Shown here: piece after piece, positions 1 to 64,000 of the stretch | How the letters are laid out: each line of letters begins with the position of its first letter | How positions within the stretch are numbered: the first letter of the stretch is position 1 | DNA from: Planctomycetota bacterium | Lineage (GTDB): Bacteria; Planctomycetota; JAJSAM01; JAJVHW01 | DNA: 64,000 nt | Assembly (NCBI GenBank): GCA_965248445.1 | Contig: CBDFJG010000004.1 | Location: forward strand, 832,001 to 896,000 | Direction of reading: 5' to 3' | Translations under genes and position numbers: made by a program | The notes under the pieces: generated by a model | What the model was told of the DNA's origin: nothing | Database searches by the model: none | Seen by the model: the letters and a program-made list of their open reading frames with translations, nothing else

Positions 1-869
1 ACCCGCTGGTCGACCAGATGCGTCTCCGAGACCTCCTTGAACGTGCCGTCCGCGCGGCCGAAGTACAAGCGGTCCAACTGCGGCGTACGCCCTGGCGGAC
101 CGCAGTACACGTTGAAGCCGCGCCACTTGCAATAGCGCGCCGGCTGCCCGGCGTGCGAGCCCCCGGGCTCGTGCTCCCGGATCTGCTTCCACTGGTCGAT
201 GTAGTTCGCAACGTAGAGATCGTGGATGCCGTCGCCGTTCAGGTCGCCCCAGGCGCAGGCGGTGCTCATGTCCTCGTCGCCGCCGACGAGCCCGGCGGCC
301 TCGGCGATGTCCTCGAACGTGCCGTCGCCGTTGTTACGCAGGAAGTAGTTCTTGCCCCACGTCGCGACGAACACGTCCGCGTCACCGTCCGCGTCGTAGT
401 CGCACGCAGCGCCGCCGAACCCGAACGCCTGGATGTCGATCCCCGCCTCTTTCGTGACGTCGGTGAAACGCATCCCTCCGTCGTTGCGATAGAGCTTCGT
501 ACGCCAGTCGTCGTCGTACTCGAGCACGCCCTCGGACGTCAGCATGGTGCCGTCGACGATGAGCAGGTCCATGTCACCGTCGCGGTCGTAGTCCAGCGCG
601 ATCGTGCCGCCTCCCATACCGGAGACGATCCAGTCCTTCTGAGCCGGCTTGCCGGAGTGGTTCTCGGCGGTGATGCCCGAGGCTTCGGTGACGTCGATCC
701 AGGTCGGGAGATCCGGATCGGCGGGCGCCGGGGCGTCGCCGCCGTTCGATGCCGGGGGCGGTGCAACGCCGCCGTTGGGCGCGGCGCCCCCGTCGCCGCA
801 GGCGGTGAGCGCACCCGCGGCGACCAGAACCAGGACCGCGGTCGGACCGAGCGAGCGGGAATGCCTCAT
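1..869 (-). CDS. CRTAC1/ASPIC-UnbV-type FG-GAP repeat lipoprotein (runs off the left edge)
   Basis: Hand translation from ATG 869 gives MRHSRSLGPTAVLVLVAAGALTAC (lipobox) and repeated DYDRDGDMDL/DYDADGDADV/DLNGDGIHDL Ca-binding motifs. ATGA overlap with the upstream ORF. Confidence 0.85.
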   Translation of the reverse strand, partial: MRHSRSLGPTAVLVLVAAGALTACGDGGAAPNGGVAPPPASNGGDAPAPADPDLPTWIDVTEASGITAENHSGKPAQKDWIVSGMGGGTIALDYDRDGDMDLLIVDGTMLTSEGVLEYDDDWRTKLYRNDGGMRFTDVTKEAGIDIQAFGFGGAACDYDADGDADVFVATWGKNYFLRNNGDGTFEDIAEAAGLVGGDEDMSTACAWGDLNGDGIHDLYVANYIDQWKQIREHEPGGSHAGQPARYCKWRGFNVYCGPPGRTPQLDRLYFGRADGTFKEVSETHLVDQR

Positions 870-1066
870 GGGTGCTTCTTCCTGTCGTTCCAGAGCATGT
901 GGATCCGGCTGCCCAGATAGACGGCGGACGACACCAGCACGATGCCCATCCCGGTCGAATACAACGGCGAGCCTGCCGGCGCGGCGAGGAGCAGGGCGCC
1001 GCCGACGACGAGAAGCACCACGGCAAGCGTCAGGCCGGTGTTCCAGCGGACCTCGACCGGGGCCAT
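866..1066 (-). CDS. small two-TM membrane protein
   Basis: MAPVEVRWNTGLTLAVVLLVVGG...GMGIVLVSSAVYLG; its stop overlaps the next ATG. Confidence 0.6.
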   Translation of the reverse strand: MAPVEVRWNTGLTLAVVLLVVGGALLLAAPAGSPLYSTGMGIVLVSSAVYLGSRIHMLWNDRKKHP

Positions 1067-1182
1067 TCGGAGGACTCTACCGTGCACCGGATTGGACTGG
1101 TGCGACTCCTCCGATCTCGATCTACACTCCCCGCGGGTGGATCACGACGGGAGACGTTTCCTCCGCCCCGCTGGAGGGGTTC

Positions 1183-1593
1183 GTGACGGACCGCACACTC
1201 ACGTGCTGCGAGTGCAACACGGAGTTCGTCTTCACCGCGGCTGAACAGGAGTTCTTCAGGGAGCATGGGCTCACCAACGACCCGAAACGCTGCCTGGAGT
1301 GCCGGAAGCAACGACGCCGGAAGAGCCGAGCACGACCGCGCACCGCGCGCGAGGACGGCGACGACAAGCCAGCGCCCAAGCGGCGCGCCGCCGCCCGCGG
1401 CGGAACAGGTGGACGGACTGCCCCGCAACGGGAGCACCATGGCGACTCGGCCACCGAGCACGCGGGCGCAGACGACCGGCCCATGCACGAGACGTCCTGC
1501 TCGGACTGCGGGATCGCAACGAAAGTGCCGTTCGTGCCCGACGGGAAGCGCCCGGTGTTCTGCCTGCCCTGCCTCAAGAAGCAGACGCGCTGA
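1183..1593 (+). CDS. zinc-ribbon protein with C-terminal CxxC-x17-CxxC domain
   Basis: GTG after a GGAGGGG RBS; DRTLTCCECNTEFVFTAAEQEFF...PKRCLECR and CSDCGIATKVPFVPDGKRPVFCLPC. Confidence 0.85.
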   Translation: MTDRTLTCCECNTEFVFTAAEQEFFREHGLTNDPKRCLECRKQRRRKSRARPRTAREDGDDKPAPKRRAAARGGTGGRTAPQREHHGDSATEHAGADDRPMHETSCSDCGIATKVPFVPDGKRPVFCLPCLKKQTR

Positions 1594-1612
1594 GCAGACT
1601 GGCGGCGCGCGC

Positions 1613-3685
1613 TCAGCGCAAGCGCCGGGCGACTCCCGTGCCCTCGACGATCTCGTAGGTGCCGCCGGCCTCCAGTCGGCCGAAGCTCTCGCGAACCGGC
1701 GCCGCTCCCGCGCGCAGCGGCCAACGCACGGTCACGTCGGCGCCACCGGCGGCGCCGAGACCGATCGAGAGCCGCGGGTCCTCGGAGCATCCGAACGACG
1801 AGCCCAGCACGAGCGCGCGGTGGATCGTGCGGTCAGTGCTGCCGTCGACGACCCGCGCCTCGACGTGCGCGCCGGCCGCCTCGGTGCGGCCGTCCGCCCG
1901 GCGGAGCACGAGGCGCACCGCCGCGCCGGTGCCCCTTCCGTCGTTGCGCAGAAGCGCGGATGGCGCGTTCAACGCCGTCACGAACAGATCGGCGTGGCCG
2001 TCGTCGTCGAAGTCCGCCACCACCAGCCCGCGATGGGCGCGCCGGGTCAGCAGACCGCTCCCCGCCGCCGACGTCACGTCGTCGAACGTGCCGTCTCCCG
2101 CGTTGCGGAACAGCGCAAGGTGCTGCTTGAACGCGGTCTCGGGCACGGTCTGCCCGACATCGGGGTAGAGGTGACCATTCGCCACCAGGAGGTCCAGGTC
2201 ACCGTCACGGTCCGCATCGCTGAACGCGACGCCCCAGCCGAGAGCGTGCAGGCTCGGTGCTGCCAGCCCCGCTCCGGAACTCGCATCCGCGTAGATAACC
2301 GATGCGCCGCCCGGACGTGCGCGGTACAGGACGTTCGGCTCATGGCTGAAGTTCGTCACGAAGAGGTCGAGGACGCCATCGCCGTCGGCGTCGCCCACCG
2401 CGACGCCCATGCAAGCTTGGTCCCGGCCGTCGCCACTCGTGGCGCACCCCGCGGACATCGCGTCGTTGCGGAAGTGCCCCGTGCCGTCGTTGATCAGGAG
2501 CAGGTTCGGGTGGCCGTCGGCCGCCACGAACACGTCCAGGTCGCCGTCGCCGTCGAGATCCGCCATGACGGGTTGGAACGAGTAACGACGATCGACCGGG
2601 AGCCGCTCTTCGGTCGCGTCCACGAACGTGCCGTCGCCACGGTTCAGGAACAGGCGGTCCGGTTGGGCAACCAGCGGCTGTGGACCGCAGGGAACGGCCA
2701 TGTCGCGCCACGTGCAGCCCCGACCCGCGGAGGTCTCCGACATGAAGCGCCGCATGTCGGCGTAGTTCGAGACGTAGATGTCGAGGTCGCCGTCGCCGTC
2801 CACGTCGCCGACCGACGCTCCTGTGCTCCACTCGTCCTCGTCCCCTCCGACTCCGGCTGCGGGGGTGGCGTCCGCGAAGCGCCCGCCGCCGAGGTTCCAG
2901 AACATGCGGTTGCCGCCCCAGCACGCCACGAACAGGTCGGGCCGCCCGTCCGCGTTGAAGTCCGCTGCCACGGCGCCGACGGCCCATCCGTCACGCTGAA
3001 TTCCCGACTGCGCGCTCACGTCCGTGAATCGCATGCCGCCTTCGTTCCTGAACAGCCGCGACGGGCTCAACACGCTCTCCGCCCTGTCGATGCGGTTGCC
3101 GTCGGGGACGAAGAGATCGAGATCGCCGTCCCCGTCCATGTCGAAAACGGCCGCGCCGTGGCCGACGACCTCGACCATCCAGTCGCTGGCCTGAGCCCCT
3201 TCCGGGATGCGCACCGTGGCGATGCCACTGTCGGCGGTGACGTCCGTGAAGCGCGGTCCCGTCCAGTCGTCGCACGGCGGCGGCGCCAGCGGATACGGGG
3301 TCTCTACGGTTCCACCGGCCGGCGGCCCGACCGGCGACGCGCCCGACGGGCGCAGCGTCCAGGCCAGCACGGCGGCGCCGACCAGCAGCACGGCGGCGGC
3401 GGCGATCCGCGGGAGGACGCGCACGCCCCCGCTGCGTGCCGGCAGCGAGGCGACGACGCGTGCAGCGATCTGGGCGTCGGTGGCCGCGTCCGGCGGCGGC
3501 ACGTACGCCCGCGACACGGCGCCGCTCGCCGCGCGCAGTTCGGCGCAGAGCCGCGCCACCTCGGCGTCGGTGTCGAGCAGGCGCGCGAACTCAGCCGCCT
3601 CGTCGGCGCCGATCCCGACGTCCGCGGCGGGAACGCTCCAGCCGACGGTCAGGTCGATGATCTCGGACATCCGCTCGCGCGTCAC
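1613..3685 (-). CDS. putative anti-sigma factor fused to a CRTAC1/FG-GAP (ASPIC-UnbV) extracytoplasmic domain
   Basis: GTGA-coupled to the ECF sigma stop. Helical N-terminus, a TM helix (IAAAAVLLVGAAVLAW), multiple DxDGDGDLD repeats and an ASPIC-like C-terminus. Confidence 0.8.
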   Translation of the reverse strand: MTRERMSEIIDLTVGWSVPAADVGIGADEAAEFARLLDTDAEVARLCAELRAASGAVSRAYVPPPDAATDAQIAARVVASLPARSGGVRVLPRIAAAAVLLVGAAVLAWTLRPSGASPVGPPAGGTVETPYPLAPPPCDDWTGPRFTDVTADSGIATVRIPEGAQASDWMVEVVGHGAAVFDMDGDGDLDLFVPDGNRIDRAESVLSPSRLFRNEGGMRFTDVSAQSGIQRDGWAVGAVAADFNADGRPDLFVACWGGNRMFWNLGGGRFADATPAAGVGGDEDEWSTGASVGDVDGDGDLDIYVSNYADMRRFMSETSAGRGCTWRDMAVPCGPQPLVAQPDRLFLNRGDGTFVDATEERLPVDRRYSFQPVMADLDGDGDLDVFVAADGHPNLLLINDGTGHFRNDAMSAGCATSGDGRDQACMGVAVGDADGDGVLDLFVTNFSHEPNVLYRARPGGASVIYADASSGAGLAAPSLHALGWGVAFSDADRDGDLDLLVANGHLYPDVGQTVPETAFKQHLALFRNAGDGTFDDVTSAAGSGLLTRRAHRGLVVADFDDDGHADLFVTALNAPSALLRNDGRGTGAAVRLVLRRADGRTEAAGAHVEARVVDGSTDRTIHRALVLGSSFGCSEDPRLSIGLGAAGGADVTVRWPLRAGAAPVRESFGRLEAGGTYEIVEGTGVARRLR

Positions 3686-4248
3686 CGCCGGTCTCCCGTC
3701 GCCGTGGTCAGATCCGCACGCAGCGTACGCAGCGCACGCGTGATCCGCATCGACACCGCGGGAGACTTCATCCCGAGCCTCCGCGCCACCTCCGTCACCG
3801 GGAGCTCCTCGGAGAAGCGCAGTGCGAGGATCGCCTGCGTCGTCTCGTCCAACTGAGCGATCACGCGCTGCACGCGCGCCGTCTCGTCGGCCAGTTCGGT
3901 GGGGTCGCCCGTCGATGCGGCCACGGGCTCCGGAGACAGCTCGATCGGCTGGGTCCGCCGCGGCTTGGCCCGGCGGACCATCTCGCGGCCGCGGTTGACG
4001 GCGATGCGGGACAGCCACCCGGCAAAGCGCTCCGGCTCCGACAGGCTGTCCAGGCGGCGGTACGCGGTCAGGAACACGTCCTGGACGGCGTCCTCCGCGT
4101 CGTGCCCCCACCCGACGCACGGCGCCACCAGGGCGCGCACGACCCGCGTGTACTTCGTCACCAGCACTCCGAACGCCTCCCGATCGCCGCCTCTCGCGAG
4201 GAGGACGAGGCGCCGGTCGTCAGCAATCTGTTCCCGTCTCGACTTCAA
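3682..4248 (-). CDS. ECF RNA polymerase sigma factor
   Basis: GDREAFGVLV, DAEDAVQDVFLTAY, FAGWLSRIAVN, and a region-4 HTH EVARRLG...VSMRITRA. Confidence 0.92.
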   Translation of the reverse strand: MKSRREQIADDRRLVLLARGGDREAFGVLVTKYTRVVRALVAPCVGWGHDAEDAVQDVFLTAYRRLDSLSEPERFAGWLSRIAVNRGREMVRRAKPRRTQPIELSPEPVAASTGDPTELADETARVQRVIAQLDETTQAILALRFSEELPVTEVARRLGMKSPAVSMRITRALRTLRADLTTATGDRR

Positions 4249-4377
4249 CGGCCGCTCCGGGCCCCGTCCGGTGAGGAAGATGCCTCAGCGGGCGGGACGC
4301 AACAACGAGGGTACGGGCGACCTTCCTTCGGGCTTCCTTGCCTCCGTCGGGCTCGCAGGCGGCATCCTGACACCCGC

Positions 4378-5565
4378 GTGAAGGTCCTCTACCTCTCTAC
4401 CCACCCCCACCTCCGGACGGATGCCCCTTCGGGGTACGCCACGCACATGCGCGAGACGATCCGCGCGCTCCGAGGGACCGGCTGCACGGTCGTGCCGTGC
4501 GTCGTGGGCGACCAGGGGCCGCCGCCGGAGGGGAGTGCGGCGACGGCCGGCGGACTGCGGGGACTCGCGCGCGAGGTGACCCCGCGATACGTGTGGCAGG
4601 GTCTGCGGGACCTCGCGCTGCTGCGCCGCGACCATCGCACCGAAGACGACGTCGCCAAGACGATCGAGCGAGAGCGGCCGGACGCCATCTATGAGCGGGC
4701 GGCCTACCTGTGCGCGTCCGGTGTCCGCGCGGCTGCCGCGGCCCACGTGCCCCTGGTGCTCGAGGTCAACGCGCCGTACGTGGAAGAGCGCCGCCGGCTG
4801 CATGGCCGCGGGCTGCTCGACGGCCGCGGCCCCGGGTGGGAGCGCGAGGTGCTGCACGGTGCGTCGCTCGTGGTGACGGTCTCGACCGCGCTGGCCGACC
4901 GCCTGCAAGACACGTCGGGGATCGGCTCGGACAAGATCCGCGTGCTGCCGAACGCGGTGGACGGATCGAAGTTCAACACCGACGTCCCGGCGAACCGTAC
5001 GGATCTCGGCTTCGCGGAGGACGACTTCGTGATCGGGTTCGTCGGCACGTTCTTTCGCTGGCACCGGCTCGAGACTCTCGTGCAAGCTGTTGCCGCACTC
5101 CGGGAGCGCGGAATACCGGCACGCGCACTCCTGATCGGCGACGGCGACGCGCGGACTGATCTGGAGAGGGCCGCCGTCGATGCGGGTGTCGAGTCCGCGG
5201 TCACGTTCACCGGATCGCTCGTGGCCGACGCCGTGCCCGGGCACTTGCAGGCCGCAGACGTGTGCGTCGTTCCGGGGCACGCTTGGTACTGCTCGCCGAT
5301 CAAGCTGTTCGAGTACGCGGGTCTCGGGAAGGCAGTGGTCGCACTCGACACTGCGCCGGTCCGCGAGGTCACCGGCGACGGCGCGGACGTCGTGCTACTG
5401 GACGGCGATTCCGACTCTCTGACGCGCGCGCTGGCCGACTTGCACGCGGATCCCGCGCGGCGAGCGCAGCTGGCGGCGTCCCTCCGCGAACGTGTGCTCT
5501 CGAATCACACGTGGGCACGGACCGGCGAGAAGATCGCCGGCTGGCTGCGCGAACTGCGTTCGTAG
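4378..5565 (+). CDS. glycosyltransferase family 4
   Basis: VIGFVGTF, SPIKLFEYAGLGKAVV, HTW C-terminal motif. Confidence 0.9.
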   Translation: MKVLYLSTHPHLRTDAPSGYATHMRETIRALRGTGCTVVPCVVGDQGPPPEGSAATAGGLRGLAREVTPRYVWQGLRDLALLRRDHRTEDDVAKTIERERPDAIYERAAYLCASGVRAAAAAHVPLVLEVNAPYVEERRRLHGRGLLDGRGPGWEREVLHGASLVVTVSTALADRLQDTSGIGSDKIRVLPNAVDGSKFNTDVPANRTDLGFAEDDFVIGFVGTFFRWHRLETLVQAVAALRERGIPARALLIGDGDARTDLERAAVDAGVESAVTFTGSLVADAVPGHLQAADVCVVPGHAWYCSPIKLFEYAGLGKAVVALDTAPVREVTGDGADVVLLDGDSDSLTRALADLHADPARRAQLAASLRERVLSNHTWARTGEKIAGWLRELRS

Positions 5566-5642
5566 GCGCGCCGGCGTCCCCCGTTGCGGGGAGACTCGTT
5601 GCAGGAAGAGTCTGGGCGCATCTTGCTCGAGGAGGCCGCACC

Positions 5643-6485
5643 ATGCCCGTCGCACGCGTCCCGGACGGACTGGACATCTACTACGAGGAGCACGGCAAGG
5701 GCGAACCCGTAATCCTGCTCATGGGAACGGGCGCAGACCACTCGATGTGGCACGCGCAGGTTGGTCCCTACTCCGAGCGCCACCGCACCATCGTGATCGA
5801 CTCCCGCGGCACGGGGCGCAGCACCCGCCCCGCCGATCCTTCCACGTGCACTGCCGCCGCGATGGGACGTGACGCCCTCGGGGTGCTCGACCATCTGGGT
5901 ATCGAGCGCGCCCACGTGTCGGGCCTCTCGCTCGGCTCGGCGGTCGCACAGGAGATGGCGCTCGCCGCGCCCGAACGGGTCCTCTCGCTCTCGCTTCACG
6001 GGGCGTGGGCGCGCCCGAGCGAGTGGTTCCGCCGGGTCATCGACACGCTGGCCTACCCGGCCCGGCACGACGACGTCGCCACCTACCTGGACTTCGGGCT
6101 GATGTGGGTGCTGTCCCCCCGCTTCCTCGACGAGGAGCCGGAAGCGGTCAAGGAGATCGTGCGGACCTATCTCGTGGAGAACCCGTTTCCGCCGTCGGCC
6201 GAGGGCATTCTCGGACACACCCACGCGGACACACTCCACGACACGGCGGCGCGGCTGCCCTCACTTGACGTGCGGACGCTCGTGACCGCGGGCGAGATGG
6301 ACTGGATCACTCCCCCGCGGATGGGCAAGGAAGTCGCACGGCTGATCCCGGGCGCTCGCTACCACCTATTCCGCGGCGACTACGCAAGCCACTGCGCGTG
6401 CATCGAGATGGCGGAGGAGTGGAACCGCGTGACGCTGGCGTTCCTCGCCGGCGAGGATGCCGGAGAGGTGTTGGGAGACGGCTAG
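5643..6485 (+). CDS. alpha/beta hydrolase
   Basis: IYYEEHGKGEPVILL, DSRGTGRS, GLSLG nucleophile elbow, D and H triad candidates. Confidence 0.9.
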   Translation: MPVARVPDGLDIYYEEHGKGEPVILLMGTGADHSMWHAQVGPYSERHRTIVIDSRGTGRSTRPADPSTCTAAAMGRDALGVLDHLGIERAHVSGLSLGSAVAQEMALAAPERVLSLSLHGAWARPSEWFRRVIDTLAYPARHDDVATYLDFGLMWVLSPRFLDEEPEAVKEIVRTYLVENPFPPSAEGILGHTHADTLHDTAARLPSLDVRTLVTAGEMDWITPPRMGKEVARLIPGARYHLFRGDYASHCACIEMAEEWNRVTLAFLAGEDAGEVLGDG

Positions 6486-6559
6486 CGGCCCGCGGGCCGC
6501 TTACCGCGGGCGGGCGCGACGGCCGCTCCTGCAGGATTCACGCCTCCCGCGAGCGAGGA

Positions 6560-6690
6560 GCGGCGCGAGATCGCGCAGCGATCGGAGTGCCGCCCCGCAG
6601 TGAGCCCACCTCCGTAGTGGTCGGAGACCGCGTAGGAGGGAACATCTGACGGCGAAGCGGCGCGTGTATCGCGGCGCGATCCGCGTGCGG
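6560..6690 (+). repeat. long palindromic intergenic repeat, copy A (diverged 5' part)
   Basis: Core CCGTAGTGGTCGGAGACCGCGTAGGAGGGAAC is shared with copies at about 17.1, 19.9, 20.2 and 22.0 kb; lies between convergent genes. Confidence 0.75.
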
Positions 6691-6698
6691 CACAGCGG

Positions 6699-7658
6699 TC
6701 AGTAAGGACCGAGGACTGCCGGACCCTGTTCGTCGTCCGGAGCGTCGTCGGGGGCCTCGTCGCGGGCCTCGTCGCCGGCGCCGACCGGTGCGAGTTCGCC
6801 CTCGCCGATCGGGGGCGGGTCGACCTCCCACACCTCTTCCTCGAACGGAACGGTCTCGGTGGGCACGCGGGGCTCGATCTCGAGGGACGCCGGGTGCGTC
6901 GTGCTCTCCCGGAGGGCGTCGTCGCCGCGCTTCTCAGTCTCGTCGGCGCTGGCCATCGCGTGGAGCAGCAGGCTCTCGGTGTCGCGCGTGATCGTCCGCG
7001 GCCCGTCGGGCGGAAGCGGCTCGATCGTGAACGACCCCGACTCGAGTCCGAGCGCCTGGATCGCGGCGGGCTCGCCCACGCGCGTCTCGTCCTCGGTGCT
7101 GATCTCCCCATGCACGACCCGGCCGTGCTCCATGTCGAGGAACGCCTGAACTCCATCCGCGCGGATGCGCAGACGGCACGTGCGACGGCTGTGGTGCAAC
7201 GCCTGCGTGAGCGACGTTCCGCCGAGGTCCGACAGGTCGCCGGTCGTGCTCGGTGCCTCGTCATCCGTCTCGAAGCGGCGCACGACAGCGCGCACCCGTG
7301 CCAGGAACTCGTCCAGGTCGAAGGGACGCGCGAGGAACTCGTCCACGCCGGCGTCGAGTGCGCGGGCGCGCTCACGGGCCGTGACGAACCCGGACACCAG
7401 GATGATGGGGACGTCCGGCGCGATCGGAGGCCTGCCTCCCTCGCCCAGCCGGGCGGCCGCGAAGAACCCGAAACCGCCGAGGCGCGGCATGCGCACGTCG
7501 GTGATCGCGAGGTCCACGTGCTGGCCGCGCAGGATCGCGAGCCCGTCCTCGCCGTCGCTCGCCTCGATGATCCGGCACCCCTCCCGCTTGAGGGGCCGCG
7601 CCATCTGTAGGCGCGTCCTCGAGTCGTCGTCCAGCAGCAGGACTGTGAGGCCTTTCAT
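6699..7658 (-). CDS. response regulator: receiver + DUF4388 (PATAN-like) + acidic tail
   Basis: LLLDDD, ITDVRMP, GDLSDLGGTSLTQALHHSRRTCRL; D/E/P-rich C-terminus. Confidence 0.85.
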   Translation of the reverse strand: MKGLTVLLLDDDSRTRLQMARPLKREGCRIIEASDGEDGLAILRGQHVDLAITDVRMPRLGGFGFFAAARLGEGGRPPIAPDVPIILVSGFVTARERARALDAGVDEFLARPFDLDEFLARVRAVVRRFETDDEAPSTTGDLSDLGGTSLTQALHHSRRTCRLRIRADGVQAFLDMEHGRVVHGEISTEDETRVGEPAAIQALGLESGSFTIEPLPPDGPRTITRDTESLLLHAMASADETEKRGDDALRESTTHPASLEIEPRVPTETVPFEEEVWEVDPPPIGEGELAPVGAGDEARDEAPDDAPDDEQGPAVLGPY

Positions 7659-7782
7659 TCCGAAACGCTCATCGGGAGACTCAGGCTCCGGCCTTAGCAA
7701 GAAGCGCCAGGCTCGGCCGCGCACGCTCGGAACGGGGTTTCCGTGGGCGCCTGCCGCGCACGGCCGAACATGCCCGCCGACC

Positions 7783-8496
7783 ATGGGCAGACGCACGATC
7801 GACTGGACAGCCGCGGCCGTGATGGCGGCGACCGTGGCGGCGGTCGTCCTGCTCTGGGACACCCCGGTCGTCTACCCGCTCAAACTGCTGGTCGTGTTCC
7901 TGCACGAGATCAGCCACGGCCTCGCGGCCGTGCTCACTGGCGGACGGATCATCGAGATCCAGTTGCAGACCGGGGAGGCGGGCCACACCGCAACCGCGGG
8001 GGGCAACGCATTCGCGATCTACTCGGCCGGGTACGTAGGCAGCCTGCTGTTCGGAGCGCTGTTACTGGTGTGGGCGGCCCGCACGAACGCCGAGCGATTC
8101 GGGTCTGCAGCGCTCGGCGCGTTGCTCTTCGTCGTCACCATCCGGTTCGTGCCCATGGCGGACAACTGGTTTGGCAAGGTGTTCGGGGCGGCCACCGGGC
8201 TGTTGCTCGTGAGCCTCGCCTTCGTGCCGCGCGGGTGGGCCGCACTGGGACTGCGAATAGTCGGTGTGACGTCGTGCCTCTACGCGGTGATCGACATCAA
8301 GAGCGACGTGCTCGACCGTCCGGGCGCCGACTCCGACGCGGCACGGCTGGCGGAGATCACGCATGTGCCGGCGCTCGTGTGGGGCACCGTTTGGATCGTC
8401 GTGTCGCTCGCCGTGGCGGGCGCCGCGCTCATGGTGTCGGTCACCGAGCGTAAGAGCAGCGGTGTAGCATCACAGTCCGGCACGTTGGATGGTTAG
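7783..8496 (+). CDS. M50B-type membrane metallopeptidase
   Basis: YPLKLLVVFLHEISHGLAA (HExxH), SAGYVGS, SDAARLAE. Confidence 0.88.
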   Translation: MGRRTIDWTAAAVMAATVAAVVLLWDTPVVYPLKLLVVFLHEISHGLAAVLTGGRIIEIQLQTGEAGHTATAGGNAFAIYSAGYVGSLLFGALLLVWAARTNAERFGSAALGALLFVVTIRFVPMADNWFGKVFGAATGLLLVSLAFVPRGWAALGLRIVGVTSCLYAVIDIKSDVLDRPGADSDAARLAEITHVPALVWGTVWIVVSLAVAGAALMVSVTERKSSGVASQSGTLDG

Positions 8497-8875
8497 GAGC
8501 CTGTCTGCGTAACGCCGCGAGCCACGATTGGCAGAGGCCGGATGCCCGCAAGGAGGACCAAGGATGAGTGAGCACGGGTGCTGCGCAGCGGCGCGAGGAG
8601 CGTCCAGCGGACGGTCCGAGACGCGCGAACGCGGAGCGGAGGCTCAAGGCCGTAGTGGAGGGATCCATCGATCTGCTGACGCGGTCCGACGCAGCGGGGG
8701 CCGGCCTCTGCCAACCCCTCGCGGGGCCCACGGTAGACACTCGGGGCGCTGCGACGGTGGCCGTCTGCGGCGTTGGACCTCCTCGACAACCCACCAGGGG
8801 TGCCTTCATCGGTCCGCCTTGCATCCGGGCCACCGGCGCAGCGTCGTGGCCGCGCGGGTTACTCAGACCGGCTCC
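8496..8875. mobile_element. MITE-like non-autonomous element (380 bp)
   Basis: Imperfect TIRs GGAGCCTGTCTGCGTAACGCCGCGAGCCACGA and TCGTGGCCGCGCGGGTTACTCAGACCGGCTCC, flanked by TA on both sides; no transposase. Confidence 0.75.
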
Positions 8876-8886
8876 TAGGAGAGCGA

Positions 8887-9870
8887 TTGCAGGTTCGCGT
8901 CGAACTATCACACAGCGGTGAGTTGATCATCGTCGAGGGCGCGGAGTTCACGCTCGGCCGGGTGCGCGAGTGCGCGATCAAAGTCACCCATCCGCTCGTC
9001 TCGCGACGGCATTGCAAGTTCGAGGTCGACGATCGGGGCATGACCGTGATCGATCTCGGTTCGAGCAACGGCACGTACGTCGGTGATGAGCGCGTGGAAC
9101 GGCATCGCCTGCGAGCAGGCGAGGGAGTGCGCATCGGGCTCGGCGGGCCCGAACTCATCGTCGTGCGCGTGACCGTGGACGGCACCGACGTGATCGCAAT
9201 GGACCCCGAGGAGAACCGCGCGACGTACATCACCGGAATGTCCTCTGTGATCGGGGGCCCGGCGACCATCGAGGTGGCGCTTCCCGGCTCGGTGAGCGCG
9301 GCGGCCACGGGCTCCGCCTCGCTCTCGGCGGGCGCCATGGCCTCCACCGTCGTGCTGAAGCTGCGCAACGAGACTCTGACGGTGCAGCGCAACTCGGTCG
9401 TCCTCGGCCGCGACGACGATTGCGACATCGTGCTGGCGCACGCCACCGTCTCCCGCCGTCACTGCGAGATCGTCGTGCGACGAAGTGGCGCGATCGTGCG
9501 CGACCTGGGCTCTCGCGGCGGAACATGGGTCGAGGGACGGAAGGTGAAAGGGGATGTCCCCCTCACGGTCGGCGACGTGATCCGGCTCGGTCGCGACGGC
9601 CCGGAGCTCACGCTGGTGAGCGCCGTGGCCGGCGGCGCGGCGCTGCCGTCCACGACACCACCGGTCCAGCCAGGAGGATCTCCGCTCGTGTCCACCGGGC
9701 GCCCCGGCGGCACGGTCATCGTCGAGCGAGGCCGAGCCGAACCGCTCCCACAGCGCCCGTTCTCGGCGCCGCGTCCCGCCGGATCCGAGCGTGGCTGCCG
9801 GAACCGCGCGGCGGCGCTGCTGGTACTGGCGCTGGCGGTGCTGGCCACCGCGTGCGCGACACTGCTCTGA
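8887..9870 (+). CDS. tandem FHA-domain protein with C-terminal hydrophobic anchor
   Basis: Two GR...VSRRHC...DLGS(SN/RG)GT FHA motifs; TTG start after AGGAGAG; C-terminal AAALLVLALAVLATACATLL. Confidence 0.85.
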   Translation: MQVRVELSHSGELIIVEGAEFTLGRVRECAIKVTHPLVSRRHCKFEVDDRGMTVIDLGSSNGTYVGDERVERHRLRAGEGVRIGLGGPELIVVRVTVDGTDVIAMDPEENRATYITGMSSVIGGPATIEVALPGSVSAAATGSASLSAGAMASTVVLKLRNETLTVQRNSVVLGRDDDCDIVLAHATVSRRHCEIVVRRSGAIVRDLGSRGGTWVEGRKVKGDVPLTVGDVIRLGRDGPELTLVSAVAGGAALPSTTPPVQPGGSPLVSTGRPGGTVIVERGRAEPLPQRPFSAPRPAGSERGCRNRAAALLVLALAVLATACATLL

Positions 9871-9873
9871 GCG

Positions 9874-10335
9874 TCACTCGACCCGCGTGGTGCCGGGCGC
9901 CACGCGTAGCACGAACGTCGCGGGGCCCGCGTTGACGAGCGAGACGTCCATCATGGCGCCGAAGACGCCGGTGCTTGCGGGTACGCCCGCTTCGCGCAAC
10001 AGACGCGCGAACTCGAGGTAGAGCCGCTCGCCCTCCTCGGGTGCTGCGGCGCGCACGAACGACGGCCGGTTGCCCTTCGTGCAGTCCGCCGCCAGGGTGA
10101 ACTGGCTGACCACGAGCGCCGCACCGCCCGCGTCGCGGACGTCGCGATTCATGGGCTTCGCGTCGTCCGGGAAGATGCGCAGCTTCGCGACCTTCTGCGC
10201 CAGCAACTCCGCCTCGTGTTCGCTGTCGTCCCGCTCGACGCCGACGAGGACGAGCAGGCCCGGCCCGATGCGCGCGACCTCGGCGCCGTCCACGCTGACG
10301 GCGGCCTCGGACACCCGCTGCACAACGACCTTCAC
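9874..10335 (-). CDS. dtd: D-aminoacyl-tRNA deacylase
   Basis: [38 protein letters not shown]. Confidence 0.95.
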
Positions 10336-10336
10336 G

Positions 10337-11191
10337 TCACGCCGCCTGGTCGTGCTCGAGTTGCGGCCGGAAGAGCAGCATGAGTGCGAGGACGGCCGCC
10401 GCCAGTCCCGCGCCGCCGAGGATCGCCACGATCCCCCGGCTCCCGTCTCCGACGTAGCTGGCGGCGACGCGCGTGCGGCCGGCGGGCAGATCGAGCACGC
10501 CGTAGCCGCCAGCCGTGGCACGCGTCCACGTGGCAGGGTCGCCGTTCACGGTGAGGCGAGCACCCGCCGCCGGCCACGCGAAGCGATACGTGCCGGGTTC
10601 AGCCGCATCTACACTGAGTGACCCGCCCCAGAGGCCGTCGCGGGGATCGAGGATGGACGCAGGCGTCTCCGCGTCGCCCTCTCTGCGCCAGACGATCTCG
10701 GATCCCGGCAGGCGCACCCCGCTACCCCCCACAATCGCCAACTTCGCGACGAACGCAACGTCCGGCAGCCGCGCACCGTCGGCGTCCACCCACTGCACCA
10801 GTGCGACCCCCTCGCGCGCGAGGCTCGCGATCGTGTCCGCGGTGAGTAGGCGGTCTTCCGAGAATTCCGCGGCGGCCCGGTCGCCGAGGGCCGCGAGACG
10901 CGCTGACAACACACGCTCCCCAGGCGGAGTGGCGGGGAACAGCTCCCAACCGGCTCCCGATCTAGCGCTCTCGTGCACGGACCCGTCGGTGCGATCGCCC
11001 CGATCCTCGAGAAGGAGCACGCGCTGGCCGAACGCAGCCTCGGCGGCCCGGGCATGGGCCGCCGCGAGCTTGGGCTTCGTGCTGCGTAGCGCCTCGTAGC
11101 CCTCGGGCGCAGCGAGCGCGGCCCAGGCGAGCGCAACGACCGAGACGACGGCCAGTGTCCCGGCGAACCACGCCTTCTGCGCACGCGTCAC
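10337..11191 (-). CDS. membrane-anchored hypothetical protein (C-terminus resembles the YfhO-type beta domain + TM)
   Basis: N- and C-terminal TM helices; ARLTVNG...[14 protein letters not shown]-coupled to the upstream gene. Confidence 0.6.
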
Positions 11192-12246
11192 GCCGCGCCG
11201 CCCGGCAGGACCGGGACCTTCCCGCGGATCTCGCGGGCGCACATGCGTTCGAGAGCGTTCGCGACGCCGTCAACTCCCACCGGATCTTCGAGGAGCGGTT
11301 CGAGGTCCACCCGGCCGTTCGCGATCGCGTCGAGCGCACGCGCTACGTAGTGCGGCGTGTGATGGAACGAGGAGAGGAGGTCGATCTCGTCGTAGTGCAG
11401 CCGAGCCGGCGCGACGGGCACACGCACGTCCGCCGCGCAGCCGCCGAACAGCAGGACGCGACCGCCCTTTCTGCACAGCGACGGCGCGGCCTCGGTGGTC
11501 TCCGCCGCGCCCGCCGCCTCGATCACGAGGTCGAACCCGTCGCCGTCGGCCGACGACGCGAGCAGCGCGTCCCGCGCGGCGACCGGGCCGGTCCCGACCA
11601 CGACGAGTCCGGCGCCCATCGCACGCCCGGTGGTCGCCGCGTCATCGCTGCGCGCGAGCATCGCCGCAGGCGCGCCCTCCGCGGCGAGCAGCGAAGCGAA
11701 CACGCAGGCGATCGGGCCGGATCCGAGGATCAGCACCGACTCCCCCGACAGGACGGTCGCAACGTCCATGCCCTTCAAGACGCAGGCGACGGGCTCGGTC
11801 GCCGCCGCATGCAGCGGAGCGAGGTGCCCGGGACGCGCGTGCAGGTTCCGCTCCACCACTCGGGACGGCAGGAGCAACCACTCGGCAAACGCGCCGTTGA
11901 CGAAGAGGAGGTCGTCGCAGAGCGCCTCGCGGTCCTCCTTGCAGTACCTGCACTCGCCGCAGGGGGCGCTGTTGCCGCCGACGACCGCGTCACCCTCGCT
12001 CACGGTCGTCACACCTGCGCCCACCACCGCCACCGTGCCCGCGTACTCGTGTCCGATGGGACACGGTGGCGCGAGCATCCGTGCGTGATAGCCCCGGCGA
12101 TACACCTTGGCGTCGGTGCCGCCCGTGAGAGCCGCGTCGACTCGCAGGACGACTTCGCCCCGCCCCGGCTCCGGCACCGGCCGGTCCTCGACAACGACGT
12201 CGCGCGCCCCACGCAGGATCGCCACCCGCATCATGCGTGCACTCAC
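11188..12246 (-). CDS. Zn-dependent (MDR) alcohol/polyol dehydrogenase
   Basis: GHEYAG, CGECRYC...C, EPVAC, GSGPIA. Confidence 0.9.
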   Translation of the reverse strand: MSARMMRVAILRGARDVVVEDRPVPEPGRGEVVLRVDAALTGGTDAKVYRRGYHARMLAPPCPIGHEYAGTVAVVGAGVTTVSEGDAVVGGNSAPCGECRYCKEDREALCDDLLFVNGAFAEWLLLPSRVVERNLHARPGHLAPLHAAATEPVACVLKGMDVATVLSGESVLILGSGPIACVFASLLAAEGAPAAMLARSDDAATTGRAMGAGLVVVGTGPVAARDALLASSADGDGFDLVIEAAGAAETTEAAPSLCRKGGRVLLFGGCAADVRVPVAPARLHYDEIDLLSSFHHTPHYVARALDAIANGRVDLEPLLEDPVGVDGVANALERMCAREIRGKVPVLPGGAA

Positions 12247-13301
12247 GACTCGCCGAGTCCCGTCGTGACGACCACCTTGACGGATCCGCCGCGTGGCGCC
12301 CTCGCGAGCGCGAACGCCTGCGTCGCGTCATCCAAGTCGAACCGGTGCGTGACGAGATCGGCCACGCGCAGTCTCCCGGAGAACACGAGATCCGCGACTT
12401 CGTCGTTCAGCGTGACGTCGGCGGAGTACGCGCCGACAAGTGACTTCTCGAGACGGCAGACCGCCCCGGCATCCACAGCCACGGGGTCGCCCGTGCGCGT
12501 GTGCGCGAACAGGACGACCCGGCCGCCCGGCCGCAGCGCATCGAACGCCGCATCAAGAGGCGACTGACCCGGCACCGCCACGATGGCCACATCGCCACCG
12601 GCCGGCGCGAGCTCCTTCACCGTTGCCGCCACGTCGTCGGACGACGGATCGACGACGCGCAGGGCGCCGCTCTCGGTCGCGCGTTCCCGCCGGTCGGAGC
12701 GAGGTTCGCTGACGACCACACGAGCGCCTGCGAGGACCAGCAGGCGCGTGAGGATCAGCCCGATCGCGCCCGCGCCCACGACGAGCGCAACGTCGCCCTC
12801 CCGCACGTCCGCGACACGCACGCACTTCAAGCACGTGTTGACCGGCTCGAGGAACGAAGCCGCCTCGAGGGACACGCCGTCCGGCACCGGCGTGACCCCG
12901 CCGCCGTCGACGATCCACGGCAGGACGCGGACGTACTCCGCGAACCCCCCACCGGACGGCTCGAAGCCGGCCGTCGCGCCCGTCCGCTTGTAGCCCTCGC
13001 ACTGCGCGAACAGGCGCCGCTCGCACAGGGCGCAGGCGCGGCAGGGGACGTGGTGGTAGACCTGCACGCGATCACCGACTGCGAACGAGCCGGCGCCTTG
13101 GCCGACCGTCGACACGACGCCCGCCATCTCGTGTCCGAACACGCGGGGCGGCGGGACCAGTCCGTGGTCGATCTTCTTGAGATCGGTCCAGCACACGCCG
13201 CACGCACCGATGCGCACGAGGAGTTCTCCGGGTCCGCACGACGGCACCGGCACGTCTTCGACACGCACGTCGCCGACGCCGCGGTAGACCACGGCCCGCA
13301 T
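12243..13301 (-). CDS. Zn-dependent (MDR) alcohol/polyol dehydrogenase
   Basis: MRAVVYRG, CGVCWTD, GHEMAG, CRACALC...C, GAGAIG. Confidence 0.9.
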   Translation of the reverse strand: MRAVVYRGVGDVRVEDVPVPSCGPGELLVRIGACGVCWTDLKKIDHGLVPPPRVFGHEMAGVVSTVGQGAGSFAVGDRVQVYHHVPCRACALCERRLFAQCEGYKRTGATAGFEPSGGGFAEYVRVLPWIVDGGGVTPVPDGVSLEAASFLEPVNTCLKCVRVADVREGDVALVVGAGAIGLILTRLLVLAGARVVVSEPRSDRRERATESGALRVVDPSSDDVAATVKELAPAGGDVAIVAVPGQSPLDAAFDALRPGGRVVLFAHTRTGDPVAVDAGAVCRLEKSLVGAYSADVTLNDEVADLVFSGRLRVADLVTHRFDLDDATQAFALARAPRGGSVKVVVTTGLGES

Positions 13302-13921
13302 CAGTTCACTCCGCCGAACATCTCGATCGCCCGCCACGTGAGATTCTGCGAGATCTCGAAGAGGCCGAAGTTGGACGCCAGGATCAGCGCTGCGAGGAGG
13401 GGCCAGGGCTGGTTGCGGCGCATCATCTGTCCGAACTCCCCGAGCCCGATCAGGCGGTCGGCCACCGTGAAGCCATCGAGCGGCGGCGCCGGGATCATGT
13501 TGAACAGGAAGAGGACCACGTTGAGGAGGACGACCAGGTACCAGAACCGCACGAGGAGGTCGGGAACTCCCGAGTTCTGCGAGACCGCGTACAGGACGGC
13601 GCCGAGGAGCACCAGACCCACGTTCACCGCGGGTCCGGCGAACGAGACGAGCGCATCGCCGTACCGCCGGTCGCGGAAGTTCCGCGGCTGCACGCGCGTG
13701 GCGCCGTAGCCGATCCCGATGACCGCGATCAACCCGAGACCCCACCACGGCATGAACCGCAGCGGGTTGAAACTGAGCTGCCCGAACATCTTGGGAGTCG
13801 GATCGCCCTGCCACGTGGCGCACAGGGCATGACCGAGCTCGTGGAGGACGATGCTGCCTACGACCACCGCGACGATGGCGAAGTAGGCCACGGGGTCGGC
13901 GAAGGCGAGGTCGATCAGCAC
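13301..13921 (-). CDS. site-2 protease family (M50) protein
   Basis: LHELGH, AGPAVN, FNMIPAPPLDG. Confidence 0.92.
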   Translation of the reverse strand: MLIDLAFADPVAYFAIVAVVVGSIVLHELGHALCATWQGDPTPKMFGQLSFNPLRFMPWWGLGLIAVIGIGYGATRVQPRNFRDRRYGDALVSFAGPAVNVGLVLLGAVLYAVSQNSGVPDLLVRFWYLVVLLNVVLFLFNMIPAPPLDGFTVADRLIGLGEFGQMMRRNQPWPLLAALILASNFGLFEISQNLTWRAIEMFGGVN

Positions 13922-14060
13922 GCCGCCATCGGACGCCCCCCGCTGACGGACGTCAAGAACGCCCCCGCGGCCGGGTTTCTGAGGCCCTCACCACGGCCGA
14001 CGTAGACTGCCCCGCTTGGCCCCGGCCGGCTGACCGGGCGCCCCCCCGGAGGACTCCCCC

Positions 14061-15557
14061 GTGATCGATATTCGCTTCGCCACGAAGACTGCGTCCGCCC
14101 TGCGCGGAGCCGAGATTGTCGCGGTCGTCGCGCCGAAGGCGGCGCTCGACAAGGGCTGGCACCGCTCGGCACTCGGCACGTCTTGGGCTCGCTCGCTGAA
14201 CCCGGTGATCGAGGACATCAAGCCCGGCGACAACGGCGCCTCCGGCGGCACCTACGGGGGCAAGAACGCTCCGCGCCGACTTGTCGCCTGCGTACTCCCG
14301 GACAAAGTCTCGCGGCACAACGCGCCCTCCCGCTCGGAGGCGATGGTGTCCACACTGCCCTCGGCCGGACTGGCCGGGAAGAAGGCCGTCGCGGTCGTGT
14401 ACGTCGAGTCCGCGGACCACGTGCTGGCCGCCACCATCGCCGTGTTCCGTGCGTTCCCCGTCTACACCCGCAAGAGCAGCGATTCGAAGAAGCGCAGCAA
14501 GAAGACGCCTGGGACGCTCACGCTGGTGTTCGCGTTGCCCAACGGCAAGTCCATCGCCGCCGGGAAGACAGCCAAGTCCGCCGGGCACGCCGTCCAGCTC
14601 GCCGCGCGCCTGGTCGACACCCCGCCGGACGACATGACGACCGCGCACTTCGAGAAGGAGGTGCGCAAGGCGTTCCGCGGAACGCGAGGCGTCAAGGTCT
14701 CGAGCATCGTGGGCAACGCGCTCAAGCAGAAGCGCATGGGCGGCATCTGGGGAGTCGGCCGCGCAGCCGTCGTCCCGCCGCGCCTCGTGATCATGGACTA
14801 CAACCCGCGCAAGCGCGGCGGCAAGACCGTCTGCCTCGTGGGCAAGGGGATCGTCTACGACACCGGCGGACTCAACATCAAGGTCGGCGCCGGAATGTCG
14901 GGCATGAAGATGGACATGGGCGGCGCCGCCGCCGTGTTCGGGGCATTCCAGACGCTTGTCGAGTGCGGCGTGAAGCACCGCGTCATCGCCCTCTGCTGCA
15001 TGGCCGAAAACGCCGTGGACCAGAAGGCGCACCGCCCCGACGACATCCTGAACATGCACTCCGGCAAGACGGTCGAGATCAACAACACGGATGCCGAAGG
15101 CCGCCTGGTCCTGGCCGACGGCGTGTCCTACGCCGCGCGCGATCTGAAGGCCGACCTGGTCATCGACACCGCCACTCTGACGGGTGCTCAGCTCATCGCG
15201 ACGGGCCGCATCATCTCGGCCTCGATCTCGAATCGCGAGGGTCTCGAGCAGCTGGCCGTCGAGTGCGGACGCGCAACCGGAGACCTCACGCACCCGCTGC
15301 CGTTCGCGCCGGAGTTCTTCCACAAGGAGTTCAAGAGCAAGGTCGCCGACATGAAGAACTCGGTGGCCGACCGTATGAACGGCCAGACCTCCGCCGCAGG
15401 CCAGTTCGTCTACAACCACATCGAGGAACTCGACGTCCCGTGGCTGCACATCGACATCGCCGGCCCCGCATTCCGCGGCGGGCGCGGCTCGGGTCACGGT
15501 GCGGCGCTGATCGCGGAGATCGTCAGGAACTTCACTACCGCCGATCTGAAGTCGTAG
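14061..15557 (+). CDS. M17 leucyl aminopeptidase family, NPEPL1-like
   Basis: GKGIVYDTGG, MKMDMGG, NNTDAEGRL, VSRHN, ADMKNSVADR. Confidence 0.92.
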   Translation: MIDIRFATKTASALRGAEIVAVVAPKAALDKGWHRSALGTSWARSLNPVIEDIKPGDNGASGGTYGGKNAPRRLVACVLPDKVSRHNAPSRSEAMVSTLPSAGLAGKKAVAVVYVESADHVLAATIAVFRAFPVYTRKSSDSKKRSKKTPGTLTLVFALPNGKSIAAGKTAKSAGHAVQLAARLVDTPPDDMTTAHFEKEVRKAFRGTRGVKVSSIVGNALKQKRMGGIWGVGRAAVVPPRLVIMDYNPRKRGGKTVCLVGKGIVYDTGGLNIKVGAGMSGMKMDMGGAAAVFGAFQTLVECGVKHRVIALCCMAENAVDQKAHRPDDILNMHSGKTVEINNTDAEGRLVLADGVSYAARDLKADLVIDTATLTGAQLIATGRIISASISNREGLEQLAVECGRATGDLTHPLPFAPEFFHKEFKSKVADMKNSVADRMNGQTSAAGQFVYNHIEELDVPWLHIDIAGPAFRGGRGSGHGAALIAEIVRNFTTADLKS

Positions 15558-15579
15558 AGCTCCGTTAGCAACCGATGAG

Positions 15580-16950
15580 ATGAACCCGCTGCTCGTCCTG
15601 AACGTCGTCGGGCTCACGCCGGAGCTGCTTCCGCATGCCCCACGGCTCTCGAAGCTCGCCCGGGACGGCTTCTCGACCCCGCTCCAGCCGGTGCTGCCGG
15701 CCGTCACGTGCTCCGCCCAGTCGACGATTCTGACGGGTGCGGCTCCGAGCGAGCACGGCGTCGTAGCAAACGGCTGGTACGACCGCGAGCGGGCCGAGGT
15801 CGCGTTCTGGAAACAGGCGAACGGTCTCGTGTCGGGCGAGATGGTGTGGGACGCGGCGCGGGCGCGGGACCCGCGTGCGACGAGCGCGAACCTCTTCTGG
15901 TGGTTCAACATGTACGGCTCGGCGACCTACTCGGTGACGCCGCGCCCCGCGTATCCCGCCGACGGGCGGAAGATCCCGGACTGTTACGCGCATCCCGCCG
16001 AGCTGCGCGACCGGCTGCAGGCCGAGATCGGCACGTTTCCGCTGTTCCGCTTCTGGGGGCCGAAGGCGGACATCAAGTCGACGCGCTGGATCGTGGAGTC
16101 AGCACTGCGCGTGCTCGCGTGGCACCGCCCCACGATGACGTTCGTCTACCTGCCCCACCTCGACTACGCGCTGCAGAAACTGGGTCCGGGACACGCGAGC
16201 ATACCGAAGGAAGTGAAGCGAGTGGACGCCGAGGCCGGACGCCTCATCGATGCGTTCCGCGGCGAGGGCTACGGCGTCGTGGCGCTGTCGGAGTACGGGA
16301 TCACGCCGGTGGTCGGCGCGGTCTTCCCGAACCGCCTGCTCCGCGAGGCCGGACTCGTCTCCTTCCGGAGGGACGCCACCGGCGAGCTTCTCGATGCGGG
16401 CGCCTCACGCGCATTTGCGGTCTGCGATCACCAGGTCGCCCACGTCTACTGCGAGAGCACCGCGGACGCAGGCTCCGCGGCAGCTGCACTGAACGACCAG
16501 GCCGGCATCGCCCGCGTTCTGCGCGGAGAAGAGATCGCCGCCGCAGGTCTGGCGCACGCGCGCGCCGGTGAACTGGTGATCGTGTCCGACCACGACCGCT
16601 GGTTCGCCCACGACTGGTGGCAGAGCGAGCAGGACGCGCCGGACTACCAGCGGACGGTCGACATCCACCGCAAGCCGGGTTACGACCCGCGCGAGCTGTT
16701 CTTCGACAAGTCGAAGTTCCTCCTGCCGGTGCAGATCGCCTGGAAGATCTTCATGCGCAAGCTGGGCGCGCGGAACCTGCTCGACTTCATCCCTCTCGAC
16801 ACATCGCTCGTGAAGGGCTCCCACGGCGCACTCCCGCGCACGCCCAACCAGGGTCCGGTGCTGATCAGCGACACACCGCAAGGCGCCGTCGACACGATGG
16901 CACATGCCGACGTGAAAGCGTTCCTGCTCGGTCGCGTGTTCGGCGCGTAG
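15580..16950 (+). CDS. alkaline phosphatase/nucleotide pyrophosphatase family protein (EboF-like)
   Basis: LNVVGLT, PAVTCSAQST, YLPHLDY, DHQVAH, VDIHRKPGYDP, KGSHG. Confidence 0.88.
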   Translation: MNPLLVLNVVGLTPELLPHAPRLSKLARDGFSTPLQPVLPAVTCSAQSTILTGAAPSEHGVVANGWYDRERAEVAFWKQANGLVSGEMVWDAARARDPRATSANLFWWFNMYGSATYSVTPRPAYPADGRKIPDCYAHPAELRDRLQAEIGTFPLFRFWGPKADIKSTRWIVESALRVLAWHRPTMTFVYLPHLDYALQKLGPGHASIPKEVKRVDAEAGRLIDAFRGEGYGVVALSEYGITPVVGAVFPNRLLREAGLVSFRRDATGELLDAGASRAFAVCDHQVAHVYCESTADAGSAAAALNDQAGIARVLRGEEIAAAGLAHARAGELVIVSDHDRWFAHDWWQSEQDAPDYQRTVDIHRKPGYDPRELFFDKSKFLLPVQIAWKIFMRKLGARNLLDFIPLDTSLVKGSHGALPRTPNQGPVLISDTPQGAVDTMAHADVKAFLLGRVFGA

Positions 16951-17037
16951 TCGCCGGATCGCCCTTCGGGGTGGCGACCCATCTCGCCGTGTGGACGGGT
17001 CCGGGCGGACCGGGAGACCCGCCACGCGCGTGACGAT

Positions 17038-17064
17038 GCGGGCGGGGCAGCGCCCCGCCCCTAC
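17038..17064 (-). repeat. GTAG-family REP
   Basis: Reverse complement is GTAGGGGCGGGGCGCTGCCCCGCCCGC; nearly identical to the REP at 20123-20151. Confidence 0.75.
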
Positions 17065-17080
17065 AGCGGGGTTGGTCTCG

Positions 17081-17215
17081 TTGCGTGAATCGCGAGGGCG
17101 GGCCGGTTGCAGAGCAAGCGGCGCGACCGCAGCCGTCCGTAGCGGTCGGAGACCGCGTAGGAGGGAGACAAAGAGACTGCGTGGCGGCGCGAGGATCGCT
17201 CCGCGATCCGAGTGA
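17081..17215 (+). repeat. long palindromic intergenic repeat, copy B
   Basis: TTGCGTGAATCGCGAGGGCGGGCCGGTTGC...CCGTAGCGGTCGGAGACCGCGTAGGAGGGAGAC...GGATCGCTCCGCGATCC. Confidence 0.8.
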
Positions 17216-17217
17216 CG

Positions 17218-17622
17218 CTACGCAGTCGTCGTCGCCGGTTCCGGCAGGGGCCGGCGCGACGCGGCGCTCTCGCTCATCGCGTGGAAGTGGTTCACGCTGT
17301 CCTCGCCGAGACGCCAGCAGAGGTACACGTGCTCTCCGTCCAGCTCCGCGGGGAAGTCGGCCACGCCCTCGCACGGATCGTCGAGCCGCACGAAGAGAGC
17401 GTCGAGCTCCCCTTCGCACTCTTCGCGCTCGCGGGCGACCTGCGCCACGGTGCGCCGCGCGTCGTCGATCTTCAGGCGATCCGGCGAATCGGATTCACGC
17501 AACCGGCGATACGCGGCGCCCAGCGTGGCGAGCCGCTCCTCCAGCTTCGCGATGTCGGCGACGATGGCGCGTACCAGAGGTAGCGCCGCGTTGGCGAGCT
17601 CGGGTGTGTAGAGGCGCTTCAT
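17218..17622 (-). CDS. DUF2203 family protein
   Basis: RLYTPELANAALPLV, GVADFP, VYLCWRLGE...H. Confidence 0.85.
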   Translation of the reverse strand: MKRLYTPELANAALPLVRAIVADIAKLEERLATLGAAYRRLRESDSPDRLKIDDARRTVAQVAREREECEGELDALFVRLDDPCEGVADFPAELDGEHVYLCWRLGEDSVNHFHAMSESAASRRPLPEPATTTA

Positions 17623-17714
17623 TGCAAAGGGAGCGTAAGCCGTGAGCGGGCGCTGGCAACCCCATTTCGTCGCATCCTGCCGAATCGTTCGGCATGCCTG
17701 ACACTTCCGGGACC

Positions 17715-18350
17715 ATGACAGGCGTGACGCTGCGCGTGCTGCTGACGGGGTTCGAACCGTTCGGTCCGCACGCCGTGAATCCGTCCCGGGAACTGCTCGG
17801 ACCGTTGCGCGCGGATCCGCCCGACGGGACCGACATCGTGACTCGAGTCCTACCCGTGAGTTACCGCGATGCGTTCGAGCCCGTCCGGCGGGCGCTCGCC
17901 GTCGAGAGATTCGACGTCGTCGCACTCATGGGGCTCGCTGCGGACGCGGGCGGCATCCGGTTCGAGCGCGTCGCGCGAAACCGGCGAGCGGGAACGCTCC
18001 CGGACAACGACGGCGTCGTGATCGACGGTGCGCCCATCGATCCGGCCGGTCCCGAAGCGTGCATCGCCACGGCCGACGTGGACGGAATGGCCGCGGCGTG
18101 TGCCGACGTCGGCGTCCCTGCAATCGTGTCGACCGACGCAGGCCGGTTCCTCTGCAACCAGATCCTCTACCAGACCCTGCTCCACGGAGTCCGATTTGGC
18201 ATGCCGGCGCGGACGACGTTCATCCACCTGCCCCAGGCCGACGAGCACGCGGAGGCCGGCCAGCCATCGCTGCCGTTCGAGGCCCTCCTGCGCGGCGTGA
18301 GAGCAGCTCTCTCACGGCTGGCGGCCTCTCCCGGTAGGGGCGGCTTGTGA
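17715..18350 (+). CDS. pcp: pyroglutamyl-peptidase I
   Basis: LLTGFEPFG..VNPS, ERVARN, DAGRFLCN, FIHLP. Confidence 0.92.
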   Translation: MTGVTLRVLLTGFEPFGPHAVNPSRELLGPLRADPPDGTDIVTRVLPVSYRDAFEPVRRALAVERFDVVALMGLAADAGGIRFERVARNRRAGTLPDNDGVVIDGAPIDPAGPEACIATADVDGMAAACADVGVPAIVSTDAGRFLCNQILYQTLLHGVRFGMPARTTFIHLPQADEHAEAGQPSLPFEALLRGVRAALSRLAASPGRGGL

Positions 18351-18433
18351 GTCCGGGGACGCTGTATGCTGCGCACGGCGTCAACGACCGGTGCACGATC
18401 GGCGGCTCTCATGCGTCTAGTAGACAGAGGACG

Positions 18434-18479
18434 AGTCCGTACCGGCGATCCAGTCCGCACGGGTGATCCAGTCCGCATC
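18434..18479 (+). repeat. 18-bp tandem repeat (about 2.6 copies) just upstream of an RBS
   Basis: AGTCCGTACCGGCGATCC AGTCCGCACGGGTGATCC AGTCCGCATC. Confidence 0.6.
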
Positions 18480-18498
18480 GACGAATATGGGGAGAAGC

Positions 18499-19233
18499 AT
18501 GCCGAGGCCAATCATCACGATCGCAGCCACGCTGGCTCTGGGCGCCGCGCTCGCCGCACCCGGTAGCGAGCCCGCACACGGCGGCGAGAAGCTTATGGAC
18601 TACGAGCTCGTCCAGCGGGTGATCCCGGAGCTGCGCGAGCTGAACAAACACGGCAGCGAGAACATCGCGAAGCTCCACGCACTCTTCGATGAGCTCGACG
18701 GCGAGGCGGCGATCACGACACCGGAGCGCAAGAAGCTGGGCGAGGCCGCCAAGGTGACCCTCGAAGACCATCTGGCAACGAAGAAGGAAGTCGTGGCAAA
18801 GCTGCGCACCGCCGTCGACCTGCCGGCCACGGGGCGCGCCGACAAGGAGGTCATGGCGAAGCTCCACGGCACGACGCTCCACGGCATCCGCTGGAACGAC
18901 GCGACGTTCCGGAAGTGCGTCAACGACCTCGCCGGGGCGCTCGGCCTGCGGATCCGGATGGCCTACCACGTCGTTCAGATGAACCGCGTCTCGCTGGACT
19001 TCAACGAGGCGAACGCGGCGACGGTGCTCACGTCGCTCTGCAACTTCTTCCATCTGCGCTACACCGTCGTGGACGGCGAGATCATGCTGTTCAAGAAGCT
19101 CACGCCGAACGAGGAGCGTTATCTCGACTACCAGAAGAAACACCCGGAGGCGAAACTCCGCTACTGGGACCGGGAGACTGCTGGCGGCGAGTACGACAAG
19201 GAGAAGAAGAAGAAGAGAAGGAGGGACCGCTGA
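18499..19233 (+). CDS. secreted protein with STN-like domain and basic tail
   Basis: Signal peptide; IRWNDATFRKCVNDLA...VSLDFNEANAATVLTSL...LRYTVVDGEI; KKKKRRRDR tail. Confidence 0.7.
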   Translation: MPRPIITIAATLALGAALAAPGSEPAHGGEKLMDYELVQRVIPELRELNKHGSENIAKLHALFDELDGEAAITTPERKKLGEAAKVTLEDHLATKKEVVAKLRTAVDLPATGRADKEVMAKLHGTTLHGIRWNDATFRKCVNDLAGALGLRIRMAYHVVQMNRVSLDFNEANAATVLTSLCNFFHLRYTVVDGEIMLFKKLTPNEERYLDYQKKHPEAKLRYWDRETAGGEYDKEKKKKRRRDR

Positions 19234-19901
19234 TGCGCGCGCGTGATCTCCTACTGGCCGTCGCCGCTCTCGGGATCGGCTTCGTCGTCGCGTCCACTGC
19301 GGACACTCCGCCGGCCCACGGGCAGGACGCGGCCGCGACGATCGACGACATGGACCTCGACTTCCTCCGCGAGAAGATGCTGAAGATCTGGATCATCGAA
19401 GAGGCCAGCGACCGCCACAACCGGCGACGCATCGCCGAGAAGTCTTTCAACGGCATGACCCCGTACGAGCCCACCGGCGACGCCGCGCTCGACGCGGAGA
19501 ACAAGGCGCAGTACCTCAAGAACGACAAGCACCTGCGTCACTACCTGATGCTCGAGCTGGACAATGCGATCGAGGTCATCGACATCTGCCAGCGCGTCCT
19601 CGGGCGGCACGTGAGACCCCCGCGCTCGTCGCAGGGCAACATGCGCAAGCTCCTCGAGAAGCAACTGCCCGCACTGAACTGGAGCGACATGCCGCTCGCC
19701 GAGGCGCTGCATGAGCTCGGCAACGCAGTCGACACGCCGGTCACGTTCAGCGGTCTCGCGCCGAACGAGGACGCGCGCATCGACATCGAGTTCCCCGAGG
19801 GCTTCATGCTCCAGCAGGCCATCGAGTTCATCCAGGGCATCCACCCGCTCGCCTACCGGCTCGAGGACGGAGTCCTGCACTTCGAATACGGCGGGGACTG
19901 A
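19233..19901 (+). CDS. secreted protein with C-terminal STN-like domain
   Basis: TGATG coupling; signal peptide; LNWSDMPLAEALHEL...LAYRLEDGVLHF. Confidence 0.7.
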   Translation: MRARDLLLAVAALGIGFVVASTADTPPAHGQDAAATIDDMDLDFLREKMLKIWIIEEASDRHNRRRIAEKSFNGMTPYEPTGDAALDAENKAQYLKNDKHLRHYLMLELDNAIEVIDICQRVLGRHVRPPRSSQGNMRKLLEKQLPALNWSDMPLAEALHELGNAVDTPVTFSGLAPNEDARIDIEFPEGFMLQQAIEFIQGIHPLAYRLEDGVLHFEYGGD

Positions 19902-19909
19902 CCTTGCGA

Positions 19910-20300
19910 TTCACGCGGATCGCAGAAGCGATCCGCGCGCCTCGCGGCGGTCAGTGTGTCTCCCTCCTACGCGTCCTCCGGACGCGTAGGAGGTCTACGG
20001 GCACGCCGCTCGCTTCGCAACCGGCCCGCCCTCGCGATTCACGCAACAAGTGCGAGCTAGCTGTAGGGGCGGGGTTCCACCCCCGCCCGCGAGTGGGTGC
20101 ACGGCAAGGCGCTATCGAGCGTTCGCGGGCGGGGCAGTGCCCCGCCCCTACAGCCACGTTGCGCTCGTCGCGTGGATGCGGAGGGCGCGGGGGTTGCGGA
20201 GCAAGCCCTGTGAACGCAGCCCTCGGTAGCGGTCGGAGACCGCGTAGGAGGGAGACAATCGTCCGCCGCGTGGCCCGTGGATCGCCACGCGATCAGCGGG
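19910..20300. repeat. symmetric mosaic: long repeat (-) / GTAG REP doublet (20063-20151) / long repeat (+)
   Basis: GTAGGGGCGGGGTTCCACCCCCGCCCGCGA...TCGCGGGCGGGGCAGTGCCCCGCCCCTAC flanked by outward-facing copies of the long repeat. Confidence 0.8.
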
Positions 20301-20307
20301 CCACGCG

Positions 20308-21912
20308 CTACGGACGACGACGCGGGAGGTCGTCGACCGTGAAGTAGGGCTTCTCGCGCACTTCGGCCTTCAGGTCGCGCAGCTCCTGCCACGTGTGGTA
20401 GAGGCGCGAGCCGGCCGGCTCGAAGCCGCGCGGATTGACCGGGCCCTCATCGCCGCCCTCCGCACCGCCTTCGCCGCCGCCCTCCCCCTCGCCGTCGCCG
20501 CCGCTCTCCTCGAGGGGACCGCCGTCCACCTCGGCGTCGGACAGCAGGTTCTTGATCTTGTCGAGGTCAAGCACGCTCTCGACGGCGAGGTTCACCGTGC
20601 GGAGCAGGCGATCGGGGTAGCGGAGGTCGAGCTGCCAGAACAGCGGCAGGGCGCCCACCTCGCGCCAACGGGGTTCGACCTGCCGAGCCGAGAGGACGTC
20701 GCGGGCGGTCTCGAAGTTCGCGCGGACGTCGCGGTCGGACTCGCCCCGCTTCAGCCGCGAACCGATCTTGCGCAGGGCTGCCTGCCGGATCTCGGCGTTG
20801 CCGAGACGGGCCGCTGCGACGGCCGCGGCGGCGCGGACGAGCGGTGCGCGATCGTCGATGCGTTCCAGCACCGCGCCGCGCGCCTCGTCGGCGTCGATCG
20901 AGCTGAGCGCGAGAACCGCGGCACCGCGCACGCGGGTGTCCGACCCGCGCCTTGCGAGGGACAGCAGTTCCCCGAGCACCGATGCGTCACCACGCCCGAT
21001 CAAGAGGTCCACCGCCGCGCGGCGCACCTCCTCGTCCTTGGCGCTCTTCGCCACGTCGGCCAGTTTCCCCGATGCGACGGCGTCCTCGTACCGCGAGAGT
21101 CCGATCAGCGCAGGGATGCGCGGCTCCGGAGCATCCTCGCGATTCACCAGGTCGATGAGGAACGCGCGCGTGTCGTCCCGCTCGAACGTTGCGACCAGGT
21201 ACGCCACCACCGCCGCGCGGCGCTGGCTGCGGCGACGAGCGCGCATCGCGCTCGAGAGTCGCGCGCTCGGCTCGGGTGAGTCCCCGTCCAGTGCGGATTT
21301 GGGGAAGAAGCCCAGCGCGAGGACGCGCGACTCACGCACCAGTGCGTTGCCCTGCGAAGACGGGAAGCGCTTCACCAAGAGCTGCTCTGCCTCGTCGGTA
21401 TGAATGCGCGCCAGCGCAAGCGGAACGGCGGCGCGGAGAATGTGCTGGCTCTTGGACGACCGCAGCGACTTCTCGAACACGGCGACGCACTCGGCGTCCC
21501 TGCGCCGGCCGAGCCCCAGCGCCGAGAAGGCTCCGATGTAAGGGTTCGACGTCTCACGGACAACCGCCGCGCGCAGCGGCTCGGTGGTGCGCGGATCGTG
21601 CATGTCCATCAACGTGAGCGCCGCGGCCGCACGCGCCGGCGTCTCGGCAGATTCGAGAGCGTCGATCAGCGGCGCCACCGACCAGTACCCGATGGACTGC
21701 AGTTCGCGCCTGTGCTGGACGCGCTGCCGCATCGCGCCCGTGAAGAAGCGAGAGATCAGCTCGTCGATCTGCCGGCGGGTCTCCCGGTCCGGCTCGCGGA
21801 AGAATACGTTGCCCTCGCGTTCGTCGAACGCCACCGCGGGGTCGTCGGCGCGCGCGAGCACGGCGGGAGCCGCAGCGATCAGGACGATCAGTGCGAAAGC
21901 CGTCTTGCGCAT
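20308..21912 (-). CDS. secreted HEAT-repeat protein
   Basis: Signal peptide MRKTAFALIVLIAAAPAVLA; repeated VR.AAA.AL helical repeats. Confidence 0.8.
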   Translation of the reverse strand: MRKTAFALIVLIAAAPAVLARADDPAVAFDEREGNVFFREPDRETRRQIDELISRFFTGAMRQRVQHRRELQSIGYWSVAPLIDALESAETPARAAAALTLMDMHDPRTTEPLRAAVVRETSNPYIGAFSALGLGRRRDAECVAVFEKSLRSSKSQHILRAAVPLALARIHTDEAEQLLVKRFPSSQGNALVRESRVLALGFFPKSALDGDSPEPSARLSSAMRARRRSQRRAAVVAYLVATFERDDTRAFLIDLVNREDAPEPRIPALIGLSRYEDAVASGKLADVAKSAKDEEVRRAAVDLLIGRGDASVLGELLSLARRGSDTRVRGAAVLALSSIDADEARGAVLERIDDRAPLVRAAAAVAAARLGNAEIRQAALRKIGSRLKRGESDRDVRANFETARDVLSARQVEPRWREVGALPLFWQLDLRYPDRLLRTVNLAVESVLDLDKIKNLLSDAEVDGGPLEESGGDGEGEGGGEGGAEGGDEGPVNPRGFEPAGSRLYHTWQELRDLKAEVREKPYFTVDDLPRRRP

Positions 21913-22021
21913 GGCTCCATGGTCCCCCGCCACCGCCCGGTGTCAACTGCCGGTGTCGGATCGAGCCTGCGGTGGCCGGCGGTGGTGGACCCCGCACCTA
22001 CCGCCGCACCTCATGGCGAGT

Positions 22022-22148
22022 CCGAATCGCGAGGGCGCGTCGCGTGCGAAGCAAGCGGTGTGACCGAAGCCATCCGTAGCGTCCGGAGGATGCGGAGGAG
22101 GGAACACGCGGCCGAAGCGTGGCCGAGGATCGCCTCGCGATCCACAGG
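22022..22148 (+). repeat. long palindromic intergenic repeat, copy E
   Basis: GAATCGCGAGGGCG...GCAAGCGG...CCGTAGCGTCCGGAGGATGCGGAGGAGGGAACAC...GGATCGCCTCGCGATCC. Confidence 0.75.
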
Positions 22149-22167
22149 ACACGCGCACGGGCGGCTC

Positions 22168-23334
22168 TCAGTACGTCTTCAGCACGTACTTGCGCCACGC
22201 CTCGTGCGCAGCGTCGGGGGACATCTTCAGCGCGTCCTCCGTGGCGGCCGACAGCGTGCGGCCCTTCTTGTACGCCAACACGAACGCCTTGAGCTTGCCG
22301 GTCCGGTGGAGCCAGTCCACGACGCTCCAGGACTCCTGCACCTCGTGGTGCTCGAGCTGATTCAGCGAGAGATTGCCGAGCACACCGAGACCGCGTTCGT
22401 CGCGGGACTTCACGCGCCCCTTGACCGCCCGCCGCCACGCCTTCTCGAGCGCCGCCTTGGCCGCCTCGTCGGCTTCGGGAGTGCCCTCCCTCGCGTAGTC
22501 GCCCGGCCGCGCGACTTCGAGGCAGTACGTCATGTTGGTTCCCGTCAGTCGAATCTCCTGCCAAGTCGCGAATCCCTCCAGGAGCCACCACGGCATCCAG
22601 CCGCCCGCGTCCTCCCACAGCAGCAACATGGCGTGACTGGATTGGTGAGACGCGTTGCCGATCAGGATCTCGAGGGTGGCGGGTCCCTGGAACCGCACCG
22701 ACAGCGGTCGCGGTGTGAGCACCCAGTAGCTAGGCTGCCGCCGCATCAGCTTGAACCGCTCGTCCGAGACCGTCTCGTCGCGCATGCGGTCGAAGACGCG
22801 ATCGGTGAAGCGCAAGTACTTCGGCTCCTGGCGGAAAACCACGAGTACGAGCTCGGCGGCGTCCGACTCCTCCAACACCTCCGCTTCTTCGCACGACATC
22901 ACGGAGCAGAAGTCGTCGTACGTCTTGCGCACCGCTTCGGCGATGCGCGACAGCTCGGCCGGGGAGAGGTCGCCCGCGACCCACACACGCTTGCGCGCGG
23001 CCGCGTTCAGCTTCACGCCGAGGGGTCCCTCCCACGTCCCGAGGTGCTCGCGCACCTTCTTGCGTTGTTCGTCCGAGAAGCCGGGCATGAACGGCGCATC
23101 GCGGCCGGAGTCGGCGTCCGCAGTGTCGAGATCCTCGCCCTCGACGATGCGTTTCACGTCGCCGGTGCGCACGGTCACGATCTTGCCGCGGTCATCGCGG
23201 ATGCGAACCAGACGCGAGCCCTTCGAGAGGACCTCGCCGCTGATCTTCGTGCCGTCCTTCAGCTCGACGATGTCGCCCTGCGCCAGCGCGGGGAGCGCGA
23301 GCAGAGCCAGGAGGCAGGCGAGTCGTCGCAGCAT
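22168..23334 (-). CDS. secreted protein with degenerate gluzincin-like motif
   Basis: Signal peptide, DIVELKDGTKISG N-terminal domain, HQSSH...PWWLLEGFA. Confidence 0.7.
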   Translation of the reverse strand: MLRRLACLLALLALPALAQGDIVELKDGTKISGEVLSKGSRLVRIRDDRGKIVTVRTGDVKRIVEGEDLDTADADSGRDAPFMPGFSDEQRKKVREHLGTWEGPLGVKLNAAARKRVWVAGDLSPAELSRIAEAVRKTYDDFCSVMSCEEAEVLEESDAAELVLVVFRQEPKYLRFTDRVFDRMRDETVSDERFKLMRRQPSYWVLTPRPLSVRFQGPATLEILIGNASHQSSHAMLLLWEDAGGWMPWWLLEGFATWQEIRLTGTNMTYCLEVARPGDYAREGTPEADEAAKAALEKAWRRAVKGRVKSRDERGLGVLGNLSLNQLEHHEVQESWSVVDWLHRTGKLKAFVLAYKKGRTLSAATEDALKMSPDAAHEAWRKYVLKTY

Positions 23335-23412
23335 GCGGAAGATCAGCCCCATCGGCCCTCTGCGGCCGTGTTCAGCCCTCGTGAGCCCGCTTCATCCCTC
23401 TTTCAGCCCGCT

Positions 23413-25353
23413 TCAGGCCTCTTCAGGGCGAATGCCATACTTCTCCAGCTTACGCTGAAGCGCGAAGCGAGAGATGTTCAGCGCGTCGGCGGCCTTCGTC
23501 TTGTTGCCCTCGTAGAGGCTCAGCGCATTGGTGATCTCGGCCACCTCGACCGTCTGCACCAGCTTGTTCAGATCCCGCACCTCTCCGGCCGGCGCTGACG
23601 TCACGACCGAGGGATGGTGCCCGCGGATCTGCTCGGAGAGGACGTCGGACTCGACCACCTCGCCCGACAGCGCGAGGATGCGCATGCACTCGTTCTCGAG
23701 TTCGCGCACATTGCCGGGCCAGTCGTAGGCCGTCAGCAGGTCCATCACCCCCGGCGCCATGCGCACCGGTTTGCTCCCCGCACGGCGGACTTCACGATCG
23801 AGGAAGTGCGACACGAGCAGCGGGACGTCCTCCCGGCGTTCACGCAGCGGCGGCAAGCGGATGTGAAGCACGCGCAGCCTGTAGTAAAGGTCTTCGCGGA
23901 ACTCCCGGCGCTCGACCATCTCGCGGAGGTCGCGATTGCTCGCGGACAGGATGCGGACGTCGACCTGCACCGGTTCGACACCGCCGACCCGCCGGACTTC
24001 GCCCTCTTGCAGGACGCGCAGCAGCTTGCGCTGCATGCCCTGGCTCATGTCCCCCACCTCGTCGAGGAACAGTGTTCCACCGTGCGCCTGTTCGAAGAGT
24101 CCCTTCCGGTCGCGCTCCGCGCCCGTGAATGCGCCCTTCACGTAGCCGAACAGCTCGCTCTCGAGCAGCGTCTCGGTCAACGCCGCGCAGTTCTCGGACA
24201 CGAAGGGGCCCTTGACCCGGCGCCCATGCGCGTGGATCGCGCGCGCCACGAGCTCCTTGCCGGTGCCGCTCTCGCCGTGGACGTGCACGGGGACATCGGA
24301 GTCAACGACGCGGTCCAGCAGCCGCAGCATCCGCAACACGGCGGGGCTACGGCCCACGATCTCCTTGTAGTCGTACTTCGTGTCGAGCGACTTGCGAGCG
24401 CGCAGCTCCCCGCGCAGCTCCTCCAACTCGAGGCTCTGGCCGCGGACGATCTTCTCGAGCCGCTTGTTGAGCGCCTCGACCCGCTCCCGCGCCTCGGCCA
24501 GCTCGTTGCGCCCGGCCTCGGCGCGGGCGAACAGGCGCGCGTTGCGCAACGCCACCGCAGCGTGGTCGGCCAGCGCCGCGAGCATGCGCAGGTCCTCGTT
24601 CGCGAACGCCCGGTTCGCGAGCCGGTTGTCGAGGTAGAGCGCCCCCACCGCCTCGTCGCGCTCGTTGACGGGCACGCACAGCACGGAGCGTAGTCCGAGG
24701 ATCGAGATCGACTGGACGTCGCGGAAGCGCTCGTCCTCGAGCGCGTTCACGGCGCAGATAGGGTCGCCCTCGTCGATGACCCGGTGTGCGAGAGACCGCG
24801 AGATGTCCAACTCGCTCCCCTGCACCGCGTCGCCGGCGAAGTTGCGCGATGCGGCGAAGCTGAGATCCCCGTCGACGCGCAGGAGCAGGAAGCCGCGCTC
24901 CGCACCGACGATGTCGATCGCGTGGTCGAGGATCAGCTCGAACAGCCGCTCCTGGTTCAGCTCGCTGTTGAGCGCGCGCGCGGTGCGCTGCAATCGCAGC
25001 AGGTCCCGTTGCTCGCGGGCCTGCAACGCGGTCTCCGGGACGAGCGTGTCGGTGCCGATCTCCGTGTCCACCCTGTCGAAGTGAATGCGGGTGTCACCGA
25101 TCGCGATGACGTCGCCCGGGGCCAGCCGCCGGCGCTGTGCGAGCTGACCGTTCAGGAGTGTGCCGTTGGCGCTGCCGTCGTCTACGAGCCAGTACTGGCC
25201 CTCCCGCTCCTCGACGCAGCAGTGCCGCCGGCTGGCGCGCGGATCGGCGATCGGGAGCGCGTTCTCACGGCTACGGCCGATCCACACCGGCTCTGCAGCA
25301 ATGGCGTGCTCCACACGCTTCTGGTCGGGGGTGATGAGGATCAGCTTGGGCAC
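23413..25353 (-). CDS. sigma54-dependent enhancer-binding protein, FHA-GAF-AAA+-HTH
   Basis: FHA (GR..ASRRH..GSANGT), GAF (GALYLDN), GESGTGKE, GAFTGA, FLDE, WPGNVREL, Fis HTH. Confidence 0.93.
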   Translation of the reverse strand: MPKLILITPDQKRVEHAIAAEPVWIGRSRENALPIADPRASRRHCCVEEREGQYWLVDDGSANGTLLNGQLAQRRRLAPGDVIAIGDTRIHFDRVDTEIGTDTLVPETALQAREQRDLLRLQRTARALNSELNQERLFELILDHAIDIVGAERGFLLLRVDGDLSFAASRNFAGDAVQGSELDISRSLAHRVIDEGDPICAVNALEDERFRDVQSISILGLRSVLCVPVNERDEAVGALYLDNRLANRAFANEDLRMLAALADHAAVALRNARLFARAEAGRNELAEARERVEALNKRLEKIVRGQSLELEELRGELRARKSLDTKYDYKEIVGRSPAVLRMLRLLDRVVDSDVPVHVHGESGTGKELVARAIHAHGRRVKGPFVSENCAALTETLLESELFGYVKGAFTGAERDRKGLFEQAHGGTLFLDEVGDMSQGMQRKLLRVLQEGEVRRVGGVEPVQVDVRILSASNRDLREMVERREFREDLYYRLRVLHIRLPPLRERREDVPLLVSHFLDREVRRAGSKPVRMAPGVMDLLTAYDWPGNVRELENECMRILALSGEVVESDVLSEQIRGHHPSVVTSAPAGEVRDLNKLVQTVEVAEITNALSLYEGNKTKAADALNISRFALQRKLEKYGIRPEEA

Positions 25354-25580
25354 GGGACTCTCCGACAGAGGTCCACTCGCTAGAGGAACCTCCGATCCCC
25401 AACCAACCATGATACATCGTGCGGAATCGCACGCAGAAGCGCAAGGGTCCTCCAGGCGGATCCGCAGAGCGGCCGGTAGCGGTCCCGTACGGGCGTCTGC
25501 GGCAGCCTCGTGGCGAGCCTGGCCACAGACCCTCTGAACGCCCCGAATTCGCTTCGTCCGCGGGCATCTTTCGGGTAGAC

Positions 25581-25608
25581 ATAAACCCCTTAATACAAAA
25601 GGACTTAC
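25581..25608. promoter_or_regulatory. AT-rich imperfect palindrome between divergent sigma54 activator and gyrA (possible IHF/NAP-type site)
   Basis: ATAAACCCCTTAATACAAAAGGACTTAC; its reverse complement shares GTAAGTCCTTTT with 62613-62624. Confidence 0.45.
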
Positions 25609-25776
25609 GCGCCCTCGCGAGGACACAGAAGCGGTCCCCGTGAAGACGCGGCGGCGGAGAGCTCGCGCGGGCCTTCTCCGCGCCCCTCGCGGCCTCCCTG
25701 AACCGTCCCCAGAGCGATCCGCTCCGTGGGACGGTCCACAGCCTTCGAGGGGGGTCCACCAGGAGTTCGATCGCCC

Positions 25777-28365
25777 ATGTCCGACACCGCTTCCACGCCT
25801 CTCCCGCCGGAGCCCGGCGTGCGCGATCTCCTCATCGAAGACGAGATGAAGGAGAGCTATCTCCGCTACGCGATGAGCGTGATCGTCTCGCGCGCGCTGC
25901 CCGACGCGCGGGACGGGCTGAAGCCCTCCCAGCGGCGAATCCTGGTGGCGATGAACGACCTGGGCCTGCGGCCCAACTCCCGCCACAGGAAGTGCGCCAA
26001 GATCTGCGGCGACACCTCGGGCAACTACCACCCGCACGGCGAGCAGGTCGTCTACCCGACGCTCGTCCGCATGGCGCAGGACTTCAACCTGCGGCTGCCG
26101 CTCGTGGACCCGCAGGGCAACTTCGGTACTCCGGACGATCCTCCGGCAGCCATGCGCTACACAGAGGCGCGCCTGGCCCGAGCCTGCATGGAGATGCTGA
26201 CGGACCTCGACGAGGACACCGTCAGCTTCGTCCCGAACTACGACGGCACCACGACGGAGCCGACCGTCCTGCCGGCGCGTCTGCCGAACCTGCTGATCAA
26301 CGGCTCCCAGGGCATCGCCGTCGGCATGGCGTCGTCGATCCCGCCGCACAACCCGGGCGAGATCTTCCGCGCGGTCATCGCGCTGCTGGACAACCCGGCC
26401 ATCACCGTCGACGAACTCATGGAGATCGTGCCCGGCCCGGACTTCCCCACCGGCGCGCAGATCTGCGGGCGCACTCCGGTGCGCGAGGCGTACGAGAACG
26501 GGCGCGCCCGCCTGCGACTGCGCGCGCCGTGCGAGGTGGAGGAGCTGAAGGGCGACCGCCTGTCGCTCGTGTTCACGGCGCTCCCGTACGGCGTGAGTTC
26601 GCGCGTGATCACCGAGCAGATCGTGGCGCTCGTGAACGCGAAGAAGCTGACCAGCATCTCCGACGTTCGCGACGAATCGAGCCTCGACGTCGGCACGCGT
26701 CTGGTGGTGGACCTCAAGCGCGGGGAGAACGACAAGGTCGTGCTGAACTTCCTGTTCAAGCACACCCGCCTGCAGGAGACGTTCAGCACGATCATGATCG
26801 CGCTGGTCAACGGGCGCCCGGAGACGCTCTCACTGAAGCGGCTGCTCGAGGAGTACCGCGACCACCGCGTCATCGTCATCCGTCGGCGCACGCGCTTCCG
26901 CCTGGCGAAAGCCGAGGCCCGCGCGCACATCGTCGAGGGGCTGCTGCAGGCGCTCGACATCATCGACGTGATCATCCAGACGATCCGCAGCTCGAAATCG
27001 CGCGACGAGGCACGCGAGCGGCTCATGCAGGCGGACTATGCGCTGCCCCCGAACTGGAAGGACGCGACGCCCCTCGTCACGTTCTCCCACAAGCAGGCGG
27101 ACGCGATCCTCGACATGCGCCTGGCGCGCCTGACGGGCCTCGAGCGACAGAAGCTGCAGGACGAGTTCACCGAACTGACCGAGCGGATCGGCGAGTACCG
27201 CGCGATCCTCGCCGACGTCGAGAAGGTGCTCGAGATCATCCGCGAGGACATGCGCACCCTGATCGAGACGTTCCCGACGCCGCGGCGCACGGAGATCACC
27301 GCCGACCTGACCGAGGTGCGCATGGAGGACCTGATCGCGGACGATCAGGTCGTCGTGACGATCTCGCACGAGGGCTACGTGAAGCGCCTCTCGCTCGACG
27401 AGTACCGCACGCAGACCCGCGGCGGCAAGGGCGTGCGCGGGGCGGAGACGAAGGAAGGCGACTTCGTCGAGCGCATCATCATCACCACGAACCACCAGTA
27501 CCTGCTGGTGCTGACGCCGACCGGACAGTTGTACTGGCTACGCGTGTTCGACACTCCGGAGGCCGGCCGCTACAGCCGCGGGCGCGCACTGATCAACCTG
27601 CTGCAGGTGGACAAAGACGACCGTGTGGAGACCTGCGTCCCCGTGCGCACGTTCGAATCCGGCTACCTGCTCACCATCACCAAGCGAGGCAAGATCCGGA
27701 AGACGCCGCTCGCGGGGTTCTCCCGCCCGCGTGTCAACGGGATCATCGGAGTGCGCATCGACGAAGGCGATCGGCTCGTCGGCGCGGCCGAATTCGCCGA
27801 GGGGCAGGAGATCCTGCTCACCACGCGCCTCGGCAAGACGATCCGTTTCAGCGAGTCCGACGTCCGCTCGATGGGGCGCGCGTCCGCCGGAGTGCGCGGC
27901 ATCAAGCTGCGCGCGGGCGACGAAGTCGTCTCTCTCGTGGTCATCGAGGAGGGCAAGCAGATCCTCACGATCTGCGAGAACGGCTACGGGAAGCGCACCT
28001 CCGTCGACGAGTACCCCAAGCAGCGCCGCGCGGGCCAGGGGGTCATCGACATCAAGGTCACCGAACGCAATGGACCGGTCGTGCGTTCGCGCCTCGTCGA
28101 CGACGACGACGAGTTCATGATGATCACCGAGAAGGGACAGGTCGTCCGCACGCGCGTGGCGGACGTCCGGCCGATCGGTCGCAACACGCAGGGCGTCACG
28201 GTCATGAGCGTCCCGAAGAAGGACCGCATCGTGTCGGTCGCACTGGTCCAGCCTGAAGACGAGCCGGAAGATGACGACAGTGGCGAGAACGCCGAAGAGG
28301 GCGCCGCGGAGACCGAAGGCGGCGACGGCGAGGCAGCGCCAGACGAGACAGCAAACGAGGAGTAG
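25777..28365 (+). CDS. gyrA: DNA gyrase subunit A
   Basis: YAMSVIVSRALPDARDGLKP, AAMRYTEARL (catalytic Tyr), GyrA-box QTRGGKG, acidic tail. Confidence 0.97.
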   Translation: MSDTASTPLPPEPGVRDLLIEDEMKESYLRYAMSVIVSRALPDARDGLKPSQRRILVAMNDLGLRPNSRHRKCAKICGDTSGNYHPHGEQVVYPTLVRMAQDFNLRLPLVDPQGNFGTPDDPPAAMRYTEARLARACMEMLTDLDEDTVSFVPNYDGTTTEPTVLPARLPNLLINGSQGIAVGMASSIPPHNPGEIFRAVIALLDNPAITVDELMEIVPGPDFPTGAQICGRTPVREAYENGRARLRLRAPCEVEELKGDRLSLVFTALPYGVSSRVITEQIVALVNAKKLTSISDVRDESSLDVGTRLVVDLKRGENDKVVLNFLFKHTRLQETFSTIMIALVNGRPETLSLKRLLEEYRDHRVIVIRRRTRFRLAKAEARAHIVEGLLQALDIIDVIIQTIRSSKSRDEARERLMQADYALPPNWKDATPLVTFSHKQADAILDMRLARLTGLERQKLQDEFTELTERIGEYRAILADVEKVLEIIREDMRTLIETFPTPRRTEITADLTEVRMEDLIADDQVVVTISHEGYVKRLSLDEYRTQTRGGKGVRGAETKEGDFVERIIITTNHQYLLVLTPTGQLYWLRVFDTPEAGRYSRGRALINLLQVDKDDRVETCVPVRTFESGYLLTITKRGKIRKTPLAGFSRPRVNGIIGVRIDEGDRLVGAAEFAEGQEILLTTRLGKTIRFSESDVRSMGRASAGVRGIKLRAGDEVVSLVVIEEGKQILTICENGYGKRTSVDEYPKQRRAGQGVIDIKVTERNGPVVRSRLVDDDDEFMMITEKGQVVRTRVADVRPIGRNTQGVTVMSVPKKDRIVSVALVQPEDEPEDDDSGENAEEGAAETEGGDGEAAPDETANEE

Positions 28366-28371
28366 TCGCGC

Positions 28372-28656
28372 GTGGCACCCCGTGAGACGGACGTCTGCCC
28401 GCACTGCGGCGCCGAGTTCGCGGCCGGCCGGCCCGCGTGTCCCGAGTGCGGCAGCGACGCCGAGACGGGATGGAGCGAGGACGGAATCACCGGCTACGCG
28501 GCCGCGCTGCCCGACGAGTTCACGGACGACGACTACGGCCGCATCCTGGATGAGATCAACGCGGGACCGCGCAGACCCACAGCGACGACGGTGCTGAAGG
28601 CCCTCGGGATACTCGCGCTCATCCTGCTACTGGTCTGGTCACTCGTGTTGAGCTAG
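28372..28656 (+). CDS. small zinc-ribbon membrane protein
   Basis: CPHCG...ACPECGSD..TGW plus a C-terminal TM. Confidence 0.8.
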   Translation: MAPRETDVCPHCGAEFAAGRPACPECGSDAETGWSEDGITGYAAALPDEFTDDDYGRILDEINAGPRRPTATTVLKALGILALILLLVWSLVLS

Positions 28657-29615
28657 CGCGCTACGAGCCGCAGCGTGATCTCCTGCTCGCCTCCGTCGAC
28701 GACGTCGAACTCCGCGTCCAGGCGCGCACGGTCCTTCGACGCCGTGATTCTGTAGGTCCCCGGCGCGAGATGGACTTCGAAGCGCCCGTCCTCTCCGACA
28801 CGCGGCCACGCCATGCGGCGGCGGTTTTCCGGATCGTGCACATCGCCGATCCACGCCCGCGCCCGCGACGCCGGCTGGTCGTCCGGATCGACGACGCGCC
28901 CGGTGACCCGGCCGCCGCGTGACATCACGACGGTGACGGGCAGAGATCCGGGTCCGAGCTCCACCGGCACGTACTGCGTCACGAAGCCGTCGGCATTCAC
29001 GTCCAGCACGAGTTCCATGTCCGGCAGGCCGCTGAACGAGAACGACCCGTCGTCGCTCGTGACGGTGAGCGGCACGCTGAACTCACCGGCCCGCGGCCAG
29101 ATCGCGGCCTTCACGGGCTCTCCATCCGGATCGACCACGACGCCGCTCAGTTTCCGCGCGGGCACAAGACCCAAGACTCCCGCGTGGGTCACCGCACCCT
29201 CGACGGCGTCCACACTCCGGATGGCGATGACACAGTCGCGCACGCGCATCTTGAGGCTTCCGGGTCCCGGCGGCACGGCGACGGTCACGCGGCCGTTCTC
29301 GAACACCGCATCGTCGCAACGTTCGGATTGGTCTTCGCCCTCCGCCGTGAACCACGCTCCGACGCTTCGCCGCCGCTCGTCAGCCGCGAGCCCGTCCGGC
29401 AACACGCAGTCGAACACCAGTGCGGTGGTTACGACGGCGCGGGCTTGCTCTTCCACCCCCGTCGCCGGGTCGGCATCCTGCTCCGTCGGAGCAATGACCG
29501 CTCCAGGAGCCTCCGCCACCGGCGAAGCCTCTTGCGGCGCCGGGGCCCCCTCGCCACACCCCGCCGGGAGCAGTGCCAGAAGCAACACGAGGACGACTCG
29601 GGAAAGCAACCTCAT
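28653..29615 (-). CDS. lipoprotein with carboxypeptidase-regulatory-like (transthyretin-like) repeats
   Basis: LLPAGC lipobox; GVVVDPDGEPV, GRVVDPDDQPA, DGRFEVHLAPGTYRI. Confidence 0.8.
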   Translation of the reverse strand: MRLLSRVVLVLLLALLPAGCGEGAPAPQEASPVAEAPGAVIAPTEQDADPATGVEEQARAVVTTALVFDCVLPDGLAADERRRSVGAWFTAEGEDQSERCDDAVFENGRVTVAVPPGPGSLKMRVRDCVIAIRSVDAVEGAVTHAGVLGLVPARKLSGVVVDPDGEPVKAAIWPRAGEFSVPLTVTSDDGSFSFSGLPDMELVLDVNADGFVTQYVPVELGPGSLPVTVVMSRGGRVTGRVVDPDDQPASRARAWIGDVHDPENRRRMAWPRVGEDGRFEVHLAPGTYRITASKDRARLDAEFDVVDGGEQEITLRLVAR

Positions 29616-29658
29616 CCGCCCGTAGGGTAAGCCAGTCAACCACGCGAGGAACCACACC

Positions 29659-30032
29659 ATGAGCAGCAAGGGCAAGACAATCGGCTACTGGGTTGCAACG
29701 GCACTCGTCGCGCTGGTGATGGCGGGGGGGGGGGCGTCGCGGACATCGTCCAGCCGGCGGACATGATGGAGGACGTCAAGCACCTCCTGTACCCGGCGTA
29801 CTTCTTCACGATCCTCGGCGTGTGGAAGCTGCTCGGTGTCATCGCAATCCTGAGCCCGAAGTTGCCTCTCCTGAAGGAGTGGGCATACGCCGGGTTCGTG
29901 TTCGACACGACGGGAGCGCTCGCCTCTCACGTCGCCGTCGGCGATGGCCTGGCAGACTGGTTCCCGGCCGTAGCGGTCACCGTCCTGGTCTACGTCAGCT
30001 GGCGCCTCCGCCCGCCCAGCCGGCGCGTCTGA
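29659..30032 (+). pseudogene. DoxX-family membrane protein, frameshifted in a G11 tract
   Basis: MSSKGKTIGYWVATALVALVMAGGG continues in another frame as VADIVQ...YPAYFFTILGVWKLLG...LKEWAYAGFVF; G run at 29724-29734. Confidence 0.8.
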
Positions 30033-30153
30033 CCATACCGAGACCGGTACCAATCGGCGCACGGCACAGGGCGAGCGTCGAGAACCGCCGTCATCGCACG
30101 ATCGGGCCCGAGCGTTGTCTGCCGTGCGCCGATTGGTACCGGTCTCGGTATGG
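30033..30153. repeat. 121-bp element with perfect 34-bp terminal inverted repeats
   Basis: CCATACCGAGACCGGTACCAATCGGCGCACGGCA at 30033-30066, with its exact reverse complement at 30120-30153. Confidence 0.85.
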
Positions 30154-30170
30154 CGAGTTACTCTCACGAC

Positions 30171-31028
30171 GTGAAGGCCGCACTCGCCCAGATCGCCCCC
30201 CGCCTCGCCGACCTCGAGGCCAACTTCGCGCTGCACGCGGAGACCGTCGACGAGGCCGTCTCGCGCGGCGCGGAGCTCGTTGTGTTTCCCGAGCTCTCGC
30301 TCACCGGCTACTGCCTGATGGAGGCGACGCCCGAGGTCGCGTTCTCGACACGCTCGCCGTCGATGGACCGGCTGCGGGAGCTCAGCAAGCGGGCCGCGAT
30401 CGTCGTCGGCTTCGTGGAGGAGGCGCCGGGCGGCCGCTACATGAACTCGGCCGCGTTCCTCGACGGCGGCGAGCTGATCCACGTGCACCGCAAGGTGTTC
30501 TTGCCGGCCCACGGCCTGTTTGACGAGGCGCGCCACTTCGCCGCCGGCGAGCGCATCCGCGCGTTCGACACGCGCTTCGGGCGCGTCGGCATGCTGGTCT
30601 GCCGCGACTTCTGGCACCTTGGCCCGGCGTACGTCCTCGCGTGCCAGGACATCGAGATCCTGTGCGTGTCGAGCGCCAGTCCCGGCCGCGGCGCGAGCGG
30701 CGGTGACGGGTCCTTCACGAGCATCGCCAGCATGAGCATCTACGGCGACGTGTACGCGCGGTCGTTCGGCATCCACGTGCTCCACACGAATCGAGCCGGC
30801 GTCGAGGAGGGCGTGTCGTTCACCGGCGCGTCCGAGGCGCTCGGTCCGTCCGGGAAGGTGCTCGCGCGCGCGAGCGACCTCGACCCGGAACTCGTCGTCG
30901 TCGACATCGATCCCGACGCGCGCCGCACAGCACGGCTGCGCATGCCGTTCCTCAAGGAGGAGCGGCCACACTTGATCCTCCGGGAGTTGCAGCGTGTCCT
31001 CGCCGAGCGCACCGCCCCTGGATACTGA
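30171..31028 (+). CDS. nitrilase-family amidohydrolase (probable glutaminase subunit of NAD synthetase)
   Basis: FPELSLTGY, HRKVFLP, LVCRDFWH (E-K-C triad); overlaps nadE. Confidence 0.85.
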   Translation: MKAALAQIAPRLADLEANFALHAETVDEAVSRGAELVVFPELSLTGYCLMEATPEVAFSTRSPSMDRLRELSKRAAIVVGFVEEAPGGRYMNSAAFLDGGELIHVHRKVFLPAHGLFDEARHFAAGERIRAFDTRFGRVGMLVCRDFWHLGPAYVLACQDIEILCVSSASPGRGASGGDGSFTSIASMSIYGDVYARSFGIHVLHTNRAGVEEGVSFTGASEALGPSGKVLARASDLDPELVVVDIDPDARRTARLRMPFLKEERPHLILRELQRVLAERTAPGY

Positions 31029-31824
31029 GCTCGCCGAGCGGGTCCTCGTCACGTTCCTGCGCGACGAAGCCGCCCGCGCCGGGTTCTCGCGATTCGTGGT
31101 CGGACTGTCCGGCGGGATCGACTCCGCGCTGGCGGCGTTCGTGGCAACGCGCGCGGTCGGCCCGGAGAACCTCGTCGCGCTGGCGCTGCCCTGGCGCGGC
31201 TCCAACGAGGACAGTCTCGTCCATGCGCGCCTGGTGGCCGAAGCCGGCGGGTTCGACCTGGGAGTCGTCGATCTCACCGCGGCGGCGGACGGCCTGCTGG
31301 GCGAACTGAAGGAGCCGAACGATCACCGGACGGGCAACGTGCTGGCCCGGCTCCGGATGGTCACGCTGTTCGATCGCAGCGCCGCGGAGAACGCCCTCGT
31401 GCTGGGTACGAGCAACAAGACCGAGCTGCTGCTCGGATACGGCACGCTGCACGGCGACCTCGCGTCGGCCCTCAACCCGCTGGGCGACCTCTACAAGGGC
31501 CAGGTTCGCGCGCTCGCGCGCCATCTGGGCGTGCCCGACGTCGTGATCGAGAAGGCGCCGTCGGCGGATCTGTGGACCGGCCAGACCGACGAAGACGACC
31601 TGGGGTTCACCTACGACGTCGCCGACGAGGTCCTGTATCGCCTGGTTGACCGGATGCAGGGACCGGAGCGCGTCGTCGCCGAGGGCTTCGACCGGCAGGT
31701 CGTGGAGCGCATCCGGCGGCGGATCGTCCGCAATCAGTTCAAGCGACGCGGACCGGTGATCGCCAAGCTCTCCCAGCGCACGATCGACTGGGAGTTCCGG
31801 TACCCGCGCGATTGGGAGACCTGA
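30994..31824 (+). CDS. nadE: NAD+ synthetase
   Basis: GLSGGIDSA, GNVLARLRM, GTSNKTE, PSADLWTGQTDE. Confidence 0.95.
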   Translation: MSSPSAPPLDTELAERVLVTFLRDEAARAGFSRFVVGLSGGIDSALAAFVATRAVGPENLVALALPWRGSNEDSLVHARLVAEAGGFDLGVVDLTAAADGLLGELKEPNDHRTGNVLARLRMVTLFDRSAAENALVLGTSNKTELLLGYGTLHGDLASALNPLGDLYKGQVRALARHLGVPDVVIEKAPSADLWTGQTDEDDLGFTYDVADEVLYRLVDRMQGPERVVAEGFDRQVVERIRRRIVRNQFKRRGPVIAKLSQRTIDWEFRYPRDWET

Positions 31825-31856
31825 ACCCGTACGATGCGGCCCGGGTTGAAATCGTG

Positions 31857-33179
31857 ATGAAGGGACTCACCTGGCGGCGACGTGTCGCAGGCGCCGTGCT
31901 ATGCGTGGCGTTCTGCGTGCCGGCGCTCGTCTCGACTCACGAGTCGGCCACGGCCGACGAGAGCGGTCCCCTCGCACTTCTCGTCGACTTCGGCGGCCCG
32001 GTGACTCCCGTCATCGCGCAACACCTGGACCGCGTGATCAGCGAGGCTCCCGAGCGCGGGGCGCAACTGCTCCTGGTCCGTCTGGACACGCCCGGGGGCT
32101 CGATCGAACTGATGGACGACATCGTCCAGTCATTCAACGAGTCCCGGGTCCCGATCGTCGTGTGGGTCGGCCCGCGCAGCGCGCAGGCGACGTCCGCGGG
32201 CGTCTTCGTGACGCTCGCCGCCCACGTCGCTGGAATGGCGCCCGGCACGACCATCGGGGCCGCGAGTCCGGTCGCCGGCAACGGCGCCGATCTGCCCGAC
32301 ACGCTGAAGTCCAAAGTGGTCGGTGTCCTCAGCGCCAAGATGGAGAACCTCGCGGCCCGGCGCGGACCGGATGCCGTCGCGTTCGGCATCGAAGCGGTGG
32401 AGTCGGCCAGGACAATCACTGCCGAGGAGGCGCTGGACCTCCGCGTGGTCGACTTCCTGGCCGAGGACATCGACGCAGTGCTCGCCGAGATCGACGGGAA
32501 GGAAGTGTCGTTCCCCGACCGCGTGGCGCTGATCGAGACGGCGAACATGCGGGTCGAGGCCGCGGGACTGAGCGTGATCGAGGGAATCCTCAACACGATC
32601 ACGAACCCGACGATGGCGTACCTTCTGCTGTTGCTCGGGCTGATCGGCATCCTGTGGGAAGCCGTCGTGCCCGGGGTGGGATTGCCGGGGATCATCGGCG
32701 GGATCTCCCTGATCGTCGGCGTGTACGCACTCGGAGTGCTGCCCGTGAACTACGCGGGCGTGGGGCTGATCCTGCTCGCGTTCCTGCTGTTCCTGCTGGA
32801 CGTGAAGACCGGTGCGGGCGGTCTGGTTGCGATCGGCGGGGTGATCTCGCTGTTCCTGGGAGGCCTGTTGTTGTTCGAGTCGCCCTACTACTCGGTCTCG
32901 ATCGGCGTGCTGATCGCCACCGCCATCGCGGCCGGGGTGTTCTTCGTGTTCGCCGGTCGTATGGCCGTGGCGATCCACAAGAAGAAGGCGACGACCGGAC
33001 TCGAGGGACTCGTCGGCGCCGTCGGTGAAGTCCGCGAGGACCTGGATCCTGATGGACTCGTCGCGGTGCAGGGCGAGACATGGCGGGCGACCGCCGAAGA
33101 CGGGCCCGTCGCGCGAGGTACGCGCGTCGAGGTCACCGTCGTGGATGGATTGCGAATCCGCGTGAAGCGCGCGGAATAG
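31857..33179 (+). CDS. nfeD: NfeD-family membrane serine protease
   Basis: LDTPGG, ATSAG, GAASPV, TM bundle, OB-fold GETWRA. Confidence 0.9.
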
Positions 33180-33190
33180 GAGAGTCTCTG

Positions 33191-34078
33191 ATGGAACCCC
33201 TGTTCGGAATGACGGTCTTCGCGGCAGCCGGTGCGGTGATCGCCGTGATCGGCGTGCTTCTCGCGTTCGGTCTGATGCTCCTCATGCAGGCCATCCGCAT
33301 CGTGAAGGAGTACGAGCGCGGCGTGATCTTCCGCCTCGGTCGCCTGGTCGGCGCGAAGGGCCCGGGCCTGTTCTTCCTCGTGCCGTTCATCGACACGATG
33401 GTGAAGGTCGACCTGCGCGTCGTGACGCTCGACGTCCCGTCGCAAGAGGCGATCACGCGAGACAACGTGACGGTCAAGGTCAACGCGGTCGTGTACTTCC
33501 GCGTGCTCGACCCGAGCTCCGCGATCGTCAACGTCGAGAACTACAAGCGTGCCACGTGGCTCGTCTCGCAGACGACGCTGCGCAGCGTGCTCGGCCAGAG
33601 CGAGCTCGACGAACTGCTGGCGAACCGCGAGAAGATCAACGGCGAACTCTGCCGCATCATCGACGAGGAGACCGAGCCCTGGGGCATCAAGGTCTCGATG
33701 GTCGAGGTGAAGGACGTCGAGCTGCCACCGTCGATGCAGCGCGCCATGGCGAAGCAGGCGGAAGCGGAGCGCGAGAAGCGCGCGAAGATCATCCATGCAT
33801 CGGGTGAGGCCATCGCAGCGGTCGAGCTCGCCCAGGCGGCGCGCAAACTCTCCGCCGAGCCGGCCGCGATCCAGCTGCGCTACTTGCAGACGCTGACCGA
33901 GATCGGCGTCGAACAGAACTCGACGATCATCTTCCCGGTTCCAGTGGACATGCTCGCGGCCTTCATGAAGAAGGTCGGAATCGACGTGCCGAGCAGCATT
34001 GCGACACCGACCCCGCACACCGCGAGTGACGGGAACGGCCTCGGCGATCTCGAGGCGCCGGACGAGCGCATCGCGTAG
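33191..34078 (+). CDS. slipin/SPFH (stomatin-like) protein
   Basis: [48 protein letters not shown]. Confidence 0.95.
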
Positions 34079-34139
34079 CCGGGACCGCGCGGGAGAGAGA
34101 GACGTGAGCGGCGTCGGGCGTCGCGGGAGGGTGAGTTTC

Positions 34140-37100
34140 ATGCGATCGTTGCTGCCCCGATTCTCTCTGCTCGGCTGCGCCGTCGCGCTGACCGCCCTCG
34201 CGGTCCTCGCGCCCCCGGCGGAGGCCGCCTCCCCGATCCCCGAGTTCCCGGCCGACGGCGTCGCGCTGAGCGGCGTCCGCGACACGTTCGACGGACTCCG
34301 CCGTCACATCGCCGCACGGGAGACCCGCGTCGGAGCGAGGTACGTCGCCGTCATCGTGAAGTTCACTGAGCCGCGCAACCGCTCGGGCCGCCAGTACTCC
34401 CGCACCGCCATCCCCTACGTCGACCGCGTGTTCAAGTCGTGGGCCGACCAGCTCGATCCCGAGAATCACGTCCTGATCTGCATGTCGACCGAGAACCGCG
34501 GCATCGCGATCCACTCGGGCAGCCGGTGGTCGAATCTCGGATTCGCCGAGGCCGGAATCACGAAGGTCATCGACGAGTCGCCGTTCGCGCGGGTGGCGCG
34601 CACCGGCGACCACTCCGGCGCGCTGGAGCGCCTGGTCGACGCGGTAGATCTGCACCTGTCCTTGCGCGTGCAGAGCATCGAACGCAACGCGGCGCGGGTG
34701 CGTGACGACATCGGCGCGTACGGACGCGACATCGCGAACGCGCGAGCCGCCGCGAAGGCCGCCGGAACGCTGACCCCGACCGTGCGGGCGCGGCTCGACG
34801 CCGCGGTCACGGGTGCGCAGAGCGCGTCCCAGCGCGTCGACGCGGGCGACGTTGCAGGCGCCGAGCGCGAGTTGCGGAACGTGCACGCCGCGATCTCGGA
34901 CGTGCGCACCGCGGTGCAGCGCGCAGAGCACGAGAAGAACGAGATCACGCGGCTGACCGCCCAGGGGAACGCCCTCGTCCAAAGCGCGGAGGGCCTTCGC
35001 GCTGCGGCAGGAGAGCTGGCCGAGACCTCCCCCCGTGTGCACACTCGCCTCACGGCCATGGACGCGGGGGTGGAGCGCGTCCGCGACGTCCTGGGCGAGG
35101 GCTCGCTCAGCGAGCGGGCAACCGCCGTCGGCAACCTGGAAGCCCGCAACGGCCAGGTGCTGAACATGATCAAGGTCGAGACGGCCAACCGCGAGGAGCT
35201 GCTCCGGCTCCGCGCGGCTGCGCCCGACCAGATCCGCATCGCACGGGAGCGCCTCGCCGAGGTCCGCGAGAAGGTGGACGCCGCGCCAATGCGGCCGGCC
35301 GGCGCAGCGAACGTCCAAGAGGTCGAAGACCTGCTGATCGACGCCGACACGATGCTGCTCGCGAGCGATCCGCGCAGCGCAGTGGACTCGGCCGAACGCG
35401 CCGGCCGGATGCTCGACGGCATCGAGAGCTCCGTCGGGGTGGCCCACCGCTCGCATCGCTTCCGGACCACGACGCTCCCGATGATCATCGGCGGTGCGCT
35501 CCTGGCACTGCTGGTGCTGCTCGCCGTGCTGCACACTCTCGTACGCCGCGCGGCGCTGCGCCGCGCGACCCTCGTCATCGAGCGGTGGCGCAAACTGCTC
35601 GGACGCGCGGGCACGCGGCTCGTCAAGATGCGCGACGACCACCCGTTCCTGTTCGGCTCCCAACGGCTGGCTCAGCGGTTCACAGGCTCCACCGCCAGAC
35701 ACTTCGTGGAGATGGGCGAAGGCGCCGACGACCTGTTCCTCACCTACGGCGCCGCCGCCAATCAGCTCAAGCGCGCGGAGACCGTGCTCGACGAAGCGCC
35801 GGTGATCGGCTGGGGCAACTTCAACCTCATCGTTCGGCTGCTCGGCGAATCGAAGGTCGAACTGTCGCGCGAGCAGGTCGGAGACGACGAGCTGTTCCTG
35901 CCCGAGACGATCGTGGTCTCGCGTCCCGCGGCCGAGCTCCTGGACCACATGGGCGACGTCTACGAGGAGGTGTACGGGAAGGTGCACGCGCTCGAGGCCG
36001 AGCTCGTCGAAGTGCCGGAGATCCTGGCCGGTGCGCTCGACGCACTGACCGCCGCCGAGGAGTCGCTCGGCGATCTCCGCACGCGCGGAGTCGGCGTCGC
36101 CGCCTACGAGGAAGCACACGCCGCACATCGCGAGCGGCATGATTGGCTGCGCGCCCGGGTCGAGCACGACCCGATCGGTGCACGGCCGGACGCCACCTCT
36201 CTCGACGCTGCCGCCGAGACACTGATGGCGAGGCTGCGGCGCGTCACGGCTGCCCGCGATGTCCTCGACGACGCGCTCGACGTGCGGCTGGCCGCGGTGC
36301 TGAAGCGAATCGCCGCGCGGCGCGTCGAGGGCCTCCGCATGTCGGAGCCCGGTTTCGAGCCCGAGCGGATGTCCCGCGCCGCCGTCGATGCGGGAGGTGC
36401 TGCGATGACCAGCGCCGCCGCCGGCGAGGACCACGCCGCGGTCAACGCCGCGAGCCACGCGAACGACACCGTCGCCGAGATGGAGCGCCTCGTCGACCTG
36501 ACGCTGACGTCACGCGACACCACTCCCGGACAGCTCACCAAGCTGCGGGAGGAGGAAGAGACCCAGCGCAGCGTGCTCCACGAACGCGGCGGCAAGATCG
36601 CCACGCTGCAGTCCGAGCACGACGACCGCGCGATCATGCCCGCGCTCGACAACGCCGAGGAAGCCGCCACGGCGCTCGACTTCGTAGGCGGCTGCATCGA
36701 CGAGGCGCACGAAGCGCTCACCCCGGGCGCGCAGCGGTACCTCGCCGCCGCGGAGCTCGCCCGTCGCGCGCTGCATGTCCTCGCCGATGTGACCGACCTC
36801 TACGCGGAGATCGACTCGAAGGCGCAGCAGCTCCGCGAGGCGCGCCAGGACGCACGCGAGACGGTCGCGCTGGCGCGGAGGCGCTCGGGTGATCTCGCCG
36901 CGTTCCTCACGGCGGACGGCCCGTTCGCAGGCGAGTCGACGACGGATGCCTCGGCGACGCTCGAGCGGAGGGTCACCGAGGAGACCGAGGCGCAGGCGTC
37001 GCCGAAGCCGCATTGGATCGAACGTCTGGCCGCGGCGCAGGCGCTCGTGGCACACGAACAAGGCGTGCGCGTCGTGGCGGAAGAGGAACGCCGCGCACGG

Positions 37101-37799
37101 GACGCAGCGCGCAAGCTCTCGTCGTCTCTCGAGGGTGACTACCGCGAAGCTGAACGTCTCTTGCGCTCGTCCACCGACGACCGCCCGCCCGCGAACCGGC
37201 GCCTCGCCGAGGCGGCGGCGCTCATCGGACACGCCGGCGAACAGGACGGAGCGAAGCACCCAGACTGGGGAGCGATGGTCGCGCTGCTCACCGATGCACA
37301 GGAGCATGTACGCGAGGCTGTGCGCATGACGCACGAGGACCTCGAACTGGCCGCTGCGGCGCGCCGCTCGATCGGCAAGGCGCACGACGCCATCGCCAAC
37401 GCGGACCGTTCGTACGGACACAGCGTGCGCGCGCGGCTCGGCAGCTCCCGCAAGCGGCTGCGCAAGGCGCGCAACGCACTGGCGGTGCAGCAGTACGAGT
37501 TGGCTCGCGAGACGGCGGACGCAGCGCGGGCCAAGGCCGACCATGCGCGGCGGGACGCGGTCAGCGCCGCGCGCCGCAAGGCGGCCGCCGAGCTCACGAA
37601 GGCGCTCGCCACGGCCGCGGCGGTCACTGTGTTCTCGGGACGTGCTCGCGGCGGGTCGTCGTGGGGCGGCTCGTCGTCCTCGTGGGGAAGTTCGTCCGGG
37701 ATATCGTCTGGTAGTTCCTCGGGATGGTCCGGCGGATTCGGCAGCAGCTCCGGAGGCTCCAGTTTCGGCGGCTCGTCCAGCGGCGGCAGCTCCTGGTAG
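34140..37799 (+). CDS. large TPM-domain membrane protein with long coiled coils and Gly/Ser-rich tail
   Basis: Signal peptide, TPM-like N-terminus, one central TM, helical remainder, GGSSFGGSSSGGSSW end. Confidence 0.75.
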   Translation: MRSLLPRFSLLGCAVALTALAVLAPPAEAASPIPEFPADGVALSGVRDTFDGLRRHIAARETRVGARYVAVIVKFTEPRNRSGRQYSRTAIPYVDRVFKSWADQLDPENHVLICMSTENRGIAIHSGSRWSNLGFAEAGITKVIDESPFARVARTGDHSGALERLVDAVDLHLSLRVQSIERNAARVRDDIGAYGRDIANARAAAKAAGTLTPTVRARLDAAVTGAQSASQRVDAGDVAGAERELRNVHAAISDVRTAVQRAEHEKNEITRLTAQGNALVQSAEGLRAAAGELAETSPRVHTRLTAMDAGVERVRDVLGEGSLSERATAVGNLEARNGQVLNMIKVETANREELLRLRAAAPDQIRIARERLAEVREKVDAAPMRPAGAANVQEVEDLLIDADTMLLASDPRSAVDSAERAGRMLDGIESSVGVAHRSHRFRTTTLPMIIGGALLALLVLLAVLHTLVRRAALRRATLVIERWRKLLGRAGTRLVKMRDDHPFLFGSQRLAQRFTGSTARHFVEMGEGADDLFLTYGAAANQLKRAETVLDEAPVIGWGNFNLIVRLLGESKVELSREQVGDDELFLPETIVVSRPAAELLDHMGDVYEEVYGKVHALEAELVEVPEILAGALDALTAAEESLGDLRTRGVGVAAYEEAHAAHRERHDWLRARVEHDPIGARPDATSLDAAAETLMARLRRVTAARDVLDDALDVRLAAVLKRIAARRVEGLRMSEPGFEPERMSRAAVDAGGAAMTSAAAGEDHAAVNAASHANDTVAEMERLVDLTLTSRDTTPGQLTKLREEEETQRSVLHERGGKIATLQSEHDDRAIMPALDNAEEAATALDFVGGCIDEAHEALTPGAQRYLAAAELARRALHVLADVTDLYAEIDSKAQQLREARQDARETVALARRRSGDLAAFLTADGPFAGESTTDASATLERRVTEETEAQASPKPHWIERLAAAQALVAHEQGVRVVAEEERRARDAARKLSSSLEGDYREAERLLRSSTDDRPPANRRLAEAAALIGHAGEQDGAKHPDWGAMVALLTDAQEHVREAVRMTHEDLELAAAARRSIGKAHDAIANADRSYGHSVRARLGSSRKRLRKARNALAVQQYELARETADAARAKADHARRDAVSAARRKAAAELTKALATAAAVTVFSGRARGGSSWGGSSSSWGSSSGISSGSSSGWSGGFGSSSGGSSFGGSSSGGSSW

Positions 37800-37821
37800 C
37801 TGCGTCGTCTAACGTGGCGTC

Positions 37822-38433
37822 GTGACGACGGAACGCGCGATGCGAGGACGGGCCGGCGTGTCCGCGCTGGTTGGCGCGGCCGCGGGCATCGTTGCGGCAG
37901 CGTTGTTCACCGTGCTCATGAGTACGGGCTCTACCTCGAGGGCCCCGGGCAGCGACACTCCGGCGGTGAACTCGGAGCGCACCGACGCGCTCCTCGAGGA
38001 ACTGATCGACGAGGTCCGTGCTCTCCGTCGGACCGTGGCGAACGAGACCCGCGTCACGCCACCGTCGCGGCGGGCGCCCGAGGCCGAGCCACCGCGCGCC
38101 GTTGCAGCGCCGTCGGCGGCACCTCTCATGGAGACGCCGCTCACCGGCCGCACGCGGCACGTACCGACGGACGCGCGGAAGGACGCCGACTGGGCCGCAC
38201 TCAAGGTTCTGCAGAAGTTCGAGAAGGACGAGTCGGTCCGGCGCGCCTGGCTGTTGACCGAGGAGGCCGAGATCGAGCGCAGGTTCGGGTTCCCGACTGC
38301 GGTCTCGGAGAGCGGCCGGCAGTGGCACTACATCCGCCGCCGCAGCGACGGCGCGCAACTCGAGTACTACTACCTGAACTTCGATGACCTCGGCCGACTC
38401 GCCAGCATCTACTACCGGAACAAGCAGCGGTGA
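37822..38433 (+). CDS. membrane-anchored hypothetical protein
   Basis: N-terminal TM, Pro-rich linker, IERRFGFP..WHY (SmpA/BamE-like) end. Confidence 0.6.
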   Translation: MTTERAMRGRAGVSALVGAAAGIVAAALFTVLMSTGSTSRAPGSDTPAVNSERTDALLEELIDEVRALRRTVANETRVTPPSRRAPEAEPPRAVAAPSAAPLMETPLTGRTRHVPTDARKDADWAALKVLQKFEKDESVRRAWLLTEEAEIERRFGFPTAVSESGRQWHYIRRRSDGAQLEYYYLNFDDLGRLASIYYRNKQR

Positions 38434-38439
38434 ACGCCC

Positions 38440-39312
38440 GTGGCGCGCGCTGACCTGCGCCGCCGCGAGAACGTCGCGGGCGATCTCTACGTCGATGATT
38501 CGTGCATCGACTGCGACACCTGCCGCTGGATGGCCCCCAGGACGTTCGCAGCGGTAGGCCGGCAGTCCGCGGTCGTTCGCCAGCCCGAGAGTGAGGAGGA
38601 CCTGCACGCAGCTCTCCTCGCCCTGGTCGCGTGCCCGACTTCCTCGATCGGCACCACCGAGCGGCACGACGTGGCGGCCGCCTCGCGCGCGTTCCCCATG
38701 CCGCTGACCGGCGACGTGTTCCTCTGCGGCTACCACGCGGAGTCGAGCTACGGCGCCACGTCGTACTTCGTCCAACGCGATGCGGGAAACGTGCTGGTCG
38801 ATTCGCCGCGCTTCGCCGGACCCCTCGTGAGTCGCCTGGAGGAACTCGGCGGCGTGCACACGATGTTCCTCACCCACCGCGACGACGTCGCCGACCACGA
38901 GAAATTCGCTGCGCACTTCGGCTGCGAGCGCGTGCTGCACGAGGGCGACATGGCGAGCGGGACCCGCGACGTCGAACACGTGATCACCGGCAACGAGCCC
39001 GTGGAGCTCGCAGACAACCTCCCCGTGATCCCGACACCCGGCCACACCACCGGCTCGGCGTGCCTGCTGCACCGCGAAGAGCACCTGTTCACCGGCGACC
39101 ACGTCGCGTGGAGCGTGAGCCGCCGCGCGTTCGGCGGATTCCGTTCGGTGTGCTGGTACGACTGGCCCACGCAGATCCGGTCGATGCAGCGGCTGGCGGA
39201 GCACCGGTACTCCTGGATCCTCCCGGGCCACGGGCGACGGCACCGCGTAGACCCTGACGACGTCCGCGCCGTGATTGCAGAGACGGTGCGCTGGATGGAG
39301 AGCGTGGCGTGA
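38440..39312 (+). CDS. ferredoxin-fused MBL-fold metallo-hydrolase
   Basis: CIDCDTC...ACPT, THRDDVADH, TPGHT, FTGDH, LPGHG. Confidence 0.9.
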   Translation: MARADLRRRENVAGDLYVDDSCIDCDTCRWMAPRTFAAVGRQSAVVRQPESEEDLHAALLALVACPTSSIGTTERHDVAAASRAFPMPLTGDVFLCGYHAESSYGATSYFVQRDAGNVLVDSPRFAGPLVSRLEELGGVHTMFLTHRDDVADHEKFAAHFGCERVLHEGDMASGTRDVEHVITGNEPVELADNLPVIPTPGHTTGSACLLHREEHLFTGDHVAWSVSRRAFGGFRSVCWYDWPTQIRSMQRLAEHRYSWILPGHGRRHRVDPDDVRAVIAETVRWMESVA

Positions 39313-39328
39313 CGTCGGCGGCTCGCCG

Positions 39329-39793
39329 CTACCGCGCCATCGGCGCGCTCGACGCCGACTGGAGTGAGGGCAGGTCGCGCAGGAGCAGACGCGCGAGTTC
39401 CGCCGCGTCGGCCTCGCCGTTGGGGACGGCCACGCTGGCTTCGTAGAGCTTCTGGCCGGTGGCGTCGTACAGCGCGGTGCGCGCGCCGGTCATCTCGGGG
39501 CCCCGCGCCACCGTCGTGAGGAGCATGGCGTCGCCGCGCCCGCCGCCGTCCACGTACTCGGGATCGAGGGGACTGAAGTTGCGCGCGAGCAGGCCGTCGT
39601 AGAGTTCGCCCCGGATCTCGCCGGACATGGCGGGATCGGCGGTCGGCGCGGCCACTGCGACGTCGCTCATGTCGACGGTGGAGAGCGCCGGCGAGGACGT
39701 GGCGCGCACCGACGACGTCGGGGTCTGGCAGGCAGGCAGCGTCAGCGCCAGAGCGAGGAGGGACGCGGACAGCAGGGTCATGGGTGCACGCAT
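39329..39793 (-). CDS. hypothetical lipoprotein
   Basis: LLSASLLALALTLPAC lipobox. Confidence 0.6.
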   Translation of the reverse strand: MRAPMTLLSASLLALALTLPACQTPTSSVRATSSPALSTVDMSDVAVAAPTADPAMSGEIRGELYDGLLARNFSPLDPEYVDGGGRGDAMLLTTVARGPEMTGARTALYDATGQKLYEASVAVPNGEADAAELARLLLRDLPSLQSASSAPMAR

Positions 39794-39866
39794 GGGGACT
39801 CTCCGGGGACGCGACGAGGCTAACGCGCGGCGGGGACCGTCCTCTCCCCGCCCGGGGCCGCGCCCG

Positions 39867-40550
39867 TCAACTCCCGATCGACCCGGACCACGGAGGACCC
39901 CCTGCCCGCGCTCCGGCGACATCCTGAGCGCGCGTCGCGCGCGCCGCACAGACGGCGACGCACGCGATCCCGGCCACCTCCAGCAGCCACCCGAACGACA
40001 GGTCCCCGAACGCGTCCGACACCACCGGAACGTGGTGAATCGCCGCAGCGCGAAGCAGCACGAACAGCGCTAGGATGCCGACGCCGACGAGTGCAATCCA
40101 AAGTCGACGTACGTCCCCGGAAGCCAGTCTCCATATGGCTTTTAGCCCGACGAGCCCACCGATCGTCAGCACCGCGACGAACGCGATCTGCACCCCCCGC
40201 CGCGCGTCGTACCACCCCTGCGCCCGCGCCACCCGACGCCCGAAGTCGGTCAGCAAATCGTGCAGGTCGAGTGGCTTGTTCGCACCGAGCAGCAACAGCC
40301 CCGCCGCCGCCACGACCCAGAACAACGCGACCCGAGACCGATCTCCCCACGCCCCCGTCACGACCGCCGCCCGCGCCGAGCGAGCAGCCCCCACACACAG
40401 CAGCGCGACCACGACATACGCGACCGCAATCGCCCACTCGAGGCCCTGGCCGGGGAACGCCGCCCACACTGGCATGTCCCGGCACCATCGCAGCCTCGGT
40501 ATTTCCGGATCAAGCGCAACGCTCCCCGCGCCATCAGTGAGAGCGCGCAT
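39867..40550 (-). CDS. multi-TM membrane protein divergent from the GT2-NRPS operon
   Basis: W..AVAY, FW...LLLLGANKPLDL..LLT..GR..A...GWY..RR.VQ; 5-6 hydrophobic segments. Confidence 0.7.
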   Translation of the reverse strand: MRALTDGAGSVALDPEIPRLRWCRDMPVWAAFPGQGLEWAIAVAYVVVALLCVGAARSARAAVVTGAWGDRSRVALFWVVAAAGLLLLGANKPLDLHDLLTDFGRRVARAQGWYDARRGVQIAFVAVLTIGGLVGLKAIWRLASGDVRRLWIALVGVGILALFVLLRAAAIHHVPVVSDAFGDLSFGWLLEVAGIACVAVCAARATRAQDVAGARAGGPPWSGSIGS

Positions 40551-40604
40551 CCCGTCGCTTCCACTGGGCCAGGACACGGGGCGCGCGCACAATGCAGACT
40601 GTCC

Positions 40605-41672
40605 ATGAACGCGACACCCGAGCCGGCACTGTCGATCCTGATTCCGACCCGCGATCGGGCGGAATCGCTGCGACTCACGCTCGAGGCCCTGGCCGCCGAC
40701 CGGACCGAGCACGCGTTCGAGGTCGTGGTGATCGACAACGGCAACCAGCCCACACTCGATCTCGACTCCCTCGTCGTGCCGACGCTCCCGTCACTCCGCC
40801 TGCTCCACGACCCCCGGCCCGGTAAGGCCCACCCAATGAACTGCGCGCTCGACGCGGGCGGCCTGGCCCCCCTCGTCGCGGTCCTCGACGACGACATGAC
40901 TCCCGCCACCGACTGGGTCGACGGCGTCCTCGCCGCCTCGGAGCGGCTGCCCGAGTTCGACATATTCTCCGGGCGCTCCCACGCCATCTGGCCGGGCGGG
41001 ACCACCCCGCCCGCGTGGGCGGACACGTTCGTCCTCGGTATGGCGTTTTCGGTGGCCGACCTCGACGCCGAACGCGACGTCGAGTTCGGAGTCGGTCCGG
41101 TCCCGGCCCCGAGCGGAAACCAGTTCTGGTTCCGCCGCACCGTGCTCCGAGCCGGGATGCGTTTCCCGGACGCGTGGCCGCCGGAGTTCCACTTCGTCAT
41201 GGCCCTGCGTGCTGCGGGACACAGGGGGACGTTCGTACCCGGAGTCGTCGCAGGTCACCGCGTGCAGCCCGAGCTGATCGGTCTCGGCGAGCTCCGGAAG
41301 AGGAGCGCCCGTCTCGGCCGCGAGATCGCGCGGCTGGAGTTCGTCCTTCCGGATCCCGCGGTACTCGGTGGCCCGCCGAGGATGAGCCGCTGGCGGCAGG
41401 CCGCTCGCGCGACCCTCGCGGTCGGCGCGTGGTCTATCCGGTGGGCGCGTGCTTCGCTGAGTCCGGCGGCGACGCGGCCCGGAACGCGGGCGCGGGCGAT
41501 CATCGGATTGGCGACGAACAGGGAGCGGCTGGCGCTGGCGTTCGCACCGGAGCGGGCGCGACTCCTTCGCGAGTGGATGTCGAGTACATCGCAGCCGATG
41601 TCCGGGGCAGCAGCACAACTCCGCAACGAGGAGTCGCACTACGGCAACGGCGCAAGCGAGTTCGCAAGATGA
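40605..41672 (+). CDS. glycosyltransferase family 2
   Basis: LSILIPTRDR, VVVIDNG, LDDD; ATGA overlap with the NRPS. Confidence 0.88.
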   Translation: MNATPEPALSILIPTRDRAESLRLTLEALAADRTEHAFEVVVIDNGNQPTLDLDSLVVPTLPSLRLLHDPRPGKAHPMNCALDAGGLAPLVAVLDDDMTPATDWVDGVLAASERLPEFDIFSGRSHAIWPGGTTPPAWADTFVLGMAFSVADLDAERDVEFGVGPVPAPSGNQFWFRRTVLRAGMRFPDAWPPEFHFVMALRAAGHRGTFVPGVVAGHRVQPELIGLGELRKRSARLGREIARLEFVLPDPAVLGGPPRMSRWRQAARATLAVGAWSIRWARASLSPAATRPGTRARAIIGLATNRERLALAFAPERARLLREWMSSTSQPMSGAAAQLRNEESHYGNGASEFAR

Positions 41673-44600
41673 GTCAGCAGCCTGAGCCCCGGCCCGTCCC
41701 CGCCGAGTGGTGCGAGCGTACCGTCGCCTACGACCGCAGCGTCCCGGTGCACGGCCACTTCGCCCGCGCTGCCACGCGGTACGCCGACAAGGTCGCGCTC
41801 CGCTGGTCGGGAGGCGACATGACGTATGCCGACCTCGACGCGCGCTCAGCCCGCCTGGCCTGCCTGCTCGTGGACGAAGGCGTCCGCCCGGGCGATCTCG
41901 TCCCGGTCGCGATGCACCGCTCGCCAGAGGTCATCATCGCCTTCCTGGGGATCTTGCGGGCCGGCGCGGCATTCGTGCCGCTCGACCCGACGTGGCCCGG
42001 CCTCAGACTCGCCGGCATGCTCGCGGACATCGCGCCTCGGCTCGCCGTCGTCGACGGGGACGTGCCCGGCTGGCCAGAGGACATCGCGACGCTGTCGCTC
42101 GACAGTGTGGGCGACACGCTGGAGGGATGGCCCGGATCCCCGCCCGACGTCGCATGCGACCCGGAGTCCCCTGCATACGTGATGTTCACCTCGGGCTCCA
42201 CCGGGCGCCCTAAGGGGGTCGTCGTCCCTCACCGCGCGATCGTCCGCCTGGTCATAGGCAACGACTTCGCAGACCTCGGATCCGATCAGACGTGGCTGCA
42301 GGGCGCGCCGCTCTCCTTCGACGCCTCGACACTCGAGATCTGGGCCCCGCTTCTGAACGGGGGCACGTGCACACTGCTGGACGCGGAGATCCCCACGATC
42401 GAGGAACTCCGCCGGGCCATCGCGGACCTCGGCGTCACGAGTGTGTTCCTCACAACGGCGCTGTTCAACCTCGTGGTCGACGAGGATCTGCCCGCGCTGG
42501 CTCCGCTGCGGCAGCTGATCACCGGCGGCGAGGTCTGCTCTGTCCCGCACTTGCGGCGCGCGTTCGACGCGCTGCGCGCGACCCGGCTCATCCACGCCTA
42601 CGGCCCCACCGAGAACACGACGTTCACGACCTGCCACACGATCCGACAACAGGACTTCGCGTCGGCTGGGTCGATCCCGATCGGCCGGCCCATCGCGAAC
42701 ACGCGCGTGTACGTGCTCGATGAACAGGACCAGCCGGTGGGCGTCGGCGAGCCGGGAGAACTCTGCGCCGCCGGCGATGGCGTGGCGATCGGCTACCTGG
42801 GGCGTCCAGAGGCGACCAACCGGGCCTTCGTCCCGGACCCCAGAGACGCTGCTACCGGCGCGCGGATGTACCGGACCGGCGACCTGGTCAGGTGGGACGA
42901 CGACGGTCGCGTTCAATTCGTCGGCCGCAAGGACCGTCAACTCAAGATCCGCGGCCATCGCATCGAGCCCGGCGAGATCGAGGCGCATCTCAATCGCTGC
43001 CCAGGCGTGCGCCGCTCGGCGGTGCGGGCGGAGGAGACCGACGCCGGCCGACAGCTCGTGGCGTTCGTCGTCGCAGACGCGCGCGGCCGGACCGCAACTG
43101 CGGCGCTCCGCAAGCAACTCGCAGCCCATCTGCCTGCCCAGATGCTCCCGTCGCGGTTCGAGTGGATCGACACGCTGCCGATCGGCGACACGGGCAAGCT
43201 CGATCGCGAGCGGCTGCCCGCGCCGAGCGGCGAGTCGGACCAGGGGGCACGTCCGGTGCCCGACGCGTGGAACGGCCGCACCGTTCCTTACGACCGGTCC
43301 ACTCCTGTTCACGGGCACGTCGAACGGATGGCCGCAGCGCATCCAGGTCGCATCGCGATTCGCACGGGCAGCGAGGAGATCACGTACGCCGAACTGGACG
43401 CGCGCTCGGCGCAGCTCGCGCGCCTACTGGCCGAGCACGGCGTCGGCCGCGGAGACTTCGTCCCAGTGGCGATGTGCCGCTCTCCCGACGTCATCGTGGC
43501 CCTGCTTGCCACGCTGCGGGCCGGAGCCGCCTTCGCGCCGCTGGGCCCCGCATATCCGGCAGCACGGCTCCGAACCATGTTGGACGATCTGGCGCCACGC
43601 CTCGCAATCGTCGACGACGACATCGTCCGAGCGGGCTGGCTCGACGACATGACAGTCCTCGAGCGGCGTGATTGGGCGGACGTACCGCGTTCGCCCGAGC
43701 AGCCGCCGCCTCGCGTCAAGGTCGATCCGGATGCCCCCGCGTACGTGATGTTCACGTCGGGAACCAGCGGCCGGCCGAAGGGCGTGATCGTGCCCCACCG
43801 GGGGATCGTCCGCCTCATCGTCGGAGCGGACTACGCGAAGTTCGGTCCGGATGAGACGTGGCTGCAGGCAGCCCCGCTGGCGTTCGACGTCTCCACGATC
43901 GAGATCTGGGGGCCGCTCATGACTGGAGGGACCTGCGCGCTACTCCCGCAGCAGGTGCCGGTGGTCCACGAACTCCGCGACGCCATCCGCGAGCTCGGCG
44001 TGACCAGTCTGAATCTCACGACGTCGCTGTTCAACCTGGTCGTCGACGCCGACGTGGACGCTCTGGCGCCCGTTCGACAACTCCTCGTTGGCGGTGAGGC
44101 GCTGTCACCGCAGCACGTGCGACGTGCTTTCGAGGCGCTTCCGAACACCGCGATCATCAATGTCTTCGGACACACCGAGAACACCACGTTCACGACCAGC
44201 CACACCGTCCGCCGCGAGGACGTGGTGTCCGGAGAGTCGATCCCCATCGGCCGCCCGATCGCGAACACGCGTGTCATCGTCGTCGACCACGACGGCCGCC
44301 CTGTGGGTATCGGGGTGCCAGGTGAGGTCTGCGCGACAGGTGACGGTGTCGCGCTCGGCTACCTGAAGTCCCCGGATCTGTCGAGCCGCGTCTTCGTCCC
44401 CGACCCCACCAGCCCGGCCGCCCGGATGTACCGGACCGGCGACCAGGCGCAGTGGGGGGACGACGGGCTCCTGCGCTTCGTCGGGCGCATGGATCGACAG
44501 CAGAAGATCCGCGGCCACCGGGTCGAGCCCCAATCGGTCGAGATAGCGCTGCTCGCCTGTTCCGGCGTGCGCCAGGCGGCGGTCGAAGTGCACGCGGTTG

Positions 44601-47482
44601 CTGGCGCGAAGCAGCTCATCGCTTTCGTGTCGGGACGCAGGCGAACCGACCTGCGGTGCGAACTGTCCACGCGTCTGCCTGCGTACATGATGCCGTCGCG
44701 TATCCATTGGCTCGACGCGCTGCCCCTCGGACCACGCGGCAAGGTCGACCGCGCGACGCTTCGTCGACGGCTGGAGCGGTCGACGAGCATGCAGACTCCG
44801 CTCTCTCCGGGGGACGGAACCGCGCTGTCGGTCGTCCTCAACATCTGGCGCGAACTACTCGGGCTCGAGGAACTGGGCCCGAACGACGACGTACTCGCCG
44901 CCGGTGCCGACTCGCTCACGACGGTTCGTGCCGCCGCACGCATCGACGAAGAACTCGGGGTGCGATTGTCGTTCACGGATCTGCTGGCGGCGCGCACGGC
45001 GCTGAACATGGCGCCGCTCATAGAGGCGCCAAGGGACGACACGGAGGACGCAGAAGCGCTCCCGAGCGGTCCGCCGCAGCTCGGCGTCGGGGAACTCCTC
45101 GTCCATCTGGTGAGCCTGAGCAGTCCGCCGGCTGCGTACAACGAACCGTTCGCGACGACACTGCGCGGCGAGCTGAACGAGCTCGCCCTGCACGCCGCGC
45201 TCGACGACCTCGTGGCCCGCCACGAGGCGCTGCGAACCCGCATCGCGCGCCGCGAGGACTCGTTCGTGCCAGTGGTGCAGCCCCGTGCGCCGTTCCCGCT
45301 CGCCACGGCGGATCTTCCGTGGGACGAGTCCGCCGTCAGCGCCCGACTCGTCGAAGAATCCGCGCGTCCGTTCGACCTCGCGAGCGAAATGCCGGCGCGG
45401 GGCCTCCTTCTGCGTCACGGCCCGCGGCACGCGAGTCTCCTGCTCGTGTTCCACCACGTGGTGTTCGACGACTGGGCGATGGCCATTCTGTTCCGTGAAC
45501 TCGGCGTGCTGTATGCGGCGCACCGTGAGGGGCGGCTTCCCGAGTTGCCTGCTCCGGGGGGCCAGCCATCGGACATCGCGCGTACCCTCGCTCTCCGCCT
45601 GGACAAGCGACGACGGGCGCGGGAGATCACGTTCTGGAAGTCCACGCTCAACGGCGTGGACGTGCGACTCGCCCTGCCACGTCCGACGGATGACGATCTC
45701 GCTGTCGAGGGTCGGCAGTCCCAGCGGGAGATCCCGGTACCGATCGACGATCGAACGGCCGAGGCCCTCGAGGCGCTGGCCGTCGAGTGCGGTGTGACAC
45801 CGAACGCGGTGGCGCTCGCCGGCGTCGGAGCCGCTCTTTCCCGCGAACTCGGGCGGAAGGACGTCGTCCTCACCACGCACTTGACCCTTCGAGACGTGCT
45901 CTCGGCGACCGACATTGTCGGCATCGCGCTCAACGCCGTCATGATCCACATGCATCTCGAGCCCGACCTGGACCACCGTGGCCTGATCGGGCAGGTCGCC
46001 GAGACGAGCGCTGCGGCGTTCCGCCACGGTCTGGTACCGATCGCGGACGTGCTGCCGGCACTGGACATCCCGCGTGAATCCGCTCGGCGACCGCTCCAGG
46101 CCCTGGTCGTGCACCGTCCGCACACGGACGTGGTCATCGAGCTTGATGAACTGCAGTCCTCGCCCTTGACGACCCGCACGCAGATTCCCAAGGCGGACCT
46201 CCTTGTCTGGCTGGATCGCGCCGACGTCGGCTACGACTCGCGGATCGAGTACGACGGCCGGAACGTCTCGGCGGCGTGGGCTGCCCGCCTCGCCGGGACG
46301 CTCGCCGCCGTGTACCGGGAGATGTGCGAGGACGCCTCTGCGCTCGCTGTCCCTGCCGGCGCGTTGGCGCAGCTCGCCGACGACCCGGTACCGGCGTCAT
46401 CATCGGAACCCGCCGCCACGCCCGTGGCCCCCGCGACGGCGACCGAGACCGTCGTTCTCGAGGTCTGGCGCGAACTCCTCAGCAGCCCTGACATCGGGGT
46501 CCTGGACGACTTCTTCTCCCGCGGCGGGCACTCACTGCTCGCAGTGCGCATGCTCGCGCGTGTCGAGAAAGCCACGGGAGTCAACCTGCGCGCGCGGGCC
46601 GTGTTCGAGATGCCCACGGTGCGCGGCCTGGCAACTCTGATCGACGAACGCGGCACGCTGCCCACAGGCGCGGCGTCGGGAGCGCTGCTCCTGCGCGACG
46701 GTGGTGCAACGGCGCCGCTCTTCTGTCTTCCGGGCGTCGGAGGCCACGCGTTCCAGTACCGAGAATTGGTGGAACGCATGCAGACGCAACGCCCGCTTTA
46801 CGCGCTGCAGCTCCACGATCTCGATGTATCCGCCCGCTGTCTGGAGTCCGTCGACGAGACGGCGGCGGCGTTCGTCGCGAGCATTCGCTCGGTGTGCCCC
46901 CATGGGCCGTACGCACTCGCCGGCTACTCGTACGGCGGCATGCTGGCGATCGAGATCGCACGGCGCCTGACGGACGCAGGCGCAGCGGTGCAGTTCGTCG
47001 GCCTGATCGACACGTACGCACCCGGCGTCGCGTTTCCCGCACCGCGACTGCGCAAGGTGGGCGCGCACCTGCGCAGCCTCGCCTCCATGGGCCTCGGCGA
47101 GGCCTCCGAGTACCTCTCGAGTCGCATCCGCCGACGGATCGCGGCGGCTGCGTTCTACCTCCGCGAGCGGAAGACCGGAACGCCGGAGATCTCGGAGAGT
47201 CTCGCGACGCGAATCGAGGAGACACGCGTCCTCTGCCTGCGAGCGATTCGGAACTACGAGGTCCGCCCCATTCCGACTCCGGTCGCCGTCTTCCGGGCCA
47301 CCCGCCTCACCGATTGGGTCGACGTCAACGATCCCACCGGCACCTGCGGCTGGGGTCCGCTGGCTCCCGCCGTGACCGTGGTCGACCTCGACTGCGAGCA
47401 CCTCGAGCTCTTCCGCGAGCCTCACTTGAGCGAGCTTGCGGCCCGGCTCGACGAGGCGCTCGCGAGCCTGGGCGACGCCTAG
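41669..47482 (+). CDS. non-ribosomal peptide synthetase, domain order A-A-T-C-T-TE (1937 aa)
   Basis: A1: YVMFTSGSTGRPKG, YGPTE, YRTGD, GKLDR. A2: YVMFTSGTSGRPKG, FGHTE, YRTGD, GKVDR. T1: GADSL. C: HHVVFDD. T2: GGHSL. TE: GYSYGG. Confidence 0.92.
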   Translation: MSQQPEPRPVPAEWCERTVAYDRSVPVHGHFARAATRYADKVALRWSGGDMTYADLDARSARLACLLVDEGVRPGDLVPVAMHRSPEVIIAFLGILRAGAAFVPLDPTWPGLRLAGMLADIAPRLAVVDGDVPGWPEDIATLSLDSVGDTLEGWPGSPPDVACDPESPAYVMFTSGSTGRPKGVVVPHRAIVRLVIGNDFADLGSDQTWLQGAPLSFDASTLEIWAPLLNGGTCTLLDAEIPTIEELRRAIADLGVTSVFLTTALFNLVVDEDLPALAPLRQLITGGEVCSVPHLRRAFDALRATRLIHAYGPTENTTFTTCHTIRQQDFASAGSIPIGRPIANTRVYVLDEQDQPVGVGEPGELCAAGDGVAIGYLGRPEATNRAFVPDPRDAATGARMYRTGDLVRWDDDGRVQFVGRKDRQLKIRGHRIEPGEIEAHLNRCPGVRRSAVRAEETDAGRQLVAFVVADARGRTATAALRKQLAAHLPAQMLPSRFEWIDTLPIGDTGKLDRERLPAPSGESDQGARPVPDAWNGRTVPYDRSTPVHGHVERMAAAHPGRIAIRTGSEEITYAELDARSAQLARLLAEHGVGRGDFVPVAMCRSPDVIVALLATLRAGAAFAPLGPAYPAARLRTMLDDLAPRLAIVDDDIVRAGWLDDMTVLERRDWADVPRSPEQPPPRVKVDPDAPAYVMFTSGTSGRPKGVIVPHRGIVRLIVGADYAKFGPDETWLQAAPLAFDVSTIEIWGPLMTGGTCALLPQQVPVVHELRDAIRELGVTSLNLTTSLFNLVVDADVDALAPVRQLLVGGEALSPQHVRRAFEALPNTAIINVFGHTENTTFTTSHTVRREDVVSGESIPIGRPIANTRVIVVDHDGRPVGIGVPGEVCATGDGVALGYLKSPDLSSRVFVPDPTSPAARMYRTGDQAQWGDDGLLRFVGRMDRQQKIRGHRVEPQSVEIALLACSGVRQAAVEVHAVAGAKQLIAFVSGRRRTDLRCELSTRLPAYMMPSRIHWLDALPLGPRGKVDRATLRRRLERSTSMQTPLSPGDGTALSVVLNIWRELLGLEELGPNDDVLAAGADSLTTVRAAARIDEELGVRLSFTDLLAARTALNMAPLIEAPRDDTEDAEALPSGPPQLGVGELLVHLVSLSSPPAAYNEPFATTLRGELNELALHAALDDLVARHEALRTRIARREDSFVPVVQPRAPFPLATADLPWDESAVSARLVEESARPFDLASEMPARGLLLRHGPRHASLLLVFHHVVFDDWAMAILFRELGVLYAAHREGRLPELPAPGGQPSDIARTLALRLDKRRRAREITFWKSTLNGVDVRLALPRPTDDDLAVEGRQSQREIPVPIDDRTAEALEALAVECGVTPNAVALAGVGAALSRELGRKDVVLTTHLTLRDVLSATDIVGIALNAVMIHMHLEPDLDHRGLIGQVAETSAAAFRHGLVPIADVLPALDIPRESARRPLQALVVHRPHTDVVIELDELQSSPLTTRTQIPKADLLVWLDRADVGYDSRIEYDGRNVSAAWAARLAGTLAAVYREMCEDASALAVPAGALAQLADDPVPASSSEPAATPVAPATATETVVLEVWRELLSSPDIGVLDDFFSRGGHSLLAVRMLARVEKATGVNLRARAVFEMPTVRGLATLIDERGTLPTGAASGALLLRDGGATAPLFCLPGVGGHAFQYRELVERMQTQRPLYALQLHDLDVSARCLESVDETAAAFVASIRSVCPHGPYALAGYSYGGMLAIEIARRLTDAGAAVQFVGLIDTYAPGVAFPAPRLRKVGAHLRSLASMGLGEASEYLSSRIRRRIAAAAFYLRERKTGTPEISESLATRIEETRVLCLRAIRNYEVRPIPTPVAVFRATRLTDWVDVNDPTGTCGWGPLAPAVTVVDLDCEHLELFREPHLSELAARLDEALASLGDA

Positions 47483-47504
47483 AACCTGCGACCGGCCGAC
47501 AGAC

Positions 47505-48549
47505 CATGCATATCCGGTTGACGACCGTGACCCCAAGGGGTAGTGTCTCGGACGCATGCCGAAGCCGGGCTACCCTCGCAACATCGTGGAGTTCACGGAG
47601 CAGTTCGCGACGGAAGAGCAGTGCCTCGAGTACCTCGTGCAGTGTCGTTGGCCCGACGGGTTCCGCTGCCGCCGGTGCGGCGGCAAGAAGTACTGGCCCC
47701 GTCCAGATCGAAGAGCGATGCGGTGCGTGGGCTGCGACCTGATCACGTCGGTCACCGCGGGCACAGTGCTGCATCGCAGCCGGCTGCCGCTGAAGTCCTG
47801 GATGTGGGCCGCGTACTTGATGACGACGGACAAGCGGGGCGTCTCTGCGCTCGCACTCCAGCGACAGCTCGGTCTGACCCGCTACGAGACCGCGTACCAG
47901 ATGCTCCAGAAACTGCGATCTGCGATGGTCGCGCCGGAGCGCGCGCAGTTGTTCGGCGTCGTCGAGGTCGACGAGGCGCTGATCGGAGCGCCGTTTCGAG
48001 GCCGAGAGGAGCGCACCGCGGCAGACAAGGCCGTCGTGGTCGGCGCGGTCGAGGTGCGTCCGACGAAGAGAGGTACACAGCCCGGACGCATCCGGCTGCG
48101 CCACGTGCCGGCCTCATCGAAGCCGCACCTGCTGGCGTTCGTCAAGGACAGCATCGAGCGTGGGGCGCTCGTCGTGACCGACGGCCACGAGACCTACGAC
48201 GCAGTCGAGAAACTCGGCTACGAGCACGGGATCGAGTCCACGATGATGGGCGCGGCGCAGGCGGACGTCCTGAGGCACCTGCACCTGGTCTTCTCCAACC
48301 TCAAGAGACCTGGCTCGTAGGCACGCACCACGGCCGGGTCTCGAAGAAGCACCTGCAGCGGTATCTCGACGAGTTCACGTTCCGGTTCAACAGGAGACGC
48401 ACGCCGCAGGCAGCGTTCCAGACGGTCCTCGGCATCGCGGCGAAGACGCCGCCGCGCACGTACGAACAGGTCTACGCCGACGAGCCTGCAAGCCCGCTGC
48501 CCTTCTAGCACAAGATGTAGTGGGCGCGGTCATTAACCGGATATGCATG
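47505..48549 (+). mobile_element. IS1595-family insertion sequence
   Basis: TIRs CATGCATATCCGGTTGACGACC / GGTCATTAACCGGATATGCATG; 8-bp TSD CGACAGAC at 47497-47504 and 48550-48557. Confidence 0.92.
47556..48508 (+). pseudogene. IS1595 transposase, frameshifted near 48305
   Basis: Zn ribbon CRRC..CVGC, VEVDE, VTDG, then HLQRYLDEFTFRFNRR in another frame; CTCAAGAGACCTGG has an extra AG versus L-K-T-W. Confidence 0.85.
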
Positions 48550-48662
48550 CGACAGACCGCCCCCCCCCCCCCTTTCTTCCGAGTCTTCGGATCGAACGAA
48601 GTCCGGTCTCAGGCTGGGGTTCACACGATTCGAGAAAGTCAACTGTCAGCAAAAGAAAACGG

Positions 48663-48691
48663 TTGACGGGGTGTTAAGGGCTACTTAGGCT
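48663..48691 (+). promoter_or_regulatory. sigma70-like promoter for the PEP-CTERM gene
   Basis: TTGACG-17 nt-TAGGCT in an AT-richer spacer. Confidence 0.5.
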
Positions 48692-48725
48692 CGTCGCACC
48701 GTCCGGAAGCTTCAGTTTGGGGAGT

Positions 48726-49469
48726 ATGAAGATGAAGACGAGTGTGGGTATTGGTGCGCTGGCCTTCATTGCCGCGCTTGGGCTGTTGGCGCCGATTGCG
48801 AGCGCTGACCTCATTGACGACGTAGAGGTCGGCGACTACCTGCGCCTCTACGACGGGCCCGGTGGCGGAAACGGTGGCGAGTTCGAGGCCAAGGTGATGG
48901 CGAACTCCACCACCTACACCAATGTCGTCGACAGTTGGTTCACGTTCTGCATCGAGCGGAACGAGCACTTCAACTACGGTGAACAACAGAGAGTCGAGAC
49001 GATCTCGGACACGGCGATCGGCGGCGGCGTCAACGCCTCCGGCGGAGGTGACGTACTCGAGTACACGACCGCGTATCTCTACACGCAGTTCCGCAACGGC
49101 ACGCTGGAAGGCCGGGACGGGACCGGCAACTTCTTCGACACCAATGAAGAAGTGGACAACGCGACGGCGCTCCAGGAGGCCATCTGGTGGCTCGAGGGCG
49201 AGTATGGCGCGACCGCTGCGGTCACGGATCGATCCACCGAGGCCCAGCACTACATCAGCCTCGCACAGAACGCGGGCTGGACGAGCCACGGGAACGTCCG
49301 CGTCATGAACCTCGAGAGACAAGTGACCGTGAGCGGTTCGACTCAGTGGATCGACGCACAGAGTCAACTCATGCTGGTCCCCGAACCGGCAAGCGTAGCT
49401 CTTCTGGGGATCGGACTCGCAGCCGCGGCCTGCCTGCGGCGGCGGCGCGTCGCAACTCTCTCGCGATAA
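48726..49469 (+). CDS. PEP-CTERM sorting-domain surface protein (thioester-domain-like motifs)
   Basis: Signal peptide; FCIE, LQEAIWW, AQSQLML; VPEPASVALLGIGLAAAACLRRRR. Confidence 0.92.
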   Translation: MKMKTSVGIGALAFIAALGLLAPIASADLIDDVEVGDYLRLYDGPGGGNGGEFEAKVMANSTTYTNVVDSWFTFCIERNEHFNYGEQQRVETISDTAIGGGVNASGGGDVLEYTTAYLYTQFRNGTLEGRDGTGNFFDTNEEVDNATALQEAIWWLEGEYGATAAVTDRSTEAQHYISLAQNAGWTSHGNVRVMNLERQVTVSGSTQWIDAQSQLMLVPEPASVALLGIGLAAAACLRRRRVATLSR

Positions 49470-49668
49470 CAAGACCAACGGAACCCAAGCGCGCCGGCGA
49501 CGGCCTCATACGGGTGTAGTCCAGCAAAGGACTCATCAGAGGCTTGTCGTCGGCGCTTTTGTGCGTTCTTCGTGTCGTCGGCGGCGCGCTGCCGTTGGTC
49601 GGAGACTTCGACCGCAACGGGGGCGCGTCCTTCCCTCGAGGCTCGCGAAAACGCGGGGGACGGTAGCC

Positions 49669-49677
49669 TGTTAGAAT
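49669..49677 (+). promoter_or_regulatory. possible extended -10 promoter for the exosortase operon
   Basis: TGTTAGAAT about 30 nt before the exosortase start. Confidence 0.35.
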
Positions 49678-49707
49678 CTGGGCGCCGATGATGGGGGATG
49701 ACGACGC

Positions 49708-50580
49708 GTGACCGCTGCGAGCGCGACCAGCAAGGGGTTCTGGGGTGGTCCCACGCACCGCGTGATTCTCCTCGTCGTCGTCGCGCTTCTCGTAGTGGCG
49801 TTCGGCCCGACTCTGGTGGAAGTCGTCACGAAGTGGAAGGACCAGCCCGAGTACAGCCATGGATTCCTGATGCCACTCGTCGCGGCGTGGATGGTCTGGG
49901 AACGGCGAGCGGAGTTCGGGCGCCTCGCCCCGCGTGCGTCCTTCGTGGGCGGCCTCCTGCTGCTCCCGTGCGTCGGTCTCCTGCTTGTCGGCGAGGTGGC
50001 GCTGTTCGAAGTCGTCAAGCCCTACGCCTTCGTGGGCGCCCTCGCGGCAATCCTCTGGGCCTTCTACGGGCGCACGTCGGTCCGCGTCGCGATCGCACCC
50101 CTGGTCGCGCTGTTCCTGATGTGCCCGCTGCCACGCTCGATCGTGGACGGAATGACGGTCCCCCTGAGGGGCAGCGCCGCGCTGCTCGCCACGGGCATGC
50201 TCGACCTCACCGGCATCCGCGCCACGCTGGACGGCAACCTGATCAGCCTGCCCGGTCTCGAGCAGTTGTTCGTGGCCGACGCGTGCAGCGGCATCAACTC
50301 GCTGATCTCGCTCGGCAGCCTGGCGATCATCGTCTGCCTGGTCTGGCGACGGCATTGGGCCGTCGCCTCCGTGGTCCTCCTGTCCTGCATCCCGATCGCC
50401 ATCCTGACGAACGCTCTGCGTATCTGGCTGACCGGGTTCCTGTCCGTCCAGATGAGTCCCGAGACCGCGAAGGGCGTCTTCCACAACTTCCAGGGGATGG
50501 CGCTGTTCGGTGTGGGGCTGGTGTTCCTGTGGGGCTGGACCACTCTCATCGGCCGCGCGTTCCCGGCGAGGCTCGCATGA
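49708..50580 (+). CDS. exosortase
   Basis: EYSHGFL, VADACSG (Cys), NALRI (Arg), FHNFQG (His). Confidence 0.93.
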   Translation: MTAASATSKGFWGGPTHRVILLVVVALLVVAFGPTLVEVVTKWKDQPEYSHGFLMPLVAAWMVWERRAEFGRLAPRASFVGGLLLLPCVGLLLVGEVALFEVVKPYAFVGALAAILWAFYGRTSVRVAIAPLVALFLMCPLPRSIVDGMTVPLRGSAALLATGMLDLTGIRATLDGNLISLPGLEQLFVADACSGINSLISLGSLAIIVCLVWRRHWAVASVVLLSCIPIAILTNALRIWLTGFLSVQMSPETAKGVFHNFQGMALFGVGLVFLWGWTTLIGRAFPARLA

Positions 50581-51260
50581 ACAACACCGTGCGCGCGCTG
50601 GTCATCGTCTCGCTGGTCGTCGCGGCGATCGGCGTCCACATGTTCCGGTCGATGGTCGCCCCGGGCGATCCCGACCCCATCCGCATCGCCGCGGTGCAGC
50701 GTCGCCTCGACGCGCTACCCATGACGCTCGCGGATGGAAAGTACACCGGCGTGCGGCAGAACCACGAGCAGGAGCTCGTCGTCAAGTCCGGCGCCGACAG
50801 CCACGCCGCCGCGGCGTTTGCCACCGAGAATCACGCGCTCCAGTTCAACATCTACATTGGCGGCTCCACCAACCCCGACCTCGCGTTTCACGCGCCGAGC
50901 GTCTGCCTGCCAGCCGCCGGCTGGGAGCTCGCCGACGATCGGTTGGTGGAGTTCGAGGCGTTCGCTGCCGACTCTCCCGACAGTCAGATGCGCCGCCTGC
51001 ACGTCAGGTTCGGCAACGACGAGAGGCTCTGCTACTTCTGGTTCCAGTCGGGAACGGACATCGCGCCCTCGATCTGGAAGGCTCGCTTCTTCAACTTCCG
51101 CGAGCGCCTCGGTGGCGAGCGGAATTCCCCGACGTACATCGTTGTCGTCTACGCGCCGATACGGGAGAGCGTGCGTCACACCGATCAGGCGGCGCGGCTC
51201 TTCATGAAGGCCCTGGGTCCCCAGATTCTGAGCGCCGTCGCAGAAGATCACGACGGATGA
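50577..51260 (+). CDS. EpsI-family exosortase-associated protein
   Basis: ATGA coupling; FHAPSVCLPAAGW, CYFWFQ. Confidence 0.88.
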   Translation: MNNTVRALVIVSLVVAAIGVHMFRSMVAPGDPDPIRIAAVQRRLDALPMTLADGKYTGVRQNHEQELVVKSGADSHAAAAFATENHALQFNIYIGGSTNPDLAFHAPSVCLPAAGWELADDRLVEFEAFAADSPDSQMRRLHVRFGNDERLCYFWFQSGTDIAPSIWKARFFNFRERLGGERNSPTYIVVVYAPIRESVRHTDQAARLFMKALGPQILSAVAEDHDG

Positions 51261-54159
51261 CGAGTTCTGAGCCCCCTCCAGGCGCCGGGTCCTCGCGGCG
51301 CATCTGGGTCGTCGTACTCGCGTTCGTGCTCGCAGCCCTCGGCGTTGCGACCTGGCTGGCTGTCACGCGCGGGATGCGCCGCTCCGACCTCTACGCAGTC
51401 GCGCTCACCGAGTTCGCAGCCGGCGATCGCGCGACTGCCGAGAGTCTGCTACGCCAGCTCCTCGACGCCAACTCGGAAAACCCGAACGCTCGCAAGAAGC
51501 TGATCGAGATGCTCCTCGAGGACGAGCGCTTCGAAGAAGCCCGCGAGTTGGCAGAAGTCTGGACCGATCTCAACGCCCGACCGCACCTCGGCTGGGCCTA
51601 CCGGATCGAGGTGGAGCTGCGACAGGCACATCTGGCTGAGGCCGAGAAGCTCGCACGCGACGTCATCGACCGCATGCCCGAGCTCTCGCTGACGACCATC
51701 GTCCGGGTACGCGACGCGCTCGGTACGTACTCCGACCGCTGGGAAGCGCAGAAGGCCGCGGTCCACGTGGCAACGATCACCGATACGCCCGTGCGCAAGT
51801 CGATCAACTTGCTCTTCGCGGCGGAGACCATTCTGGACATCGCCCCCTCGATGACGGCGGGCGCCTCCGGTCCTGCCAGACAGATCGCTCGGCGCTACCT
51901 CGACGAGGCGCTCGACACGCTCGACGAAGCGACCCCCACCGGCAGCGAGAGCGACGAGGCACGTCGAGTACGCGCGCGCATCCTGCTCCTGTCAGAAGAT
52001 GAGTGGGAGCGCGAGAGCGGCGAGAAGACCCTCAACGCCATTCTGGACGCCAACCCGAGAGACTTCGAGTCGCACGCCGCGATGGCGACGTTCTACGCCG
52101 CGCAGCAGGACTGGAAGAGCGCTGTCGGCAAGGTCCAAGACCTGTCAGGCGCGAGCCGCCCGTACCTGATCTGGCTTCGCGCCGTGCGGCGCCTCGCCTC
52201 TCGCGCCCCGTTCGACATCGTTCTCCCGCTACTCGAAGCCTCGCAGCGTCCTGACGAGCCGCTCTTCGTGTTGCTGCGAGCCGGCGTCCTGCTCCGGGAG
52301 TTCGAGCGCGGAGGCAAGGAGGCGTACCGGGAGCAGGCAGCCGAGATGCTGTTCGGGCTTGCCGATCCGAATCGCGATGACGTCGACCGACGCATGCTCG
52401 TCGCCGCCTGCCGTCTCCTCGCAGCGAGCGGCGAACAGAAGCGAGCCCTGGGCCTCCTTGAACGGATTCCCGACGACGAACTCGACGCCGCCGACCGCGC
52501 GCTGCTCGGCAGCGGTCTCGGCGGCGGGACCGATCGCGCGGAGAGACTGCTCGACGGACTGTCCGGACGCGTCCGGACCCTGCGCGAGAGCATCCGCGTG
52601 CTGAGCGTGCTTCAGCGCAGCGACGACGACACCGTGTCCGCCTACCTGAATTCTCCCATCACCGCCGGAGGCGACGACGGCGCGCGTCTCCACTTGATGC
52701 GCGCAGTGTCGGCAGCAACGTTCGGTCGCCGGACACCTCCCGGCACGCGGCAGACGATCCTGCTGGACGCGGCCAAGCGCGACCTTCGAGCCATCTCCGA
52801 GACAGCGCCCAAGGAGACGCTTGCCGACGCCTTCCGGCTGTCGCTCGGCGTGCAGGAGTACGAGCTCGCCGGGATGCACCTCGGACGCGCGCTCGCGAAA
52901 GAGGGTCGGCCGTACGCTCTCTCACTCTTCGCCCTCGCACTGGGCCGCAACACCAAGGAAGCCGACGTCCGCGCGGCCATCGCGACAGGCATCCGGTCGG
53001 CCGCCGTGGACTCGAACGCAGAGCGCTACCAGCTCGCCGTGGCAGACGCCATCGAGACGCCGCCCGCAGCGAGCCCGGTTCGCAGACCGCCGCGCTCATC
53101 CTGGGCACCCAGCTGGCGAACGCAGACAAGGACTTCGACGACTCACGGCGCCTGGCCGAGACGCTCGTCGCGGCCCGTCCCGACTCGGAGTATGCGCGCG
53201 CGTTGCTCGGCGACCACTACCTCCGAGACAAGGACTTCTCGGCCCTCCTCGAACTCCACGACGGGAACACCGGCGACGATGTGGACGCCACCCGGCAGCG
53301 CGTTCTCGCTCTCTTCGAACTCGGGCAGGAGACCGAAGCGATCGCCCTCGCACGCAAGGCCACGAGAGCGCATGGCGATCGCAGCGACGAACCCCACCTC
53401 CTCCTGGCCCACCTCCTGAAGCGGACGCGACAGCCCATGCGCGCCCTGGGGGCCCTCGCCACGGCACCCAGCACCACTCGCGTGCTGCTGTTCCGCGCGC
53501 AGTTGTTGACCGATAGCGGAGAGCTGTGGGCCGCAGAGACGCTCTACGTCAACCTGCTTGCTCGCGCGTCCGAAGCCGACAACCGGACCGCGTGGTTGGG
53601 GATCAGCAACGTTCTCTCGCGGCAAGAGCGACACCCAGACCTGGTCGAGGTCCTGACGCGGGTACTTGAACCGCGTGACTCACAGTTGCCCGAAGCACTT
53701 CTCAGCACTCTGCACACGCTGCGTGGTAGCGCACGCGAGCGCCTTCCTGATTTCGGCCTCGCGCTCGTCGACTACGAAGCGGCCATCGAATTGAACCCGA
53801 ACGAGATTGTGGCCCTCAACAACGCTGCGTGGTTGATCCACGAGATCGCGCTCGAGCGGATCGACGAGGCCCGGCGGTTCATCGACACAGCCCTCGAGCT
53901 TGCGCCCGAGAACCGGAGCGTGCTCGACACCGCCGCGGTCGTCTATCTGGCGCTGGGCCGTCGCGAGCAAGCGCTCGAGTACGCAGAACGCGCCCTCGCC
54001 AAGGAACGCAAGCCCGAGTATCTGATCCATCGCGCCAAGGCGCTCCGCGAACTCGGACGCGACTCGGAAGCGAGAAAGAGCCTCGTGGAGGTGTTGGAGT
54101 CCTCGCCAGGCACCAACGCCGCCGCCCAGGCTTCGCGCCTTCTCTCGGACTTCCAGTGA
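51257..54159 (+). pseudogene. membrane-anchored TPR protein (PrsT-like), frameshifted near 53050-53090
   Basis: N-terminal TM and TPR helices; continues in another frame as AALILGTQLA...ALNNAAWL...LDTAAVVY, typical of exosortase-locus TPR proteins. Confidence 0.75.
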
Positions 54160-54201
54160 TCCATGAGCCGTTGGCCTGCGGCAGTGAACCCGACATCCCT
54201 C

Positions 54202-54265
54202 TACGTCCTGTCGCTCAACTCCGACACCGTGGTCCATGGACGACGCCATCGGCAAGACGATCACG
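54202..54265 (+). pseudogene. possible GT2 remnant
   Basis: YVLSLNSDTVVH, frameshift, then DDAIGKTI resembles the GT2 NxD motif region. Confidence 0.4.
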
Positions 54266-54300
54266 TGCGCACGTCTTGAGCCGGTCCATCTGCCGTGCGC

Positions 54301-55800
54301 GTAACCGTTCACCCCTTCGTCGCGAGCCAGGATCCAGATCGTTCGGCCATCGGTCGATCAAGAGGTTGTGGGCGAGCGGCAGGACGAGGATCTGCGGGCG
54401 ATGGTCGAGGGCCTTCTGGCCTGGATCGAGGAGCTGGAGCGTCGCGAAGCGAAGCATCTGCGCCGCATCGACGAGCTCGAGTCGCGTCTGAAGCGTGACT
54501 CCCGCAACAGCTCGAGGCCTCCGTCGTCGGACCCGGCGTGGTCCAAGCGCCGTCGCGGCCGAAGGCCGCGTAGCGGTCGCCAGCAGGGCGGACAGCCGGG
54601 CCATGAGGGCACGGCGCGCGAGCTGGTGGATCCGTCCAACGTCGATGAGACCAAGGAGCACCGTCCCGACCTCTGCGACGCGTGCGGACACGACGATCTC
54701 GAGCAGGGCATCGGCGATCCGTACCGGCACCAGGTGACGGTGCTCCCGCGCGTGCTCGTCACGGTGCGGGAGCACCGGCTGCACAAGGCGCGGTGCCGGC
54801 GCTGTCGTGCGGTCACGACGGCGGTCCTGCCCGATGGCGTGCCGACCGGGGCCTTCGGTCCGCGGCTGACCACACTTGCCGGCGCGCTGCGCGGCGTGTA
54901 CCGCGTGAGCGTGCGGGAGACGCAGCGGCTGCTCGGTGAGATCTTCGGTGTGAAGATGTCGCTGGGCAAGATCAGCGACTGTGAGCGTCGGCTCAGTGAC
55001 GCTCTGCACTCGTCGTACCTCGAAGCCCTCGGGGCAGTCCGCACGTCGCTGCGAGCCAACGTGGACGAGACGTCGTGGAAGGAACGGGGCCGGGTGTGCT
55101 GGCTGTGGGCGGCGGAGAGCGAGCACGCCACAGCCTTCGGGATCGATCGCCGCCGCAGTGCCAAGGCGAAAGGGCGGCTGATCGGGCGGCGTTTCGGTGG
55201 CACGGTGATCAGCGACCGGATGGGTGCCTACGAGTCACACCCACTTGCCCGCCGCCAGCTCTGCTGGGCGCACATCGAGCGCGCCTTCCGTGCGCTGGCC
55301 GAAGGCCCGCGAGGACATCGCCGCTTCGGCAACAAGGGCGTCATGATCGCGCAGTCGGTCATGCGCAGCTACCGGCTCTTCGGTGAGCACGGCGACCGTG
55401 ACCGGCTGCAAGGCGAAGCCGCTGTGCTGCGCGGACGGCTCGAGCGACTGATCGCGAACGACGACTCGGCTCTGGCCAACCATCTGCGCCCCCGCGTGGT
55501 CGCCCTCTTCACCTATGCGCGGACCCAGGACGTGAGTCCGACGAACAACGCCGCCGAGCGCGCGGTCCGCAAAGCGGTGCTCTGGCGCAAGGGCTCCTTC
55601 GGAAGCCAGTCCGCTCGCGGACTCCGTTTCGCCGAGCGCGTGTTGACCGCCGCGGCCACGCTGCGACGCCGTGGCAACCAAGTCTTCGACTTCCTCGCCG
55701 ACTCGGTCGCCGCGCACCTCACCGGCGCCGACCCGCCCGTCATGGTCCCGCTGCCCGTCGCACGCTGAGGCTCACACGCTGTCAAGGGGTGAACGGTTAC
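54301..55800 (+). mobile_element. IS66-family (single-ORF, ISBst12-like) element, 1500 bp
   Basis: TIRs GTAACCGTTCACCCCTT / AAGGGGTGAACGGTTAC; no matching TSD. Confidence 0.92.
54368..55768 (+). CDS. IS66 transposase
   Basis: NSSRPPSSD, GGQPGH, VDETSW, SDRMGAY, CWAH, TNNAAERAVR. Confidence 0.93.
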   Translation: MGERQDEDLRAMVEGLLAWIEELERREAKHLRRIDELESRLKRDSRNSSRPPSSDPAWSKRRRGRRPRSGRQQGGQPGHEGTARELVDPSNVDETKEHRPDLCDACGHDDLEQGIGDPYRHQVTVLPRVLVTVREHRLHKARCRRCRAVTTAVLPDGVPTGAFGPRLTTLAGALRGVYRVSVRETQRLLGEIFGVKMSLGKISDCERRLSDALHSSYLEALGAVRTSLRANVDETSWKERGRVCWLWAAESEHATAFGIDRRRSAKAKGRLIGRRFGGTVISDRMGAYESHPLARRQLCWAHIERAFRALAEGPRGHRRFGNKGVMIAQSVMRSYRLFGEHGDRDRLQGEAAVLRGRLERLIANDDSALANHLRPRVVALFTYARTQDVSPTNNAAERAVRKAVLWRKGSFGSQSARGLRFAERVLTAAATLRRRGNQVFDFLADSVAAHLTGADPPVMVPLPVAR

Positions 55801-56483
55801 CACAGTCGCTGATCTTGCCCAGCGACATCTTCACACCGAAGATCTCACCGAGCAGCCGCTGCGTCTCCCGCACGCTCACGCGGTACACGCCGCGCAGCGC
55901 GCCGGCAAGTGTGGTCAGCCGCGGACCGAAGGCCCCGGTCGGCACGCCATCGGGCAGGACCGCCGTCGTGACCGCACGACAGCGCCGGCACCGCGCCTTG
56001 TGCAGCCGGTGCTCCCGCACCGTGACGAGCACGCGCGGGAGCACCGTCACCTGGTGCCGGTACGGATCGCCGATGCCCTGCTCGAGATCGTCGTGTCCGC
56101 ACGCGTCGCAGAGGTCGGGACGGTGGTCCTTGGTCTCATCGACGTTGGACGGATCCACCAGCTCGCGCGCCGTGCCCTCATGGCCCGGCTGTCCGCCCTG
56201 CTGGCGACCGCTACGCGGCCTTCGGCCGCGACGGCGCTTGGGCCACGCCGGGTCCGACGACGGAGGCCTCGAGCTGTTGCGGGAGTCACGCTTCAGACGC
56301 GACTCGAGCTCGTCGATGCGGCGCAGATGCTTCGCTTCGCGACGCTCCAGCTCCTCGATCCAGGCCAGAAGGCCCTCGACCATCGCCCGCAGATCCTCGT
56401 CCTGCCGCTCGCCCACAACATCTTGATCGACCGATGGCCGAACGATCTGGATCCTGGCTCGCGACGAAGGGGTGAACGGTTAC
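55801..56483 (-). mobile_element. inverted 5' fragment (683 bp) of the same IS66
   Basis: Matches 54301-54983 in reverse, with at least 3 substitutions; abuts the right TIR of the full copy. Confidence 0.9.
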
Positions 56484-56492
56484 CCTCATCCG

Positions 56493-56727
56493 ATGGCTCG
56501 CTCACCATCGCGATATCTCGCGTATTCGTTGGCGGCCGCGCTGGTCGCGGCTCTGTTCGTGGGGGACCCCGCCACGGCGGGCGATCAAGAGATCGCCAAC
56601 ATCCAGGCCGTCTGCGAGTCGCCGATCGGCTTCTCGCGTCGCGCGGCACTCTTGGACGACTTGCGCAAGAAGGACACATCCTCCTCGCGCAATGCGCTTG
56701 AGGACATGGCCGCGAGCGACCGGGACG
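56493..56727 (+). pseudogene. 5' fragment of a secreted protein gene truncated by an IS3-family element
   Basis: MARSPSRYLAYSLAAALVAALFVGDPATA signal peptide, then a helical segment that runs into the IS end. Confidence 0.55.
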
Positions 56728-56760
56728 TGTCAACGACTTTGAGACACCGCGTCTTCGAGT

Positions 56761-57789
56761 TTAGTGAGCAGCCTCCTGTGTCGCAGTCTCCAGCGCCGCG
56801 AGTTCCCGGGCCGGCGGGTTGATCCACGTCTCGGTCGGCAGAGCCGGCGGCGTCGGCGCACGGCGCACGAAGCGCTCGGGATGCGCCGCGTACGCGGCAT
56901 CGAGCACGACCGAGCGCGCGGCGACGGCCGCTTCGGCGCGGCCGTAGTGCACGGTCTCGGGCGTCAGCAGCCCGAGACTCGAGTGACGATGCTCGCGGTT
57001 GTACCAGTGGAAAAAGGCGCGGCAGTGCGCCCGCGCGTCCTCGATGCAGCCGAAGCGCGCTGGGAAGTCCGGCCGGTACTTCAGCGTGCGGAATTGGCTC
57101 TCGGAAAACGGATTGTCATTCGACGTGTACGGCCGGCTGTGCGACTTCGTCACGCCGAGATCGGCGAGCAGAAAGGCCACCGGCTTGCTGATCATCGGCG
57201 GCCCCCGATCGGAGTGGATCGTGAGCTGCTCCGCCGCGATCCCCTGCTTCTCGCAGGACTGCTCGATGAGTGCCGTCGCCAGCGCACCGCTCTCGCAGTC
57301 CGCCAGCATCCAGCCCACGACGTTGCGGGAGTAGATGTCGAGCACGACGTAGAGATAGAAGTAGCTCCACTTCACCGGGCCGCGGAGCTTGGTGATGTCC
57401 CAGCTCCAGACCTGGTTCGGGGAGGTCGCGAGGAGCTCGGGCTTCTTGTACGCGGGATGACGCAGCTGGTTGCGGCGCTCACGCACAGCACCAGCCGCAC
57501 CGAGGATGCGGTACATCGTGCGCACCGAGCACAGGTAGCGTCCCTCGTCGAGCAGGATCGCCCACGCCGCAAGCGGTGACAGATCGCAGAAGCGCTCCTC
57601 GCTCAGCACCGCGAGTACGGTAAGACGCTCGTCGATCGTGAGGGCGCGCGGCGAGCGCCGGCGCGGCTGCTGGGGCCGGGGGCACGTGCGTGCCGTTCGG
57701 CGCCGATAGAGCGTGGCGCGCGTGACTCCGAGCGCGCGGCACGCGGGGGCGACGCCCACGCGTCCCCCCAGCTCCTCCGCCGCAATCAC
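56761..57789 (-). CDS. IS3-family transposase OrfB (integrase core)
   Basis: WSWDITKL, IHSDRG, DNPFSESQFRTLK. Confidence 0.92.
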   Translation of the reverse strand: MIAAEELGGRVGVAPACRALGVTRATLYRRRTARTCPRPQQPRRRSPRALTIDERLTVLAVLSEERFCDLSPLAAWAILLDEGRYLCSVRTMYRILGAAGAVRERRNQLRHPAYKKPELLATSPNQVWSWDITKLRGPVKWSYFYLYVVLDIYSRNVVGWMLADCESGALATALIEQSCEKQGIAAEQLTIHSDRGPPMISKPVAFLLADLGVTKSHSRPYTSNDNPFSESQFRTLKYRPDFPARFGCIEDARAHCRAFFHWYNREHRHSSLGLLTPETVHYGRAEAAVAARSVVLDAAYAAHPERFVRRAPTPPALPTETWINPPARELAALETATQEAAH

Positions 57790-58289
57790 GTGTCGCTCCC
57801 GCTCGTCTCGGGCATCTCGATGCCCAGCAGCCGTGAGACTTTTCGCTGCACGTCGATGATCACCTCGGCCGTCTCGAGCCGCTTCTCGAGACGGGCGACT
57901 TCGCGCTCGAGCTGCTCGTTGCGCTTCTTGAGCGCACGGTCCGGATCGGGCTTGGGACCACGCCGCTTGGGCGAGAGCGCCTCGAGCTGGCCCTGGTCCC
58001 GCGCGCGCCGCCACGTCAACAAGTGCGAGGAGTACAGCCCCTCACGGCGCAAGAGAGCGCCGATCTCGCCGGGCTTCGTGCACGCGTCCGCCGCCTCGAT
58101 GATCCGTAGCTTGTACGCGGCGCCAAAGCGCCGCCGCGAGGCGCGCGGCACGACCTCGGGGTCGCGCACCCCAACGTCCCCCGGGCCGCGCGCCCCGGGG
58201 GAGCCCCCTCCGCCTCGATCGCGCTCGCTATGCTCGCCCTCCCTCGGCTCCGGGATCTCCCCCGGCGCTGTGTTGTGGTTGTTCGTCAT
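57786..58289 (-). CDS. IS3-family transposase OrfA
   Basis: RRRFGAAYKLRI, GALLRREGLYSSHL..WR; GTGA-coupled to OrfB. Confidence 0.88.
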   Translation of the reverse strand: MTNNHNTAPGEIPEPREGEHSERDRGGGGSPGARGPGDVGVRDPEVVPRASRRRFGAAYKLRIIEAADACTKPGEIGALLRREGLYSSHLLTWRRARDQGQLEALSPKRRGPKPDPDRALKKRNEQLEREVARLEKRLETAEVIIDVQRKVSRLLGIEMPETSGSDT

Positions 58290-58396
58290 CGCTGGTTCCT
58301 CCACCGCCCTGCACAGTAATCATCCGTGGGGTCGTCGGTGTCTCAGCCACGTTGGCACAGAGGGCGATCTCGTGGGGTGGAGGGGCAGGGAGCTAC

Positions 58397-60046
58397 CTAG
58401 CCGCATCTGTTCACGAGACGTCGCGATGACGGTGCTTTCGGAGTCCACAGGGTCAGATCTTGGCCAGGCGAGGGCGGATGCTGTCGTCGTTGCCACAAGG
58501 GCAACGCGAGTGAGCGGCCGAAACGGCGCGGATTCTGCGGTGTGGGCAGACCGTAGGCCGGGCGGTGGTGTGGCGGACGGCGCGGCGGGACGTCAGGTCG
58601 GCTTCGGGGATGCCAGCAGTCGTTGCGCGCAGCGCTCGAAGACGTGCTGCCAGGGCCACGACGAGGACATCGAGACCCAGATCCGGCGCGTCGTGATCCG
58701 CACGAGCGCGCCGATCTTGAGCAGCCGCAGGCGGATCGTGCCGGCTTGCGCACGCGCCATCTCGGTGCCGGCGAGACCGATGCGTCGCAGCGCACAGGTC
58801 AGGACGTAGGCCATGGCCGACATGGCCATCCGCACGGCGTTGCCCTGCATCGTGTGCACCGACAGACGGGTGCCGAAGAGCTCGAGCTGCTGCTCCTTGA
58901 TGCGATTCTCCGCCTCGCCCCGGGCGCAGTAGAGCTGCTCGTAGAGACGCTTGCTGCTCCAGCTACGAGGCGGCAGATTGGTCACCACGAAGCGGGGATT
59001 GCGCTTGCCGCCCGGCAGGTGCTCGGCCTTGGCGACCACGCGACGCCTCTGGCTCCAGCTCCCCAGCGTGGTCCAGGCAAAGTCGCGAAAGACCCGGGCT
59101 GCTCGGCCGGTCTGCACGGCACGGGCTGCGGCCTCATCGAGCGCGTCTTCGACGTGTCGCTCAAGGCGCTCATTGCGCGCCATGCCCAGCAGGTAGAAGT
59201 GGCCGGCGGCCTCGCACCAGGCCATCAGCTCCTCGCGGCAAAAGCCCGAGTCTGCGCGCACGAGCACCTTGGCCCGGGGCCAGCGGCGCCGCAGACGTAA
59301 GACCAGCGCACGGAGCTCGTCCACGACTCCGCGCGCGGGATCTCTGTCAGCGGTCTGGAGCCGAGCGAGCAAGAGGTGCTCGCCGCAGAAGACGTACAGC
59401 GGCAGGTAGCAGTAGTGCCCGTAGTAGCCGTGGAAGAAGCGGCCCTCCTGCCGGCCGTGCAGCCGCACGTCGGAGTGGTCCAGGTCCAGCACGAGCAGGC
59501 CCGGATCCTCCGGCCCCATGGCCTCGCAGAAGACGTCGCTGAGCACGCTGTCCACGCGCTCCTGGTCCATCTCGATCTTGGCGTAGCGCGTCTGTGCCGT
59601 GGCGCCGAGCTGCGTGGTCTCGAGCCGCGAGAGCGTCGGGTGCGTGGCCAGAGCACCCTCGCGCTTGCCGCACGCCGCGGCAAACAGCGGGTCCTTGCCG
59701 ACATGGTCGTGGTCCACCAGATCCTCGTAGCCCGCGCACAGCCCGAAGACCCGCTGACGCAGCATCTGGCCGACCGTGTGCTCGACCCGACGCGGGTCCC
59801 GGTGGTCCCCGAAGCAGCGCGCAAACCGCGAGAGCAGATCGATGCGACGATCGGTCCGCTCGAGCAGCAGCACGCCCCCGTCGCTCGTCACGGTACCGGC
59901 GTCGAAGCGCGTCACCGCGGTGCGTCCACAGATGCCCGCGAAGAGGGTCCCCTGCGGGCTACAGTCTGTCGTCATCGGGCCGGCGCTCCTGTCGGTGCAA
60001 GTACTAGCGAGTACGAGCACTTAGACAGACGACGGCCCGCTCAGAT
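58397..60046 (-). mobile_element. IS1380-family element, left end cut by an IS3 insertion
   Basis: Transposase ORF; probable right end CTAGCCGCATCTGTTCACGAG; upstream sequence abuts the IS3 TIR at 60047. Confidence 0.75.
58593..59975 (-). CDS. IS1380 transposase
   Basis: TSDGGVLLL, LDLD, HGRQEG..FHGYY..YCYLPL, RADSGF, YCARGEAENRIKE. Confidence 0.92.
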   Translation of the reverse strand: MTTDCSPQGTLFAGICGRTAVTRFDAGTVTSDGGVLLLERTDRRIDLLSRFARCFGDHRDPRRVEHTVGQMLRQRVFGLCAGYEDLVDHDHVGKDPLFAAACGKREGALATHPTLSRLETTQLGATAQTRYAKIEMDQERVDSVLSDVFCEAMGPEDPGLLVLDLDHSDVRLHGRQEGRFFHGYYGHYCYLPLYVFCGEHLLLARLQTADRDPARGVVDELRALVLRLRRRWPRAKVLVRADSGFCREELMAWCEAAGHFYLLGMARNERLERHVEDALDEAAARAVQTGRAARVFRDFAWTTLGSWSQRRRVVAKAEHLPGGKRNPRFVVTNLPPRSWSSKRLYEQLYCARGEAENRIKEQQLELFGTRLSVHTMQGNAVRMAMSAMAYVLTCALRRIGLAGTEMARAQAGTIRLRLLKIGALVRITTRRIWVSMSSSWPWQHVFERCAQRLLASPKPT

Positions 60047-61054
60047 TGGAGTTCCCCCGGTTCGGTGGACACCCGACCACTGAGGTTGGGAGGATGTCCA
60101 GATGCCCAGATCGAGACCACCGTACGACGAGGAGTACAAGCGCCAGATCGTCGAGTTGCACCGCGCCGGCCGGAGCGTGATGAGCCTGTGCCGCGAGTTC
60201 GAGCCGACGGAGATGACGATCCGCAAGTGGATCAAGCAGGCCGCGCTGGACGCCGGAGAGCGTGACGACGGCTTGACCACCGCGGAGCGCGATGAGCTGC
60301 GCAAGCTCAGACGAGATGTGCGCCGGCTGCGCGAGGAGCGCGACATCTTGAAAAAAGCCGCGGCCTGGTTCGCTCGGGAGACGCGCTCGATCCCAGAGAA
60401 GGGTTCGGGTTCGTGAGCGATCACCAGGCAGAGCACGACGTGGCCACCATGTGTCGGGTCCTCGGCGTCTCGAGGAGCGGGTACTACGCATCGCGCGGCC
60501 GTGCGCCCTCGAAGAGAGATCGCGAGGACGCTGCCCTGACCGAGCGCGTCCGCGAGATCCACGAGCGCTCTCGCCAGACGTACGGATCACCGCGCATCCA
60601 TGCCGAGCTGCGCTACGAGGGCCTCCACATCGGTAGGAAGCGCGTCGAGCGCCTCATGCGCCAGGCTGGGATCGAGGGCGTGAGCCGCCGCAAGAGAGCC
60701 AAGACCACGAAGCGCTCGCAGCGTCAGGCGCCGGCCGCCGACCTGGTCGATCGCGACTTCACGGCCGACGCACCCGATCAGCTCTGGGTGGCCGACATCA
60801 CGTACGTGCCGACCTGGACGGGGTTCCTGTACCTGGCGGTCGTCCTCGACGTCTGGAGCCGCCGGATCGTCGGCTGGTCCATGGCCACGACGCTCCACAC
60901 CAAGATCGTGCTGGACGCACTCGAGATGGCCGTGCGCCAGCGCCAGCCCCTCGGAGTCGTCCACCACTCCGACCAGGGCTGCCAGTACACGTCGCTCGCC
61001 TTCGGGCGGCGCTGCAGAGAAGCGGGCGTCAGGCCGTCCATGGGATCGGTCGGA
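60047..61054 (+). mobile_element. IS3-family element, 3'-truncated by IS66
   Basis: Left end TGGAGTTCCCCCGG; OrfA 60102-60416; AAAAAAG -1 frameshift motif at 60351-60357; OrfB from 60413 has WVADITY and HHSDQG but lacks the DDE Glu. Confidence 0.88.
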
Positions 61055-62586
61055 GTACCCGTTCAGCCCTTGGTTCTGAGCTCGGATCCAGATCGCTTTC
61101 CGTTCGGTCGATGAATCGGATGTGGGCACCGATGAGCTGCGTGATCTGGTCGAGCGCCTGACCCGTCGTCTGGACGCTCGGGACGAGACGATTGCCGAGC
61201 AGGCGGAGGTGATCGAGCGGCAGGCGGCACGGATCGACGATCTCGAGAGCCGTCTTCGCCGGGACTCCCGCACCTCCTCGCGCCCACCGTCCTCGGATCC
61301 GTCGTGGTCCAAGAAGCGGCGGCGGCGCAAGCCGCCGTCGGACAAGCGCCAGGGTGCGCAGCCCGGCCACAAAGGGGCGACGCGCAAGCTCGTGGACGAG
61401 TCCGAGGTCGATGGCGTAGAGGACCACCGCCCGCGCGAGTGCAGCGCGTGTGGGAGCGACGTGCTCGTCCCGATCGATCGCGCCCCGACACGCCAGCAGG
61501 TCTTCGAGGTCCCGCCACGGCTGATCCAGGTGACCGAGCACCGGTTGCACCGGGCACGGTGCACGGACTGTGGCGCCACGTCCACTGCCTCGCTGCCAAG
61601 CGGTGTGACGGCGAGTCCCTTCGGCCCGCGACTCTGTGCGCTCACCGCGGCTCTGGTCGGCGTCTTCCGCCTGTCGCGGCGCGAGACCAGTCGTCTGTTG
61701 CGTGACGTCATCGGCGTCTCGATGTCACCGGGCACGGTCAGTGCGATCGAGGAGCGGGTGTCGGGAGCCATCTCCTCAGCGCACATCGAGGCCCTCGGGG
61801 CCGTACGCACGAGCAGCGTCGCCTATGTAGACGAGACACCGTGGTCGCGTCGTGGCACGCTGCATTGGCTGTGGAGCGCGGTCTGTGAGCACGCCACGGT
61901 CCATCGTATCGATCGGCGCAGGAGCGCCAAGGCCATGCGGCGACTCGTGGGCAAGCGCTTCAGGGGCGTCCTCGTGACCGACCGTATGGGCGCTTACGAC
62001 CAGCATCCCACCGAGCGCCGCCAGATCTGCTGGGCGCATCTCGAGAGGGACTTTCGAGCGCTGGCCGAGGGCTCGCGCGGCGGCCGGCGCTTCGGCAAGC
62101 AGGCCGTGCGTCTCGCCCAGGCTGTCATGCGAGCTCAGCGTCACTTCGGCGAGCACGGGGACCGCGACCGCATGCGGCGTGAGCTGCGTCTCACATGGGA
62201 CCGACTCCTGACGCTGCTCGTGCGCGGCGCAGACAGCAAGCACCGCCGAGTACGCGGAACGACTCGGCATCTGCTCGACCGAGCGGAGGCTCTGTGGACC
62301 TTCGCCGACGTCCCTGGCGTCTCCCCGACGAACAACGCCGCTGAGCGCGCGGTGCGCAAGCCGGTCCTGTGGAGACGCGCAACGCACGGAAGTCAGAGCG
62401 AGCGCGGACTCCGCTTCGTCGAGCGCATCCTGACCGTCACCGCCACGCTCCGCCAGCGTGGCGAGAGCGTCTTCGATTACCTCGCAGACGTCAGCGCGGC
62501 ACTCGCGCACAACCGCTCGCCGCCGGCTCTCGTCGCGCTCCCGATCACGCGCTGAGGCCGCGGATCGTCATACCCTGAACGGGTAC
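61055..62586 (+). mobile_element. second, divergent IS66-family element (1532 bp)
   Basis: TIRs GTACCCGTTCAG / CTGAACGGGTAC; no matching TSD. Confidence 0.9.
61122..62555 (+). CDS. IS66 transposase
   Basis: SSRPPSSD, GAQPGH, VDETPW, TDRMGAY, CWAH, TNNAAERAVR. Confidence 0.93.
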   Translation: MGTDELRDLVERLTRRLDARDETIAEQAEVIERQAARIDDLESRLRRDSRTSSRPPSSDPSWSKKRRRRKPPSDKRQGAQPGHKGATRKLVDESEVDGVEDHRPRECSACGSDVLVPIDRAPTRQQVFEVPPRLIQVTEHRLHRARCTDCGATSTASLPSGVTASPFGPRLCALTAALVGVFRLSRRETSRLLRDVIGVSMSPGTVSAIEERVSGAISSAHIEALGAVRTSSVAYVDETPWSRRGTLHWLWSAVCEHATVHRIDRRRSAKAMRRLVGKRFRGVLVTDRMGAYDQHPTERRQICWAHLERDFRALAEGSRGGRRFGKQAVRLAQAVMRAQRHFGEHGDRDRMRRELRLTWDRLLTLLVRGADSKHRRVRGTTRHLLDRAEALWTFADVPGVSPTNNAAERAVRKPVLWRRATHGSQSERGLRFVERILTVTATLRQRGESVFDYLADVSAALAHNRSPPALVALPITR

Positions 62587-62595
62587 AAACTTTCA

Positions 62596-62640
62596 GGGGG
62601 GGGGGGGGGGGGGTAAGTCCTTTTTGAACAACGACTTACG
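62596..62640. repeat. G18 homopolymer fused to AT-rich palindrome GTAAGTCCTT-N7-AACGACTTAC
   Basis: Read directly from the sequence. Confidence 0.7.
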
Positions 62641-62871
62641 AGCTTCACGCGCCGTCTTTCCCCATCTCGCTGGCGTCTGCGCCAGGCTCGGGTGCGAGAG
62701 GCGTTCGGCTTGGCCATCGCGGGAGTAGAGCACGCTCCCCCCGCCAGCGCAAACGAACCCCTGAGGGACTTCGGCCGAGGGGTAGCGTCCCACGAAGGTG
62801 TGTACATTTGTCTGACGACAGATTCTAAGGAAGCAACCTGGATGGGCCAGCCACGGATAGGAGGTGCGACC

Positions 62872-63108
62872 TCACGCCGGCCGGAGGCTGTTGGGCGGGT
62901 TCGGATGCTCCCGGACGCACCACTCCCACAGCTCGACGTGGTGCTGGCGCTCCCGCAGGAGGTCGGGGTAGAGGCCGACGACGGCGTCCGACAGAGCCTG
63001 GATGGGAAGATCCACGATCTCCCCCGCGACGGCGAAGCGGCGCTTGCCGGTCGGGCTGAGGCCGAGATCCTGAGCGAGCAGGAGTGTCCCGGGGAAGCGA
63101 GCGGCCAT
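62872..63108 (-). CDS. small hypothetical protein
   Basis: ATG 3 nt after the upstream stop; 78 aa. Confidence 0.5.
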   Translation of the reverse strand: MAARFPGTLLLAQDLGLSPTGKRRFAVAGEIVDLPIQALSDAVVGLYPDLLRERQHHVELWEWCVREHPNPPNSLRPA

Positions 63109-63111
63109 CGG

Positions 63112-63615
63112 CTACTCGGCGGGCTCCGGTTCCTTCTCCGGATCGGCGGTCGGCGCCTCGGTGGGCTTCTCGGCCGCCACGTCGTTCGAGCCGCCCGCCA
63201 GACCAAGGGCCTCCGCGACCGACTCGGCGGCTCCCTTCGCCGGGCCGTCCAGGTTGGCGTCCACGCGGATCGGGGTCTCGTTCGTAGGAGACGCCGTGCC
63301 TCCGCGCTGATCGGTGCCGACCTTCACGTCCTGGCGCGAGTAGAACAGATCGCCGACGCTGCCGGGGTTGCCCGCGGCCGCGCGTGCCTGGACAAACGCG
63401 GCGAGCTGCTCGGGCGTCCAGCGGTCCATGCCGAGCGGCCAGTCGGAGACGGTGACCTGGGTACGCACGACATCGGCTTCCTCGACGGCGAGGACACCGG
63501 CCGACCAACTGAGCGTCGGGTTGGCGGCGCCGGCGTCGGCGCGCCCGGTGGCGCAGCCGGGAAGCAGGAGAGCGGCCGGCAGGATGGCGAGAGCGGCGAG
63601 CAGGGGGAACTTCAT
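63112..63615 (-). CDS. hypothetical lipoprotein
   Basis: MKFPLLAALAILPAALLLPGC lipobox; ATGA coupling; P/E-rich tail. Confidence 0.7.
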   Translation of the reverse strand: MKFPLLAALAILPAALLLPGCATGRADAGAANPTLSWSAGVLAVEEADVVRTQVTVSDWPLGMDRWTPEQLAAFVQARAAAGNPGSVGDLFYSRQDVKVGTDQRGGTASPTNETPIRVDANLDGPAKGAAESVAEALGLAGGSNDVAAEKPTEAPTADPEKEPEPAE

Positions 63616-63893
63616 CGGTGTGACTCCTCTCGGTCGAGATGGTGCTCGACCCGTTCGATGGAGGCCTTCGCGGCCCCCAGGATCTCGGTGCACGTGGTGA
63701 TGAGCGCCGCGGACCTCTCTTCGAGGACCTCCACGGCGCGCACGGACTGACGCTGCGCCTCGTGGCACGCGTCGGCGATCACCTTCTGCGTCGCGTCGCT
63801 CTCGCGCATGCGGCGCAGGAAGAGCACCACCAGGACGACGAGCACCACGAGGGAGGGCACCTGACGGGCGGCTTCGGTGAGCACGGCTTCCAT
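63612..63893 (-). CDS. single-TM coiled-coil protein, holin-like
   Basis: QVPSLVVLVVLVVLFLRR followed by a heptad helix; 93 aa. Confidence 0.55.
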   Translation of the reverse strand: MEAVLTEAARQVPSLVVLVVLVVLFLRRMRESDATQKVIADACHEAQRQSVRAVEVLEERSAALITTCTEILGAAKASIERVEHHLDREESHR

Positions 63894-64000
63894 GGATCAG
63901 GCCCGGGCTGCAGCGTCACCTGCGTGCGCGTGACGGCCACGATCTCGACGCTCCCCGGGTAGCCGAGCAGGTGGGCCGTGACCTTCGGGGCGTTCTGGAA

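Follow-up and report, generated by a model that had tools for sequence, protein, structure and literature searches.

Does the nonribosomal peptide synthetase (NRPS) encoded between a glycosyltransferase and a PEP-CTERM/exosortase gene set in this planctomycete release a small molecule, or does it furnish a surface glycan with a peptide? A preliminary description of the window, the whole 64,000-nucleotide stretch that was analysed, had proposed the latter by analogy to Dlt-type envelope acylation. The relevant features are as follows, where cassette denotes the GT2 and NRPS genes.

39867..40475, minus strand: NKxLDL-family protein with five transmembrane segments (NKQLD motif), probably outside the cassette
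40605..41672, plus strand: GT2 glycosyltransferase (Pfam PF00535), core of the cassette and dedicated partner of the NRPS
41669..47482, plus strand: uninterrupted NRPS of 1937 amino acids (A1-A2-T1-C-T2-TE), core of the cassette
41729..43228, plus strand: A1 domain, code DALFIGATFK
43289..44761, plus strand: A2 domain, code DVINLGVTFK, altered A5 motif
44819..45034, plus strand: T1 carrier domain, Ser1082 in GADSL
45089..46348, plus strand: condensation domain, HHxxxD (His1262, His1263, Asp1267)
46439..46663, plus strand: T2 carrier domain, Ser1622 in GGHSL
46709..47479, plus strand: clade-defining type I thioesterase (TE), predicted triad Ser1754/Asp1781/His1911
47505..48549, plus strand: IS1595-family element with inverted ends, frameshifted transposase and 8-bp target duplication
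48726..49469, plus strand: PEP-CTERM protein, PepA-like below that family's cut-off and over the TIGR02595 cut-off; context, not core
49708..50580, plus strand: exosortase, TIGR02602 over cut-off, Cys/Arg/His motifs present; context
50577..51260, plus strand: EpsI, TIGR02914 over cut-off; context
51257..54159, plus strand: PrsT-like membrane-anchored TPR gene, frameshift near 53050-53060; context
54164..54300, plus strand: possible piece from the interior of a WbbL-like GT2 gene (weak), cut by IS66 at 54301

The stop codon of GT2 and the start codon of the NRPS share the ATGA at 41669-41672, as had been claimed, and the divergent multi-TM protein was found as described. The overlap is not kept in relatives: in G001 and L026, about 70-80 nt lie between the two genes. 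Because the IS1595 element is bounded by inverted ends and an exact target duplication (47497-47504 and 48550-48557), the native distance from the NRPS stop to the PEP-CTERM start can be given as 190 nt. With the element removed, the earlier reading of the gene order held: NRPS, PEP-CTERM, exosortase, EpsI and TPR follow each other on the plus strand. The alleged lack of exporter and tailoring genes was likewise borne out between 39.3 and 54.3 kb. Several near-identical IS1595 copies occur in the genome, and a misassembly at this copy was ruled out by the target duplication. Short-read contigs from three runs of one sample matched 39000-47532 and about 48522-54300 with zero differences; thus, neither the TPR frameshift nor the duplicated A domain stems from misassembly, and a sequencing error was ruled out for the frameshift. 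Two of four runs showed unequal contig depth to the left and right of IS1595. A scan for promoters and terminators yielded no promoter and nothing above chance. By eye, a sigma-70-like pair was seen at 48663 upstream of the PEP-CTERM gene, with 8/12 matches and below threshold.

The NRPS contains adenylation, carrier, condensation and release domains with intact catalytic motifs, and its C domain is the only one in the genome. The code of A1 is one that we take to be Val/Ile-like. The order A-A-T-C-T-TE departs from the canonical C-A-T order in module 2, while most relatives have the canonical A-T-C-A-T-TE with Thr- and Val-type codes, and G001 and G007 have A-T-C-T-TE. A2 is a diverged duplicate of A1 (57% amino acid and 68% DNA identity), and the two A domains are the product of a lineage-specific duplication. 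Since it is placed between two T domains, the C domain most likely forms a peptide bond. The TE is the sole candidate transferase of the NRPS, which is a predicted role. A homologue search with the whole NRPS returned mostly generic multi-module NRPSs, and a search of a viral collection returned one distant TE only.

The cassette copy in the window sits in a partly decayed locus. An exosortase, EpsI and a PEP-CTERM substrate are all present over their cut-offs, and the genome has three PEP-CTERM matches including the one listed. Both parts of the TPR gene remain below the TIGR02917 cut-off, so that an intact PrsT-type TPR protein was not found. For the GT2 remnant that had been reported behind it, a candidate fragment on the plus strand was seen, but the support is weak: it aligns over 19 residues with WbbL-like GT2s from related loci, with an E value of 4e-4 in a 210-nt search, in which a chance match reached 7e-4. 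Its other half was not found in the genome. Relatives aside, the cassette could be a non-working leftover of an exosortase-EPS locus dismantled by insertion sequences. The real TPR frameshift would fit this, as would the altered A5 motif in A2 and the possible GT2 fragment with the run of IS elements after it, among them IS66 with dozens of near-identical copies in the genome. However, the 6.9 kb of GT2 and NRPS are open, with zero stops or frameshifts, and kept their catalytic motifs despite the divergence of A1 and A2 to 68% DNA identity, and the genome holds two other EPS loci and a phosphopantetheinyl transferase (PPTase). A mere leftover is thus considered quite unlikely.

The TE of the NRPS defines a small clade of 15 loci with context, mostly from Planctomycetota. 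In a FastTree tree with 72 rows, from which TE matches below 120 bits or 170 residues were left out, it remained one clade (support 98) though A and C domains and architecture vary. A dedicated GT adjoins the NRPS in ten of the 15 loci, namely an orthologous GT2 in seven and a GT87 in three. The GT2 orthologues of the six other loci share 44-51% identity and lie directly upstream of the NRPS. Among 401 sampled genomes of the phylum, a GT2 orthologue at E<1e-100 was found in three, always directly before an NRPS, and there were six strong TE matches, so that the cassette is rare. The neighbourhood check thereby upheld the pairing of GT2 and NRPS, which is kept across genera and orders. GT87 enzymes use lipid-linked sugar donors and act on envelope glycoconjugates; in L024 and L025, a GT87 fills the slot between PPTase and NRPS. 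L022 and L027 are without a GT. In L085, an ATP-grasp-like gene was seen by eye before the NRPS, for which Pfam and NCBIfam gave no match. To judge by these neighbourhoods, the conserved unit is smaller than first proposed and consists of the two-gene GT2-NRPS cassette.

EPS-export or exosortase genes were found within about 10 kb in 6/14 clade loci compared to 3/71 other TE loci when non-self queries were used, and in 8/14 compared to 6/71 in an alternative count; these counts overstate independence because five of the loci embedded among EPS genes are closely related or have the same synteny. Homologues lying away from EPS genes would have spoken against the proposed system, and as the clade is enriched at EPS/exosortase genes, this is not what was observed. 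In G001, L026, G562, G260 and L030, the NRPS lies within a full locus of the Wzx/Wzc type, and relatives of the exosortase A-associated TIGR03098 acyl-CoA ligase and TIGR03108 amidotransferase lie beside it in L026. No EPS core genes were found in about 20 kb of context of L022, L024, L027 and L085. The set of Wza, Wzc, flippase, polymerase and initiating transferase, present in G001 and the four loci named with it, was not found in the window; wza, wzc and Wzy_C genes lie elsewhere in the genome, on contig C3. The cassette in the window lacks the PPTase gene carried by most relatives. The single PF01648 match (Sfp-type) of the genome lies on contig C3, outside the locus.

The preliminary description had joined NRPS, PEP-CTERM protein, exosortase and NKxLDL protein into a single system, which was not supported. 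The cassette does not appear to be an obligate part of the PEP-CTERM/exosortase system because an exosortase lies within about 10 kb in only five of the 15 loci and was unmatched in two of ten carrier genomes. The exosortase system is rather a frequent neighbour, with the exosortase two genes away from the NRPS in the window and in G193. A dipeptide, or a lipid-linked glyco-dipeptide, might alternatively provide the amine that accepts PEP-CTERM proteins from the exosortase, which would mean anchoring of proteins instead of polymer decoration. This closeness is in its favour, and a dipeptide esterified by its C-terminus would keep a free amine. Yet, besides the two carrier genomes lacking a match, the rarity of the cassette against an exosortase in eight of the ten genomes, and the different subfamilies to which the nearby exosortases belong, make this very improbable.

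The NKxLDL protein is probably not part of the cassette either, as it was absent from all homologous loci and, with this query, from five of five carrier genomes. Its family counts 1891 representatives without annotation in a HMMER library search. It has no Pfam family, and its Atlas label, 'isopropylmalate isomerase family', was assigned automatically. A word-based homologue search found only the protein itself.

No dipeptide tag placed on a polysaccharide by an NRPS route was found in the literature searched. DltABCD and AlmEFG use an adenylation domain and a phosphopantetheine carrier to activate an amino acid for an envelope polymer. The system proposed here would share these two elements and the target, but has no MBOAT/AlmG-type transferase and no free carrier, fuses C and TE, and has Val/Thr-type codes. 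No MBOAT match was found among 17 window proteins and 27 and 103 neighbour proteins (own gene calls, which may miss genes). A stand-alone DltA-type A domain with a free carrier was not found either (TIGR01734 465 against a cut-off of 560), and the NF003417 cut-off was passed (482 against 476) only by the score of the whole protein, to which two A domains contribute. The Dlt-type analogy thus fails in membership. The TIGR03098 and TIGR03108 families are similar in that they are predicted to carry out acyl or amide tailoring in exosortase EPS loci; they are single-function enzymes, however, and the NRPS scored under the TIGR03098 cut-off (394 against 592). AusA, a top NCBIfam match, also assembles dipeptides with two modules. 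The NRPS scored far under its cut-off (844 against 2500) and differs by the TE in place of a reductase end, by its A-A-T-C-T-TE order and by its GT partner.

A further parallel is VpsH of Vibrio cholerae, which adds glycine to lipid-linked VPS intermediates (PMC13463779). As described there, it is encoded in the EPS locus, modifies the lipid-linked Wzx/Wzy repeat unit and is dispensable for polymerisation (PMC13463779). Unlike the NRPS, it is presented as a stand-alone ligase-like protein that transfers one glycine (PMC13463779); the NRPS has two carrier domains, C, TE and a dedicated GT, and its dipeptide would be handed over through the C-terminus. For the release step, the type I TE of mycobacterial Pks13 passes an assembly-line product to a sugar, trehalose (PMC9210659). 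It is among the top sequence and fold matches of the TE, but with only 22-25% identity, the same as hydrolysing and cyclising TEs, and its product is a polyketide lipid on trehalose, not a peptide on EPS. EntF, Pks13 and cyclising TEs scored alike. GT2 has a GT-A fold without a specific structural match; AvpGT, solved with a small nucleoside, ranked best and teichoic-acid GTs scored level. Fold searches therefore did not discriminate the function of TE and GT2.

We favour, at about even chances, the reading that the cassette makes a Val-containing dipeptide which the TE attaches to a sugar; the partner GT would supply this sugar to a surface polysaccharide. The single Sfp-type PPTase would prime T1 and T2 in trans. 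A1 and A2 would load both T domains with a Val/Ile-like residue and a second residue; in G001, one Val-type A domain would have to serve both. The C domain would join the two residues, and the TE serine would take over the dipeptide and, in place of water, use as acceptor a hydroxyl or amine of the sugar on a lipid-linked repeat unit in the cytoplasm. Export would then proceed by Wzx/Wzy/Wza, in this genome via the EPS loci on contig C3. The adjoining GTs, the enrichment of the clade at EPS loci, the constancy of the TE clade and the precedents of VpsH and Pks13 speak for this reading. What weighs against it are the four loci without EPS core genes, two of them also without a GT, the undiscriminating TE structure, the small-nucleoside ligand of the best GT2 structural match, the kinship among the EPS-embedded loci and, in this genome, the broken TPR gene, the distance to wza/wzc and the lack of a PPTase gene beside the cassette.

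Against this stands a strong though less probable rival, in which a diffusible dipeptide or diketopiperazine would leave the NRPS and may be glycosylated by the GT. A-T-C-A-T-TE with a Ser-Asp-His TE is an ordinary layout for dipeptide release, the top structural match of GT2 was solved with a small molecule, and four loci are without EPS context. The siting near EPS genes would then reflect a biofilm role and co-regulation, as was proposed for N-acyl amino acids. The synthases of N-acyl amino acids are GNAT-like. They show a like linkage of amino-acid-based biosynthesis to exosortase/EPS loci, planctomycetes included (PMC7293339), and the stieleriacines, N-acyl tyrosines, are described as small molecules made beside PEP-CTERM/EPS genes in a planctomycete (PMC7293339). 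The PEP-CTERM/EPS linkage is therefore compatible with a small-molecule product too. Those systems differ in that they make diffusible lipo-amino acids and have no NRPS or partner GT. Several points weigh against this rival: GT2 pairs with Thr-containing and with Val-only synthetases, whose Val-only products have no side-chain hydroxyl, GT87 is a membrane enzyme fit for lipid-linked chemistry, and the loci have no conserved gene for dedicated export or tailoring.

The attachment of a dipeptide to a glycan can be extended to a mobile PPTase-GT-NRPS cassette, in which the NRPS would form the peptide bond and the TE would graft the dipeptide onto a purpose-added EPS sugar, while swap, loss and duplication of A domains and exchange of GT2 and GT87 would create peptide 'serotypes' of biofilm glycans. 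This extension is tentative, with a chance somewhat below even. If true, these NRPSs would be structural glycan-tailoring enzymes and not small-molecule factories. With the series A-T-C-A-T-TE, A-T-C-T-TE and A-A-T-C-T-TE, nature provides a way to test whether a single A domain serves two carriers and whether specificity is regained by duplication. If the favoured reading is true, a TE that acylates a sugar with a peptide would be of use in glycoconjugate synthesis, and through the cassette, the amino-acid substituents of EPS could be addressed genetically in uncultured planctomycetes. A class of NRPS clusters, taken for small-molecule pathways when genomes are mined, would then furnish biofilm polysaccharides with peptide side chains.

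The gene list proposed for the locus by the preliminary description was borne out by Pfam and NCBIfam searches. The window, C4:832001-896000, belongs to a genome (G000) of 5.4 Mb that is 92% complete, and the locus comprises:

39867-40475, minus strand: five-transmembrane (5-TM) protein
40605-41672: GT2 glycosyltransferase
41669-47482: non-ribosomal peptide synthetase (NRPS)
after the NRPS: IS1595, PEP-CTERM protein, exosortase, EpsI and TPR gene

The claimed overlap was likewise found, the GT2 stop sharing bases with the NRPS ATG. The sole condensation (C) domain of G000 sits in this NRPS. The inverted ends of IS1595 lie at 47505 and 48549, and the element is bordered by an exact 8-bp target duplication, which shows that its flanks were once contiguous. 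With the element subtracted, 190 nt separate the NRPS stop from the PEP-CTERM start. Positions 39000-47532 and about 48522-54300 were identical in short-read contigs of three runs, which represent one sample, possibly the source sample; a fourth run covered most of the region in shorter pieces. As these contigs show no difference, the tandem adenylation (A) domains and a frameshift in the TPR gene near 53050-53060 are real. For the GT2 remnant, the evidence is a weak match over 19 residues. The wza/wzc loci, a second exosortase and the only Sfp-type PPTase match of G000 all lie on contig C3. The locus is partly decayed, yet its GT2 and NRPS are intact, with the HHxxxD motif of C, the serine of both carrier (T) domains and Ser/Asp/His of the thioesterase (TE) kept. 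With decay on one side and these residues on the other, it is unlikely that the cassette is a dead relic in G000.

An IS run occupies 54301-62560 (IS66 with an inverted partial copy, an IS3-like element, DDE_Tnp_1 and a second IS66); dozens of IS66 copies, 99% identical, are scattered through G000. A gene at 33999-37799, behind an nfeD-stomatin pair, codes for a protein of 1250 aa whose N-terminus has a signal-like stretch and whose tail is Gly/Ser-rich; it has no match in Pfam or NCBIfam. Contig C3 holds a second exosortase EPS locus at 505-545 kb (L160-L161) with two carbamoyltransferase-like genes and the wzc region in pieces. The Sfp-type PPTase on C3 (L163:9642-14905) comes after a series of thiolase-like, hydrolase, AMP-ligase and reductase-like genes that resembles an olefin (ole) cluster. 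On C4, L164:5205-9161 encodes a protein of 1319 aa in which Pfam recognises A-T domains and hexapeptide repeats; it resembles Pls/PosA-type synthetases.

The 5-TM protein, previously counted as a system member, lies outside the conserved unit. Its family is large and unannotated (1891 representatives); a 137-member profile searched against all fetched loci and G000 matched the window copy only, and a single query found nothing in five carrier genomes.

The T-C-T-TE region is present in 3 of 17 genomes of the order. Scans with the TE alignment recovered 63 loci from genome collections and 75 from metagenome collections. In a FastTree phylogeny of 72 TE rows, the window fell within a 19-row clade (support 98) with the genomes G193 and G007 as sister group (support 85). 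Fifteen distinct loci had context, with G562 added and L086/L087 counted once; the proteins P0272 and P0273 were without context. The window NRPS is A-A-T-C-T-TE. In G001, an A-T-C-T-TE enzyme ends a 35-kb locus, and in G007 a 6.7-kb contig carries one that is divergent from a GT87 gene and a UDP-sugar dehydrogenase gene; the majority of relatives are A-T-C-A-T-TE.

Ten-residue A codes were taken by alignment and their positions cross-checked on a LgrA alignment. Most relatives carry a DFWNIGMVHK-type (Thr) code first and a DALWLGGTFK-type (Val) code second. L024 and L025 combine the Thr code with DALFQGLVWK, and G001 and G007 have a single Val-type A domain before T-C-T-TE. The window codes are DALFIGATFK (A1) and DVINLGVTFK (A2). 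A1 and A2, 68% identical in DNA, are sisters (support 98), jointly sister to the G001 A domain (support 100), and therefore arose by duplication within the window lineage. One clade member (L022:5512-10783) is cut down to PPTase plus T-C-A-T-TE, without GT or EPS neighbours; its genome gave no exosortase match. A separate group (P0291, P0301, P0304, P0306 and P0285), cultured Aquisphaera included, has A-T-C-A-T-TE proteins of about 2010 aa with a Thr-type code first and DIEDIGTVIK second.

An orthologous GT2 stands directly upstream of the NRPS in seven of the 15 loci (window, L023, L026, L028, L030, L086/87 and G562), and the G001 GT2 is orthologous to that of the window (46%). GT87 adjoins the NRPS in three clade loci: L024 and L025, in the identical slot between PPTase and NRPS, and L051, where it is divergent and 40-42% identical to the former. 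No dedicated GT was found at L022, L027, L085 and L032; the L029 contig stops within the NRPS. Of 401 sampled genomes, 7 had a match to the GT2 profile. The three matches at E<1e-100 all stand immediately 5' of the NRPS, and the four weaker ones had no NRPS in the surrounding 3-4 kb. Grouping in the GT2 tree mirrors that of the TE, which may be plain descent.

The G001 locus contains a flippase, Wzy-like polymerase, Wzc, GT4s, exosortase, EpsI and TPR gene. Genes for exosortase, wza, wzc, wzy and initiating transferase were counted where they lay no more than about 10 kb from the TE, with queries drawn solely from loci away from clade NRPSs. They occurred near 6 of 14 clade loci versus 3 of 71 TE loci outside the clade; these controls had to span 12 kb or more, which removed 53 of them, while four clade loci are shorter than that. 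The clade counts are not fully independent, L026, G562, L028, L030 and L086 being related to one another. An earlier count, for which some of the queries were self-derived, had given 8/14 and 6/71. In wider fetches, L026 and G562 lie within flippase-Wza-Wzc loci, and L032 neighbours GT2s and an ABC transporter (Pfam). L022, L024, L027 and L085 showed no EPS core across about 20 kb. A diffusible or glycosylated dipeptide as NRPS product is less probable than transfer to a glycan, but is a strong rival. An exosortase was near 5 of 15 loci and somewhere in eight of ten carrier genomes tested, two giving no match; these genomes are incomplete. The dipeptide is very improbable as an exosortase acceptor. 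From the proposed decoration of a PEP-CTERM/exosortase surface glycan, the association with surface-glycan loci thus stands, while the obligate exosortase link and the membrane protein fall away.

A second NRPS-in-EPS arrangement is found in planctomycetes outside the clade, with A-T-TE or T-C-A-T-TE directly after a wzc-like gene (L041:6433-10804, L049:6416-10825, L047:1-4219, L045:1-7536; GT4s upstream in L041 and L049). Acidobacteriota loci (L042:1327-17109, L043, L039, L040) have a TE-ended NRPS, PPTase and asparagine-synthase-like genes, with wza/wzc adjacent in L042. At L085:621-20774 (54% GC), a terminase gene lies close to the clade NRPS, and a GT2, methyltransferases and a GMC oxidoreductase are encoded downstream; this may be a prophage-borne glycan-modifying region. 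The G001 EPS locus (L011:11677-13661) additionally has genes for a stand-alone AMP ligase, for a small carrier-like protein and for a polysaccharide deacetylase.

With roughly even confidence, we infer that the partner GT would add a sugar to a lipid-linked repeat unit and the TE would pass a Val-containing dipeptide onto that sugar, all chemical steps being inferred. This is suggested because two unrelated GT folds fill the GT slot, GT type is independent of amino-acid code, the TE is constant while A and C domains vary, and the context is EPS. In a variant, hydrolysis would come first and the ligation would then fall to the asparagine-synthase-like or AMP-ligase enzymes found in L026. EntF, Pks13 and further type I TEs were equal matches for the TE model (pLDDT 80), as were AvpGT, hyaluronan synthase and TarS/TarP for the GT2 model (pLDDT 82); as these matches do not discriminate, structure does not settle the acceptor. 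The defining transferase of Dlt and Alm systems was not found here.

In the available text of PMC13463779, VpsH attaches glycine to lipid-linked Vibrio cholerae exopolysaccharide and amino-acid substitution of polysaccharides is termed uncommon; the main text lacks the terms NRPS and carrier protein. The Pks13 TE is described as offloading its product on polyols, trehalose preferred (excerpts of PMC9210659); the available part of PMC5509550 holds no statement of such release. PMC7293339, citing a 2011 paper, connects the small-molecule N-acyl tyrosines of one planctomycete with PEP-CTERM and EPS genes. The PEP-CTERM/EpsH system is described with single-gene operons and large upstream gaps in the abstract of PMC1569441; NRPS terms are absent from the available text of that paper, the epsSMASH preprint and PMC12078418. 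A literature search of titles and abstract openings, with subscription journals mostly uncovered, found no GT-NRPS dipeptide cassette in EPS loci. The GT-NRPS cassette is real, rare and undescribed in the literature covered; its architecture is unusual and its window copy lies in a decaying locus, and its tie with surface-glycan loci is stronger than that with exosortase.

Follow-up and report, generated by a model that had tools for sequence, protein, structure and literature searches.

A planctomycete NRPS with tandem adenylation domains at its front and a second carrier without one of its own

An NRPS gene in a Planctomycetota genome raises the question of how two carrier (T) domains are loaded when both adenylation (A) domains of the protein stand back to back at its front and none stands directly before the second carrier. 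The gene lies behind a glycosyltransferase gene in the window, the whole stretch of 64,000 nucleotides that was analyzed (assembly GCA_965248445.1, contig CBDFJG010000004.1, positions 832,001 to 896,000).

Domain order and integrity of the gene

The NRPS gene (41669..47482, + strand) is one open reading frame, running from the ATG at 41669 to the stop at 47482 and encoding 1937 aa in the order A1-A2-T1-C-T2-TE. Its start overlaps, as ATGA, the stop codon of a GT2-family glycosyltransferase gene (40605..41672, + strand; PF00535). A longer frame from a GTG at 41015 (2155 aa) would run over the GT2 gene in a different frame, and the ortholog described below starts at the equivalent of the ATG; on these grounds it was rejected. 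Pfam recognizes two AMP-binding, two PP-binding, one Condensation and one Thioesterase domain, and HMMs built here place Acore at residues 28-420, Asub at 433-517, a second Acore at 548-940 and a second Asub at 953-1032, followed by T at 1054-1122, C at 1136-1566, T at 1594-1662 and TE at 1681-1935.

All of these features are on the + strand. The distal domain A1 (41690..43222) is followed by a 23-residue junction without a carrier domain (43199..43267), by A2 (43247..44776), which adjoins T1 (44828..45034; PF00550), and then by C (45074..46366), a short linker at the place of the family's second A domain (46367..46447), T2 (46448..46654) and the thioesterase (46709..47473; PF00975). The motifs that the sequence-only reading had named for T, C, T and TE—GADSL, HHVVFDD, GGHSL and GYSYGG—were all found where it had put them, at residues 1079, 1262, 1619 and 1752. 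The carrier serines (Ser1082 and Ser1622), the HHxxxD residues of C (His1262/His1263/Asp1267) and the TE triad (Ser1754/Asp1781/His1911) are intact and all common to the related protein of genome G001. The last position of the C motif is Asp instead of Gly, and varies within the family. The canonical linear arrangement, with an A domain directly before each carrier, is not found here, C and T2 being 27 residues apart.

The same reading had described two complete A domains with no carrier between them, and Pfam and the HMMs confirm this order: 23 residues lie between the catalytic Lys510 of A1 and Trp534 at the start of A2, too few to hold a carrier domain, and a hidden T is ruled out. It had also described near-identical linkers; the N-terminal segments are as similar as quoted, but the whole domains are 57% identical as protein. 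As DNA the copies are 65.6% identical, with a longest exact run of 22 nt; they are an old duplication and not a repeat created by assembly. Contigs built from reads pass through the junction with no differing letter in 4/4 runs, and those of three runs cover 40000-47532 in one piece; all four runs come from one sample of one study, possibly the window's own source, and thus check the assembly and not the distribution of the gene. Short joints in the read comparison had sides of ~20 nt or lay at non-homologous places, and were taken as matches of other organisms. The low A1-A2 DNA identity and the contigs across the junction together rule out a misassembly or collapsed repeat, and the A-A-T-C-T-TE architecture at 41669-47482 is real.

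The C domain has Txo1 as its best PDB sequence match (E 4e-42) and matches AmbE only at 1.5e-5; its best fold matches are ordinary PCP-C didomains. By sequence, it is of the ordinary condensation type and not AmbE-like. A model of T1-C-T2-TE (pLDDT 83, pTM 0.58) supports the folds, not the docking; T1 is modelled as a four-helix carrier, and residues ~1559-1582 of the C-T2 linker (~24 residues) have low model confidence and are likely disordered. A single-sequence model of A1-A2-T1 gave no usable fold (pLDDT 37.7).

These comparisons bear on one alternative to dipeptide formation, in which C would move a single amino acid from T1 to T2, like the final AmbE step, TE would pass it to a sugar acceptor, and the two A domains would provide alternative residues. 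The T-C-T-TE end of the protein does match AmbE, one A domain suffices in G001, and the locus is polysaccharide-associated. We nonetheless find this transfer improbable, given the distance of C from AmbE's C and its closeness to ordinary condensation domains, its grouping with the C domains of canonical dipeptide relatives, and a locus in which no tailoring enzymes were found.

Relatives, genomic surroundings and history

The thioesterase serves as the family marker: it is 44–59% identical to those of six relatives, and further members occur among 1.84 billion representatives. Close TE matches are present in 5/401 genomes of the phylum (the window's included) and in three more genomes reached by order-level searches. 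The phylum, Planctomycetota, is supported by a close relative whose source gives it that label and by a genome of that phylum with the same gene. We define here a Planctomycetota GT-linked dipeptide NRPS family from genomes G260, G445, G552, G370, G567 and G193 together with database proteins. Apart from the window's protein and that of G001, its complete members are canonical A-T-C-A-T-TE; the canonical counterpart that had been invoked for comparison is thus found, behind the same GT2 gene. The window NRPS falls in the TE clade and the C clade of the family and has GT2 directly upstream, and it lacks the Thr-type A domain of module 1 and an A domain within module 2.

A T2-TE tree was built from 21 family rows, chosen from the top matches with TE-only fragments and C-T-TE-T-TE proteins (e.g. 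P0261) left out, and in it the window nests among canonical members. An A domain, or its Asub end, precedes the last T in 19/19 ingroup rows besides the window and G001, and the A-A arrangement occurs in one of the 21, the window's. The C domain of P0261 falls outside the family C clade; P0261, P0266 and P0279, all among the TE matches, have the order C-T-TE-T-TE without an A domain. The 1782-aa database protein P0185 joins a polysaccharide flippase-like domain and a GT1 domain to A-T-TE, which is another NRPS-polysaccharide link.

TE, junction and order-level homolog searches found A-A-T-C-T-TE in no other genome. In the junction search among shorter proteins, one of the 120 matches listed had A after A; it was rejected as the deletion junction of a truncated A domain in an unrelated protein. 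A domain-pattern scan gave five loci in genome contigs, G001's alone being relevant, 12 loci in metagenome contigs, none of them close, and none in viral contigs. Plasmids yielded distant NRPSs only, the best of them an unrelated C-A-T-C-T-TE. The C-domain homolog search was uninformative, as multi-module NRPSs dominated the matches listed and the G001 ortholog was missing from them.

Among 60 related genomes, a close C domain is present in one, G001, which belongs to the same family as the window's genome. The gene there (L011:9220-13476) is collinear and encodes a single-A protein of 1418 aa, A(Val code)-T-C-T-TE, with the GADSL motif in T1, the HHxxxDDW motif in C and the same upstream GT2 (46%); its locus adjoins exosortase and polysaccharide genes. 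The window's C is sister to G001's (support 100) inside the family's C clade (96), retains HHxxxD and shares with it an identical 16-residue stretch. The two C domains are 41–42% identical, compared with 48–53% for three canonical pairs at similar A distance, and the T2 domains are 57% identical. A T tree places T1 weakly with T2-type carriers (83) and was not used as evidence. Judged by its sequence, the G001 protein is a non-linear NRPS in minimal form, and no other relative would serve as well as a control for the window's enzyme.

A close GT2 gene is found in five genomes (the window's, G001, G260, G445 and G552) and lies directly before the NRPS gene in 5/5; the window's GT2 is 44–51% identical to the others. 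GT2 matches in G039 and G310 are distant, with no NRPS in the stretches examined. The G260 and G445 loci have an extra PPTase gene and lie among polysaccharide genes, and the G370 locus has a PPTase gene and a GT87 gene in place of GT2. Dipeptide NRPS loci with a Thr-type first A domain are L044, L070 and L071 (G260, G445 and G552), L046 and L069 (G370 and G567) and L045 (G193); they have a coupled GT2 (or GT87), often a PPTase, and are set in exopolysaccharide or exosortase loci. Going by this gene context, the family may decorate polysaccharide with peptide.

Downstream, an IS1595-family element (47505..48550, + strand), which has an 8-bp target duplication and matches the genome at 8 places, separates the NRPS gene from a block of PEP-CTERM protein, exosortase, EpsI-like and TPR genes (48717..54159, + strand); the same block adjoins the NRPS in G001 and G193. 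The transposase frame of this IS1595 copy is broken near 48304-48320, where copies differ by 2 bp. The TPR gene (51257-54159) is 34–36% identical to the one beside G193's NRPS, and its frame changes near 53050-53100, through a real lesion or an assembly error. A dense IS cluster at 54368-62555 contains three IS66-like genes, two integrase-core or IS3-like pieces and a DDE transposase, and just past the window end (L057:3242-11355) genes that by eye are phage-tail-like—tape measure, tail tube and host specificity—were noted.

The genome measures 5.4 Mb at 92% completeness; no C domain besides that of the NRPS was found in it, and an Sfp-like PPTase gene lies on another contig. Neither an MbtH-like gene nor a sigma-70-like promoter upstream was found, and the HMMs built here detected no stand-alone A-T didomain or shuttling thioesterase in the genome at that completeness. 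A second, unrelated protein of 1319 aa (G000:C4:1597202-1601161) combines an A domain with a long C-terminal part and matches the carrier model weakly, and a separate polysaccharide locus (G000:C3:508000-530000) has a second exosortase and no NRPS.

Specificity codes were taken from an alignment, at what we take to be the GrsA motif positions. The module-2 code in most canonical members is DALWLGGTFK, at 9/10 positions identical to each of the Val codes DALWIGGTFK and DAFWLGGTFK; this exact string was not found in the published literature searched. Their module-1 code is DFWNIGMVHK, given for Thr in PMC12283262 and, as a prediction, in PMC3547906. In the A-domain tree A1 and A2 are sisters (92/94), bearing out the internal duplication suggested earlier, and G001's A is next (99/99); all three group with the module-2 domains in a Val-type clade well separated from the Thr-type A domains of module 1 (100/100). 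The A and C trees therefore indicate that the Thr-type A was lost, that module 2 lost its A, and that a Val-type A came to stand at the front. The earlier view that the same parts are merely permuted fails on two counts: the Thr-type A is gone, both A domains being copies of one Val-type A, and the single-A relative A-T-C-T-TE has an A-less module 2 without any tandem.

The G001 form makes it likely that module 2 lost its A domain first and that the front A was duplicated later. An ancestral A(Thr)-T-C-A(Val)-T-TE would have acquired a front Val-type A and lost the module-2 A, giving A-T-C-T-TE as in G001, and tandem duplication of the front A would have come last. The duplication more probably postdates the split from G001, but the AU test does not reject the alternative grouping, in which A1 pairs with the A domain of G001 (p-AU 0.098), and G001 could have lost a copy. 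A mosaic origin of G001's A from A1 and A2 was discarded, there being no consistent switch along the domain. The proposal that the second A had moved to the front survives in part: the front A domains do lie in the Val-type clade of module-2 domains, but A-T-TE and C-A-T-TE proteins fall in that clade too and the tree does not separate its subclades, so that this family's own module 2 is a possible source among others.

Two A domains and two carriers

The state of the A domains was assessed over 62 columns with a conservation of 90% or more among 510 other A domains. A1 has changes at 0/62, G001's A at two and A2 at 5/62; five or more are seen in 14% of the 510. The core motifs of A1 are all intact: it has no adjoining carrier and is removable in frame, yet it is the more intact copy. 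With motifs defined in part after PMC10510592, A2 retains the A4 Asp, A5 Glu, A7 Asp, A8 hinge and A10 Lys (Lys1025), and has rare substitutions—Y833F (3/513 A domains), E956S (1/513) and P835H, also rare—some of them in A5 and A8. The Pfam AMP-binding_C model passes for A1 only, the Asub of A2 being short, and the branch of A2 in the A-domain tree measures 0.52 vs 0.35 for A1.

Lineage-specific changes fall at 0/55 conserved vs 45/209 other columns in A1 (p 9e-6) and at 5/60 vs 65/229 in A2 (p 5e-4). Both copies show purifying selection in this sequence test, which averages across history and is compatible with a recent loss of function, and both are likely active. The sequence-only reading was to be given up if one A domain proved inactive and absent from all homologs: the tandem was indeed found in no homolog, but neither copy looks inactive by sequence.

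In both characterised tandem-A enzymes, PyrG and AulA, the first copy is dead or dispensable, and a protein that relies solely on A2, with A1 carried along as a dispensable passenger, would also fit the lack of a carrier next to A1. The catalytic motifs are lost in PyrG-A1 and AulA-A1, however, and the window's A1 is fully intact and under purifying selection, which makes a passenger role very improbable. The converse is that both carriers depend on A1, presumably like those of G001 on their single A, so that Val-Val or a similar dipeptide results and A2 is decaying to a spacer. The unchanged columns of A1 are what one would expect, as are the five changes of A2, the rare ones in A5 and A8, its short Asub and its unrecognizable code. 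Even so, A2 keeps every catalytic residue checked and is under purifying selection, its deviation is matched by 14% of other A domains, and A1 would have to reach T1 across a domain of 500 residues; we consider loading by A1 alone unlikely.

The codes of the two copies have diverged. A1 reads DALFIGATFK, matching at 9/10 positions DALFIGGTFK, a predicted Val code in PMC3547906, and is predicted to be Val-like; A2 reads DVINLGVTFK, three positions off the nearest code in the comparison set, and allows no reliable prediction. Variable pocket positions differ from those of G001's A at 3/8 in A1 and 4/8 in A2; among 11 more distant Val-clade domains, eight differ from it at none, two at one and one at three. 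The shift of both pockets fits two copies taking different substrates. A2 has a new Asn at code position 278, as in the Thr code, which as a substrate clue is a hint only.

It is also conceivable that both A domains are active and undedicated, either carrier being loaded by each or both feeding T1, so that a mixture of dipeptides results. An ancestral single A must have served both carriers if C condenses, and both pockets are changed while both copies are conserved. Against this, a tether of ~20 residues favours A2 for T1 on geometry; we judge undedicated loading rather unlikely.

Loading of the distal T2 by one A domain, which the sequence-only reading had raised, is from the sequence the likeliest mechanism. 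In the reading that we prefer, and put forward tentatively, T1 is served by A2 and T2, out of order, by A1, and the dipeptide formed by C goes into a product that is glycosylated or located at the cell surface. An Sfp-type PPTase encoded elsewhere would prime T1 and T2; the tethered T1 would be charged by A2, whose code no longer allows its residue to be predicted, and the residue put on T2 by A1, of the same chain or of a second one, would be Val or something like it. C would then form an X-Val bond, TE would release or transfer the product, and the coupled GT2 might glycosylate the dipeptide or tie it to surface polysaccharide, a link that we infer from gene context. An upstream A domain loading the carrier of an A-less module has been proposed for thalassospiramide (PMC10510592, section 5.4.2).

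A more specific version of this pairing of A2 with T1 and A1 with T2 would have A2 re-specified for T1 after loss of the Thr-type A, with Asn at 278 as in Thr domains, and the carrier-less A1 as a dedicated long-range loader of T2, restoring a Thr-Val-like dipeptide for polysaccharide decoration in an inverted layout. We think it distinctly unlikely; if true, no earlier tandem-A NRPS would have had two copies that are both active and each specific to one carrier.

Comparison with known systems

Tandem A domains are known in PyrG (pyridomycin) and AulA (auriculamide), where, according to PMC10510592 (section 5.4.1), PMC5238615 and bioRxiv 10.1101/2021.10.14.464479, the first copy is degenerate or dispensable, the substrate of A2 is an alpha-keto acid and a KR comes next; PMC5238615 calls the feature very rare. 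The window NRPS resembles them in having two consecutive A domains before one carrier, N-terminal as in AulA. It differs in that A1 is the more intact copy, without the loss of A3, A7 or A10 motifs, both codes start with Asp and neither is a keto-acid code (cf. Table 1 of PMC5238615), a KR is missing, and further downstream comes a second carrier with no A of its own.

The assembly lines for thalassospiramide and WS9326A include A-less modules (PMC10510592, section 5.4.2), and these share with the window a C-T module whose carrier needs out-of-order loading. Both are long lines in which the loader is a normal module's A or an A-T didomain acting in trans with shuttling thioesterases; in the window the same polypeptide instead includes a spare A without a carrier, and the search for a trans loader found none. 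In AMB biosynthesis, AmbE has the order Q-A-MT-T1-C-T2-TE, and its product moves from T1 to T2 by transthioesterification (PMC10880069). The T1-C-T2-TE end, with no A domain before T2, is common to both proteins; AmbE's C is a dehydrating domain and the window's C is not close to it, and the window has no Q, MT, partner NRPS or oxygenases.

The window NRPS combines two known departures from collinearity, each feature having a precedent. The literature searched, largely the main texts of open-access papers, yielded no A-A-T-C-T-TE protein, no two active tandem A domains and no GT2-linked family, and two conserved A copies predicted to serve two carriers appear to be undescribed there. What is notable is that the carrier-less A1 is the best-conserved copy. 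NRPS prediction and engineering presume that an A domain serves the adjoining carrier. The weight of the case is limited by A-A-T-C-T-TE being a singleton whose function is predicted from its sequence.

A further comparison is with the Planctomycetota GT-linked family itself, which has a related TE, C and Val-type A, GT2 upstream and an exopolysaccharide or exosortase context; the window differs from it in having neither the Thr-type A nor the module-2 A, and in the doubling of the Val-type A at the front. The family suggests that Planctomycetota may decorate their exopolysaccharide with peptide, possibly in a way not yet described. Its canonical, single-A and window forms, all behind the same glycosyltransferase, make up a compact three-step series, suited to tests of the reach of an A domain to a distant carrier and of specificity change after A-domain duplication.
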